A stretch of DNA of 64,000 nucleotides, from assembly GCA_963575745.1 (NCBI GenBank), contig CAUYUJ010000115.1, positions 62,001 through 126,000 of the forward strand, read 5' to 3'. The stretch comes from Prorocentrum cordatum. Its lineage: Eukaryota. Positions 1-64,000 of the stretch are shown piece after piece (positions within the stretch are counted from its first letter, which is position 1; each line of letters opens with the position of its first letter). A program made the position numbers and the translations under genes. The notes beneath the pieces were generated by a model. The model was given only the letters and a program-made list of their open reading frames with translations. It did not search any database and was not told the origin of the DNA.

Positions 1-202
1 GACAACTGGCCACATGCGGAGCAATCCCGCTTAATCTGGCCCTATTCCGTTGGATCCGGCTTATTGGCTTCGATTCAATTCCAGCCTTCAGCTGGCCTGA
101 TCCGGTTCTGGGGGCCGCTTGGTCAGGCCTAATCGCAGGAGTACCCCAGGAGCTGCCTCGTAAGATTTCGTCGTGCCCGCGATGACCTCCCAGCAGTCGC
201 TC

Positions 203-398
203 GGCGGCGAGCGAGAGGGGGAAGTGAGAAGGGGCGGGCCTTCTCAGAAGTCTCGGAAGTCCCCCGGCCCTCTGAGAAGTGTTCGAAGCTGTCCCCCGAA
301 GCCAGGAGAAACTGTTCAGGAGGCGCGAGGGCTTCTGAGAAGTCCCGCCGCCTTCTGAGAAGGCCTTCTCCTTCTCATTTCCCCCCTCGCTCGCCGCC
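203..398. mobile_element. MITE-like inverted-repeat element lying between two copies of a 61-bp direct duplication (140-200 and 523-583)
   Basis: GGCGGCGAGCGAGAGGGGGAAGTGAGAAGG...CCTTCTCAGAAG at the left mirrors CTTCTGAGAAGG...CCTTCTCATTTCCCCCCTCGCTCGCCGCC at the right. AGTACCCCAGGAGCTGCC...CAGCAGTCGC occurs at 140 and 523 with 2 mismatches. Confidence 0.65.
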
Positions 399-1093
399 AA
401 GTCGCCGGGATTTAGCACTAAAAAACAACGGGGAGCTCATGCATACATTTATTCATACATTAACCATGTATTAAACATCCTATATGTTTGAACATCCGAT
501 GTATTAAAAACTGCCCTGTAGAAGTACCCCAGGAGCTGCCTCGTAGGATTTCGTCGTGCCCGCGACGACCTCCCAGCAGTCGCCTCCCAAGAGCTGCCCG
601 CGGCGCCCCCGTCGGCCAGGGCGCGACGCCTGGCCCCCCTGGGCGGACGCGCTGGAGGCGCGCCTCGCCCGCTTCCGCGGGGAGCTGGAGGCGGACCTCG
701 GCCAGCGCTTCTTCGACCTCGAGGCCGCCGCCTCGGCGGCTCCTCCTCCTCCTCCTCCTCCTCCTCCTCCTCCTCCTCTCCTCCTCCTCTCTCCTCCTCC
801 TCCTCTTTCTCCTTCTCTCCTCCTCCTCCTCCTCCTCTCCTCCTCCTCCTCCTCCTCCTCCTCCTCCTCCTCCTCCTCCTCCTCCTCCATCCCCCTTGGG
901 GGGCGCCGTGGCGATCGCGAGATGATGGAGCTCCGGGCATGCTCGCGCCGTGCAGAGATGGCACCTGGAGGTGCTCCGCCGTCTTCGGCCTCCAGGGGCC
1001 CTCGCTGGGCCCCGGGACTGTGAGACAACGATCCGGGACGAGCAGCCCACCATGGGAAAGGGGTCGGGCCTTCCAGGGGCCCCCTCTTGAAAA

Positions 1094-1288
1094 TTCAGAT
1101 CGGGCCGGGCGAAAGGGGGGGATTGGGACGAAATTTGCTGCATGCAGCTGGTTTCGGCCTCACCGAGGGGCCCATTCCTCGATACATAGCCGCCTCCGGC
1201 GCCGGGAGGCGCCGGGAAAATCAGCTACGTGAGCTGATTCTCAAACCCCCCCTTTGCTATCCCCCCCTTTCGCCCGACCCGATCAGAA
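1094..1288. mobile_element. MITE with ~30-bp TIRs; related copies near 22745-22885 and 23125-23250
   Basis: TTCAGATCGGGCCGGGCGAAAGGGGGGGAT pairs with ATCCCCCCCTTTCGCCCGACCCGATCAGAA. The internal GCTGCATGCAGCTG...GGGCCCAT.CCTCGAT...CAGCTACGT.AGCTGAT motif recurs at 22.7 kb and partly at 23.1 kb. Confidence 0.7.
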
Positions 1289-1994
1289 CATCGGATATCT
1301 GGGCTGGGCGCCGTGGCGATCGCGACCTGATGGAGCCGGCGGAGAGCCCTCAGAGCTGGGTGTCACCAGAAAAGCATCGCGACGGCCGGTTCCGTTCGTG
1401 GACGAGGCCCGCCGGCAATATCCCCGCCCATTTTGAGCAGGAGCTGTTGTCGGTGTCGCCGCGGACGCTGTCCATTCGAGGCAGAAGGCCCCTTCCCATG
1501 AGCGGCAGCGGTCGGACTCGGGAAGCACTTGCGTTTTGGCATTGCACACATTCTCTGGTACATCAAGAGATAGCAAACCACCCCCACATCCACCACGATC
1601 ATCTTAAAACCTTTCCTGGCAGGCCTGTAGATGTAGTCGACGCTCTCTGACGTCGAAAAGATCAATTCGCCAAATTGTTGGGGCCATGAGTCGTTTGATC
1701 GCCCAGTTCTCATGTTTATCAACCCGATTCTGCGTTTTATCGCATTCGCGTTTTCGTATACATGCCATGAGTTGATGGAGCTGGAGGGGGGGCCCTCAGA
1801 ACGGGGCGTCGCCAGACACGCATTCGCGATGGGCATGTTGCCCCACATACAAGGTTGGTTTTTGTTTTCTCTGCACGCCTCCGCGCAGGTTTTTCCGACA
1901 CCTCACCTCCTTTCCCGCCTCCGATCACCAGGTTCTCACACCCACCATCGCCAACCTGGCCATCATCATCGCACCCGCATTTTCATTTCGGTCA

Positions 1995-2006
1995 TGATCA
2001 CCATCG

Positions 2007-2058
<52 letters not shown>

Positions 2059-2250
2059 TATCATCATCATCATTATCATCATCATCATCACTCATGCTTT
2101 CACGCTGGCCATCGCCATACCATCATAATCCATCGTCGTTACGATTTACGATCATCGTTCCCATATCACCATTCTTACAGTCATCATCATCATCATCAGC
2201 AGCAGCATCATCATCATCATCATCGCAATCATCCCCAACATCATCATCGC
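1995..2250. repeat. (CAT)n microsatellite
   Basis: Direct reading of the sequence. Confidence 0.95.
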
Positions 2251-2284
2251 ACACACACGCATACATTCATTTTAGACAGGGTTC

Positions 2285-3030
2285 CAGGCGGGAGCCTCGT
2301 TTTCGAGTGAGTTGCGAAGAGGTCTCGAGCGGAAGCCCCTCCCTATGAAAACCGCAGATCATATCACTAATCTGCACGAGCCTTCAGAACCTGCTAACTG
2401 TCGTCATTCCTGGGCTCCTCAGTCCTGTATTTGAAAGTTCTATCGGGCGGGAGCCTCGTTTGCGAGTGAATTGCGAGGGAGTCTCAGGCGAGAGTTTGCA
2501 GATCATGCTATCAATCCGGGCGTGTCATCAGAACCATGTGTTTGCCGTCACGTCTAGGTTCCTCAGTTTCGAATATGGCGGAAGTTTCGGACGGGAGCTT
2601 CGTTTGTGAGTGAATTGCGAGGCAGTCTCAGGCGGAAGCCCCTCCCCATGGGGCCCGCACACATATTACGAATCCGTGTGGGAGCCTCGTCTGGAAGTAA
2701 TTGGAATAGAGTCTCAATCTCAGGTGGGCCCCCCCTTGTGGGGCCCGCAAATCATGCCGTTCATCGGGGGGCGCCGGAAATTTTTGTATTTGTCATCACT
2801 TCTGGGCTCTTGAAGCTTGAGTATTGAAACAGTTTGTCGCGGGAGCGTCGTCTGTGATTTAATGGCGAGGAGCTCTCAGTCGGAGTTCCCTTCAGTTTGG
2901 GGCCCGCAGCTCATGCTACCAATCCGAGCGGGTCATCGGACCTGATGACTGTCCTCACTTCTGCTTTCTGGAAGCTTGAATATGGCGGGCATCTCGAGCG
3001 GGAGCCTCGTCTGTGACTGAATGGCGAGGA
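2285..3030. repeat. Degenerate tandem repeat, unit ~90-160 bp
   Basis: Core GCGGGAGCCTCGT...TGAATTGCGAGG..GTCTCAGGCG recurs near 2288, 2447, 2591, 2679, 2839 and 2999. Confidence 0.75.
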
Positions 3031-3500
3031 AGTGCATGCGGAACATGCTGATCCTGCTGCCGCCCATGCGAGAGTTCCTGGAACGCGGGTCGACGGCTTC
3101 CCTCCGCCGCCCCAGTCAAAAAGCAATGCACAGTGATCGCGGGGTGCCTGCGCCCCCCGCCGTCCCAGTCAAAGGCCAATCGGAGGGGAACAAGGGGGTT
3201 GGAACACTCACGCCCTAACGAGCTTGTGGGATTATGGGGTTGAGAGGATGGGATTGGGATATATGATCAGATCACCCGTGGTATCGCGTATGCTGAAGGT
3301 GCTTAATTCACCGTCGTGCCCTGTATCTTGCCAGCCGCATCCTCCCAGCACGACAGCTGTTTTTCCCAAACAGGGGCCAGGGGGGGGGGGGGGTAGCAAC
3401 GAGGGCCCTGCCCAGGCCCCAGCCCAGCCCTGCCTGGGCCCGAGCTTGTACCCTCGCCCTGGCCCTAGCCCCATGCCTAGCCTTGGCCCCAGCCTGGCTT

Positions 3501-4464
3501 CCCAGACATGCGACGTCCTGATTTTTTCAGTGCGGCGTCCCCGGAAGGCCCGACCCTTTTCCCCGGGGCCGGTTTGAACATTTTCAGCTTATGAGTCGTT
3601 TCTTGACGCTCCCCGGGGGCAGCGAGGGCCCCCCGGGGGTCGAACATAGCGAAAACATTACCGTTCGCATTTTTTTTGGCGACGTGATCACGTCTGGGTT
3701 TGCCTGGGCCCCGGCCCGGACAGGCGCAGGCAGGGGCCTGGGGTTATGATGTCCCAACCTACTTTAGCCTTGATCACCAGAAAGAGTTCGAGCACCAACA
3801 AAGTACCCCAAATCGAGGGCTCGACACTGTTCGACACCCTTTCTACACTCTTTCGACATTTTTCCGGGTGCTCGAAATTATTACTGGGTTCTGGTCCTTG
3901 AGTACGATTGGAACAACATAAGCCTGGGGCAGATCTCCGCAGGGCGACGGCCCGCCTGGCCCCCCCCCCCCGGCGGCTCTCCCCCCGAGGCGCGGCAGGA
4001 GGCCACCTGCGCCGAGCAGCGCCGGCTGTCCGGCCTGCTGGGGGCCGGCGGCTGGGCGCCTTCCGCGCTGGGCAGGAGCCGCTTTTTCTTCGCGGCCTCG
4101 CTTTTTTCTTCGAGGGACGAGGAGGAGGAGGAGGAGGAGGAGGAGGAGGAGGAGGAGGAGGAGGAGGAGGAGGAGGAGGAGGGAGGGAGGAGAGGAGGAG
4201 GGAGAGGAGGAGGGGGAGGAGGAGGAGGAGGAGGAGGAGGAGGAGGAGGAGGAGGAGGAGGAGGGGCAGCAGCCTCCCCAGACAGGATCGTGTCGCAAAA
4301 ACAAAATTAGGGCGGCAAGGTTTCCGCTGCTTTCGCCCCCGGGGGGCCCTCGCCGTGCCCCGGGGCCGCGAGGAAACGACGCAGGGTGAAGAGCCGGCCC
4401 CGGGGAAAGGGTCGGGACTTCCGGGGTCGCCGCACTGAAAACATCAGGACGTCGCATGTCTGGG
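3501..4464. mobile_element. Two oppositely oriented copies of a ~190-bp element (3501-3698 and 4277-4464), each bounded by CCCAGAC...GTCTGGG; partial third copy near 6110-6236
   Basis: CCCAGACATGCGACGTCCTGAT at 3501 is the reverse complement of ATCAGGACGTCGCATGTCTGGG ending at 4464, and the internal sequences align in inverted orientation. Confidence 0.7.
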
Positions 4465-4479
4465 TCTCGAGGAGGAGGA

Positions 4480-5200
4480 ATCGGCACGCAAGGTGTGGAG
4501 CCGAGGCGCATCGAAACGGCTGGGGCCTGCAAGCCATCGAGGGCACTCATCCGACCGAAGAGTCGCACGCATGGCACCGGGCCAAGACCTGAAGTCAGGG
4601 CAACACGTAGCACACCTCGCTCTCGCACCAATGGAGACATGTGGTAGATGTTTAAGACTGACCCCACCCCCACACGTGGCTAGATCCTCGAGGAGCTCCC
4701 TCGTCATCGCATTCCACTTGCCGTGGAATTGCCTGCCGAGGTCTGTGTCTTCTTCACGCTTCAAATCTGCAGCGAGGCATCGTATTTTTGGGTGCAGGAC
4801 GGGGGAAGACTCGGACAATCTTCGGCACTATGGAACTTGCGACAGAATGAGGAGGATATTGGAACCCTGGTTTCGTGACGACATCCCTGAGCATGGGCAT
4901 GATTGGTTTTCTCACCTCTTTTTTGACACCTCGCCTCAGCCCCGAAGCGGATTCCTGCAATGCTGTCCGACTCGGGAGTCGATTGCAGGTGCCGCTCCTG
5001 TGTTGAGGCGCGGATGTGTCTCCACTGCAGACGGCACGCCAACATGCAGCAGGCCTCGAGCAGTGGCCCACAGAGAGATGGTGATCCAATTTTGCCTTTG
5101 GAGCTCCGTGCTGCAACCGCACTGTCTGCGCCGCAAGGGGCTCGTGTCGCCTGCGAGGGCTCTGAGGCTCCTGACGGCTCCCCTGGGCGTTCCAATAAAC
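4480..5200 (+). pseudogene. 3' fragment of a non-LTR retrotransposon (zf-RVT-like region)
   Basis: Translation ...SSRFKSAARHRIFGCRTGEDSDNLRHYGTCDRM resembles the CxFGC...DxLxHYxxC C-terminal zinc finger of LINE ORF2. The fragment ends in AATAAA followed by (GA)n/(GAG)n. Confidence 0.55.
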
Positions 5201-6010
5201 GAGAGAGAGAGAGGAGGAGGAGGAGGAGGAGGAGGAGGAGGAGGAGGAGGAGGAGGAGGAGGAGGAGGAGGAGGAGGAGGAGGAGAGGAGGAGGAGGAGG
5301 AGCAGGAGGAGGAGGAGGAGGAGGAGGAGGAGGGAGGAGGAGGAGGAGGGAGGAGGAGGAGGAGGAGGAGGAGGAGGAGGAGGAGGAGGAGGAGGAGAGG
5401 AGGAGGAGGAGGAGGAGCAGGAGGAGGGAGGAGGAGGAGGAGGAGAGGAGCAGGAGGAGGAGGAGGAGGAGGAGGAGGAGGAGGAGGGAGAGGAGGAGGA
5501 GGAGGAGGAGCAGGAGGAGGAGGAGGAGGATGAGGAGGAGGAGAGGAGGAGGAGGAGGAGGAGGAGGAGGAGGAGGAGGGAAGAGGAGGAGGAGGAGGAG
5601 GAGGAGAGGAGGAGGAGGAGGAGGGAAGAGAGGAGAGGAGGGGAGGAGGGAGGAGGAGAGGAGGAGGAGGAGGAGGAGGAGGAGGAGGAGGAGGAGGAGG
5701 AGGGGAGGAGGAGGAGGAGGAGGAGGAGGAGCAGGAGGAGGAGGAGGGTTCAGTCAGCGGCCGCAAGAGGATCAGTCGGCCGGCGGTCGAGCCGCGGCGG
5801 GGCGCGCCCGAGGCACAGCTCATCAGGCACAGGGGAGCGCGGGGGCTGCCGCGAGGCGCTTGAGGCCAGAGAGGCCGCAGGGAGGAGCGGGAGCCACACC
5901 CAGGCTGTGTAGGGGGAGGAGGAGGAGGAGGAGGAGGAGGAGGAGGAGGAGGAGGAGGAGGAGGAGGAGGAGGAGGAGGAGGAGGAGGAGGAGGAGGAGG
6001 AGGAGGAGCA
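5201..6010. repeat. (GAG)n microsatellites. Similar (CCT)n/(GAG)n tracts at 741-888, 4118-4263, 11544-11651, 11866-12025, 12265-12500, 13024-13110, 16440-16625, 20575-20680, 36250-36300, 52910-53080 and 63885-63955
   Basis: Direct reading of the sequence. Confidence 0.95.
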
Positions 6011-9000
6011 GGAGGGCTTCGTGTGCGCGCCGGGGTGCAGGCTCTTGACGTGCCAGGCGTGGACGCGTCGTGAAGAACTTACGACGGGAGGTTTTGGGGG
6101 ACCGTCTTCGGCCCCCCATGCCGGGCCCCAGGACCGTCCACAAGACGACTCGGGAGGAAAAGCCGGCCCCCGGTGAAGGGTCCAGATGATCGGGGATCCC
6201 GCATTGAACAAAAATAGGACATCGCATGTGTGGGTCTCGGAGGAGAGAAGACGGCATCAGCACATGGCCCTTTTCGATCCGAGCGATCCGGTTCGGTCTC
6301 GATTTCGGCCTGCCTGGCCCGATCCGCTGCCGATGTTCTGGCGGTCCGGTGCTGTCTGGGGCTTGGTTTCCATGGCGTTGCTGTGCAATCCTGGCGCAGG
6401 CGATCCGATGCAATTTCGACTCCTTTCCGATGCAGCACCGTCCGATGCGCATTTCGGTTCGATCCGATTTTCCGATTCGAGGCTGGCTGGTGTTGTCAAC
6501 AAAAACTCTCCGCGCGGACATATGCCCTGGGTAGGAGCCGTTTTCGCCGCTGGGTTTTCCAAATCTAGATTGCAAGGTGGAACAATTGGACCCAGGTTTC
6601 ATTGTTGGGCATTTCCCTCCTCTCGTACAGTTCCGGCAGTCGATAACACCATGTGTCCGCACGGATGCCTCCCTTTTGCCTGCACGTCACGATTTTTTTT
6701 TCCGCTGTCGCTCGCCCCTGTCGAAGAACAGAAGCCAGCATCAACATACAGTTTGCGGAGCTCCGCACGGATCTCTTGGATCTGCGCTAGTCCCCCCTGG
6801 CGGCGCCTGCGGCGCCGTCCCTGGCGCGCTGCGCGCACCAGGGAAAGGGTCCAGTTCCGATCGAGGAGATTCGCGCGGACCTCCAGAAGTTTACGCTTAT
6901 GCAGTGTTCCTTCTTCCACGTCATCCCCCTCGCCGTCTTTTTTAGTCGTGCTTTTCGCAGTCGTCCCTGACTTACCTTCACGAGGTGGTGCCAGCGGCGG
7001 TGCGCCATGGGTAGTCGTTTATCAGTGTGGCCAGTGCGCATATGACGTACGCGGTTTCTGTCTCTCTCTCTCTCTCCCTCTCTTCGTCTTCCGTCTCTCC
7101 TTCGTCCACGTCTTCATCCTCTCTCTGCGGAGGCCCTTTCGTGATGTCTTCGGAGGCGTCTGGTGACCTGCAGGGACTTGCAAGGACATCCTCTCTCGCG
7201 CTCATCAAAGACAGTGATTCCCTGGTGTGTTCGGCCGATTTTGCCATGGGTATTGCGGAGCTTGCGCCTCGCAGTGTACTGTTTGTGCGGTGCCACGATC
7301 GTCATTCGTTCTTGTCCATGGCTCGCAGTCAGCCATGCATCTGGCAGGTGAGATCCGCCGCAGAGACGTGCCCTAACGACCTCGTTTTTGTTGTCCTGGG
7401 GTTCTGTGCACCGGCCTCGCCCGGGGGAACAGAGCACACATCGCACAAACACCGTGAGAGGCAGAGCAAGTGGCTCGAGGTTCCCAGACCATGTGCGGAC
7501 CCTCCTTGCCTCGGACACCCCACCACCGTGAATCACTGGTTCTCGCGGCTGATGAGCTATCGCAGGGACTCCACGGGGAGGCCCAGCCCGATTCTTTCGG
7601 AAGTGGTGATCGGCATGGCGTGTTCGTCCCTCTTCTCCACCGACTGATCTTGCTGCTGCTCCCCCCCAATCATACTCCCCGACTTTCGCATGCCATCATG
7701 CAAAAGTGAAGCTTCGACGGGCTTGGGAGCGCCAGCAGGTTTCGAGTACACGAGGGTCCCCCCACCATGGTAATCGAGTGGGGGACGGGTGGGGGAGGAT
7801 CAGGGCCCAGGAGATAATTATTCTTGCAGGCGGGGGGGCGTCGGAGAGGGGGCCATATTGGTCAATTCCTCCCCCCCATCCTGGGAAGTGCTTAGCAGAG
7901 GGTGTGTTCGAGCCGAGTGCATTTGATGGACACGCGGTTGATTGCCCGACTAACCGTTCCTATCATGGCGGCCACGATGCTGACTGCCTCCGCGAGCGCC
8001 TGCCCGCCCCGGTGGTGGGCATCCGCCGTTTCCCGGCTCGCAGGATGGAGCCTCGCCGGCGCTCCCGCACCTGGCCAGAGGGGGAACAAACGATTCACGG
8101 GGAGGCCAACCTTGATTCGGGGGCGGCAAAGAGGGGGGTGATGACTAGGGGGGGGGATATCATGGCGGGGGCCACGATATTTCCCCAGATTTTATGGCAC
8201 CTCTTCTTATTTCATTACGTCCCTGGCCCCCCCGCTGGGCTGCGCACATGCCGCCGGCCATGATTTGCACCCCCCCCTCTTGGACACCCCCCTCTTGGCC
8301 GCTCCCGATTGATTACTTCAGAACAAACGCACCCTGGAGAGGCGACCTCAGGCCTGGTCTTGGCGCATGCTATGGCTGGAGCAGTGCCCCTGCGACGTCT
8401 CGCTGGGGCCTGTTTTCTGCCCCTTGGAGGTGAGGTGTCTGGGCCTGCCCAGCTCTTCCTGGGGGCCTCGGTGCATGCGCGCCCGTTGCTCACCACCCAC
8501 CAAGCCACCCCAACCCAGCCCGAAGGCCCCAATTTGGCCTTCATTTCCAGTGGGGGGGGGATCGGGGAACATTGAAAAAACACATGGAACCCGTGCCCCC
8601 CCCCCAACCCGAAATTCGGGTCTTCGGGTTGGGTTGGGGTGGTCTGGCAGGTAGTCAGTTGTGGAAAATGCTCAAATTGGTGTTTGACCCGGCTCCCTAC
8701 AGGACGCACGCCCCCCCGATCTTCCAGTTCCGCCCGCTCCGCAGGGGTGGAAGTGTACACACAGTATGGGCATCTCCAGCACAGGCGGGACCAGAAACAC
8801 CACGGCGACCAGCCCGTCTGCGAACAGAGCGCGGGCGAACAGCAGCACGGCCAAGACGCTGGATCAGGGACCGCTTTGGGCTCAGGAGGTGCTTTAGTTT
8901 TCCAGCCGCTTCTGAGATCTAGGTTGGGGAACCTGTTCGTGGCCGAGGCTCGCCGTGGCCAGAAGAGCACCCTCGTGCCTTGCGTGGCAGCACGATGGCC

Positions 9001-12000
9001 GTGTGAGCGTCACCACAGCAACGAGGACCCACAGGGCACCACGGCCCACGTCGATACCCCGTTGTGCCACCTCTGCCTCCTCACCCTTCCAAATTGATCC
9101 CGCGCGTGCGGCCCCTCTGCCGCGACCCTCGCCCTGGGCGTCCGTCTCGACCAGGGGCTCACATCTCTGCCGCCGCGTGTTGCACCTACTGCGCTGGTCG
9201 GCGACGCCCATGACCTGCTGCTCCATCCCCAGACCCGCCCAGTGAGCAGTGAATCCGTGCCATGTCTTCACCCTCCATGCTCTTATCGCCTCGGCCGTTC
9301 CTCCCGACAAGGATGCTCATCTGAGCTTGGGTGCGGCCGCGTGCTTCGCAGGAGCCGCGCGGGAGTCCGATTGCTCACTCCTCATGCGCACGTCAGCTCG
9401 GCCATCGCTTCTTCCTCGAAGCTCCGCCCTCGGTTCCCCTCTGCGCCAGCGCAGCAGCGACTGTTGTCGAATCGACGTGCCAGTCAGCATGCCCGCGCTC
9501 ACTTTGGCGCCCAACGCAGCGTCCTGATCTCCTGATCGAAAGTACAGCTGCCTGCGGCAAATCCCACCACCGTACCAGTGCATCAGCCGCGCGGCAGGAC
9601 TGAGGCCGAGTTGAAGACACACTTCGGCACAGTGCTAGATTACAGCTGGTTCTGGTCTTGAACATCCCCTCCTCGTCCGCAGCCTCGTGCTCCCATCCCT
9701 TCAAAATGTGTTGTTGTTGATCGTATCCTGATGTCCTTACTGCCTCCTCACACTTTAAAGGCATCCTAGATGCTTTGGGGATCCTCATTTGTTTTTGTTT
9801 GCGGCCATCTTCGGGACCTGTTCGGGGGGCGTTTGGCGTCTTGCAAAAGCATCAGCGCAGTTGGAAGGCTATTGATTGCAAGGCCCAGGCTACTTCTACG
9901 AGCAGTCTGTGCTCGCGCAGGTCTGATTTCGTTCCCATCTGGCCTTGTGACCTCTTGTGGCTCTGTTGGGGGCCTGCCGGGGGGTCGGTTGGGGCCAAAG
10001 GCCCGTTGGGAATCTCGAGGCCGTCTTGGGCGCAGTGGTTCCGCCAAGCTCTTCCGAAGAGACTCGGTTGAAGCAGCTGGAGGATGTCTGGGCGGGTCTT
10101 GGGGGAGTCTAGGATGTGAATCATGCAGTCTTGGGGCAATACGGGGGCTCTCCTGAAGCTGTGTTGTTCAGTCTTGATGGAGATTCTTGGGGCTCTCTGA
10201 AGATGTCCCGAGGGGATCTGAGGCCGTCTTATAGCCGAAGCAGAAACGCATGGAGCTTCCGCATGCATGTATCAGTTATCTCCTTAACGCTTCGTTGGAT
10301 GCCTCTTCTAGCGTCTCCTGAAGGCGCCAGGGAGCCTGTTGGAGCGGCTTTGGGGTGACACTGGAGCCTGTGCAAGCTCTCTGGGCCGCCTTCGGACGGT
10401 TTGGGCGTGTCTTGCAGCCCGTTGGTGCGTTTGGTACGGTCTTTGGCTGTCTTGAAGCCGTCTGAAAGATGACGAGTGTGCTCTCGGGGCTGGCTTGGGG
10501 GGCTATTGGGGCCATAGTTGGCCGTCTTTGGAGCTCCTTGGCGCTCTCTGAAGCCTTCCCGAGGCGATCCAAAGCCGCTTTCTAGCCTCATTGATGCTAT
10601 CTATGCTGTTTCAGCGTTGTTTTGCCTCTGAGACCTCGCTGGAGGCCTCGTTGTGCATCTCTGGAGTGCATATTTGGACATTTTGCTGGAGCTCGTTGGG
10701 CGGTCTTCGGACCGACACGCGGGCGATATTTGGCTGTCTTGGAGCCGCTTGGCAGCCGAAGGGTGTGCTCTTGGGGGCTGTCTCGGGCCGTCGTTTGAGT
10801 TTCTTGACGCCCTCTGAAGCCCTCCGGTGAGATCTGAAGCCGCCCCGCCTCGGAGGCAAAAGCAACACATTATGTGATCTTCCATGTTTGACATACTGCC
10901 GCTTTGCCTTCTGAGAGTCCCCTTCTATTGGGATGCAACTCCTCCGAGGTCAAATTCTGATTTTGCACTGGTCCGAAGTCTGGCTTAATCCCGCTTAAGC
11001 CCGCCCATAATCCCGCCGAGTCCCGCTGAATCCCGCTCAATCCGAGGCCCACTCCGGCGTAATAGCTCCCAAATGGGGCTTCATCCTCCTTAGTCTTTCC
11101 GACGAAAACCTCCAAGTGTTTGCCTCCTGACCTTCTGTGTTCTCTTCGCAGGCCTACAGGTTGACACCAACACCAACATCAGCGGTGTGCCTCCACCGAG
11201 GGGCGAAGATCCCGATCTCGGTGACGGTGGTCACAGTGTGGCTTCCAAGGTGACCGACAGACTGCCACCAACACCGAAACCTGCGATCCTGCTTCGCCCC
11301 TGTGGAGGCAAGCCCCGGTGTTGGTGCTGGCGCCCATTTCCAGGCCTCCGATCTCTTCCAGCTCTCTCGGGGGCGGCTCCGTGGGGCCGTCGCGGGGCAC
11401 ATTCGGGGGGAGGCCCTGCGGTCCTGGAGAGCCTGCCTGCCGTCTCTGCCTCGCCTCGGGGCGTCCCCGTGGCCGTCCTGGGGCGGTCCTGGGCCTTGAC
11501 CGCGGTGGCCCCCCAGGGAAGCGGGGGAAGCGGGGGAACGATGTCCTCCTCCTCCTCCTCCTCCTCCTCCTCCTCCTCCTCCTCGCGTCCTCGCCTCCTC
11601 CTCCTCCTCCTCCTCCTCCTCCTCCTCCTCCTCCTCCTCCTCCTCCTCCTCCCCGGCGGCCAGGCGGGGGGAGCGCGGCGACCCCGCGAGATGCGGGCGC
11701 TGCAATTTTTCACGCCAGGCGCCTGCGCCCGGATTTTCGGGCCCTGGGGCCGCGACGGATCGAGGCACAGGGCGGGAAGGGCATCGTCATGGGATGGAAG
11801 GGGACCTGACGGGGGCAGGGAGGGGGAGGACAAGGGCGGAGCAGGAGGCAGGGAGAGGGAGGTGGAAGAGGAGGAGGAGGAGGAGGAGGAGGAGGCGGAG
11901 GAGGCGGAGGCATGACAAGGCGCACATGGAGGAGAAGGAGGAGAAGACGAGGAGGAGGAGGAAGAGGAGGACAACATGGAGGAGGAGGAGGAGGAGGAGG

Positions 12001-12619
12001 AGGAGGAGGAGGAGAAGGAGGAGGACCAGACGAACGTTCTGGCGAACGCAACACGCCTGACAGCCAGAACTACGTTTTGCGCCTACACCTTGACTTCTGT
12101 GCCCACGCTCCAGGCTGCGTGTGACGCACCAGGGCGATTGACTTCAAAGACTTCAGATCTGCGACGCGAGAGCCCCACGGAGAGGTCCCGATCCGGATGG
12201 TCCTGGGATCCGGATGAGCCCCGAGAGGAGGAGGATGGATGGAGATCTGGAGGGGGAGGCCCTCGAGGAGGAGGAGGAGGAGGAGGAGGAGGAGGAGGAG
12301 GAGGAGGAGGAGGAGGAGGAGGAGGAGGAGGAGGAGGAGGTAGGAGGAGGGAGGAGGAGGAGGAGGAGGAGGAGGAGGAGGAGGAGGAGGAGGAGGAGGA
12401 GGAGGAGGAGGAGGAGGAGGAGAGGAGAGGAGGAGGAGGAGGAGGAGGAGGAGGAGGAGGAGGAGGAGGAGGAGGAGGAGGAGGAGGAGGAGGAGGAGGA
12501 TGAGGCCCCCCTTGAGATCTGGGAGTGGGCTGCGCAGGGGGCCGCGCGCCGGAGGCCCTTTCGGCCCCCGCTTCCTCTGCGCGCCCAGGGTCGAACTATA
12601 GAAGCACGAAACATAAATT

Positions 12620-12774
12620 ACCAGCCTGGAACATATCCCCATCCCTATGCTGGGCATCTCCCCATCACGATGCCAATCTTAGGGATTTCCCTTATGTTTT
12701 GAGGGCGGATCCCTAAGATTGGCATCGCCTTGTGGCGTGTCCATCTTAGGGATAGGGATAAGTTCGAGGCTGGT
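12620..12774. mobile_element. Hairpin MITE with ~70-bp imperfect arms
   Basis: CGATGCCAATCTTAGGGAT pairs with ATCCCTAAGATTGGCATCG, and the outer ACCAGCCT pairs with AGGCTGGT. Confidence 0.7.
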
Positions 12775-13614
12775 CAATAACAGCGATCCAGTCGGACCCC
12801 CCCTCGCCATCAAATTCGGGCTGGCGGTCTCGGTACCTTCCCCCCTAGCGATGCCCCCTGGTTTCCGGGTCATAGTTCGGCTCTCCGGCGGCCGATCGGG
12901 ACGCTCCGCGCACGCCCAGCAAGGCCTCGGCGAGGCACAGCTGTTGGAGAACATCCTCACGATGGGCAAATGTTCCACCTCCGCTACCATAATAGAACGG
13001 GGAAGAAGCAAGGAGGATGGAGGTCCTCCTCCTCCTCCTCCTCCATCTCGTCCTCCTCGTCCTCCTCCTCCTCCTCCTCCTCCTCCTCCTCCTCCTCCTC
13101 CTCCTCCCTCTCCTACCTGTGGCAGGGGTTGTGGAAAATATAAGTGGGCCCATCGTCCCCAGGCTGGAAAGCCGACGAGGACCGACGAGCACGTCCGACG
13201 AGATCCTATCGTCGGAGCTCTGTGGGAGCGATGCCCGCGGACGATACACGTGCACCGTACCGCGCAGGCGTCTCCCGAGGCGTTGCCGATCTTCGACCTG
13301 GGCATGGCACGGTGCACAGTTTGACGGCCCTGAGGGCCCCCCAAAAATATGCACCGTACCGCGTTGGAGCGAGGCCTGAAGGGAGTTCAGGCATGGTGCG
13401 GTGCACACGCGCGTTCTCGCACGTTGGCTCCGAAGGCCCCCGTGCGGCCCCCGTCAGCCTTCGGCCCGCTGCCCTCGGCAGCGCGCATGGCGCGCGGCGC
13501 GCGCGTGCGGCGCGCGGCGGCGGCGGCGGCGGCGTGCGCCGAGCCGCCAGTGGACGGCGGCCTCGAGGCCAAGGCTTCGGCAGCAAGCCACGGGAGCCTC
13601 ATGATACCTTTGCG

Positions 13615-14799
13615 CTCGGGGGTGCACTGACCCGGGTCAAGCGGGCCCAGGGTCCACGGGTTTTCAGGATCATGCGGGAGCTTGCGCGCAAGCCCGGGTC
13701 AATGCACCCCTGGCTCTGCATGATCTTGCAAGATCCTTTGTTTTGACTGACCCACGTTTGCATTGACCCCCGTCTCTTGAGGCCCCATTTCCATCCTTAG
13801 CAGAATGACGCAGAAAGATGGGGTTCGGGGCTCCCGTCTGGATTTCCTGTGATGCTGCATTTTTCGCAACGTCGAATCTCGGGGTCATGGGAGCCTTGTG
13901 TGCCCGCAGGATGTCAGGGTTTCTTCGATCTTGCCGCGCTCTCCCAAGCTCCTGGCTGGTAACAGACTCTGCGCGCCCACTGGTTCGCCCTGTCCTTCTC
14001 CTTCTCTTCCTTCTCCTCTATCCCTGCGCCTCTTCCTCTCCTCCTCCCCTTCTCCTCTGCTCTACCTTCGCAATTCCGCCTTTAGAGTGTGCTAGAGTCG
14101 ATGATCGCGCCGATGAACGTCGACTAGCGTTAGCTTCGATTTGGCGTCGACTAGCTTCGAGTAGCGTCGTTCCACAAGAGCCAGCAAGAGGGTACGTGAG
14201 GCTCCCATGAGCTGCCGCAGAGCAAGGTGTTGCTGCAGGACGGGGTCTGCCTGCTGTTCGTCCAGACGCCCGAGCGTGGGCACGAGCTGCGCCATCGTCG
14301 GCCACGCGCAAGAGTGACCTCGAAGAACAAAAGCTGCATCAACATGAACTCTCTGAGCTCTTCGTGGATGTCTTGGATCGGCGCTCGGGCCATTTGGCGC
14401 GCTCCGCGAGCCAGGGAGGGGGGTCCAGCGCCGATCCAGGACGTCCGCCCGGACACCCGACACCCTACATGCTTCTGCTGCTCTCTTGTGCCCGTAGGAC
14501 CCCCGAAGGGAGTGGCCTACGGCGTGGAGGCCCACAGGGGTCCCCCCGGCACTACCTCGCGCGCTTGCGGTCATCGGGAGCCTTGAGACGGGGGTCAATG
14601 CAAACGGGGGTCAGCCAGAGCGCCGGATCTTGCAGGATCCTGCAGGGCCAGGGTCGCACTGACCCGGGTTTGGGTGCAGGATCTTGCAGGATCCTTCGCA
14701 TCGACCCGGGTTTGGGTGCAGCATCTTGCAGGATCTTGCAGGATCCTGCAAGGGCTCACTGACCCGGGTCTGGATTGACCCGGGTCAGAAGATCCCCGA
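13615..14799. mobile_element. Non-autonomous element with long (~170-bp) imperfect TIRs; another right-end copy at ~27297-27530
   Basis: CTGACCCGGGTCAA (13627) pairs with TTGACCCGGGTCAG (ending 14788), and CGTTTGCATTGACCCCCGTCTC pairs with GAGACGGGGGTCAATGCAAACG. GATCTTGCAGGATC repeats lie subterminally. Confidence 0.75.
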
Positions 14800-15142
14800 G
14801 GTCAGGAGCTGTGGCTCAGCATGTCGCTCCGCCGGCACTGGCCCGTCTCACTTCGGCGCGGCACGCGATCCACCTTCACGCGCCCGAGCGTCCACGTGCC
14901 GAGCTGTTGAGCCCCCCGCTGCCCGCTTGCAAGGCATCGCGTGTTGCTGGGACCGCCGCGGCGATGCGCCAGGCAAAGTTCCCGACCGTAGAGTTGGCCC
15001 CTCCGCGGCCCCCCGCTCGACATCGATCGGACGTGGCCACGTTTTGAGGCGAGGACCATCGAGGATTCGTCCAAATCATGTCGGCAGAGACCATGCACGC
15101 AACCAGAATATGCATGGGGACTGTGCGTCCGAGCGATGGCAG

Positions 15143-16425
15143 GCCCGGAGCCGCGCACTGGAGACTGCTCCTGCCCGTGGCCGCTCCTGCGCGTGGCCGG
15201 CACGTCGCTGGGAGAGAGCGCCGCTCCCGGGGGACCTCGGCGCTGGGCTGAGGGAGATCGAGCGCCACCTGGACGGCTGGCCGGACTTTTTCGTGGGAGA
15301 ACACACATGTCCGTGCTTGAGCGGGTTCGGGCCAGAGCCGCGATCCTTTCTCGCGGGGGCCCAGGGGAGTACTGCTGGGATCTCGGGCGCGGTGACTCCC
15401 TGGCTCGCTTGCTCTGCGGGCAAAAAGCCAGATCCGTATCCGCAGACTCGCGGGCCGGGCCCCTGGGCCGCGACTCCGCGGGTACGGGGCGTTTTTTCGC
15501 GAACGCCCCCCGCGGAATTTGTCCGTGCGACCGCGCACCCGCGGGATCGCGCCCCGGAATCCAGACCGCGAGGGCGCGGACACGGATATGTCCGCCGCTC
15601 ACGAGGACTGCCGCGTGAAGGCGGCGAAGCAGGAGTTCACGAGGCTACTGGGCACGCTGCCGAGCAGGCCGCGCCGGCTGTCCCTGTCCGGCGCCGCCAC
15701 GGGCGGCCGCTCGCGCGGCGCCCTGGCGCCCATCAAGCGCAAGACCGAGCGCAGGGAGGCCCGGCGCGAGGAGAAGGCCGAGGCCGCTGCCTGGATCCCG
15801 CAGAGCGTGGAGCTGCGAGGGGGAAGGGCACCTGCAGGCCGCCCAGGAGTCCGTGCTCAGGCACCTGCGGGCTGAGGGGGGCGTGCTCAGGCGCACTCCA
15901 GCTGCCCGGGGAGGCGTGCTCAAGGTATGTCCGCCCGGGCTACCCAGGGGCGCGGCCTGGCAGGTACCCACACCGCCACCCGTGAGGCCCTCGTCGTTGC
16001 GGCTGGATTCGTTTCGAAATCCTGCTCCGACGGCGCCAAGGGAGAAGTCCAGGGAGTAGTGGCGATCGGTACCTCGTGGTCCCCCCAGGAGCAGGAGCTG
16101 CTGCTGCGGCTCCGGCAGGGCGTCTACAGGGGCGCCCGCGAGCCGCTGACGCGCACCCGGGTCGGCGAGGCCGAGGTCGCGGAGCTCCAGCTGGAGGCGG
16201 GGCTGGAGGCAGGGCTTAAGTCGGGCACGTCCCTGCACAGGGGGAATATTGAATAAATAGTTATAGAAATAGTCAGGGGACGATGTTTCTACTATTTGTG
16301 TTGTTTCTTGACTCTTGCTGGAGGCGGCAGGGCCCGCGGGGCGGGCGGCGCCCCGCCGGAAGCGCAGGAGGGCGCGCGAGGCAGAGGCCGCCGTCGAGCT
16401 GGAGCGCGAGGTGGAGACGGGCTGA
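15143..16425 (+). CDS. MAK16: Divergent, spliced MAK16-like protein (60S biogenesis factor), possibly a pseudogene; approximate exons 15143-15295, 15618-15809, 16089-16208, 16324-16425
   Basis: The spliced translation reads RRWERAPLPGDLGAGLREIERHLDGWPDFFV/KAAKQEFTRL...LAPIKRKTERREARREEKAEAAAWIPQSV/EQELLLRLRQGVY.../RRKRRRAREAEAAVELEREVETG*. This parallels the MAK16 pattern as I recall it (LWE..L..N...AL..ID..L.YWP.F..HKCKQR.T; KKVERRE.RRE.KA..AA.....IEKELL.RL..G.Y; basic then acidic C-terminus). The first junction is ambiguous. Confidence 0.7.
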
Positions 16426-16787
16426 GCACCGCCTCCGCCCTGCTCCTCCCTTCTCCGCCCTCCTCCCCTTTCTCCCTCCTCCTCCCCCTCTTCCCTCCTC
16501 CTCCTCCTCCTCCTCCTCCTCCTCCTCCTCACCCTCCTCCTCCTCCTCCTCCTCCTCCTCCTCCTCCTCCTCCTCCTCCTCCTCCTCCTCACCCTCCTCA
16601 TCCTCCTCCTCCTCCTCCTCCTCCTAAACTAAACTAAACACACATCGGGCTGTTTAGGGTATCTAGCCGATCCTTTGGCGTCTGAACAGCTTGCTGTGAA
16701 GTTCGGTACCTGGGCTTCTCGCATGGTCAATTTTTATTGTGAAGCGCTATCCCGCCAGAGGCCCAGCCTGCGTTTAAGGGGCGCGGC

Positions 16788-19367
16788 GTGGTACAACCTA
16801 TTCAGGTCAAAACTATAAGCAGGAAGTCCGCCCCACTGCAGTCCGTGCATAACGATTGTAACTGGTGGGCTGTTTTAAGCTCTCATTTATCATTACTAGG
16901 TAGAGTTGCGAGTAAATCAGGATCTGGTAAGACTTTGGACCAGCTGCACGCTAAGATTTTATCCCTGGCCCCTCGTACTCCTGAATTAAAGCTGCCCTCC
17001 CTTGACAAGGACGCCGCTACCTCATGGAGGCGCGCCTTGGAGGAGATCCCACACTTGTCAGCCAAACAGATTTTCCCCTTGGCCGAGGCAGCTGACAGGA
17101 ACTTTAATCGTGCATCCAGAATTGTAACCGACCGTGCGTTAAAAGGTTTCTCGGATTGGGCAGAAAGACCTGGTAGTTTAGGAGGCCTCCACACATTAAC
17201 CAAGCCTAAGCCCCGCCAAACGAGCGAGGCCCTGGGCGAAGGAGGTTTGCCCATTTACACCTCCCTGGAATTGATGAGCGCACGCGCCAAGCCCTGGATT
17301 AAAAAGTGGACCAGGCGAGACAGTCGTGGCCAGTTGGAACAGACCTTTCGAGAGGTGCGCGAGAGTGCTCTGGAGGCCCTTCCTCTTCCTCCTTTGGATC
17401 CCTCCCGTTTGGATCGTATCCTCCAGAACACTCCTGAGCGCAAGTCACGTGGCTGTATCAACATCAGTGCTCGCGATATTTCAAGGCTGCCGCCTTCCGC
17501 TCGGTCGGAGCTCCTGGATATTTTTCACACGATGGAAGTTTCCATCGCGTGGCCGTGGCAAATGCTGCAGGCTTGGGTTGCCCTCCTGCCTAAAGAATCT
17601 GGAGCCGACCGTAGCATAGCCAGCTTCGCGTATGTGGCGCGGCTGTGGGAGCAGATGCGTCGTGAATGCACTGACCAGTGGGCCCTTGATAGGCAGCGCA
17701 AAGCCAGGTTTGATGACGCCGTCAGGGGTAGCTCAGCCGTTCAAGCTGCCCTGCGCAGGCTTGTGCTAGACGAGAGCGCCTACGAATTTCAAGTAACCAC
17801 CACATCTGCCCTTGTAGACGTTGATAGTTTTTATGACAGCCTAGACCCCCTCTTGGTGCTACAACTCGGTACAAAGCATACTTACCCTTGCGTCGTGCTC
17901 GCCCTTAGTATCCAGTTGCACCTTGCCCCCAGATTCCTGCGGAGTTTGTGTTCCTTCTCGGACGCCATCCTTCCGTGGTGGGCGTTGCTCGCTGGATGCA
18001 GGTCGGCCCAGCATTTGGCGGCTTGTGTGCTGATGGACCTCATGTTTGAGGTCAACTCTCGGTTTCAATCAGGGCTCGAGGCACGCACGTGGGTGGATGA
18101 CGTGAACAGCAGGGCTGAAGGCACAGCCCAGCAGGTCACGTCCAACACAGTCGAGTTTGTGCGAGAATTCAAAGTCGGGCTCGATGGCTTACGTTTGTCT
18201 CTTTCCAGCAAGTCTTGCATCATTGCCTCATCCCCGCCCATCGCCAAAGAAGTGGGAGCTGAGCTCGCGAAGACAGGTATCACTGTGCAGGTTTCAGGTA
18301 GTGCCCCCGATCTCGGCATCGACAGAGGCCACAATGTTAATCGTCGCCGCACTCGTGGTCTCCAAAGGTGGCGGAAAGGAGTTCGGAGAGGCAGCCGCAT
18401 TGCCAGCTTGCGATCTCTCAAGCAACGTATCCGCCGCAAGCTTTTTAAAACAGGTGCTGTCCCGCAGGCCATGTACGAGTCCAAACTTTTTGGGGTGGCC
18501 CCAGGTCGGCTGCAAAAGCTGCGGCAGTCCGCCGCCCGAGCCGTCTGGGAGCAAACGCAAGGCAGGTGTCTCACGACTGTTTTGGCCCTCAGGTTCGGAT
18601 CCAGGGACCCTGCGGTTGTCGCTGTTATAGATATGTTGGTGGAGTGGTTCCGTTATTTGAGAATGGACGGTGCCCCGATCGGCCGCCTCCAAGATGCTTG
18701 GAGGCAGATTTATAGCCGTGTCGCCACCATCCCAGCCAATCGCAGGTGGTTCAGAATCCGAGGCCCCATGTCTGCCATCAGCACTTCCCTTCTTGCGCTT
18801 GGATGGGGCGATCCTGGGCGCTTCGAGTGGCGCGACCCATTTGACGAGCGCTGGGAGGCCCCCGTCCAAGACCTCTCCTCTCTCCGTACGTTTCTCGCAT
18901 CTTACGGCCCCTCCGACCTGCTGGCCGCCGTCCACAAGACTGTGGAGGTCAAGCTGTGGGCAGGCGCGTCCACCCAGCATCTGGGAAGCGGGATGGAGGA
19001 GGGTGTTGATTTGTTCAGCTTAAGGCAGCAGCTTGCCAAGCTTGATGAAGCCCAAGAGTTCCAGACCAGAGCTGCAGTTGAATGTGCCGCAGCTGCAGGT
19101 CTGTGGCCCAGGCAACGCATTGCAGAGTGTTGTGTTGTGCAGGATGTCGACCCCACTTGCCCTAGATGTGGAGAGGCCCCCGAGAGCCTCCGCCATCGAG
19201 TTTGGCAATGCCCGTGCAACGCTGACCTTCCAGAGTGTCAAGATATGCAAGACGTGGTTGAGGCTGCCGAAACTGCCCTCGGTCAGAATTCAAATGTTTG
19301 TTTTTTGGCTCCGAGGCATGATCCCTTCCAACCTCGTGTCCATCCCCGACCCCCGCGACGCAGTTGA
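16788..19367 (+). CDS. Reverse transcriptase of non-LTR type plus zf-RVT zinc finger; frameshift near 19300
   Basis: Motifs LLPKESGADRSI, LVDVDSFYDSL, LLAGC, WVDD, PDLG, then CPRCGEAPESLRHRVWQC. Confidence 0.88.
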   Translation: MVQPIQVKTISRKSAPLQSVHNDCNWWAVLSSHLSLLGRVASKSGSGKTLDQLHAKILSLAPRTPELKLPSLDKDAATSWRRALEEIPHLSAKQIFPLAEAADRNFNRASRIVTDRALKGFSDWAERPGSLGGLHTLTKPKPRQTSEALGEGGLPIYTSLELMSARAKPWIKKWTRRDSRGQLEQTFREVRESALEALPLPPLDPSRLDRILQNTPERKSRGCINISARDISRLPPSARSELLDIFHTMEVSIAWPWQMLQAWVALLPKESGADRSIASFAYVARLWEQMRRECTDQWALDRQRKARFDDAVRGSSAVQAALRRLVLDESAYEFQVTTTSALVDVDSFYDSLDPLLVLQLGTKHTYPCVVLALSIQLHLAPRFLRSLCSFSDAILPWWALLAGCRSAQHLAACVLMDLMFEVNSRFQSGLEARTWVDDVNSRAEGTAQQVTSNTVEFVREFKVGLDGLRLSLSSKSCIIASSPPIAKEVGAELAKTGITVQVSGSAPDLGIDRGHNVNRRRTRGLQRWRKGVRRGSRIASLRSLKQRIRRKLFKTGAVPQAMYESKLFGVAPGRLQKLRQSAARAVWEQTQGRCLTTVLALRFGSRDPAVVAVIDMLVEWFRYLRMDGAPIGRLQDAWRQIYSRVATIPANRRWFRIRGPMSAISTSLLALGWGDPGRFEWRDPFDERWEAPVQDLSSLRTFLASYGPSDLLAAVHKTVEVKLWAGASTQHLGSGMEEGVDLFSLRQQLAKLDEAQEFQTRAAVECAAAAGLWPRQRIAECCVVQDVDPTCPRCGEAPESLRHRVWQCPCNADLPECQDMQDVVEAAETALGQNSNVCFLAPRHDPFQPRVHPRPPRRS

Positions 19368-20550
19368 GCTGCGCGATGTGACCTGCCCACCCGTTGAAGC
19401 TGGCGGTGTAGCGACCCGCGGAGGTAGCGAGCCCCCAGCTGAAGTGGCGGGACGTCTTCTCGCGGGTGACGGGTCTGGGGGTGCGAATGCTAAGGGCCCA
19501 AGGCTGCGGAGATGTGCCTGGGCGTGGGTCGAGCTCAACCCGAGGTCTCAGGAAGCGGAGGTCGCGCGTCGTAGGAGCGCCCCCTTGGCTGGACGCAGGC
19601 AGACTTCCAACATAGCCGAGCTTTGGGCTCTCCTCGATTGCGTACAGCAAGTTTTGGACGATTTGACCTTTTTGTGCGACTCGGCCTATGTTGTCCGAGG
19701 CTGGTTCAAACTGCTGGCGGGCGGCATGCCCAAGTCGAGCTTCGATTTGTGGTTTTCCCTGGCCCAGGTCGCCGAAACCAGGGCCCGAGGGATCATTCAA
19801 ATTAAGGTTGAGAGCCATGTGGGCGAGGACAGATACCGCGCACTTGGCCTCCCCGAGCTGTTTCGTCTTGCGAATATCGAGGCCGATCGGATCGCCGATT
19901 GGGAAGCTGGGATGTGCCAGATTGACCCCGACACAACCCAGAGTGTTATCGCTCTCGACACTCTCGCCGAGCAGGTCCGTCTCCGTCTTGCTTCTACTCT
20001 CATTGCTGCTGCCCCACACGACAGTCGCAGTCAGAGAGACAGGGCTAAACCCTTCAACGGAGTTCGGAAAGCTGGCCTGAGTAAGTTAGAGAAAGCGGTC
20101 CAGATTTCCCCGCATAAGAACGGCCTTCAGTTTTTGGAATCGCGGTTTAGTTGCAGGTTGTGCCACCAGAAGCCCTCCAAGGAGGTGGTTGTGGATTGGC
20201 TCTCGACTCCTTGCAACCCCATTGATTATGGTGCTGCCCCCTCCTCCTCCAGGTCCGCCCCGCTCCAGATCGGGAATCAGATTGTCCACCCGTCCCACGC
20301 CGCCCGTTTTTTTGAGCACGCCGATTGCTGGGCGTGTACAACTTGCGGGGGCCTCGGTATGGACCGATCGATCCTGTTGCTGGCCCAGCCCTGTCGCCCC
20401 CTCTCTAAGAAGGGGGCCGAGAATCTCAGCAAGCTGGAGAGGGGCCTCATGCCAGACGCGAGCGCGCGGGCCAAGGCTTTCAACCAGGCCAAGGCCCGCC
20501 CCGCCTGCAGCGGAGGAGTCCCTCCCCCCCCTCCTCCCCCTCCCCTTTGA
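19300..20550 (+). CDS. RNase H and Cys/His-rich C-terminus of the same Pol, separated from RT by a frameshift near the T-run at ~19296-19306
   Basis: Motifs AGDGSG, RQTSNIAELWAL, FLCDSAYV, IKVESH and ANIEADRIA (D-E-D-H-D), followed by CRLC, HPSH and CTTCGG. Confidence 0.85.
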   Translation, partial: VFWLRGMIPSNLVSIPDPRDAVELRDVTCPPVEAGGVATRGGSEPPAEVAGRLLAGDGSGGANAKGPRLRRCAWAWVELNPRSQEAEVARRRSAPLAGRRQTSNIAELWALLDCVQQVLDDLTFLCDSAYVVRGWFKLLAGGMPKSSFDLWFSLAQVAETRARGIIQIKVESHVGEDRYRALGLPELFRLANIEADRIADWEAGMCQIDPDTTQSVIALDTLAEQVRLRLASTLIAAAPHDSRSQRDRAKPFNGVRKAGLSKLEKAVQISPHKNGLQFLESRFSCRLCHQKPSKEVVVDWLSTPCNPIDYGAAPSSSRSAPLQIGNQIVHPSHAARFFEHADCWACTTCGGLGMDRSILLLAQPCRPLSKKGAENLSKLERGLMPDASARAKAFNQAKARPACSGGVPPPPPPPPL

Positions 20551-21203
20551 GCTCATTGGAGCCCTCGGTGCAAATCCTCCTCCTCCTCCTCCTCTTCCTC
20601 CTCCTCCTCCTCCTCTTCCTCCTCCTCCTCCTCCTCCTCCTTCTCCTCCTCCTCCTCCTCCTCCTCCTCCTCCTCCTCCTCTCTGTCCCAACCTCCCTCT
20701 TCTGTTCCATCTCCCGCCCTCTCCTTCTCCTGCCCTCCTCCGCGCCCGCGCCCGCGCCCCCGCGCGGGGCGCCGCCGCGGCCGCGGCGCTCGCCCCCCCC
20801 CCCCCTCCCCCGCTTCCCGAAGGGCGCCCGTGGCGACGAGGAGCTCCGGAGCCCGCCCCGAGCAAAAGGTCAGCACAGGGGGTGCCCTCGTGGCGCAGCC
20901 CTCTGCGGGAAGGCGCTCGCGACGGGCTTGCTAACGGGGGGAGGTGGGGCGGCGGGCGAGGCCGTGGTGCAGGCTGTGGGGTGTCCGCGCGATCGGCAGT
21001 GACGATCGACTGGTCGTTCTGCTTTGTCTCTCGGGGGGGACCCGCAGGGGTCCCCCAGCACTGCCTAGCGTGCTTGCGGTCAGCAGCTTTGGCTTAGCGT
21101 CTCGCTCCGCCGGTCCTGGTCCACCACGCTGCGGCGCGACACGCTGTCCACGCCGCGGCCCCCGAACGTCAACGTCTCGATTTTTTCCCAGCCCCCCAGT
21201 TGG

Positions 21204-22582
21204 GTGCGGCAGTTCGGCCAATCCTTCCTGAAACCTTCCTGAGGAAGGTTCGTGCAAAGGTTAGGAGGGATCCTCCGAAAAAACTTCAAAAGACCTTCCT
21301 GAGGAAGGTTGTTGGAAGGTTTTCTAAAAATAAGCCCTCCTGAAACCTTCCTGAGGAAGGTTTTGGTTTGAAGGTCTTAAGGAGGAAGCTCTCCTGAAAC
21401 CTTCCCGAGGAAGGTTGTTGAAAGGTTTCCAGGAGGACTCATCCAAAAATGGGCGCCGTTGCCGCCGCTGCCGCCGCGCCGGCAGCAGCATCCCTGGCTC
21501 TGGCGGACGGTTCCCTGGGCCGCCCTGGCTCTCCCCCCCGGCGTGCGCACTTGGTAGTGTACGCAGTGCACGTATGACGAGGTGCAGCACTCGGTAGCAC
21601 GCGTGCAAGCAATGCACCCGTGGCGGGGCTTCCAGGCGAGCGCACGCATTGAGGGTCAGCCCTGGTTCGACCACCCCCCCCTGGAGGGGGCGGGAGGGGG
21701 AGGGGGAGGGGAGCCTCCCTGTCCCCAAGGCAAGCGCCCGTGAAACGCGCTCCCTTTCAAAACACATGCCAGAACTTTCCGCAGGAAGGTTTCAGGAGGG
21801 TTTCCTCTTGAGATCCTTCCAACAACCGTCCTCCCGAAGGTTCTGGGAGGGTTTTGTCCAACACCCTTTCCTTCAACCTCCCTCAGGAAGGTTTCAGGAG
21901 GGATTCCTTTTCAAAAAATCTTCCAAAAACATGATTAAGGAAGGTTTCAGGAGGGCTTCCTCCTAGATACCTGGAAACCACCTTTTTCAGGAAGGTCGTT
22001 GGAAGGTTGTTGGAGAATTCCTCCTAAGAAGCTTCTTCAAAGTCTTGTTCAGGAAGGTTTCAGGACCATTTTCTTGCAATAACCTCCCAAAACATTCCGC
22101 AGGACGGTTTTGGGACGGTGTTTCGAGTTTTGTCCCCAGCCTCAGGAAGATTTCAGGAAGGTCTGCTTGTCAAAACCTTCCAACACGCATTCCTCAGGAA
22201 AGTTTCAGGAGGGTTTTCTCTTACACGCCTTCCAAAAGCATCTCTCAGGAATGTTTCAGGAGGATCTCCTGTAAACAATGCTTTCAAAAGAAACATTCCC
22301 CAGGAATGTTTCAGGATGCATTCCTTGTAGAAACCTTCTAAAAACCGTCCTTTGGATTTGTGTTGAAGGTTTCGTGGAAGATTGTTGGAAGGTGTTTGGA
22401 CGGTGTTTGGCAGATGTGTTGCGTGTGTTGGGCGACTTCGTAGGTTGTTGGAAGGTTTTTGGAAAAAAAACCGTCCAAACACCTTCCTCGCCCTTCCCCC
22501 AGAGCCTGCGACAACCTTCCAAACACCTCCAACAAATTCTTCCTCTGGAAGAATCCATGAGGGGGTCCGCGAACTGCCGCAC
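21204..22582. mobile_element. Non-autonomous DNA transposon with 13-bp TIRs, 3-bp TSD (TGG) and an interior of palindromic CCTTCCTGAGGAAGG-type repeats
   Basis: TGG|GTGCGGCAGTTCG ... CGAACTGCCGCAC|TGG, with many AACCTTCC / GGAAGGTT motifs inside. Confidence 0.75.
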
Positions 22583-25500
22583 TGGTCTCCAGCCTAGCCC
22601 GCAGAGCGGAGCGACACGCGATCCGCTTGCAGGGCATCTCGTATCGCCGTGGCCGCCACCGCGACACGCTGTTCACAAATTTCCGACGAGGCTTAGGAGC
22701 GGGCCGCAAGAACGGGCAGGATACGCAAAGGGGGGGCTACGAGATCTGCTGCATGTAGCTGATCTCCGCCCCGCCGCGGGGCCCATCCCTCGATGCACGG
22801 GTGCCGCCTGGCGCCAGGAGGCGCCAGGAAAGCCAGCTACGTAAGCTGATGATCGACCCTGCCCTTGGCTACCCTACCCTCCCGCCCCCCCCCAGCGAGG
22901 CTGAGGATCTCGGAGCACAAAAAAAGCGGCCCCCGCAGCGCCTTCCGGCACGCGTCCGGCGGGCAGCGCGAGGCGCAGCCGCGCACGCCCGAGCGGTGTG
23001 CCGCGCAGTTGGCGGACGCAGCGGCCACGGACGACGTGCTCGAACGGGCTCAGGCCACGGCTGCGATCCTCTTCCATGGGGGGCCCGGGGGAGCATCGGG
23101 CCGGACGGGAGGGCAGGAACGGCATCGGCTGCGTGCAGCTTGTTTCAGCCCCGCCGCTGGGCCCATGCCTCGATACACGGGCGACTCCCAGGGCCAAGAG
23201 GCGCCAAGCTGATTCTCTACCCTGCCCTTTGCTATCCTGCCCTTTCGTCCCCCCAGAGTACTGGGATCTCGGGCACGCTGGCTCCCTAGCTCGCTTGTTT
23301 TATCGGCCGCTGGACCATCACCCCGCTCGTCTTCATGATCCACAAGGTAGATTCAACCATCAGTGTGGAGGTTGTGGGGCCTCCTTGTAGGGCATCGTGC
23401 ATTCAAGACTCTTGGGCGTGCCACCAGAGGTTCGGAATTGTAATTGAAGCCCGCAGACTTGGAGGTTGACTGGACGTTTTGAGCTTGACATCCCATGTCC
23501 TGGGCTTTCCTCCGAGATGCACAGATCATGATGTCGGGGCTTCAGGGCTCCCGGCCCAACCCTCGTACGATTTGAAAGTTTGTCCAAGTCGGCTCCCGAT
23601 AGAAAATCGTAAATTGAGTTCTTGCCACGCGTCACGTGCGTGGTGTGCGACTGTTTCCCAGGTCGTTGCTGCAAGCGGGTGACGAAAGTCATCATATTGT
23701 TGCTCTAGCGGTTTGCGGGCGCGGTGCTCCAGCGGCGTCTTGGTGACGTTCCGATCGTATCCCGATTGAGGAGGGTTGCGGACCGTCTTGCGACAACATC
23801 AGAAGCAGCATGACCAGCATGACACATGGTGATAATTCATGGCATCCAAAACAAACACAAACACATTTATGTTTAGATGTATACACACATGTATGTGTAT
23901 GTATAATTACATAGCAAGTTTAAGATATGATACGAGCAGGAACGAGCGCATTGAAACTACTTCGGTTGGCTACGGACAGCATCGCAGAGGCAACGCTAGC
24001 ACGGGTCGCCACGTCGGCGCAGAATTACAACGTACGACCCGTCATGGTAAATGCTACAGACACAAACACACCCATCAAGACCATCTACAATTCAGCAAGA
24101 AGTGTATTGCACGTGTCAAGTACGTGCTAATCCGAGTAATAGATAATGCGAGTAGCATACTTCGAAGTACATGTGAGTAGCACACGCGCAAACACCGTTA
24201 TTTGTTCCCTCGCCCCCACCCCCGTCTGACGACGATGATTCGCAGGTTCGCATCTGCGAACTACTTCAACCGCTTATGATGAAGCTGCATGTTGGCTCGC
24301 CAAGCTGGAAGGTTATTCGTGTAATCAGTTGTGTCAAGCATAGTTTGATCAGTTTTAGGGAAGGCATCGGGACATCTTTCTCGTCGGGATTTTCGTCAAG
24401 CCTTGTGACTTGCTGCTGCGTGGGCTCATCTACATTTGGCCGCCTTTGTGCTTATGCGCAAAACATTCGTGGCAGCGCGTGCAAAGCGCGCGTGAGGTTC
24501 TGTTATGTGGAGATTCTGCATGGGGTAATCGTCGCCTGCCCCTCGAGGGTCCAGTGCTGGGGGATGGCCGCTTGTCGGGGAGAGTGGATTTGGGGAGATG
24601 GCAGCGTCGATTTTAAAGCTCAAGTTTCTGGGCTAAGGGGGGTTGGCCGAATGGCGTCATCAGTCTCCGAGAGCGGGTTTGGGATTGGGGGTGGCAGCGG
24701 TGGGCTGGTGGGGGGGAAGGGGCATGGAGTGGCGCGAGGTTGCCTGGCCGGGATGGCCGCAGGGATGGCGCTGCAAGTGGGGGTGGGGCAAGGCAGAGAC
24801 ACCCCTGCCCGCCGCAATGTCGCCTCCGCCCTTCCGTGCCCACTCCCTGTCCCATCCTATTTTTTTCCCCATGAGCGCCAGCGGCGACGGCGACGATACG
24901 AACGAGGACGAGAACGACGACGACGATCCTTGTCGCCGTACATTTTCCCCTTCTTTGGCTAGAGTGCGCGATTACTCGATCGGCGTACGTATGCCCGCCG
25001 ACCCTCACGAAGGAAAAGGATGAGCAGAATGATGCGGATGACTGCAATTTGCAGTGCTCACGTCGAAGACGGGTGGTGAGCGCATGTGCCTCGAGTGGGT
25101 TTTTTTCTTATCCCGCAAGTGAATCGCGTAAGCCATGATCAGTTCGTGCACCCCCAGGTCGGCCCCAGGGAGAGAGTAGCACGAAGGTTCCCCTTTCTCA
25201 GCGAGCATCAGGACATGGCCTGAACACCCTGTCTTGGCGCACACCTGGTCCTTCCTTGAGGCGCTATTTGCGGCTCTCTTGGGCTCCCTCGCGGGCCCTC
25301 TCGGGGACTCTGGGGCAAGCTTTGTGCCCCTCGGGGGGGTCCTTGGGGTCGCTCTTTGGGAGGTCCTGTGGCCACCCTGGGGAGTCGTGGAGCCGTCTGT
25401 GGGCTACTCGTAGCTTCCGCCGTCTTGCAGCCGTGTTGGGACGCACGGTTTGGAGGCCAGTTTGGGGCCTGCGGGGCTGTTTTGGGGGCATTTCGGCCGT

Positions 25501-26549
25501 CTTGGGGCATCCGGGGGGCTTCCTGGACCTTACTGGAGACATTTGGAGAATATGCTTGCAAAGCTAAGACATGCGAGCTTTATGAGGTGTGTCTCTCGTG
25601 AGCCCTTTGAACAACAAAGAAAAACACGATCTTGAAGCCTTTGATGGCCTACTTGAGCCATCTTTGTGACATCGTTGGCCCTCTGGGGCGATCCTGGAGC
25701 CAACTTCGGATTCCTTGGGCTACGTTGGATCAATTTAGGGGGCTTGCGAGGGGACATGAGCCATTTTGGAGAGGCCGTGCACCCCCGCCGTACCTCCTCG
25801 AACGAGATGTTAGACTCTGTGGGAGGAGTATCTGGGACTGGCCAAACGTCTCAGACGCCGTCTCCCCCCCCAGCCAGCAGTAGTCGGCGGATGCACATGT
25901 TGATGCATAACTCCGATGCGCTTCTCAAAATGCATGCAAAGTTCGAGAACGCTTCCCTGGCGCTGGACAGTCGCAAGTGTTTTGGCTAGGCCAGGGATGG
26001 CAGACCATCTCAAGGAAAGCCCAGCCATTGCAGGGACGGTGCACGGCGGGCTGCCGTCCGGATACAGCTCTGCACTGTCCCATGTACGACCCTCCGCTAC
26101 TGCCCTTGCTCTGGCGACGGCCAGCGCCACCGCTGCCGCTGTTGCTGCTGCCACTGCTGCCGCTAGCTCTGCCGCTGCTGCTGCAGCTTCTGCTGCAGCT
26201 GCTGCCCCTGATGCTCGCCGCCAGCGCTGCCGATGCTGATCCTGCCAGTCATGCTCCTGCTCCTCCTCGGTCTCAGTCTCTCCTCCGTCTCCTCTTCCCA
26301 CCGCGGCCCCGCGGCTGTGTGCCGGAGGGCGCCAAGTATGTGAGCATATGCCGATCTTGCCTGGGCCGATCCAGGGCCCAGAGTCGGTGTGTGTGTGTGT
26401 GTGCTGTCTTGCCCGAGCCAGGAGGGCGTGTGTACCCGGAGCCCCGTCGTCTTTTTTTGTTGCTGCAAAGCGTTTGCCCCAGAGGTCTCGACCCTCCCGG
26501 GGGGGGAAAAAAACACACACACAGTGGACAAACAAACACACACGTGGAA

Positions 26550-26897
<348 letters not shown>

Positions 26898-27574
26898 TTT
26901 CCACAGACTCTCCGAGACCGGCTTTTCACCCTCATTCGCTTCTTGACGGCCCCAGGGCCCAACGCGGGCCCCCAGAGACGGAACACGAGCGAACAAAGCA
27001 GTACGTCGTGATTTCTTCGTGACCCGAGGGGGTCTGAGACACCGATGCTGGGCCCAGGCTGAGCCTGGCCAGGCTCGGTGCAGGGCGCACACTCTGGTAG
27101 TGGAAAGCATGTGTTTTATGCTTGGATTCCCAGGTGCCAATGTATTTCAAGCGCCTTCCTGCCTCGATAATCGATATGCTTCTTCTGTGTTTTGTTATTC
27201 TTCGTGAGGGCCTGATCCCAATCCATTTTATCCGCCTTCCTACTTCATGTTCTGACCTACCTCTTCCGACCGGCGTGTACCGTTGGCGCCCTCCTCGGGA
27301 GCCTTGAGACGGGGGTCACTGCAAACGGGGGTCAGCCAGAGCGCCCGATCTTGCAGCATCCTGCAGGGCCAGGGGCGCATTGACCCGTGCTTGGGCGCAG
27401 GACCCTGCAGGCTCTTGCAGGATCCTTGGCACTGACCCGGGTTGGGGTTCAGGATCTTGCAGGATCTTGCAGGAGTCGACAAGGCTCGGCTGACTTGGGT
27501 CTGGGTTGACCCGGGCCAGAAGATTCCCCCCCTCTTCCTGCTCCTTCTCCTCCTCCTCCTTCTCCTCCTCCTCC

Positions 27575-27638
27575 TGGGTTTGCTCTGCATGGGATTCGAG
27601 AGTAGAAGTGAGTTGTTCGCTCCGCAGCTTTTCTCTCA
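27575..27638 (+). repeat. Split direct repeat A1 (left terminus)
   Basis: TGGGTTTGCTCTGCATGGGATTCGAGAG...TTTTCTCTCA, repeated at 35845-35908. Confidence 0.95.
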
Positions 27639-27673
27639 TACAGGAGGGGGGTTTCCTGGGGCCCGGGCGGTGC

Positions 27674-28237
27674 ATGGCCCTGGCGCTGCGTCCGCGACAC
27701 GCCGCAGCCGGCGTGGTGGGCGCAGTGCTGCTCAGGCACGCCGACCTGGTGTACCAGACCTTCCTGCAGCAGGCCGGGCTCTGGCAGGGGGCGGGCCACG
27801 CAGGTGCCGAGGCGGCCGCCCAGGCCGCCTACTCAGCCGCGGACGCGGCCAGCCTGGCCGCCGCGGCAGCGGCAGCCGCGGGCGAGGCCCTGACCAACTG
27901 GAGCGGGCCGCTGGAGGGCGTGAGCTGCCCACAGGCGCCAGCCTGCACCTGCTCGTGCCCACAGGTGCCGGAGTGTCCACCCGAGGCGGACAAGGACGTG
28001 AAGGAGGGCTTGTGGCACCTGGCGGGAGGCGCGGTGGGCCACATCGTCCTGGTGCTGGGAGGCCGTCTTTGCGCCTGTCGTCGACGAGATGGCGACCGAG
28101 CCCAGGCGCCGGCGAGCTCCCCTGCGGGAGTCGTGCCCGACGGCCTCGGCTCCCCCGGGCGTGCCGCGCTGGCAGGGCCTGGCCGCCCTGCTCCTGGAGA
28201 CAGGGCACGCCGCCGCGGAGGAGGAGTTCTGCAATGA
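27674..28237 (+). CDS. 187-aa accessory ORF0 of the YR element; putative small membrane protein
   Basis: ATG 36 nt after A1. It has a hydrophobic N-terminus (AAAGVVGAVLL), an Ala-rich segment, Cys/Pro-rich CPQAPACTCSCPQVPECPP, and hydrophobic LWHLAGGAVGHIVLVLGG followed by RLCACRRR. Codon usage is GC3-rich and it overlaps the next ORF. Confidence 0.55.
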   Translation: MALALRPRHAAAGVVGAVLLRHADLVYQTFLQQAGLWQGAGHAGAEAAAQAAYSAADAASLAAAAAAAAGEALTNWSGPLEGVSCPQAPACTCSCPQVPECPPEADKDVKEGLWHLAGGAVGHIVLVLGGRLCACRRRDGDRAQAPASSPAGVVPDGLGSPGRAALAGPGRPAPGDRARRRGGGVLQ

Positions 28238-29513
28238 GCTCCTCGTGGGGAGCTATGTGGCCGTGTTCTACACGGAAGATGATGTGTGGCATGAACGTCA
28301 AATTTTGTTCCAGGTCGACGCCCAGCACTGGGTGGTGTACACCCCCGACGGCGATATGTACATAGAGAACGTGATGGCTGGGGATCCCGACTCGGGTCCG
28401 TGCCGTGCGGCCATCCTGCCGGCCGACGGCACCCTCCCGTTCTTCCTCAGGGGCAAGACCTACAGGTTCCGTGACTACCCGGACGAGCAGCGGCTCCTCG
28501 ACCTGATCAATGAGGGGTACCAGCTCGCCGTGTCCGAGGGCGGGGAGGTCGTGGGCCCGACGGCGTACACCGACGCCATGGGGCAGAGGCAGCCGTTGGA
28601 GTTGCACGAGGGCATCTACCGGCGTGCGCGTGGGCGCCCGCTGCCGGCTCTGCCGCCTCCTCTGGAGCCCCCCGAGGGCGGAGACCTCCTCGTGGGGGGC
28701 ACCCGCACTCCCGAGGTCCTCGACGCGGATGTGGAGCTGGTGAATGAAGGAGGCCGCTGGGTGTCCCTCGTCACGATCGGTTCCGTGCGCCGTGGTGACC
28801 CTGTGGAGCTCGAGACGGGGGACAAGGTGCTGGGCGAGCTGGCGCTCCACCGTATGCCAAATGGTGAGGTGATCGCCGCGTGTCGTCCCGACTACCTGAG
28901 CAAAGTCGTGGAAGGAGGTTCGGCTGCCGACGGCGGCGACGCTCGAGTGCTGGCCCCCGTCTCCTACGACCCAGGCGGGCGGCGCTGGTGTGACTTCGCC
29001 AATGCTGTCAGCAAGATGAGCACAGAGCCGATGGAGGACTTCCCGCTTGAGGGCGAGAGGTCGGTGCTGTGGCTCTTCAAGTACGTTCGCGACCACGGCG
29101 GCACGTTTGACGCCCGCCAGACCAAGTGGGCCACGGAGCAGAAGATCGCCATCGACTCCACCGCCTACCTCATCCACGATCTCGTGGGTCTGGCGCTGGA
29201 TCTCTCTGTGTGCTATGACCAGTGCGACGGCGGCAACCTGGCCAGTGTCGAGGTGCTGGCGCGGTTGTACCAGCTGGTGGAGGAGACCAACGGGACCCTG
29301 CAGCTGGAGGGCCTGGAGCACTACGTGGGTCGTGACCCCACAGGCGGCCTGCGGCGCGGGGTCGCGCTCAACCCTGGGCTTGCGCACTATGCGACCGACA
29401 AGAAGAGCAAGGAGACGGAGGTGATGAAGCAGCGCCGCAAGGCTCGTGAGGAGTCCGCGGCGGCCAAGAAGGCCTCCAAGGGTGGCGGCAAGAAGGATCA
29501 GGAGCACCCCTGA
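28089..29513 (+). CDS. 474-aa ORF1 (gag-position protein) of the YR retrotransposon
   Basis: Intact, complex, GC3-rich ORF upstream of RT with a basic C-terminus (KQRRKAREE...KK). Assignment is positional. Confidence 0.75.
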   Translation: MATEPRRRRAPLRESCPTASAPPGVPRWQGLAALLLETGHAAAEEEFCNELLVGSYVAVFYTEDDVWHERQILFQVDAQHWVVYTPDGDMYIENVMAGDPDSGPCRAAILPADGTLPFFLRGKTYRFRDYPDEQRLLDLINEGYQLAVSEGGEVVGPTAYTDAMGQRQPLELHEGIYRRARGRPLPALPPPLEPPEGGDLLVGGTRTPEVLDADVELVNEGGRWVSLVTIGSVRRGDPVELETGDKVLGELALHRMPNGEVIAACRPDYLSKVVEGGSAADGGDARVLAPVSYDPGGRRWCDFANAVSKMSTEPMEDFPLEGERSVLWLFKYVRDHGGTFDARQTKWATEQKIAIDSTAYLIHDLVGLALDLSVCYDQCDGGNLASVEVLARLYQLVEETNGTLQLEGLEHYVGRDPTGGLRRGVALNPGLAHYATDKKSKETEVMKQRRKAREESAAAKKASKGGGKKDQEHP

Positions 29514-29614
29514 GAGAGGGGCGCACCACGGAGGACCCCGGTCGTGGTGCGAAAGCCAAGGGGTCAATTCACCGTCGTGATGCTGCTGCTGGTGCAGGGG
29601 ATGGCCTTCTTCCT

Positions 29615-31385
29615 TTGGCCTGTCCTCGGCAGGAGTGTTACACTGGTGGCTGCACTGCGCTGTCGCGGGGCACGGAGCAACGTGTTCGGCGACGGCTCAA
29701 GGTCCAAGAGAGGACCGCCGAGACGATTCGAGCCATCAATCGCCTGGCAGGTTTTGACACGCCCGAGGTGGAGTCCGTCGGGGAGCTGACCGGCCCCTCC
29801 GCCCTGGTCTACAGCGACGTGCGGGCGCTTCACGCGGCTCACGCCCCCGAGCCGGTGAATTCGATCAGTCCGCAGGAAGCCTTTCATGAGCTTCTCGGGA
29901 GCACGCCCTCGTCGCACATGGATGGCGACGAGGTCTCTCCAGTTCGGCCCTACTCGCGCGAGTTGGCGAGCTGGCCCAAGAGGGGCAACCGCCCGGTCCC
30001 GCTGCCGACGAACGCGCCACCGGACCTGCTCCGGTACATGACAGAGGGCCAGCGAGATGTGTGGCTGCGGCAGCCGCAGGAGGTGGCGCAGGTCCGGCAG
30101 GTCGAGGGCCTGCCGACGCTGTACGGCGACACAGTTTTGAAGGAGAATCGCGACGCCTACATCGGCTTCGTGAAGGATGGCCTTGCTCGGGGGATTTTCC
30201 GCCTGAGCCGCCGTCGGAAGGAAGCCGTCAAGGTCTTTTTCGTGAAGAAGAAGGACTCTAGCATTCGGATCGTTATCGATTGCCGACGGAGTAACCAACA
30301 CTTTCGAGCCGCGCCGAAGGTCCACCTCTTCTCGGGCAGCAGCTTCGGGGAGGTCGAGGTCTCGGCGCACCAGCAGATGTGGTACGCAGGGGGTGACGTT
30401 CAGAACGCCTTCTACCAGCACCAGTTGCCGTACTGGCTGCAGCCCTACTTCGGCCTCGACTGCGTCCGGGCTTCGGAGCTGGGCGTTGCTGAGCTGGACG
30501 GCCAGGCCGTGCGGGGCGACCAGATCCTGTACCCCCTGATGAACGTGGTTCCGATGGGGTGGAAGTGGGCCCTCTTCATGGTGCAGCGGATCCACGAGCA
30601 TGTTCTCGATGGAGTTCCCGAGCTGGGACCGCGGCGCCGAGCGGTCGACTTTCGGCCTCCGCCTCGAGTCGAGGACGGGGCGGTGCACACAGTGTATGTG
30701 GATAACGTGCTGATCGAGGGGTTCGACCAAGCGGAGGTGACACGACTCCGTGAGGCTGCATGCGCCGCGCTGCAGCAGGCGGGCTACGCCACTCACGATG
30801 AGTCCGACGCTGCGGTGAGCATGGAGATGCTGGGCGTCGAGCAGACCGGCTGTCCAGGACGCGTGCAGGTGTCCGCGAAGCGCTACTGGCGGTTGTGGCA
30901 GGCGCTGGAGTGGATCCGGCGCAGGCAGCCTCCGCTGAGCAGCCGTCAGCTTGAACGTCTGATTGGCCACTTCACTTTTGTGGCTCTCATTCGCCGCGAG
31001 CTGCTTGGCACGTTGCGCGCCAGCGATTTTTCCAGGGGTGATTTTACCAAGCCCCGGAGCCTGTGGAAAAGTGTCCTCCAGGAGCTCAGAACCATCCAGG
31101 GCCTTTTAATTTCTGCGTCCAGGGACTTGGATCCTCACTGGTCCTCGGACGTGTTGGCCTACGATGCGTGTGAGTCTGGGCATGCCACGGTGAGGGGGGC
31201 CTGGACGGTGGGGGGTGTACAGCAAGTAGGGAAGTGGCACGAGCGTTGGAGGTATAAGAATGAAGCTGATCCCGCTCGTACAAATCCCCGTGGTCACGCT
31301 CTGGGTCAATCTTATGACAAACAAACAGATATGGAAGATATGTCAAACAAGGAGATCGATTACAGTGACGTGTACCTAAACCGTG
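29615..31385 (+). CDS. Reverse transcriptase (DIRS type) and start of RNase H; the frame is open upstream to at least the ORF1 stop
   Basis: Motifs VFFVKKKDSSIRIVIDCRRSN, GDVQNAFYQ, VPMGWKWA, YVDN, MLG, and the first RNase H Asp in AYDACESG. Confidence 0.92.
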
Positions 31386-31745
31386 ATCCCCGACGTCCCC
31401 CCCCAGCTTGTGCAGTCAACTCGGTGGACGCTGGAAAGATATCAACCGGTTTTTACTCGTGAGCCAATTCATGTTACTGAAATGCGGGGCCTCTTGGGAT
31501 CTATTCGTCAAGCGGTTCGGGATCCTGGAGACTGGGGCAAGTCGTGGCTGATGTTGGGAGACAACTTGGGGCTCATCCTCTCGCTCTCGAAAGGTCGGTG
31601 TCGAGACCCTCGTTTACTCATGCTTCACCGTAAGGCAGCAGCGTGGGCTCTAGCTACCAAATCGAGATTCGTATGTAGATGGCTACCCTCTGAGTTGATC
31701 CCAGCCGATGGACCATCCCGCAAGAGAGAGCCATCGGCGCCAGCT
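31383..31745 (+). CDS. RNase H (continuation after a frameshift at ~31385); the frame stays open beyond this point
   Basis: Motifs PIHVTEMRG, LGDNLG, SKGR and WLPSELIPADGPSR are typical of DIRS RNase H. Confidence 0.85.
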
Positions 31746-34700
31746 ACGCGACTGGCGAGTGGGCCATCCCAGCCACCGTCGGACCGCACCGACGACTTCC
31801 CACGTGGTGCAGGCGCTCTCTCGTGTGCCGTTGAGGTCGGGCTATCCACTGACGGACAAGCGGCAGAAGACCGAGCCAGACGTGGAGAGCCTCCGTCGTG
31901 CCAACCAGCCTCCTCCTGGGCATCCAATCCTGGGCTTGCTGGAGGCCAAGAGCGCGAGCCTCGACAAGGAGCAGCAGCTGCGGGAGCGTCGAGCCGCACG
32001 TCGGCAAGACGTTCACGGGCCGCTCCGGGACACGACGAGGGGACCAGGCATCACCGGGGAGGCCTCGCTGACGCAGAAGACACGAGATCAGTATCAACGA
32101 CTACTTCACGATTTTCAGGAGCGGCAGCAGATGCAGGACTTGAGTGTGCATCCCGCCATCCTGGACGCGCAGATCGTGATCTACTTCGACAGACTTTTTC
32201 TGGAGGGAAAGGCCCCGTCAACGGGGGAGAAGCTCGTCGCGGCCATCCAGTACGTAGTGCCGAGCTACAACGCCAAGGGCATGATGACCTTGCCGCGGGC
32301 GACCAGGGCCCTGCGCGGCTGGCGCCGACTGGTGCCGCGCCGCACTCGGCGGCCCTTGCCCTGGGAGGTGGTGACCGCCATCGCGATGGGGCTCCTCCGG
32401 GTCAACGGCCTGGGGATGGCGCTCTGTTGGCTTCTCATGGTGGACACATACATGCGGCCGGGCGAGTGCCTCGACCTCCAGACAAGCCAGATCCTACGAG
32501 GGAATGCACAACAGCACATGGAGCGAGCTGCGATTCTCCTGCATCCCGCCGAGAAGTTGGAATCCACTGCCCCTCTGGTCTGATGCAGTTGTATAGGAGG
32601 GGGAACAGAGGACGGAGTGTTTACACAGTTTGGAGGAATTCGTGAATTCAGTATGGGTCGGGCTTGAAGCGCCTCGAAAGCGCGCGCGCGCCCGAATTGC
32701 AATCATATGGCTCTATGCGGACCCAGGACAGTTTGCTTCCCGTCGTCGGCCTCGCCCTTGCTCCGTTCCCCTTCCTTTCTTCCCTCCCCTGGATGATGTC
32801 GAAAGCGTCCGCGGCTCGGGCGGGGGAGCGCCCCTGACCACCTCCCTCATTATTCCTTGTTCCTCTTTGCTTCCCTGCGCCACCGTCCGTCGTCCTACCT
32901 CGTCTTCCATCCATGTTCGAAAAGTGGAGTCCCTGGTGCCGCGCGCCCGCATCAGTGGTATATCGCCTTTTCGATATCCGAGCACACTGGAGCAACCAAA
33001 CAGACGCGATTGACAACGCGAGCGTTCGGGGCGCACTCCAAACGTGGGCGGCACGGCCGCCGAGCACAGTCGCATCGCTAACATGTAAATTCTAGGTGCC
33101 TGCGGCAAGGCCCGCCCCTTTACCAGCGCAGCGGTCTGTATGGCGACGCGGGGAGTTTTGACTGTTAAGAGGTCCATGGCATGTGACACCTCTCTTGTTT
33201 TCGGACTGCTGCGCGGCATTCTTCGGGGTCATTCGAGGCCTTTTCGGGGCATGTTCGGGCCGTTGGGGGTCGCTTTGGCGCCGCGTTTCACCGCGGCCGC
33301 CTTGGGCCAGGGAAGCGTGTATTTGCAGTTCCCTCGGGGGCGCCCTGGGCCGGGGAAGTGTGTATTTGCATCCCCCCCTAGCTGGGCATGTCGACTTCGG
33401 TTCTGGGTTGGCAAAGTCGGGGCACCCTCGAGGTGGCGAGCGTTCACCTTTCTGGAATACACAGATCAAGGTGTGATCTGTGTACACAGCTTGTGTCTTC
33501 AACTGTGTATTTTCGTGTGTGTGGGCCCACTGTTTACACAGATCGTGGTATGATCTGTGTACACAGATCTCGCTCCCATCTGTGTATTTGGAGTGTGCGC
33601 CTCGCAGGTGGTGTTGACTGGGCGGGAACTTTCACATTTTTCGCTCGGCTGGTCCAGGGGGGGCGTCGTACGCAGTCGAAATACACAGTTCGTGTCTCCA
33701 ACTGTGCATCTGTCGCGCGCCGCTCGGCGGAGTGGTCACTGGGCGGGAGTTTCCGCGAGTTTCCCAGCTGGTCCACCAGGGGGCAGTCTGGGCATGCAAA
33801 GGCGCGGGGGGGTGGGATGGTGGGCCGTAGGAAGGGAGGGGTTCGATAGGAGGGGCGGCCAAGAGGCCAGGGATGAACCGGAATGGACGAGAGGGGAGGA
33901 AACCGGTTCAGGAGGAGCTGCATCATCGGTGTCAGCATCACAAGGACGAGGGGGGCGGGGAGGGGCACATGGAGGGGGCATGATGTGCACTAGGGCGTCG
34001 AGGATGGGAGGAGGGCAGGCATGTGGACGATAGTGGGAACTAATCCGGCGGAGGAGGACGACGAGGAACGACATGAATGGGCACGTGGGGGGTGACAGTG
34101 TGGATGAGGGGCATGGTGAGGACTGGGGGTTATCGGAGTGGCATGAGGAGAGTGGGGCCTAAGCGAAAGGATATTGGAAGGCGGCGGGGGATGGGGCATG
34201 AGTTTGAGGCGGGCGCCAGCTAACGATTAGCTGAACAGTGTCCTGCGTGTGCGTGCACCCCCCCCAGAACACAGTGACCGGTTGCAGAACTTCATGATAT
34301 GGGTAACCGTGCGCGTCGTGCGTCCAGCCCAAAGGCTCGAGTCCACGACGCCCCTTGGCGTCGCGTTGATGCCGCCCCGATTTGCCAGACCGCATATGCA
34401 GAAAAGGCACAATATGTGTTTGAAAGTTTGTTTCATGACCCTTTCTATAGTAACAGACCCACGTTGGAAACCAACCGAGAAGGGGATGCCCAGCAAGGTC
34501 GGGGCCGTCGACGAGAGTCTGATCATCAACCGGACCTGGCTCTCCGATGCCCTGACCAAGTACGCAGCGAGCCGGCCCCAGCGGGGGCCCCTGTGGGACT
34601 TCACACTCAAGGAGTTGAACGCCAGCTTCCTCACCGCCTGCATCCCCGCGGGCATCAGCAGCCTGAAGCCGGTCCTCTACATGGGCCGGCACTCGGGCGC

Positions 34701-34935
34701 CAGCCTGGACAGGCTGACCAACAGGCTGGACCTCGCCGAGGTGCAGCGTCGGGGGCGCTGGCGGACGGGAGCGTCGGTGCGACGCTACGAGAAGCGGGCG
34801 CTCGTGCAGGAGGTCTACAATGGGCTCGACCAGAAGTCCAAGGCCTACTGCAACAGGAGCGCCAGCGAGCTGGAGGCGGCGATCGTTCGAGCCTGCGGCC
34901 ACGTCAGAGGCATCAGAGGCGCGGGTTCTTCATGA
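31708..34935 (+). CDS. Tyrosine recombinase in two pieces, 31708-32565 and 34492-34935 (433 aa reconstructed), interrupted by an insertion
   Basis: The pieces join in frame as HPAEKLES|SKVGAVDESL. Catalytic motifs are YMRPGE (R), SK (K), LYMGRHSGAS (YxxRH), RRGRW (W) and SVRRYEK (Y). Confidence 0.9.
32567..34489. mobile_element. 1.92-kb unclassified insertion in the YR gene, with a possible 3-bp TSD (CCA)
   Basis: GAAT-CCA|CTGCCCC ... GGGGATGC|CCA-GCAAG; removing it restores the YR frame. Internal TGTGTACACA / ATACACAG repeats lie at 33450-33700. No clear TIR or recognisable ORF. Confidence 0.75.
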
Positions 34936-35636
34936 TCGAGGTGTTCAGTGGCTGCGGGGCTTTCTCCAAAGCCGCTAGGCGCCGCGGGGTGGAGGCCTTC
35001 CCCTTCGACGTCCTGCAGGGAGCCGCAGGGGGCGTCACCCGCCGCCCAGTGCAGCGACGCATCCGACGGCTTCTGGCTCATCCTCGTTGTTTGGGCATCC
35101 TCCTGGCGCCGCCGTGCACCACGTACAGCAACGCTCGGAGGCCGATGATCAGAAGTCGTGAATTCATCGAGGGCCTCCCGACGAACACTCCGTCGGAGCA
35201 GGCCCAGATCGCAGCAGGTACTTTTTTCATGCGGCTGACGGCCCAGCTCTGCAGGCTCGCTGTGAAGTGTGGAGTTCCTTGGGTGATTGAGAATCCTCAG
35301 ACAAGTCTGATCTGGCACACTGTCGAGTTTCGCAGCCTTCGTAATCTTGCCAAACAGCAGTCGCTCACGACTCACCTCTGTGGTTTCGGAGCGCGGTGGA
35401 AAAAACCCACGACGTTGTGGTCCTGGGGTGTGGAGAACATGTACAAGACGGTGCACAAGTGCCCCAGTTTTGGTTGTCAACCCTGTATCTTCTCGGCGAA
35501 ACCTCATATCGTGCTATCGGGACCAGACCCCACAGGGGTCCGCTGGACAAAGCGAGCTGCTGCATACCCTCCTCGGTTTGCATCCGTCTTGGCCGGCCTC
35601 TTTCTCGACTCCGGTTTCACCAAGCTGTTGCAATAA
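34932..35636 (+). CDS. C5-cytosine DNA methyltransferase catalytic domain (234 aa from the ATG that overlaps the YR stop, ATGA)
   Basis: Motif I IEVFSGCG, motif II PFDV, catalytic motif IV LAPPCTTYS, motif VI IENP, motif VIII-like CGFGARWKKPT and motif X-like AAAYPPRFA. The frame is intact. Confidence 0.88.
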   Translation: MIEVFSGCGAFSKAARRRGVEAFPFDVLQGAAGGVTRRPVQRRIRRLLAHPRCLGILLAPPCTTYSNARRPMIRSREFIEGLPTNTPSEQAQIAAGTFFMRLTAQLCRLAVKCGVPWVIENPQTSLIWHTVEFRSLRNLAKQQSLTTHLCGFGARWKKPTTLWSWGVENMYKTVHKCPSFGCQPCIFSAKPHIVLSGPDPTGVRWTKRAAAYPPRFASVLAGLFLDSGFTKLLQ

Positions 35637-35730
35637 TCAAAGCAATCTTATTTTCCAGTGGTGCCATGGGTGAGCGAAAGACTCAGACATGCTTCGTGAT
35701 CGTGAACCGCATACGGAGTTTGCGAATTTC

Positions 35731-36158
35731 GGGCTGTGTACTCTGGGCTTCGCCTTGCACGTCCCTGGAATATCATGGCCGACCAGCTCGCCTTCGAGAT
35801 TTTCAACAGATGTGGGTTCAAGAAAAACAGAATGGCACGATCGATGGGTTTGCTCTGCATGGGATTCGAGAGTAGAAGTGAGTTATTCGCTCCGCAGCTT
35901 TTCTCTCACCGTCCACAGGCCCCACCACCACCCTCTTTAAAGTGGCTCCCCCAAGTTTTTGGTGTCTCCAAGGGCCCTCCGAGGTCAACCCCGAGGGCCC
36001 TCTAAATATAACGATCTGCGCTTCACCCCTGGCACCACACAAGTGGGCTGTGTACTCTGGGCTTCGCCTTGCACGTCCCTGGAATATCATGGCCGACCAG
36101 CTCGCCTTCGAGATTTTCAACAGATGTGGGTTCAAGAAAAACAGAATGGCACGATCGA
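35731..36158 (+). repeat. Split direct repeats B1 (35731-35844), A2 (35845-35908) and B2 (36045-36158, right terminus)
   Basis: Exact sequence duplications; B1 abuts A2 directly. Confidence 0.95.
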
Positions 36159-36493
36159 TCCTCATCTTCCCCTTCCTCCTCCCCCTCTTCTTCTCCTTTT
36201 CTCCTCCTCCTCCTCCTCGTCTCCCTCCTCCGCAGCGTACTGGCCCTCCTTCTCCTCCTCCTCCTCCTCCTCCTCCTCCTCCTCCTCCTCCTCCTCCTCA
36301 TCGTCATCATCATCATCCTCCCTCTCCTCCCGCGCGCCGCGCGCGGACGGCATCGGTGGCGGCCGCCCTCCGGCAGGCCGCGGGAGCGGGCCGCGCGGGA
36401 GCCCCCGGCGCGCCCGCGGGGGGCGCGCTGGAGCCCCTGCGGCGGCAGCTCGCGGAGCACGCGCGGAAGGCGGGGAGTGTCGAAGCAGGGCAT

Positions 36494-36897
36494 AACAGCA
36501 AGAACAACAACAACAAACAGCAAGAAGAATAATAATAACAACAACAACAACAACAGCACCAGCAACAACATCAACAACAACAGCAACAACAACAGCAGCA
36601 ACAACAACAACAGCAACAACATCAACAACAATAACAACAACAACAGCAGCAACAACAACGACAACAATCAACAAGCAACAATCACCAAACACCAAATAAC
36701 AAACAACAAATAACACACAACAAACAACAAACAACAAACAACAAACAACACACAACACACAATAACAACAACACCAACAACAACAACAACCAACAACGAC
36801 AACAACAACAACATGAACACCACAACCAACAAGCAGCAACAACAACAACCAACCACCAACAACAACAACAACAACAACGACAACACCAACAACAACA
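36494..36897. repeat. (CAA)n-type microsatellite
   Basis: Direct reading of the sequence. Confidence 0.95.
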
Positions 36898-37647
36898 GTA
36901 CTTTAAGACGGTTCGCCCTTATATGCTCGAGTGTTCAATAACGCGTATTTCCCAAACCCTCGATACCCGCCCTCTTCGTCTTCGATCGAACCCCTTTTGG
37001 GGGGTATACCTTTCTTCCCTGCAGGCCGGGCCCCGGCAAGCGGCGGGGCGGTCGCGGACCGTCGGCCTGGCCAGCGGCAGCGCTGATCGGCGGGGCGGCC
37101 GCGGACCGTCGACCCGACCCCAAGAGGGACGGACAGGGGACCGACCACGACGACGACGACGACGACGCCGAAGACGACGGCGACGACGACGACGACGGCG
37201 ACGACGATCGAAAGCGAGAGCGAGAGAGAACGACAGCAGGGCCACGAAGGGCACGAAGTAGGCCACGAAGGGCGACAGCGGGGACACGAAGGGAGTGCGT
37301 ATGGGGCCACGAAGAGCGCGAACGAGCGGGGCCACGAAGTGCACATAATGCGGGCCCACACAAGGCAACTATGGGGCCACTGAGGGTAGCAACTGGGCCA
37401 CGTAGGACAGTGAGGGGGACTCAAATGGCGACAGCGGGGCCACGAAGGGCATGCACATGGGGCCACAACGGGCGCGACTCCTGGGTGCCTCGGTGTCGGG
37501 AGCGCGGCGCTTGGGCAAATTGTTTAAAAAATCCAACGCGAGGCCATTTTTCAGCAAGTTGCAAGCAAGTCTCCAGCGAGAGCGCGACTCCAAAGCGCCG
37601 GGAGAGCGATTCCTGCATAAATTGTAAGGAAGTTGAAAGCGAGAGCG

Positions 37648-37915
37648 CGATTCCTGAATAAAATGCGAGGAAGTCTCGGGCGGGAGCGGGGGTCCTGGCT
37701 AAATTGTAAGGAAGTCTCAGGCGGGAGCCGTTGTTGTAATCCGCGGGGCCAGGAGCACAGTTTGAGCACAAAGATTTTCCCTGACAAAAAACAGGGTGCG
37801 AGCGTCGAGGGGCACATTTCGAGAAAGAAAAAACAGTATGCACCGGTGGGGGGATCAACAATAATTATTTTTCTGACATGAGAATTCAACAACAACAACA
37901 CCAACAACAAACAAC

Positions 37916-37950
<35 letters not shown>

Positions 37951-37987
37951 ACACCACCAACACTACCAACAACAACGACAACAACCG

Positions 37988-38045
<58 letters not shown>

Positions 38046-38563
38046 GCAACAACAACAACAACAACGGCAACAACGGCAACAACAACAACAATAACAACAA
38101 CAAACAACGGCATAAACATAACTTCTGGCGCTTCGCGCGCATTTCCTGGATCCGCGCCGGGGTTCCCCGGCGGCGCCTCCGGCGCCGCCCCTGGCGCGCT
38201 CCGCGCGCCAGGGAGGAGGGTCCAGTGCAGATCCAAGAAATCTGCGCGGAGCGCCAAAAGTTTGTGTCTATGCAGTTGTTTGTGTTGTTGTTGCTGTTGG
38301 TGTTGCTGTTGCTGTTGCTGTTGTTGTTGTTGATGGTGAAGTTTCAATTCTGAAGAATATTTTTTGTTGATCCCCCCTCACTAATTTTCTTTCTCGAAGT
38401 GTGCCCCTCGACGCTCGCACCCTGTATTTTGACAGGGAAAGTCTTTGTGCTCAAACTATGCCCCTGGCCCCCCGGATTACAACAACGGCTCCCGCCTGAG
38501 ACTTCCTCCAAATTTACTCAGGACTCCCGCTCCTGAGACTCCTTCACAATTTTCTCAGGATCG
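37648..38563. mobile_element. Foldback-type element with ~220-bp inverted arms enclosing inverted (CAA)n and (TTG)n tracts
   Basis: GGAAGTCTCAGGCGGGAGCCGTTGTTGTAATCCG pairs with CGGATTACAACAACGGCTCCCGCCTGAGACTTCC, and CAGGGTGCGAGCGTCGAGGGGCACA pairs with TGTGCCCCTCGACGCTCGCACCCTG. Confidence 0.85.
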
Positions 38564-38589
38564 ATGCGCCCGCCTGTAACCGCCTCGCA

Positions 38590-40300
38590 ATTTAGAGGAG
38601 GCCTAAGACAGCCCAAGAGCGACCCACGAGGGCCCAAGACGACCCAAAAGGGTCGTCCTGTGGGGCTCACGGAACCCCCCAAGACGGCCCAAGCGGCCCC
38701 AAAGCCGGCCGAGGAGGCCCCCAAGACGGCCTCCGGGAGGCCCAAGAAGGCCTCGCTCGAAATCATGTTCCCGGAAGCGTCTCCGGGAACATGATTTCCG
38801 GGTTCCCAGGACGCCCAAGAGGCCCACAAGACAACCTCAGCGAGGCACAAGAGGGCCCGAGATGGCTTGAAGATGGCCGGAGAGGGCCCCAAGAGGGCCT
38901 TCAAGATGCAAACATCGGCCCATTCTTTTCGTACAACGTACGTTTTCAGCATACTCGCAAGACAGCCCAAGAGAGACCCAAGATGGCCCAATACGGCCCA
39001 AAAGGGTCGTCCTGTGGGGCTTGTGTATCGGAGTAGGCCGGGGGAGGGCCCAGACTTGCTGCCTCTGGTTCGCATGGGGGGCTGGGGGGGCCTTAAGGGC
39101 TCCAAGAGGGTTCAGAAGTGGCCCCGGACCCCCCCAGAGGCTGCCAAGCTGGCCCAAGAGGCGCCCGAAGCGCTACAGGTTGTCTGCAAGGTAGTTGAAG
39201 GGCGCGCTGAGATGGCTTCCAGACGGGCCACGAGCGCTCGAAGACACCCCACGACTGCTCCTAGACGGCCACAAAGGCATTCAAGACGGTCCAAGAGGCC
39301 GCCGAGAAGGCATCCTACGGGAAAGTGTATGGTTCTTGGATATTTTCTTTTCAGTCCTACCAGCGGCCGCGGCGGCCCTAGAGGCTCCCAAAATGAGCCC
39401 CAGACGGCCCAAGAGGCCCCCAAGTGGCCCCGCAGAGGGCCTGAAGAGAGATTCAAGCAACACAAGAGCGCTCCAACACGGCCCCAGAGAGTACCCAGAA
39501 ACCCTGAGGGGGCCGAGGGAGGATCCCTACATTGTCGGAGAGGGCCCCCAGAGGGCCCCAAGACGGGCTCAGGTCCCCGTGGCGGGCGAAGAGGACCCGG
39601 AACGGCCGAATTGGGCTCCCAGAGGGTCCACACAAGGCTTCCCAGGACTCCCTGAAGACGGTCCAGGAGGCCGCTAAGAAGGCTCCCGGGTGCAAAGAAC
39701 GAGCATCTGCCATGGGAAGACGTACATTTCTAGGACACTCGCTTCCTATGTTCCATCGGCGGTCACGTCGGCCCCAAAGCCTCCCCGAATCGGCGCCACA
39801 CGGTCCAAGAGGCCCCCATGAGGGCTCCAAGACAGCCTCAAGAGACAGCCCGAGAAAGTCCCAAGGGGGCCCCAGGGAGCCACCGGAGGATCCCTACATG
39901 GTCGGAGAGGGCTCCGTGACGGCCCCAAAAAGGCTCAGCTACCCATGACATGCCAAGAGGGGGTTGGCACAGCCGCAATGGGCTCCCAGACGGGCCACAA
40001 AAGGCCCAAAAGGACCCCCCCTACGACTGTCCAAGAGGCCGCTGAGGAGACCCTCTCGAGGCAAAAATCAAGCATTCCAGATGGAAAACTATATATGTGC
40101 GAGCTTCGCTTCGTCGGGGAGGGCCCCAGGAGGGCCCAAAGACGGGCTGAGCTCCCCACGACGAGCCACGAGGGACCCGGAACGGCCGAAATGGGTCTTC
40201 GGACGGGCCAAAAAAGGCCCGAAAGGACTCCAAAGGAAGGCCCCGAGAGCCTCAAGAGACTGCCACAATGCTTTCCAAAAGGCTCCCGGCACGCGTTCCA
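38590..40300. repeat. Degenerate GGCCCAAGA(C)-type minisatellite; also 55960-56650 and 58250-63720, and in reverse orientation at ~9950-10830 and 25255-25530
   Basis: Recurrent GACGGCCCAAGA / GAGGCCCCAAGA units; these produce the spurious GPSWG-rich ORFs. Confidence 0.85.
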
Positions 40301-40553
40301 GTAGGCACCCTTTCACCGGGTGCGCTGAAAAAAGAGAGGAGGAGGAGGACAAAGAGGAGGAGGAGGAGGAGAAGGAGCAAGTAAAGGGGAATAGTCGCCG
40401 GGGCCCAGCGGCCCGGCGGCCCTGCGGCCCGGAGCTCGAGGCCCGGGGCCCGGGGCCCGGGGCCCGGGGGCCCGTCGGCCCTGCGGCCTGGAGCTCAAGG
40501 CCCTGCAGGGCCCGGGGCCCGGGGCCCGGGACCGGGACCGGGAGCCCGGGAAA

Positions 40554-40752
40554 GAGCCTGTTTTTTTTCTAGACTCTGGCAAGTTTACTTGGGGGGGGGG
40601 GGAGGCTGAGCCTGAAGCAAGCCTGGGGGTGGGGGCCGCGGAAATCACGCAAGTCGAGAGGCACGCTAGTATTCGCTTGAAGAGGGGCGAGGGGGGGGGG
40701 GGGGGCGAACGCCATGCAAGTAAACTTGCCTGAATACAAAAAAAACAGGCTC
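40554..40752. mobile_element. 199-bp MITE with ~38-bp TIRs and 3-bp TSD (AAA), within a (GGGGCCC)n tract; half copy at 52660-52732
   Basis: AAA|GAGCCTGTTTTTTTT...GGCAAGTTTACTTG ... CAAGTAAACTTGCC...AAAAAAAACAGGCTC|AAA. Confidence 0.8.
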
Positions 40753-41449
40753 AAACCGGAATCCGGGGCCTGGGGCCCGGGGCCCGGGGCCTGGGGCCTG
40801 AGATCCGGAGCCCTTGGCCCGGGCCCAAGTTCCAGAGCCCCAGGCCCGGGGCCGAGGCTCGAGGCTCCAGACCCTTACACCCGTTAGAGCCCAAACACCT
40901 GAACCCAATCCAGACACCTTAACCCGAACCTTTACCAACCCAGAACGCTGACAAATTAAAGCGTGCACCCTGACCCTGACCGTCACCCGAACCCCAACCC
41001 GAGCACACTGGGCTGGCGGCATGCTCGAAAGAGCACGCGCGTACCCTAATTAACGGGCGGGCGGGTCGGGCGGCGGGCGGGGCCCAAGGAGGCGAGCGTG
41101 TCCAAACAGGAAGGCGTGTCGGGCGGCGGGCGAAACCCTGACGGGGCGGGCGGGCGGACGGCGGGTCGGGCGGGACATTAAAAGTATGACACATAATCGA
41201 GGCATCACGCGCGCACCCTAACGGGCGGGTCGGGCGGGCGCATCCCATCGGGCAGCGGGCGCGACCCCAACATCCGAACGCCCTGACCGTAACGCTCGAA
41301 CGCCCGAACAACTCAGGCCATACACCCAATTCCTGACCCAAAACGTCCTAGTTCGACAATATGAACCAGAGCCCTAAAGCCCATGCCTGGGTACCCAGAC
41401 CTGCACACGTCCCGGCGGGCGCAACCGATTCTCGGTCGGCCTACTTGCC

Positions 41450-41857
41450 ATGGCAGGCGGCGGGGAGCAGCAACGTTCTAGGGGAGGTCTTCGTGACGAT
41501 GTTCGTTATGAGGGTCCAAGGGAACGTCGTAGCAGAAGCCGTAGCCACCATAGGGCACGGACGCGGGACACGGGCACGAGCCACCATAGGGCTCGGGACA
41601 TGGAGCGGACCCCTGCCCATCATAGGGCCAGCGGCCGCTCCAGGAGCCACCATAGGGTTCCTGAAGGCCCGTTGTGTCCGCAATGCAGTATCCGTGGTCA
41701 TCTTGCTCGTGATTGTCCGTCGGCGGCGAGTCCAGCAACCACACCAAAATCGTCCTCCGCAGCGCACTTGCCGCTCCTCTTTCTTCGCCGAGGCAGCATC
41801 AGCGCCGTGATCTCCCGCAACCACCACCTCGCCCACACCCAGGCGTCACGCAGTTAA
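41450..41857 (+). CDS. Short Arg/Ser/His-rich ORF or exon with one CCHC zinc knuckle
   Basis: CPQCSIRGHLARDC fits CX2CX4HX4C (41675-41716) and is preceded by three SHHR repeats (AGCCACCATAGGG). Confidence 0.5.
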   Translation: MAGGGEQQRSRGGLRDDVRYEGPRERRSRSRSHHRARTRDTGTSHHRARDMERTPAHHRASGRSRSHHRVPEGPLCPQCSIRGHLARDCPSAASPATTPKSSSAAHLPLLFLRRGSISAVISRNHHLAHTQASRS

Positions 41858-43928
41858 GATGCTGAAAAAAGGACAACTTTGGGCTCGGGAGTGGCTCTGG
41901 TTTTTGGGCCGTTCCTTTTTTGGGGGCTTCGTCGGGATTGTGCACCCCACGGGAAGGGAGTGGGGGGGAACGGGAAAATTCATTGCCTTCAATTCAAATC
42001 CCCACGAACCTCGGGCAGTACGTGCGGCCCGGGGGGAGGCGGACCGCTCACCCATCCCACCACCATAGGGGGGATGTGAAGACCCTGTGAGCGGGACGGG
42101 GTGGGCACAGGGGGGCCACCAAATGGCATCCCGCACCCAAGTCGTGGCCGTCATGGGCCTCTTCTTGGGATGAGGCACCAATCGGCCTCTCGGATGGGCA
42201 CCATACGCCCGTCCACAACCAAAGGAAGCGCACCATTTGCCTTCCGCATTTCTTTGGCAATTGATTGCAACACTCATGGACCTTTTTCATTTGATACTTC
42301 AACCTCTTTCCAACCATGCGAACCCGAACACCCCAACCAGAACATCCGAAACCGAAAGCCCTAACCCGAACACCTTAGCCCCCTTACCCTAAGCCGAATA
42401 CCTTACCCAGAGCGCCCTTACCCTAGCACCCTAACCAAAACACCGTATCACCCGAACCCTATCACCCCACCGCTGGAACCCTAACACCCTAAGGAGAACC
42501 CCTAAACAACCGAGCCCGAACACCCGAACCCGAACACCCGAACCCCTAAACAACCGAACCCGAACAAGCCCAACTCAAACATCCTGACCCTCACATCCCC
42601 ACCCAAACACCCCACCCTGACACGAACACCCGAACACTAGAACATCCGAACACCTATACGTATCGATCATAAGGGAGAGGAGCGCATTTGGGATGAGAGC
42701 AGACCGGGACGAGCGCGTGGACGCTGGGGCCAGATAGTTCGGGCGGGGCAAGCGGGCAAAGAAGTAAAGCGGCCTGGCTGGTCGGGCAGGTCGGGACTGG
42801 CGGACCGGGCCCGCGAATCAAGCGGGCAGATGCCCATGGTCGAAACGGGCGGGCAGGGTATTGAAGCGGGATCGCGGCGCAGGCGGGCCGTAGGGTAAGC
42901 TTGGGGGAAGGGCCTGTCGACATTGCTGAGGTAGGCCTCCTCCTCCTCCCCATCTTCCTCTTCATCCTCCTCGTCCACCTCGTCGTCTTTCTCGGCTTGC
43001 TCCTCCGTCGTCCCTTCTTTCTCACCCTCCCACTGGCGAGCAGGTAGCAGGAGGTGGACATGGGGGGACAGCATGCGAGAGAGGGTGCGAAGAGACCCAG
43101 GAGACGAGTGAGAAGCAGACGAACGGGGTGGAGTGCGGAGGGAGAAGTAGGAGAGTACAGGATTGGGAGGAAAAGTGGAATGGATAGTAGTGGGGGGGAC
43201 CTCCTCCTCCTCCTCCCCCTCCCTCTACACGATCCTCGATCCTCGTCGTCCTTATTCCCCTCGTTTTCCGCGGTCCTCCTAGATCCTCGATTCTCGATCC
43301 TCCTATGTGGATTCTCGATCCCAGATCCTGGATCCTCCTCCTTTCCTCTTTCTTCTCCTCCTCGTGGATCCTTCTCGTGCTCCTCGTCGGTCCCTGATCG
43401 TCCTCCTCCACCTCCTTTGCGGTCCTTGTCCTCTTCGAATATCAATCTTCGGCACTCGATCCTCATCATCGAGCCCCCCTCCTCATTCTGAAGAGCTACA
43501 TCGACAATCAAAATATATACCACGAAAACGACGAGGGAGTGGCGTGGAAGGGGAGGGGTGGTGACAAAGAGGGGGATGAGGAAGCAGAGACGCAGTAGTG
43601 ACTCGTAGCGTGCCTGGCTGATCGCAGCTTCCGCACGCTACTCTTGCTCCTTTCGTCTTCCGGCGGTCGTCCACTTGGTCGCGGGTCGAAAGGCCGACCT
43701 CCCAGAAGGACACCCCGCACCGGGGCGCACGGCACGCAAGGCGTGCGCAAAACACGCCCCAGACCACTGGCAGCACGCAAACATTTGGGCCCACTACATA
43801 TCTGCCACCACTCGCGCGCGACACCGCACCCTCACACAAGACGCCGCTGGCCAGAAACTCCTGGCCTCGCAACGCTCACAGAAGGGGTCGGCGGATGTGG
43901 CGTAAGCTTGTAGAATCTCATAATCTGG

Positions 43929-46135
43929 CTACTTCGCGCCAGCGGCAGCTGAAGCGGGAGCACGCGAACGCGGGCGGGCCTTTGCCTTCGCAGCCTTCTT
44001 AGCCCGCGCAGCCTTCCTCTGCGCCACGGCCCGGCGCGTCTCCGCGACGGCGAGGACGCGGCGGTTGCTCACGCCCACCATCTCCGCCACGGCGAGGATG
44101 CGCATCCAGCGGCCCATGTGGTGGACTGTGTGGCCCAACGGCGAGGGGTCGCTGTTTTTTATCTCGCATATGTTGGTCGGGAAACCCTGGAGGTGCGCCT
44201 GGTTCTCTGGCAACGAAGGTAAGCAATGCTTCTTGCACCACTCCCCCACGTGCCCACTGGTATGATATTCGTCCACGACGTAAGCGACATCTGCCGCTAG
44301 CTATTCGGCGAGTTCGGAGTTTGCCCTGTTGGCCTCCACCATCAAGCGCAAGTGGCACGCCTCGTCGTGAACGACAACCTGGGCAGAGGGCGGCGGCAAG
44401 AGAAATGCGGGGAAGCCCCGCCGCTACCACCGCGCCCGGGTCGGGGGGGCCAGGCGCGGAGGGCCGCCGTTGTTGGGGGGGGGTGGGGCCCAAAATCCAC
44501 CTTCAAATCTGGGTGCCTGGATTTCAATATGGCCAAGAAACGGTATCTCTGGGACAGGGGCCCCACCCCGATCAACTCGTCGACGTCGACGATGACCCCC
44601 GAGGCGCTGACCGCTGTGAGGAAACCGCCGGTCCGCGCTGCGGCCACGACGTGGTTCGGGGTCTCACTCTGACTTCTGCCGCGGCCCCAAGGAGCTCCAA
44701 GACGACATGAAAGAACGCTCCTTCCTCCTTTTCAGCTTGGCAAGAAAACGAACGGCCCGGAATTCCTTGCGCTGCTTCCGCCTCTCCATCTGGGGGCGCG
44801 GGGGGGGGGGGGGGGAACGGGCGCCCCACGCGAGGGCCGGGGGCGGGCGAACGGATGCCCAGGCGACGCCGGCGGCACCGGGCGCCCCTCGCGAGGGCCG
44901 GGGGCGGGCGAACGGATGCCCAGGCGACGCCGGCGGCACCGGCCCGAACAGATCGGAGGGCGATCGCCCCCGGGCTGCCCTCGCGCCGCCTGGCCCCCGC
45001 GGCCAATGCGAGAAACTAAGGCGACCGCCTTGACATGTTCATTGGAGAAGTAGTGCGTCAGACGGGCTTCGTCGACAGTGCACGCGGGCTGCCACCGCGC
45101 GCAGTGCTGAACTTGAACCTCCAAGTGCTTGGCGTCGCCCTTGTCGCACAGCGCTTTCTTCGTCCGGTGGGCGACGACCTTCTCGTGGGAGTCGAACTTG
45201 GCGTTGTCCCGGCCCCGCGCGCGCTTGCAGCACAGAGTGTCCTTCCCGCTTGGCGAATTCGGGCAAACCCGGATGAGGTACTTGTTAAGCTCCTCGCACC
45301 ACACCGTACTTGCGAACGGCATGCCGCATGTCCTACGATACAGCTTGGCGTTGCCATCGATAGCCAAGATATCTTGCCGATCGCCAGACTCGCGAAACTG
45401 CCGCTTGCGCTTCCCTGCCATGAGGGGCCCGCACCATGCCCAAGATTCGGCAATCAGCCTGCCAAGTGGGGCTTGGAGGACGGAGAATTCAACTTTTCCT
45501 CTCGCACGCGGAGTGGACTCGCCCGCACGCTGCCAGAGCACCCACCGAGCCCAAGCCTGAGACAACAGTTTCCTGGTATCCACTGGGACGGTCGCGCCAT
45601 GTACAAGGTTCAGCAAAGCAGCTTCCCCGTGGAAATTTGCACGTTGGAGGAATAGTCGGGCACTCCACTGCTTCAGCCACGAGACGGTCACGCCGAACTT
45701 CTTGTTGACGAACCAGATGTCCGGGTGCATGCGCCCGACGTCCAAAACCTTCGTGAACTTGCCCCGGGGGCCGGCCATGGGTACCATTTTGAAGCCGCAC
45801 CAATAGGTGACCCCTCGCGACTTGTTGGCATCAGCACATCTTTCGCACCAGCGTAGAACATGGGCTGCGCGGAACGGGGCGTTCTCAGCAACCACGAAGC
45901 ACAGCGCGCCTGGACTTCTAGCACTTGCAATGTTCGGTTGCGTCAACTGGCCATTGCATTCGGGGCAAACCTCCCGCAAGCTCGAAAGCGCGTGCGGGAA
46001 TGCAACCATGCCGCGCTCATGGAGACGGTCCAACACAGCGCCGGCGGCACCCGAAGGCAACGCCTGGGCGCAACCACTTTCCAACAGGGCCTCCTGGAAA
46101 GCGGTCGAAGCCGACGCAGATGCCATGGAGACCAC
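43929..46135 (-). pseudogene. KDZ (Kyakuja-Dileera-Zisupton)-like transposase with CxC domains, two introns (45028-44790 GC-AG; 44500-44379 GT-AG), a frameshift and an in-frame stop
   Basis: Motifs CPEC, WCERC...YWCGF, LAIDGNAKLYRRTC, RTGGFLTAVSASGVIVDVDELIG, HPDLK/VVVHDEACHL, YVVDEYHTSGHVGEWC and TNICE. These match the DG...GxI..ExxS...D.AC...D.FH...H...C...CE pattern of KDZ transposases as I recall it. Confidence 0.72.
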
Positions 46136-49100
46136 AGGACTTGGGACTGCCAGGTGCGGGGTAAGACCGCGCTCGGGCCAGACGCCGATTCGAAATGGAG
46201 GCCACTCATTGAGGGAAGTCCTGTGCAGAGTGCATGCGTCGCGCAGGCAACACCGATGGCCTCACGAGCACGAACGAACTATGTTAATTGTGTGTTTTCG
46301 TGTTGTAGCATTGGCAGCCGGAGTTTGCCCCCCAATACCTGCGTGTATGCTGGGGTGACAAGTTATCGCACCGCCGTCCGCCGACCCTTGTTCGGCTGGT
46401 ATCCCTGCATACCAACGCGTACTGATGCCATCACTGGCGCGGTGCATTCAGGCATCCATGTCGTTATAATACTGGTCGCGCGGACGGAGGAGGAGACGGG
46501 AAAAAGGGGAAGCCAGGGTTCCTCCTAGAAACAAGCCAGCCCTTGGCAACAACGCATGCAGGGGGCGAGCATACCCAGGGCCAGCACCATGTGGGAGAAA
46601 ATGCAAGCCTGTGGGAGAAGCCTCACTGTCAGGAGCGAAGGAGCACCTGGCAAACCATGAAGGAACCAATGTTCCTCCTAGAAACAAACCAGCCCTACGC
46701 GATACAGCCTGAACAAGTCATATGGCAAACGCGAAACCGGGGAGAAAAACGGTTGGTTACTCGGGATGGGCGAACAATGAAGGAGGAGAGCACGGGAAGG
46801 GGAGGGAAAGCGCAGGTTCCTCTTAGTCTTAGACACAAGCCACTTCTTGGCCACATGTTGCCCGCAGGGGGCGAGCATACCCGGGAACCGCCCTCTGGGA
46901 GAAAACCATTGTTTTTTTGGGGGGGAGAAGCCACAATGCTGGAACGAGGGAACACAAGGACCGGCATGAGAAGGCCAGTGTAGGGTCGACTAACAAGCCA
47001 ACCCTGCGAGAAACTGCAGGAGCGAACCGAGAAAAAACGAGAACGGGAAAGGGTGGACTAGCCAGGGATGCGCGAACGCAGAGGAAGGAGAAGAGGGGAA
47101 GGAGGGGGCAAGCCAGGGTTCCTCCTAAAAACAAACCAGCCCTTGGCATATGTGCATGCAGGAGCGGGCAAATACGGGAGCCGCCCCATGAGGGAGACAT
47201 TCAGAGCCTTTCGGGGAAATTCCAATGCGAGGAACGAGGGAGCAACGTGAAAACGATGAGAAAAACAATGTTCCTCCCAGAAACAAACCAGCCCTATGCG
47301 AAACAGGATGAACAAACCCGCGGGTGGGGGGGGAAACACGCAAACGGGTGGCCAAAAATTGACAGCTGGGATGGGCGAGCGAGGGCGGAAGAGAAGACGG
47401 GAAAAGGGACAAGCCAGGGTTCCTCCTAGAAACAAGCCAGCCCTTGGCAAACATGCAAGCGGGGGGGCGCATACCCAGGGCCAGCACCATGCGGGATAAA
47501 ACGCAAGCCTTTGGGATAAGCCTCACTGTCAGGAACGAGGGCACATCCGGCAAACCGTGAGGGAGCCACGGTTCCTCTGTAGAGACAAACCAGGCCTACA
47601 CGAAAGGACATGAACAAACGTACCCCAAAAGCGAACACAGAAAACAATGATGGTTAGCCGGGATGGGCGAGCAATGAAGAAGGATAGGGGGGAAGGGCAG
47701 GGGGGAGCCAGGGTTCCTCCTAGAAAGAAGCCAGCCAATGGCAAATTTGGCAAGCAGGGGGCGGGCATGCCCGGGACACGCCCCATATGGGAGAGGGCCG
47801 AAGCCTTCGGGAGAATCCCCAATGCTGGTAGGAGGGAGCAAAAAGAAGAGCACGAAACATCGAAGGTACCCTCTACAAACCAACCAGCCCTGCGAGAAAG
47901 TGCACGAGCAAACCGGAAAAAACGAAAACGGGAAAAAAGGATCGGTGAACCAATGATGGTGCGCGAACGCAAGGGGAGGAGAAGAGGGGAAGGAGAGGGC
48001 AAGCCAAGGTTCCTCCTAGAAACAAACCAGCCCTTCGCAGACTTGCATGCAGGAGCGCGCATCTCCAGGAGCCGCCCCAGGTGTGGGAAATAGAGAACCT
48101 TTAAGGGAAACCCCAATGCGAGGAACGAGAGGACAACAGGAAAATCATGAGAAGAACACGGTTCCACCTAGAAAATAACCAGCCCTATGCGAAACAACAA
48201 GAACAACCCCGAAACAACGTAAACAGAAGACAGTTCGTTAGCTGGGATGGGCGAGCGAGGAAGGATGAGAAGACGAGCAAGGGGCAAGCCAAGGTTCCCT
48301 TTAGAAACAAGCCAGCCCTTGATAAAAATGCATGTAGGGTTCGAGCATGCCCAAAGCCAGCCCCTTGCGGGAGACAGCGCGAGCTTCCGCGGGAAGCCTC
48401 ACTGTCACGAGCGCGGGAACATCCCACAAATCATCAGGGAACCAAGATTCATCTCAAAAACGAGCGAGGCCTACGCGAAACAGTATGAGCACACACAAAC
48501 CAACAAACACGAAAACGGAAAACATGTTGGCTAGCCGGGATGGGCGAACAAGGTAAGATGAGAAGAAGGTTCCTCCTAGAAACAAGCCAGCCCTGGGCAA
48601 CATGTGACAGCGGGAGGCGATCATACCCAGGGCCCGCCCCAGGTGGAACAAAGCCAAAATCTTTGGGAGAAGCCCCCATGACAGGAATGAGGGAACAAAA
48701 GAAACAAAAACACGAGACAAGCACGGTACCCTCTGCAAAGAAGCCAGCCCTGTGCGAAAATGTATGAATACACCATGGAGGATCGATGGTCCCCAAGGGG
48801 GGCCCAAAAGGGCACCCAGGGCTGGGAAGAGAGCCCCACGAGGGCCCGAGGTGAGCCCCAATAAGGCCCAAGAGGCCTTCAAACGTTGCCTCAAGAGATC
48901 CCGACGATGGCCTCAAGAGGCTTCGAAAATCTAAGACGCTCGCGGAGCGAAACATCTGGTCATCACCGTCGCCTTCGTCAGTCGTCGTGTGCTTCGTCGT
49001 CGTCTGCTTCGTCGTCGTCGTCGTTTCTGTCTTTGCCCTCTCCCTCTTCCCCTTCCTGACCCTCCCACTCCTCTATATCGTTCCCCTCCTCCTTGTCCTC

Positions 49101-49734
49101 CTCCCCCCACACATCCTCATCTGCTGCCTCCATCCCTTCTCCTTGTAGAAAGCTCCTCCCTTTCGGGCCACGTGCCGCAGGGGGTACACTGTTGAAAATG
49201 AGGCTCCCGCTCCGGATCCTGATCTGGAAAGTTGGGGGTCGCAATGACCACGGGCCATCAGACCCTGAGACCCGAAGACCCCAAGACCCAAACACACAAT
49301 ATCCAAAAGCCCTAAGGCCGCAAAGGCCGGAAAACCTCTTGTTGCGTCCCTACGCATACCAGGATGACGCCACCAGACTGAAAGGATGACCAGACATACG
49401 TATGACAATCATGGGCGCTGCGTGGGCAACACGGGTGCACTTCGGAACTACGACTGCGAGCGGCGAAAGAATAGGTCGAACTCTAAATGTACCCCTCTAG
49501 AGATACTGCAACACGCGGCCCTCAGATCCGTTCACCTTAGAAAGACCATCATGCAACGCGTACCCTGGAATCGCGTGGTCCCGCAATCCCATGAAAGGGA
49601 TGACGGCGCGCAAACAGTCACACTTCCCCACGCTCCCTTCTCATATTCCCTCGTTCCCTGGTTCTCTCTACCTCGTCCGTCAATCCTCCTCCCTTCCACT
49701 TCGTTCTCGTCCACTTAGTCCTCCTCCACGCACG

Positions 49735-49972
49735 CACCATCCTCCTCATCCTCACAGTCCACCGCATTATCACCATCCTCCGCATCCTCGCCTTCCTCCT
49801 GATCATCGTCCTCGTCATCAGCATCATCATCAGCAGCAGTATCGTCATCCTCATGATCATCATCAGCAGCATCAGCATCAGCATCATTATTCTCATTATC
49901 ATCATCATCGTCGTCATCATCACCGTCATCATCATCACCATCGTCGACATCCTCGGCATCATCAGCAGCATC

Positions 49973-50030
<58 letters not shown>

Positions 50031-50515
50031 CCATCGACATCGTAAGCGTCATCGTCATCATCGTCATCATCATCGTCATCATCATCATCGTAAGCGTCAT
50101 CGTCATCATCGTCATCATCATCATCGTCATCATCATCATCATCATCATCGGCATTACTATCTACACCATCATCATCATCATCACCATCACCAGCATCGTC
50201 ACCATCGTCATCATCACCACCATCATCATCATCATCATCGTCATCATCATTATCGTCGTCGTCGTCATCGTCATCATCATCGTTATTGTCATCGTCGTCG
50301 CCATCGTCATCATCATCATCATCATCATTATCATCATCATCACCATCACCATCAGCATCTTCATCATCAGCATCATCATCATCCTCGTCGTCATCGTCAT
50401 CGCCATCGTCATCGCCATCGTCATCGTCATCGTCATCATCATCCACATCGTCGCCGTCATCGTCATTGTCGTCGTCTAGTTGTCGTCGTCTTCGTCGTCG
50501 TCGTCGTCGTCGTCG
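49735..50515. repeat. (CAT/CGT)n microsatellite
   Basis: Direct reading of the sequence. Confidence 0.95.
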
Positions 50516-52264
50516 CTCGCATCCCTAATTATCGGGATCGCCATTCAGTTCTGACTCGTGCGCTTGGGGGGCGCATCACTGAAAAAACGAACGGAAAACA
50601 ATTAGTTAGCTGGGATGGGCGAGCGAGAACGGAGGTGGAGACGGGAAAAAGGGGAAGCCAGGGTTCCTCCTAGAAATAAGCCAGCCCTTGGCAACAATGC
50701 GTGCAGGGGGCGAACATACCCACGGCCAGCACTATGTGGGAGAAAACGCAAGCCTTTGGGAGACACCTCACTGTCAGGAGCGAAGGAACACCCGGCAAAC
50801 CATGAGGGAACCAAGGTTCCTCCTAGAAACAAACCAGCCCTACGCGATACATCATGAACAAATCATATAGCAAACGCGAAACTGGGGAAAAAACGGTTGG
50901 TTACTCGGGATGGGCGAACAATGAAGGAGGAGAACAGGGGAAGGGGAGGGAAAGCGAAGGTTCCTCTTAGACACAAGCCAATTCTTGGCCAAATGTTGCC
51001 CGCAGGGGGCGAGCATACCCGGGAGCCGCCCTCTGGGAGAAAGCCATTGTTTTTTTTGGTGGGGGAGAAGCCACAATGCTGGAACGAGGGAACACAAGGA
51101 CCAGCATGAGAAAGCCAATGTACAGTCGACAAACAAGCCAACCCTGCGAGAAACTGCCGGAGCAAACCGGGGAAAAACGAGAACGGGAAAGGGTGGACGA
51201 GCCAGGGATGCGCGAACGCAGAGGGAGGAGAAGAGGGGAAGGAGGGGGCAACTTAGGGTTCCTCCTAAAAACAAGCCAGCCCTTGGCATATGTGCATCCA
51301 GGAGCGGGCAAATACGGGAGCCGCCCCATGAGGGAGACATTCAGAGCCTTTCGGGGAAATTCTAATGCGAGGAACGAGGGAGCAACATGAAAACGATGAG
51401 AAAAGCATTCCTCCCAGAAACAAAACAGCTCTATGCGGAACAGGATGAACAAACCCGCGGGCGGGGGGGGAAACACGCAAACAGGTGGCCAACAATTGAC
51501 AGCTGGGATGGGCGAGCGAGGGCGGAAGAGAAGATGGGAAAAGGGACAAGCCAGGGTTCCTCCTAGAAACAAGCCAGCCCTTGGCAAAAATGCAAGCAGG
51601 GGGGCGCATACCCAGGGCCAGCACAATGTGGGATAAAGCGCAAGCATTTGGGATATGCCTCACTGTCAGAAACGAGGGCACATCCGGCAAACCATGAGGG
51701 AGCCACGGTTCCTCTGTAGAAACAATCCAGGCCTACACGAAAGGACATGAACAAACGTACCCCAAAAGCGAACACAGAAAACAATGATGGTTAGCCGGGA
51801 TGGGCGAGCAATGAAGGAGGATAGGAGGGGAAGGGCAGGGGGGAGCCAGGGTTCCTCCTAGAAAGAAGCCAGCCAATGGCAAATTTTGCAAGCAGGGGGC
51901 GGACATCACCCGGGACACGCCCCATATGGGAGAGGGCCGAAGCCTTCGGGATAATCCCCAATGCTGGTAGGAGGGTGCGCAAAGAAGAGCATGAAACATC
52001 GAAGGTACCCTCTACAAGCCAACCAGCCCTGCGAGAAAGTGCACGAGCAAACCGGAAACAACGAAAACGGAACAAAAAAGGATCGGTGAACCAATGGTGC
52101 GCGAACGCAAGGGGAGGAGAAGAGGGGAAGGAGAGGGCAAGCCAGGGTTCCTCCTAGAAGCAAGCCAGCCCTTCGCAGACTTGCGTGCAGGAGCGCGCAT
52201 CTCCAGGAACCGCCCCAGGTGGTTGAGAAATAGAGAACCTTTGAGGGAAGCCCCAATGCGAGGA

Positions 52265-52421
52265 GGGAAAGAAACACACAGACACAATCAATTTTCTATT
52301 TCCTGGAAAATATGGGAAAATATGGGAAGTGGTGGGGAAGACAAAAACCCAGAAAATGTATGGAAATATGGAGAATATTTTTATTTGTGTGTATTTATTT
52401 GTGTGTCCCAGGGCCCCTTCA
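52265..52421. mobile_element. 157-bp AT-rich insertion with a 12-bp TSD (CCAATGCGAGGA); related copy at ~55445-55585
   Basis: TSD copies at 52253-52264 and 52422-52433. The paralogous site at ~48113 is empty. Confidence 0.85.
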
Positions 52422-54687
52422 CCAATGCGAGGAACGAGAGGGCAACAAGAAAATCATGAGAAGAACACGGTTCCACCTAGATCACCACCAGCCCTATGCG
52501 AAACAGCAAGAACAACCCCGAAACAACGTGAACGGAAAACAGTTCGTTATAGCTGGAATGGGCGAGCGAGGAAGGATGAGAAGACGGGCAAGGGGCAAGC
52601 CGAGGTTCCCTTTCGAAACAAGCCAGCCCTTGATAAAAATGCATGTAGGGTTCGAGCATGAGCCTGTTTTTTTTAGACTCTGGCAAGTTTACTTGCATGG
52701 ACGGGGGGGGGGGGCTGAGCCTGAAGCAAGCCCGGGGCCGCGGGGCCCGGAGCCCGAGGGCCCGGGGCCCGGGGCCCTGGAGCCCAGGAGCCCGGAACCC
52801 GGAATCCGGGGCCCGGGGCCCGGGGTCCGGGGCCCGGGGCCCGGGGCCAGGGGCCCGGGGCCCGGGGCCTGGGCCGGGGCCCAGGGGCGAGTTTTCCTCT
52901 ATAGTGGAAGGAGCAGGAGCAGGAGGAGGAGGAGGAGGAGGAGGAGGAGGAGGAGGAGGAGGAGGAGGAGGAGGAGGAGGAGGAGGGGAGGAGGAGGAGG
53001 AGGTGGGAGAGAAGGAGGAGAGGAGCAGGAGGAGGAGGAGGAGGAGGAAAAAGGAGGAGGAGGAGGAGAAGGAGGGGGAGGAATATCAGGAGGACAACGA
53101 GGGGGAAGTGGAGGAGGGAATTTGTTCTTGCAAGATTATCTGGTTCTCTGATTCTCTGGCTCGGGGGGGGGATGCAAAGGACGAGGAGGGAAGGGGAACG
53201 CAGGATGAAGAGGGCTCGAGAGGAGGAAGGAGGTGAAGTAGGTGAAGGAACACAAGGAGGGACACACCGAAGAGCGGGGAAGACAGGGAGGAGGAGGAGG
53301 AGGAGAAGGAGGAGGAAGAAGAGGAGGAAGAGGTGAAGGCACAGGGATCCCTTTCAGGGAGACGCCGACGAGGAAAATGAGAAGTATAAGATGATGGGAA
53401 AAAGGAGAACGGGAAGAGGAGAAAGGTAAGGGGACTGCAGTGGACCGGGGATGATGACGTCGATGACGCTGCTGATGATGACTATGATTATGCCGCCGAC
53501 GACGCCGACAAAGACCAACAACATGCTGATGGTGCGGACGATAATGCTACGCAAGTGCGATGACGATGATGGCGATGGTGATCACGATGTTGATGATAAC
53601 GGTGATATTGATGATTGTTGTGATGGTAAAGGTGACGATGACGATGAAGATGACGGGGATGAGGATGACAATGATGACGATGATCATGACCCTAGCTAGA
53701 ACTTGAGCGCGCGCGCGCAATGCTTCTAGTGTATATGTAAAGACAGAGAGATCTACTGAAAGGGAGGGAGAGGGGAAGAGAGGAACATGTAATGAAATGA
53801 ATCAAGAGAGAGGCGACAACGAGTTTGAACGACCAGAGTAAGCTGTAAACCAATGGCGCCAATGATGCCGGAACCCATGTGCCCCGTCCAAGCCGCCTTC
53901 CCGAAGCTACAATTTCTTGTTCACCGAGCACCCGCTGGAAAGGCGAAGTCCCCATGGACCTGCAAGGTTAAACCCCGATGTGCCCCCAAATGCACAACAA
54001 GTTAGTTTGTGGTCCTGCCGCAGTACGCTTCAAGTTGCAATGAGTTCGAGCGGAGTTCGCCATCCACCCATTTCTCTGGCGAGTGGTATGGGAGGAGTGT
54101 TGGCCGCTCCTGTGCGACGTCGCTGTTTTGAACAGGATTCTCGTTCCATCCGTGTAGCGACCTGCTTGAAGCTCAAGTCTTCTGAACACAAGCGAGAGCG
54201 TTGAACGGAAGTGGATCTGTGATCACGTGGAACACATGTTTTAGAAGGTTTCTCGACCCTCTGCCACACGGTCTCGGCGCTGGCCCAGGTGGCGACCGCA
54301 CCCCGGGCCCCGGGCTCTCCCTAAAGCACCTCCCCCTGTGGACGCGTTCGCCGACAAGCACACAGCCAGCATTCAACGCTCGGTCTGGTCGGCGCCAGTA
54401 TGCTTGTGTTTTCATACTTCCTCGCCTCCTCAGTAAATACTCCCCATCCTCCTGCCCATTGTCCACCTCGTTTTTCCGATCCTCGTCGCTCAAGCTCATG
54501 CCCCTTCGGCTCCTCACCATGATCCGCCCCCCTCATCCTCGTCATTCTCTTTTTCCCGTCCTCATGACCATCCTTCCCCTCCTTTGGCTTTCCTCCCCCT
54601 TTTCTGGCGCCACCTTTTCCCCCCTCCGCGCGTCCTCCCCGCTCCGCCCTCCTCTTCGTCCGCATCCTCGCCCTTCTGACCTTCGCA

Positions 54688-54709
54688 CGCGCAGCCGTTG
54701 TGGCTCAAG
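54688..54709 (+). other. Relic dinoflagellate spliced leader upstream of RPLP1
   Basis: CGCGCAGCCGTTGTGGCTCAAG vs DCCGTAGCCATTTTGGCTCAAG (17/22), 61 nt before the ATG. Confidence 0.75.
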
Positions 54710-54770
54710 CCGGTCGAGGCTCACGGTCTCAGAGGCCTCGGCGCGAGGTAAAAGCGCACCGCGGTCCGCC

Positions 54771-55130
54771 ATGGCGGAGGTGGCGGCGGACGAGGTGCCC
54801 CAGGCCGAGAAGGACGAGCTGTTCTGCGCGTACGCGGCGATGATCCTCAAGGACTCCGAGCTGGAGGTCTCGGAGGAGAACCTCACGACCCTCATCAAGG
54901 CCGCCGGCGGCTCCATCGAGTCCTTCTTCCCCGCTCTGTTCGCCAAGATGTGCGCGGGCAAGGACCTGGAAGACTTCCTGAAGTTCGGCGGCGGCGGGGG
55001 GGCTCCGGCTGCCGGCGGAGGCGGCGGCGGCGGCGGGGGTGGCGATGGGCCGGCGGCCGAGAAGAAGGAGGAGAAGAAGGTCGAGGAGGAGGAAGAGGAG
55101 GAGGACGTGGACTTCGACCTCTTCGGCTGA
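54771..55130 (+). CDS. RPLP1: 60S acidic ribosomal protein P1 (119 aa, intronless)
   Basis: ELFCAYAAMILKDSELEVSEENLTTLIKAAG..IESFFPALFAK, a Gly/Ala hinge, and the C-terminus EKKEEKKVEEEEEEEDVDFDLFG. Confidence 0.95.
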   Translation: MAEVAADEVPQAEKDELFCAYAAMILKDSELEVSEENLTTLIKAAGGSIESFFPALFAKMCAGKDLEDFLKFGGGGGAPAAGGGGGGGGGGDGPAAEKKEEKKVEEEEEEEDVDFDLFG

Positions 55131-55596
55131 GGGCGCGCCGCGTGCCCCAGGGGCTCCAGGGCCTGAACGTGCGCGCGGGCCCACCTCCCCTCTCCCCGCC
55201 ATTCCCCCTCCTTTGCCTCTGCCGTCCCTCGCTCCTCTCTCCGGTGTCCCTTCCTGCCTTCCTGCGCCCTGCTCTGCCGCTCCCCCCCTCCGTTCCGACG
55301 GCTCCCTCCTACCTCTCTTCCGCCCTGCCTCTCCCGCCCCCGCCCCTCCCCACCCCTCCTCCCCATGTTGCCTCCCCTTCTAAATTCCCGCAGGGGTCTC
55401 GCCTGCCCTCCCTCTCTCCCAGCCGCCTCCTGTGTCTCAGGAGGGGGAAAACACACACAGACACAAGTAATCGTCGAGTCCCAGAAAATATAGGAAAATA
55501 TGGGAAGTGGGGGGAAAAACCCAGAAACTATATGAAAATATAAGGAATACGGCCATTTGTGTGTATTTATTTGTGTGTCCCAGCATCCTTCCTCCC

Positions 55597-55618
55597 TGCG
55601 TAGCCACTTTGGCTCAAT
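55597..55618 (+). other. Relic dinoflagellate spliced leader upstream of the PPR locus
   Basis: TGCGTAGCCACTTTGGCTCAAT vs DCCGTAGCCATTTTGGCTCAAG (19/22). Confidence 0.85.
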
Positions 55619-55665
55619 GGGGGCCCGCCCACTCAAGAAGGCCCAGGCTGGCTCAGATCTCCCGG

Positions 55666-55916
55666 ATGCTGGACACCGGTCGAGGGTCTCGAGAAGGCGC
55701 CATTTCCCTCGAAGCGTCGATCAAGAACTGCGGTCGGACCAGACAGTGGAGCGCAGCACTGCGGTTGCTCCGCGAAGGAATTCGATTAGGTGCGCAAGTC
55801 GTCCCCAGCCACTACGCTGCGACTGTCAGCGCATGCAGAACAGGCGGCCAATGGCGACACGCGCTGTCACTACTGAGCGAGATGATGGAAGTGAAGCTGG
55901 AGCCCGACGTCATCTC
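55666..55916 (+). CDS. Pentatricopeptide-repeat protein, first exon (two PPR motifs)
   Basis: SLEASIKNCGRTRQWSAALRLLREG...PSHYAATVSACRTGGQWRHALSLLSEMMEVKLEPDVI. Confidence 0.85.
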
Positions 55917-57824
55917 TACTACATTGCAGGCACCCGCGCGTGCGAAAGGGCAGGGGGGCTCAATACCTTGTTCTGGGGCCTCGGCGGCGCTTGCGAGGCC
56001 CAGCAGGCCGCGGCGCGCCAACGAGCGCTCCGAGACGCCCCTGGAGGCCCCCAAGGCGGCCCCAAGTCGTCCCAAGACGGTCCCAGAGAGCCTCCGAGAC
56101 GGTCCACCAGCGCTGCAAGACGCCAAAAATTAGTTCCAGACGACCCAAGAGGCCTCCAAAACGTTCCGAGCGGGCTCCAAGAAAGGCCCCGAAAGAGCCC
56201 GAACAAAGAAAAATCGTCCCAATCCGTTGGGAAAACACTCATTTTTGCAATTCCCGTGCTTTTCGTCTTCGGAGCCTCCAATGCGGCCATACGGGCCCCA
56301 AAGATCGCCCCCAAACGCTTCAGGAGAGCCCCATGAGGGCCCCATGAGAGCCCCAGGATGGCTCCTGACGCGCCAGTGACGGCCCAGGAGGCACCGAAGG
56401 CAGCCCAAAGAGCTGCCAAAGACCGCCCAAGATGGCCCCAAGACGGTCCCAAGACGGACCCAGAGGCGCCCGAGATGGCCCAAGACGGCCCCAAGACGGT
56501 CTCAGGTCCCAGGGGCACCCAAGACGGCCCAAGATGGCCCCAAGAGGCCCCAAGAAGGCTGCAAGACAGCCCAAGAGGGCCCCTGGAGGCCCCCAGGAGG
56601 CCCAAAAGAAGTCCCAGGAGACCCCCAAACTGTTCCCAGGGAACACGAAGCGCCCGCCGTCAGGCTTCAAAGAGGCAACTGAGAAAAAGCCACCATTGCC
56701 CGCATACAGAGCGCTGCCCTTGTCCGCGGGTTCGGGCGCGAGCGCGCGAAGGTAATCGCGTGTCGCACGGCGCCTCGCCGCGAGGTAGTTGGGTGGCCCT
56801 GGATTCCGAGGGCGTGCTCCCGCGAGGCCGCACGAAGTCAGGGTGCCTGGCCGGACTGCGCCCAGGCTCGGAGCGGACGAACTCAGCGGAGGCCGAATTG
56901 AGACACCGACGGTTCGCCTGCGGGGCGCTCCCTTGTGGCCACGGTTGGAAGTAACGAAGAAAATTTGTACGTTTGGGCCCAGGGAGGGATCCGAGGGCGG
57001 ATTTGGGCACGATCTTGACTTGTCCGTGTTTCAACCCGACCTGCTCCGAGACACAGTCCCCGGCCCCCAGCCTCAAACCTCCCGGGGAAGGAAAGAACAG
57101 ATTTTGGCTGGCCCTCGATTTTCTTCTGCTGCTCTCCTTCCCTTCGCCCCGGCAAGCCATGCAGGCCGGCAGGGAGGCCCACCAGTTTGGCCAGGCGCCA
57201 GCGGCGCGCCAGGCGCCGCGGTCCTCGTCGTCGTCGTCGTCGTCGACGTCGACGACAACGACGTCCTCGTCGACGGCGTTGTTTGCACCCTGTCGATGTT
57301 GAGTGATCGGCGCTCTCGGAAAGCAGCGTCCGGTCAAAGTTCCACGATCCACGTGGTGTCAGAAACCAACGCCGACGTAATCTCGACACGAGCCTGCTCA
57401 GAACGTGGGCCTATGGATGTTTCCACAATTCCCCTCGGGCGGCTTTTGCGGCCTCCGTTGTTTTTTACGGTCCCGCCGGGGCACGGGTTTCAGAGGCCTA
57501 GACCGCTGGCAAGCTGCCCGCTGCAATTCTTCAAGCGCGAAGAAGCTCTTTCGAAGTCACCCCTGCATGGGTCCCATCAGGGCCTTCAAAAATTGTCCAT
57601 GGAGTCCGGGGGGGGTGCCTACCCAACTGTGTCAAAGACCGCCCCTTCTTGTTAGCTTTTTCGAAGGTGCTGGAGCGCTGCAATAGCTCGGACACGAAGG
57701 CGTTCTCGCTACCGCCGCCACGACCGCCGTCGCGCTTATAGGTTTTCTGCAAAATCTCCGCCATGCCTCCACGAACCGTTCCAGAAAGATGTCGTGGACG
57801 GAGTCCACGGGTCAGCCCTGTCAG

Positions 57825-57929
57825 CTACACTGCTGGGATCAGCGCGTGCGAGAAGGGCGAGCAGTGGCAGCGGGCGCTTGCGCTGTTGAGCGAGATGTGG
57901 GAAATAAAGCTGGAACCCGACGCCATCTA
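57825..57929 (+). CDS. PPR exon of exactly 105 nt (one 35-aa repeat)
   Basis: Preceded by TCAG; translation YTAGISACEKGEQWQRALALLSEMWEIKLEPDAI. Confidence 0.85.
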
Positions 57930-60900
57930 TACTACAATGCCGGTCGCAGCGCGTGCGTGGTGACCGGCAGTGGCTCGGGGCCGCTCCCAGCGCTCCCGGG
58001 GCCCTGGTCCGTCGCCGGCGTTCCCGGAACCGTTGCGGCGGTCCCGCAAGGGCCCTGGGCCGCCCATGACGTGTTCACGAGAGCTCCGAGCGAGCCCCAA
58101 ACCGGCCCCCCCAGGGTTCCTTAAGGAGCCGAGTGGCCCCGGAGGCACTCCAGACGACTCCGAGGACGCCCCCAGGAGCCAACAAAACATTGATTTGCCG
58201 TTGGTTTTTGAAGGTTTTTTTGGTACGGGCTTTTACGAGTACGAATAGCTGAAGAGACCCTGGAGGCCCCCACGACGCTCCCACGAGGGCCCCCACGAGA
58301 GCCCCAGACGCCCCCAAGACGGCCCTAGAGGGCCCCAAGGCGGCCCAAGAGGGCCCCAAGAGGCCCCCCAGGAGAGCCCCAAGAGAGCCCCAAGAGGACC
58401 ACAATAATGCCCAAGAGGCTCCCCAGGCAGCCCCAGACGGCCCGTGATCCCCAAGACAGACTTCACGGAGACAAAAAGGGCACGAAGAATGGGCCCAAAG
58501 GGCCCCACGAGGACCCCTGACGGGGCCTCGGTGGCCGAAGCGTCGCGCCTCCTGGGAGCCTCGGCGCGGCCGCGCGGTCGCGCTTTCCTGGCCGCGCGGT
58601 CGCGCGTGCGAGTAGCAGAAGCAGTGGCAGCGCCCGGGGCCGCCCAGAGAGCCCGCGGGCCGGAGAGCCTCTGGGGCGCTCCTCGACGGCGCCCCAGGAG
58701 GCCCCTGGAGCGCTCGCCAACGGCTCTAGGACCCCAAGACGGCCTCACAGACGCCCAAGAGGGCCGACGCCGACCTGACCAGAGCCCCATGACGGCACAA
58801 AATGCCTCAGAGACGGCCCCCGAGGACCGCGTGGACGGTGCCAAGAGCCAATATTTGTGCGTTTTCCAAAGATTTCGAGGGTTTTCCTGTTCCCGCCACT
58901 TCGGGCCTACAACGGCCCAGGATGGCCCCGCGGGCTTCCCAGATTGCCCCTGCACGGTTTCAAGAGGGCCCCAGCAGGGCCTGCAGACGTCCCAAGAAGG
59001 CCCGTAGACGGCCCACGAGGGCTCCAAGACGGCCCAGGAGAACTTCAAGTGACCCCCAAGTCAGCCCCAACCGGGCTCCAGATCCCGCCCGAGCGGGCCC
59101 AAAGCGACCTCCGAGACGGCCCGACCCCCAAGATGACCCCAAGATGCCCCAAGAAGAACCCCAGATGCCGCCCAAGAGGGCCGAAAGCGACCTCCGAGAC
59201 GGCCCGAGACCCCCAAGATGGCCCGAAGACCTCCTTGCGCGGCCCCCAACCGAGGCCCGCAAACGTGCTCCCCTCACTCTGACTGTGCCTGAAAAACCAT
59301 GTGTTTTTGCTAATCGCCCCCAGGCCCGGCGCGATTAGCAAAAACCCATCCCTTTTCACGCAGGTCAGTGCCCCTGGAGCTCCCCCGACTGCATTCCGGG
59401 GTGGCCCCCAGACGTGGCCCCGTAAACGTCGGCCCCACATGTTGCCCCCAAACGGGACCCCAAAGGCGGCCCCGACATAAAGCCTCCGAAGGTCGCGCCC
59501 CTACCGCCCCAATAAGCGTGGCCCCCGAACGACGCCCTCACGAGTAGCCCCCATGCGCCCCCAAACCTGGCCCCCACACATAGCCCCCAACCATTGCCCT
59601 CAAACGTGACCACACATCTGCCTCCGAAGGACGCCCCTACCGCCCGCCCCAGGGACGCCCGAGCTGTTCAACTTCGACGAGCTGGTCGCCTATGGCGTGC
59701 GAGTCCAAGGCTCAGCGCGCCGTGGATTTCATCCACGGGTTTAAGCTAGTCTCTTCCCTATGGCAGACGGAAGCGCGTGCGAAATGGGCAAGCACTGCCC
59801 CCCCCCCCCCCCCTGGAGGGCCATTTTTCGACACCACTCACGAGGATCTTCGCCCTCGAGCGTCACAAATCGAGCCTTCCGCCCAAAGACGCGCCGCAGT
59901 GGCCATAAGAGGCTCCAAGGAGCGTCCAAGAAGCCCCCTAGAGGCCCCCAACAAGGCCCAAGAGGCCTCCAAGAGCCTCCAACAGTCCTCCGAAGCATGC
60001 CCCTAGAGGCCACAAATCTTTAATTGTTCAATGGTTTTTGAAGGAGTGTTGCCTTGTCCCCTTCTCGGCTTGCCGACGCTCCAAGACGGCCGAAGAGACC
60101 CACAAGACCGCCCCGGGACGGCCCAACAGGCCTCCAAGCGCGTCCCCAGACGGCTCAGGGAGGCCCAAGATGGCCCAAGAGGTGCCCAAGACGGCCCCAG
60201 AGGACCCCAAGCCAGGCCCAAGAAGGGGCCACAGAACGGGGAAAAACCCTGACACTCCGAGCCCTGGGCCCCCATAGGCCCACACAAGGCCCCAAGACTC
60301 TTCAAGACCCCTTCAAAGGGAACGCCAAGAGGTCCCCAGAGGCCCCCAAGAAGCCAAAAGCAAGCTCCACGAGGCCCCAAGACGGCCCCCAAGAGGCTTT
60401 AAAGCTGCCTCCCAGAGGGACCCCAGACGCCTCTGAGCCATTACCCAGGCACAGGCACGGTGGCGGATTTCGCCGAAGGCCATGATGCGTGCCAGAAGGT
60501 CCTCTGTCTTGAAATGTCCGCCGGGCTCTCCAGGCCGCCCTGCGAGCCCCTCGGCCGCTCCGAGACAGCTCAGAAACGCCCACGAGGGCGCCCAGACAGA
60601 CCAAGAGGGACCCAACCGAGCCCCAGGTCGGCCCCAGAGGCCTCCAAGGCAGGCCAGGAGGCTCCGAAGGCGGCCCAGGAGGTCCCCCAGGAGGGACCCA
60701 AGAGGCAAAAGTTGCCTTTTCCTTTTGGAAAACGTACATTTTTGATATGCACGGCAACCAAGACAGCCCCAAGAGCGGTCAATAACGGCCCAAGACGGCC
60801 CCAAGACGGTCCGAGCTGCGCCCAAGACGGCCCCACACGGCCCCAAGACGGCCCAAGAGGCATTTAAGACGGCCCAAGAGGGACCCAAGGGATTCTTGGG

Positions 60901-63900
60901 AGGCCGGAATGAGGCCGCCAACGGCCCCCAAGAGGCCCTAAGTGGCTTCCACATTGCCTCTAAGAGAGGGGCTGTTTTCAATGCTCTGGGGCCTTTCCAT
61001 GCTTGTCTTTGGGGCTGCAGTCCAGAGCGCCCCGGAGCGCTCCGGGAGCCCTTCGGGCGCTCCAGGATGGCGCCATGAGGGCCCCACACGGCGCCATGAG
61101 GGCCCCAGACGGTCCTTGCACGCTCCGGGAAGCCCCACAGAGCGTCCACGAGGCCCTTCAAATGGGCACGACACGACCCAAGCGAGCGCCAAGGCGCTCC
61201 GAGAGGTCTCCAAAAGGCCTCACAAGAGGGGCCCGAGAGGTCAAAATCGTTTGTGGTCCCAGGCTCTTCCAAAGATTTCCCGCTTGCCGCCAATTCAGCT
61301 TTCGGACACTCGAAGCAGCCCTGGAAGACTTCAAGGCCACCCCAAAAGGACCCAAAACGGCCCCAGGAGGCTCCCAGGAGGGCCCGAAGACGGGCCAAGA
61401 CCGCCCCAGCACGGCCCAAGGCGCGCTGAAGACGGCCACAGACGGCTCCAAGACGGCTCCACGAGGGTGCTAACACGGCCCAAGGCGCGCTCAAGACGGC
61501 CCAAGACGACTCCAAGACGGTCCCAAGAGGGTGCCAACACGGCCACAGATGGGCCCAAGACGGCCCAAGGAGGCGCCCAGTCGGGGCCTCAAGAAGGGCC
61601 AAGATAGCAAGAGAGCCCCAGCTGGCAAAAATAGTTGATTTTCCATTGTTTATTGTTACAGCCTTTGCATTTCCCGCCATTTCGGCGGTCGGATGCCCCA
61701 AGAGGCCCCAGAAAGTCCCAGGAGGGTCCGAGGAAACGCCCAGGAAGGCCCCAAGACGGGCGAAGACAGCCCCAGCACAACCCAAGGCGCGCTGCGACGG
61801 CTCAAGACGGCTCCAAGACAGCCCCAAGACAAGAGGGTGCCAACGCAGCCCCTGCTGGGTCCAGGACGGCCCAAGGAGGCGCACAGGAGGGGCCCAAGAC
61901 GACTCCAAGGCGGCCCCCTCACGGCCCCAAGACAGCCCCAAGATAGTGCCAACAAGGACCCCGATGGGCCCAGGACGGCCTACGGACGCGCCCATGAGGG
62001 GCCCACGACGAACCAAGACGGCCTCATCACGGCAAACGGTGCCCTCAAGACGGGCCTAGACGGCTCCAAGACGGCCCTTTGAGGGAGCCAACACGGCCCC
62101 ACACCCTTCGGGCGAACACTTGGGGGGACTGGGAGCTTGCGACAAGTCTCCCACATTCATTGTCCTGCCCCACTCTGTTCGCCTGGAGGCCTCCTCCAAC
62201 CCTGTGGGCGAACAAGAGGAAACCCAGCGGGCCGCCAACCCTGGGGCCCGTGGGCCCCGCGCCGCTTGGTCAGAAGACGAACGCCGGGTCTGACAGGCCA
62301 GCTACCGCCCCTTTGCCCGATATGCTGTGCCATTATGTTCCCCCAGGGGCCTTGGCAAACTCTTCGGGCCAACCAGACCGGACCCCTGGGACAGCAGCCA
62401 CTTGATATGACCCAGGCACCTCTCCGCACTCTTCGGACCACAGACCCTCTGGGCGAGCAGAATGGGACTTGGCGAACAAACCTTTCCGTTGGCGGCGATG
62501 CGACTGGATCGCACCAGAAGGCGTGCCCGGAGGTGATGGCCGACCTAAAAGCGGTTGCTGTTAAGATTTTACTGAATCACAAGCTTTCTTTAAGCTCTCT
62601 TGGGCCCTCCCTGTAGATCCTTGCGCTCCCCGGCGCTTTCGGTGGCTTTCCCCGATGGCCCCCCGAGCCCTTCCCCAGGCGCTCCTGAGACGCCTCAGAT
62701 GGGCTTCGACTTCGACACACATCCCCAAGCGACTTCGCAACTGCCCTCAAAAGGAGGGGGGTGACCGCGCAGTGCGCCGGGGCCCAGCTGCTGGAGCGCT
62801 GCAAGAACTCGGACACGAAGGCGCGGTCTCGCTGCCGCCGCCCGAGCCGCCGCCGTGTTTGTCGTCCCTCCGAGAACCATTCCAGAAAGATGTCGTGGAC
62901 GGAGTCCACGGGCCAGCCCTAGTCTCTACTACATTGCAGGGCCCAGTGCGTGCCAGAAGGGCGCAGGCTCTAATGAGTCAAAACCGCCCCGGGCTGGCTC
63001 CGGGCCGCCCCGGGCCGCCCAGGCAGGCTCCAGGACATGTCGAGAGGGCCCCCAGAAGCCCCCAAGACGGCCCCGGAGAGCCCCGGCACGCTTAAAGATG
63101 GGCCCAAGACGCCCGAGATTCGCCCCAGACGGCCCAAGAGGCGTCCAAGACGCCCGAAGAGGCCTCCCAAGAGGGCCCCGAGCGACAGAAATCGTATTTC
63201 TATTGTGTTTTTCGATGTTTTCGGCCTCCTCGCCTCTTCGGCTTCCCGACGCTCCAATACGGCCCAAGAAGTCCCCCCGACCGCTCCAAGACGGCCGAAG
63301 AGGACCCCAAGAGAGCCCCAAGACGGGCCAGGAGGGCCCCAAGACGGTCCCAAGACGCCCCAGGACGGCCCCAGGACGGCCCAGGAGGCGCCCAAGACGG
63401 CCCAAGAGGCACCCAAGACGGCCCCAGGAGCGGCCCAAGACGGCCCAAGACAGCCCAAGAGGCGCCGAGGCGGGCCTCAGACGGCCCCAAGACGGCCCAA
63501 GAGGCACCCAAGACGGCCCGAGAGGGCCCTAAGAGCCCCCCCGGGAGGCCCAAAAGAAGGCCGAAGAGGCTCCGAAACGGCCCCCACGAAGCCTTCAGTG
63601 GCTTCAGAATTCCCTCCAGGAGCGGGGGAGCGGACGAGAGGCGACAGGCATATCGCAGGCAAAAACGCCCCAAGAGATCCCCAAACGGCCCCCACGAAGC
63701 CCTAAGTGGCCTCAGAATTGCTTCCAGGAGGGGGGGAGCGGACGAGAGGCGACCGGCATATCGAATGCACAAAAGAACAATGTTGGACGCTCCGAGGGCC
63801 TTCGATGTTTCTCTGTTGGGGAGAGTCGTCGTAGGATCGACGATTGCCGACCGAGGGCATGGAGAATCCAGCGAAAGAGAAGAAGGTGGAAGAGGAGGAG

Positions 63901-64000
63901 GAGGAGGAGGAGGAGGCGGAGGAGGAGGAGGAGGAGGAGGAGGAGGGGGAGGAAGCAGCAGGACCTCCGAGCAGCAGCAGCAGCTGAGGAACACAGGAGA

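Follow-up and report, generated by a model that had tools for sequence, protein, structure and literature searches.

We found that a DIRS-type retrotransposon copy in Prorocentrum cordatum, broken only recently, carries a whole tyrosine recombinase (YR) gene inside a second reading frame, the Pol frame, which is open beyond chance. Reading the sequence with its two lesions repaired, we think it probable that the intact Pol was about 1420 codons long, with RT, RNase H, a spacer and a methyltransferase (MTase) in that order and the YR gene nested within it, and we propose that this fusion would methylate cDNA in cis. The sequence is from assembly GCA_963575745.1 (contig CAUYUJ010000115.1, positions 62,001 to 126,000 of the forward strand). 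All positions are given within this stretch of 64,000 nt, which we call the window. The region that we examined, 31383-35636, is the 3' half of the retrotransposon.

The element lies at 27575-36159 on the plus strand, as do all of its parts described below. It is a retrotransposon of the DIRS order: it encodes a tyrosine recombinase and has split direct repeats in the arrangement A-coding-B-A-B. The terminal repeat A1 (27575-27638, 64 nt) forms the left end of the element and is 98% identical to A2 (35845-35908); B1 (35731-35845, 115 nt) is 100% identical to B2 (36045-36159), which forms the right end, and the gap from A2 to B2 is 136 nt. (A (CTC)n microsatellite at 27525-27575 adjoins A1, and (CTC)n is found again from 36159, after B2.) The layout A1-coding-B1-A2-B2 is that of the PAT/Ngaro-like split-direct-repeat type. 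The element is not DIRS1-like in the strict sense, as its repeats are direct and split and the fold and motifs of its MTase are those of C5-cytosine enzymes. Its RT and RNase H are of the retrotransposon type, as judged by alignment to relatives and by the RNase H motifs, and a tyrosine recombinase takes the place of a DDE integrase; Pfam gave no match to an integrase or a protease. The first ORF, in the gag position (28002-29513, frame 0, 503 codons from stop to stop in the ORF list), belongs to no Pfam family, with spurious matches only, and shares 64 nt with the Pol frame, in a -1 relation.

The first part of Pol (29450-31386, frame 2) contains the RT and the start of RNase H and aligns to the RT of relatives. 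The RVT_1-like region is at about 30242-30793 and has its motif C, YVDN, at 30695; YDACESG at 31160 belongs to the early part of RNase H. In the window, RVT_1 is a weak match (E = 0.0037, under the Pfam cut-off), but two of the aligned relatives pass the cut-off (P0101 with 31.9 bits and P0145 with 29.9 bits), and the window's RT is 40% identical to that of another relative (P0172) over 645 amino acids. A loss of 2 bases at 31386-31387 shifts RNase H, and all of Pol downstream of it, from frame 2 to frame 0. In one contig from a public sequencing run (X1), 'AT' is added behind 31386 (depth 24.1 of 24.1), and RT and RNase H then share one frame. The alignments of relatives change from the RT frame to the RNase H frame at 31372-31386. 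The remainder of RNase H (31387-31737, frame 0) includes HVTEMRG at 31470, LGDNLG at 31554, and PADGPSR at 31701-31721. Pfam gave no match for the window's RNase H; its D..E..D and AD.PSR motifs are present, and it shares 32-47% identity with RNase H from 24 relatives.

The second lesion is a repeat of 1918 nt (32557-34474) that is foreign to the element. Four contigs from three public runs (one from X1, two from X2, and one from X3) join 32548 to 34475 and skip 1926 nt. Because the 8 bases at the contig joint fit either side, the duplicated target is an 8-mer, with its left copy at 32549-32556 and its right copy at 34475-34482. The insertion together with one of these copies (32557-34482) is 1926 bases, or 3 x 642, and its removal restores both the Pol frame and the YR frame. 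The original prediction was correct as to the length of the insertion and the effect of removing it, but it had placed the junction at a duplicated 'CCA', and the contigs put the true site 10 bases to the left, with an 8-base duplication. Furthermore, a homologue of the YR (P0163) matches both sides of the insertion at its residue 229 without a gap. The insert belongs to a repeat family that is more abundant than the element: in X1, the depth is 140-477 across the insert versus 24-58 across the coding part of the element, and there are loose ends at 32556/32557. The ends of the insert have only a 10-base imperfect terminal inverted repeat, and a search for a long inverted repeat at the ends found none. 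The 2-base loss and the 1.9-kb insertion have left this copy dead.

As had been described from the ORFs, the RNase H frame and the MTase frame both extend past the junctions with the insertion. From stop to stop, RNase H and the linker occupy 31380-32645, and the linker and the MTase occupy 34278-35636, both in frame 0 of the window. With the insertion left out, this frame comprises 776 sense codons, beginning with the RNase H part and ending at the stop of the MTase. If two unknown bases are also placed at 31386, Pol becomes a single ORF of 1421 codons with no internal stops.

The YR gene is in frame 1. Its N-terminal half (31708-32556) contains the box with the catalytic arginine (YMRPGE), and its C-terminal half (34483-34935, including the stop) contains SKVG (with the lysine), LYMGRHSGAS, RGRW, and RRYEK (with the tyrosine). 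Read from stop to stop, the halves extend over 31699-32583 and 34231-34935. With the insertion left out, the gene has 436 sense codons from stop to stop and 433 from its first ATG at 31708, which sits within the 'ADG' codons of RNase H. The whole gene lies inside the Pol frame, so that about 1300 nt are free of stops in two frames, as the original prediction had stated. We found nine homologues of the YR (P0163-P0171), one of which (P0169) is named "Tyr recombinase domain-containing protein" in its source. The conserved residues R, K, YxxRH, RGRW, and Y are present, and P0163 has a fold that matches those of Cre, XerA, and lambda Int (E = 7e-5). In a search against Phage_integrase from Pfam, neither half of the window's YR gave a match, and the best homologue (P0168, E = 0.0041) scored 17.4 bits as compared to a cut-off of 27.1; a sequence search of the PDB with a profile of the YR also gave no match. 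Because the Pfam threshold is not reached, the assignment to the tyrosine recombinases rests on the fold and the catalytic residues.

The domain at the end of Pol (34932-35636, frame 0, including the stop) resembles C5-cytosine methyltransferases and contains FSGCG (motif I), PPC (motif IV), and ENP (motif VI). Its first codon, an ATG, overlaps the stop codon of the YR gene (ATGA at 34932). A structural model of the domain (pLDDT 96.7) matches DNMT3A (Z = 12.2), M.HhaI (Z = 11.9), and DNMT1 (Z = 11.6) over residues 1-234; in the comparison to DNMT3A, 188 residues covering 1-230 were aligned with an rmsd of 3.4. Across 60 sequences, conservation is at least 90% for the catalytic cysteine of motif IV (C62) and complete for the glutamate of motif VI (E120). 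We conclude that the domain has a compact and very divergent C5-cytosine methyltransferase fold. As to its class, the structural Z scores for DNMT3A, M.HhaI, and DNMT1 are within 1 of each other and there is no Pfam match to DNA_methylase. Pfam gave nothing but spurious matches for the window's MTase, nine of the 60 family members matched PF00145 weakly (best E = 0.032), and a sequence search of the PDB with a profile of the MTase gave nothing significant (E of about 0.5 to M.HhaI and DNMT2). Scanning metagenomes with the MTase alignment gave 8 loci, none of them with a DIRS layout. (At these loci, the MTase domain is fused to a UvrD helicase in L002, lies downstream of a retropepsin-like ORF in L004 and L005, and is at the N-terminus of long ORFs in L007 and L008.) A scan of prokaryote genomes found no relative. 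Viral contigs had two weak matches, of 34 residues.

Between RNase H and the MTase lies a spacer of 422 amino acids without a stop. Its left part (31738-32556, frame 0) overlaps the N-terminal half of the YR and is poor in hydrophobic residues, and its right part (34483-34931, frame 0) overlaps the C-terminal half. Only 12% of the window's spacer is hydrophobic and 68% of it is R, G, A, P, S, or Q; across 24 relatives, the median hydrophobic share of the spacer is 21%, as compared to 36% for their MTase domains. A BLASTP comparison of the window's spacer to the long relatives gave no match at 1e-3, so by this measure we detect no conservation of the spacer itself. Because the whole YR gene lies in its +1 frame, the spacer resembles an overprinted tether that is mainly constrained not to acquire stops.

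Could high GC3 and codon bias in the YR gene have left the second frame open by chance? The original prediction had raised this as a caveat and had set codon shuffling as the check. The GC3 of the YR gene is 0.82, the window is 60% GC and has 53 open frames of at least 250 amino acids, and the C-terminal half of the YR taken alone is not significant (P = 0.11). We shuffled the YR gene 20,000 times under each null, with the true junction, and counted the stops in the Pol frame. None are observed, as compared to 8.5 expected if codons are permuted (0 of 20,000 shuffles were free of stops) or 7.3 if synonymous codons are permuted (3 of 20,000). Synonymous resampling with the element's codon usage, which was done with the junction from the original prediction, gave a mean of 11.5 stops and again no stop-free sequence in 20,000. 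In contrast, the element's four other genes fit the null for the same frame (13 stops observed vs. 13.2 expected for gag, 18 vs. 24.9 for RT, 5 vs. 4.8 for RNase H, and 4 vs. 7.3 for the MTase), and so does the other frame of the YR (14 vs. 13.9). Since these controls fit the null and the Pol frame across the YR has no stops, the caveat about GC3 is answered: even at a GC3 of 0.82, about 8 stops are expected in the Pol frame. The same open frame also recurs in relatives at 50% identity or less. We therefore consider it exceedingly improbable that the frame is open by chance. (The reads contain only four variants in the overlap of YR and Pol: two leave the YR protein unchanged, two leave Pol unchanged, and none introduces a stop.)

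The relatives come from a search with a query that contains the MTase; against a protein library clustered at 50% identity, it gave 3,030 matches with E ≤ 0.001. As long relatives we took the 26 proteins of at least 650 amino acids among the matches listed, along with P0172 and P0173. This set is biased towards carriers of the MTase: because the search was made with the MTase, it had to miss any relative in which Pol ends after RNase H. RT, RNase H, and the MTase are in one chain in 17 of the 26, and in 19 of 28 with P0172 and P0173 included; another 7 of the 26 have RNase H and the MTase. The 19 fused proteins are 942-1543 amino acids long with spacers of 273-553 amino acids. As compared to the window, the relatives are 25-40% identical in the RT and 28-38% identical in the MTase.

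To look for a nested YR in these relatives, for which we used the protein sequences only, we asked which residues could be encoded in the +1 frame of the Pol dipeptides and compared them to profiles of two YR blocks. Both blocks could be encoded in 24 of the 28 long relatives (22 of 26 plus both P0172 and P0173), whose spacers are 388-553 residues. In these 24, the scores are 128-180 for block 1 and 106-182 for block 2, as compared to backgrounds with a mean of 41 (standard deviation 17.5, maximum 122) and 38 (standard deviation 15, maximum 102), respectively. The control frames reach at most 97 (the -1 frame) and 42 (the same frame). The blocks are 144-159 residues apart in the relatives (151 in the window) and end 38-82 residues before the MTase (39 in the window). 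The other four have no clear signal: two have short spacers (P0049 and P0129), one is weak (P0097), and one is chimeric (P0105). Thus, the protein sequences of the relatives can encode a nested YR. At the sequence level, the 1421-codon ORF, the 19 diverged proteins with one chain, and the capacity of 24 of 28 long relatives to encode a nested YR bear out the claim that Pol continues from RNase H across the YR region into the MTase.

An alternative is that the MTase is made alone, either by termination and reinitiation at the ATGA (34932) or from its own mRNA, in which case the open Pol frame would be a relic or would serve another purpose. The overlap of the YR stop and the MTase start in the window favors this, as do the short proteins in the databases: of 136 family proteins that cover the N-terminus of the MTase, 49 begin at most 20 amino acids upstream of the domain, and 42 of those 49 begin with Met. 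These short proteins fit separately translated MTases, but they also fit gene callers that choose the YR and cut Pol, and they are to be expected wherever the gene caller prefers the YR over the spacer. Also, in a comparison of the window and 24 relatives, only the window has a Met at the start of the MTase; it is absent from P0008, P0009, P0011, and P0012 as well. This tells against the restart at the ATGA that had been suggested originally. Furthermore, 24 diverged relatives that apparently nest the YR as well have a Pol frame open for 388-553 residues, and shuffles of the window's gene are hardly ever free of stops (see above). We consider separate production of the MTase to be unlikely.

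Another alternative concerns the YR and is compatible with our explanation for the MTase. A programmed +1 frameshift might act as an expression switch, so that most ribosomes make RT-RNase H-spacer-MTase and a fraction, shifting once RNase H has been read, make RT-RNase H-YR. The YR frame does open at 31699, within the end of RNase H and at +1 to Pol, and in the chimeric relative (P0105) a stretch of the YR N-domain is in frame between RNase H and the MTase. However, the YR has its own ATG three codons past the opening of the frame, and the 'AD-x' codons at this place allow a +1-frame ATG in the window and in 19 of the 24 relatives, which points to initiation instead of frameshifting. P0105 is more simply explained as a decayed copy with two indels in the doubly open region. 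We view the frameshift as quite improbable.

We propose instead that the intact Pol would run from RT through RNase H and a hydrophobic-poor spacer of about 420 residues to a C5 methyltransferase. The whole YR, with both of its domains, would lie in the +1 frame of the spacer, from an ATG in the last RNase H motif to a stop in the first MTase motif, and the constraint against stops in the spacer would keep the MTase joined to RT and RNase H in one polypeptide. Following the proposal that de Mendoza et al. 2018 made for SymbioDIRS-Dnmt3, the fusion protein would be made and would methylate the nascent cDNA in cis. For the YR we favor separate production, most likely with initiation at its own ATG on a transcript of its own or a processed one, over a +1 frameshift that yields RT-RNase H-YR. 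Against this reading, we counted the 4 of 28 relatives that lack a clear nested YR, the ATGA overlap in the window, the lack of conservation in the spacer, and the transcription of SymbioDIRS elements, which according to the available text of PMC5890265 favors the 5' region and leaves Pol uncovered.

More tentatively, and with slightly less than even confidence, we suggest that a large and deeply diverged marine lineage, probably of dinoflagellates, keeps the whole YR in a disordered linker of about 400-550 residues that exists only to tie the MTase to RT and RNase H. If so, this stretch of about 1.3 kb would be among the longest conserved same-strand dual-coding stretches in eukaryotic mobile elements. 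With one frame (the YR) under protein constraint and the other (Pol) apparently required only to lack stops, the layout is also a clear example of overprinting in nature and a good test bed for models of how dual coding evolves. If the fusion protein is made, then the element brings its own cytosine-methylating domain, attached to the enzyme that synthesizes its cDNA, which would bear on the heavy CG methylation of dinoflagellate genomes and on elements that mark their own new copies. Since Pfam does not detect the MTase, RNase H, or YR of this lineage, and gene callers break the locus up, any survey that relies on Pfam domains will count too few of these elements.

Although the original prediction described the fusion as hidden, dinoflagellate DIRS-like elements with a DNMT in their Pol ORF have already been published, along with the proposal of cDNA methylation (de Mendoza et al. 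2018; PMC5890265). As described in the available text of that paper, SymbioDIRS-Dnmt3 from Symbiodinium is like the element in the window in that it is DIRS-like, has A-coding-B-A-B repeats and a divergent RT that Pfam barely detects, and has a cytosine MTase beside RT and RNase H in its Pol ORF, with a YR in another ORF. (In the window, the shared ORF with the YR apart is obtained only by reading through both lesions.) By that description, the YR of SymbioDIRS-Dnmt3 is a separate ORF before or after Pol, whereas the window's YR is nested in Pol. Also, the DNMT, RNase H, and YR of SymbioDIRS were named from Pfam matches, which the window's MTase, RNase H, and YR lack, and the DNMT was classified as Dnmt3, whereas by structure the window's MTase ties between DNMT3, M.HhaI, and DNMT1. 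KnitGypsy-Dnmt3 from Klebsormidium likewise has a cytosine MTase built into a retrotransposon Pol, but it is of the Gypsy type and uses a DDE integrase, and the same text (PMC5890265) mentions no overlap for it.

In DIRS1-like elements, Pol contains RT, RNase H, and a methyltransferase, with the YR ORF in another frame, and the YR may share a long stretch with Pol, which is the case for half of 28 annotated elements (Piednoel et al. 2011, PMC3266345; Muszewska et al. 2013, PMC3783388; as given in the available parts of both papers). However, the methyltransferase of DIRS1 is Dam-like (N6-adenine), whereas the window's is C5-like and downstream of the YR; the catalytic domain of the YR of DIRS1 is in a non-overlapping 3' end, whereas the window's YR is overlapped in its entirety, including the catalytic domain; and DIRS1 has inverted repeats and an internal complementary region instead of split direct repeats. 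Within the accessible portions of the literature on DIRS elements and DNMT-bearing retrotransposons, we found no description of a YR nested whole in a Pol linker, although one may be drawn in Fig. 1e or the supplement of PMC5890265. Thus, the fusion of Pol to a DNMT and the overlap of Pol and YR in DIRS1 were already known, and complete nesting appears, from the parts of these sources at hand, to be new.

The hepadnavirus P gene offers a parallel in elements that are otherwise unrelated to this one. There, as in the window, a poorly conserved spacer joins two functional parts of a polymerase that reverse-transcribes and is overprinted on another gene, preS, in a different frame; the differences are that the nested gene encodes an envelope protein and that there is no methyltransferase.

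The double open frame across the tyrosine recombinase gene (YR) of this DIRS-type retrotransposon is real and not a product of chance. The element is 8.6 kb long (27575-36159, + strand) and sits between two (CTC)n microsatellite stretches in a window of ~60% GC, which holds no second copy of its interior. Its terminal repeats are split direct repeats: A1 (27575-27638) and A2 (35845-35908) are 98% matched, and B1 (35731-35845) and B2 (36045-36159) are 100% matched, all on the + strand. Also on the + strand, and from stop to stop, we find a first ORF in the gag position (28002-29513, frame 0), for which there was no Pfam family; RT with the start of RNase H (29450-31462, frame 2); the remainder of RNase H with a long tail (31380-32645, frame 0); two halves of YR (31699-32583 and 34231-34935, both frame 1); and a tail with a methyltransferase-like domain (MTase; 34278-35636, frame 0). 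The first ORF and Pol share 64 nt (29450-29513) in a -1 relation, and the Pol frame has no ATG ahead of codon 156, which suggests that Pol is reached from the first ORF by -1 frameshifting or that this copy has a further lesion. (Further long open frames, of up to 874 aa and without a Pfam family, lie in the window at 14663-15985, 16743-20550, 44732-46261, and 60313-62055. Triplet microsatellites are abundant: (CTC)n occurs in many places, and arrays of the CAA/CAG type lie at 36470-36900 and 37860-38130.)

This copy carries two lesions. Contigs from three public sequencing runs (one from X1, two from X2, and one from X3) skip exactly 1926 bases and join 32548 to 34475, and 8 bases fit either side of the joint. 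This identifies the target duplication as the 8-mer at 32549-32556 and 34475-34482, with 32557-34474 as the foreign DNA. The original prediction, which removed the insertion plus one CCA, had the length right but placed the junction 10 bases too far to the right. Recombinase homologues adjoin without a gap here: in one of them (P0163), the match of residues 17-229 ends at 32553 and that of residues 229-379 begins at 34477. Because the two Pol pieces share frame 0 and the two YR pieces share frame 1, taking out the insertion (a multiple of three bases) restores both frames. The insert is a member of a more abundant repeat family; its word depth in X1 is 140-477, versus 24-58 over the coding part of the element, and the flanks of its other copies break off at 32556/32557. 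This 1.9-kb insert looks like a non-autonomous DNA transposon; its ends have only a 10-base imperfect inverted end. Palindromic TGTGTACACAGATC-type units lie inside it at 33456-33590. As for the second lesion, one X1 contig has two additional bases behind 31386 (depth 24.1 of 24.1), and the alignment to relatives' proteins moves from the RT frame to the RNase H frame at 31372-31386. With two unspecified bases restored and the insert removed, Pol is a single ORF of 1421 codons with 0 internal stops. Together with repeats that are 98-100% identical and genes that are free of stops, this implies that the copy is young and was killed by two events.

With the junction placed correctly, YR is 436 sense codons long and is crossed by a Pol frame that contains 0 stops. 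Codon shuffling, which had been proposed as a check along with the original prediction, puts this beyond chance: if codons are permuted, then 8.5 stops are expected and 0 of 20,000 shuffles were stop-free, and if codons are permuted among synonyms only, then 7.3 stops are expected and 3 of 20,000 shuffles were stop-free. Resampling with the element's codon usage, at the junction of the original prediction, gave 11.5 expected stops and 0 of 20,000 stop-free sequences. The shuffle null is fair, as judged by control genes in the same relative frame (13 stops observed versus 13.2 expected for gag, 18 versus 24.9 for RT, 5 versus 4.8 for RNase H, and 4 versus 7.3 for MTase) and by the other frame of YR (14 versus 13.9). 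Taken singly, the N-terminal half of YR gave P = 0.0007 and the short C-terminal half gave P = 0.11.

The restored ORF and the existence of fused relatives also support the reading of RNase H and MTase as parts of one polyprotein. When 1.84 billion representatives (50% identity clusters) were searched in full with HMMER, using the 452-aa piece of tail plus MTase as the query, 3030 proteins passed E ≤ 0.001. Among the matches listed (the best 150 of 3030), 26 proteins have at least 650 aa, and we compared all of them to the window's parts with BLASTP: 17 combine RT, RNase H, and MTase in a single chain, 7 have RNase H and MTase, and 2 are N-terminally short and match MTase only, in a set that is biased towards open frames because the search was made with MTase. 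A word-based search added P0172 (1440 aa; 40% identity in RT, 46% in RNase H, and 38% in MTase) and P0173 (1111 aa), each with all three parts. In the relatives, 239-553 residues separate the end of RNase H from the start of MTase (median 426), versus 422 in the window. We also considered how far the Pol frame extends upstream of MTase in 136 family proteins (another 20 of the 156 were left out, as their matches did not cover the MTase N-terminus). The extension was 20 aa or less in 49 proteins, 21-60 aa in 27, 61-200 aa in 27, 201-420 aa in 6, and more than 420 aa in 27. The 49 shortest cases are ambiguous and may reflect either the gene caller's choice or a free MTase.

To look for a nested YR using protein sequences only, we listed the residues that could be encoded in the +1 frame of each Pol dipeptide (2.8 on average) and then scored each protein, position by position, against profiles of two YR blocks without gaps (63 and 49 columns of A4, our YR alignment). 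For the window's own Pol, the scores were 217 and 180. Of the 26 long proteins, 22 gave matches to both blocks in the +1 frame (128-175 for block 1 and 106-157 for block 2), which speaks to the coding potential of these proteins and not to their actual DNA content. Across ~24,000 other positions, block 1 had a mean of 41 (sd 17.5, maximum 122) and block 2 had a mean of 38 (sd 15, maximum 102); controls reached at most 97 in the -1 frame and at most 42 in the same frame. The blocks are 144-159 residues apart in the relatives (151 in the window) and end 38-82 residues ahead of MTase (39 in the window). P0172 and P0173 are like the rest (136 and 182; 180 and 141), which brings the total to 24 of 28. 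The signal was weak in P0097, and this test gave none in P0049 and P0129, whose spacers have 273 and 239 residues. In P0105 (791 aa), the last of the four exceptions, one ORF leads from RNase H to MTase by way of a stretch of the YR N-domain in the same frame (residues 393-479). P0105 has probably decayed through two indels in the region where both frames are open, which would be expected to leave an in-frame YR stretch.

YR itself fell below the Pfam threshold. We found nine homologues of 220-484 aa, including a protein from the dinoflagellate Polarella glacialis that its source names as a Tyr-recombinase-domain protein, and these share the R (YMRPGE), K (SKTG), YxxRH, RGRW, and Y (RRYEK) positions. 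A structural model of P0163 (pLDDT 79) has matches that span both domains to Cre, XerA, and the integron and lambda integrases (E = 7e-5). The open YR frame starts at 31699 and has its first ATG at 31708, where the final RNase H motif has its "ADG" codons. A +1 ATG is possible at this dipeptide in the window and in 19 of 24 relatives, but this is a weak sign of a YR start, since it needs GAT and since RNase H may constrain the residue. At the other edge, the first codon of MTase and the YR stop overlap (ATGA). MTase motif I opens with a hydrophobic-acidic dipeptide, and there a +1 stop can be encoded in the window and in 24 of 24 relatives. The original prediction offered separate translation of MTase from this ATGA (34932) as an alternative. 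This is disfavored, as only the window, among the window and these 24 relatives, has a Met at the MTase start.

Pfam gave no match for the window's MTase. Weak PF00145 matches were seen in 9 of 60 family members picked by hand among the short matches; across these 60, conservation reaches at least 90% for the PPC Cys and is complete for the ENP Glu. The MTase model (pLDDT 96.7) aligns over residues 1-234 with known C5 MTases, and by this model DNMT3A (Z = 12.2 over 188 residues, rmsd 3.4), M.HhaI (Z = 11.9), and DNMT1 (Z = 11.6) are tied as structural neighbors. Also invariant or at least 90% conserved in the 60 proteins are C150, C177, C185, and H192 (numbered within 34932-35633), which stand where other C5 MTases carry the target-recognition domain; together, these four residues may form a zinc site. 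At metagenome loci, this same divergent MTase domain is fused N-terminally to a UvrD-type helicase (L002:1487-5806), follows a retropepsin-like ORF with an ADTGSALH motif (L004:190-1189 and L005:369-1695), or forms the N-terminus of 1159- and 1586-aa ORFs without Pfam families (L007:516-3992 and L008:2-4759).

The spacer between RNase H and MTase is 12% hydrophobic and 68% R/G/A/P/S/Q, while YR, from the same DNA, is 30% and 47%. Spacers of 24 relatives have a median of 21% hydrophobic residues, versus 36% in their own MTase domains. BLASTP of the window's spacer against the long relatives gave no match.

Two other features of Pol were seen. Instead of YxDD, RT motif C (30695-30706) is Y-[V/A/L]-D-N in the window, as it is in 15 of 15 relatives compared (P0172, P0023, P0101, P0067, P0035, and 10 more), so that the second catalytic Asp is Asn across the lineage. 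In the RNase H region, the sole Pfam hint was to DNA_pol_viral_C (hepadnaviral polymerase C-terminal), and it was below threshold both in P0002, the window's RNase H piece (31380-32645; E = 0.039 for residues 87-137), and in P0049 (E = 0.0093).

From the sequence statistics and the comparisons, we propose that Pol is translated as RT-RNase H-tether-MTase. The tether would be a second reading of the YR gene, with avoiding stops as its sole requirement, and YR would be produced separately from Pol. MTase would act on the cDNA from the RT that it is tied to, following de Mendoza et al. 2018. As to history, it is likely that MTase was gained downstream of YR and then fused to Pol by stop loss across YR.

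The spacer of the hepadnavirus polymerase is overprinted on preS, and this is perhaps the nearest functional analogy to a Pol tether over YR. Among retrotransposons, SymbioDIRS-Dnmt3 has A-coding-B-A-B repeats and a divergent RT; its Pol ORF encodes RT, RNase H, and the DNMT, its YR is in "a separate ORF", and it occurs in two structures that differ in ORF order (de Mendoza et al. 2018, PMC5890265). Considerable overlap of the Pol and YR ORFs is possible in DIRS1-like elements, but those elements have a Dam-like MT, and their catalytic YR domain falls in the 3' end, outside the overlap (Piednoel et al. 2011, PMC3266345; Muszewska et al. 2013, PMC3783388). In this literature, taken apart from Fig. 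1e and the large supplementary PDF of PMC5890265, we found no account of YR being nested in its entirety between RNase H and MTase. A DIRS-like element with a Pol-borne cytosine MTase and the overlap of DIRS ORFs were already known; relative to these sources, what appears to be new here is the complete and conserved nesting of YR, as judged from sequence, along with an MTase that is invisible to Pfam.
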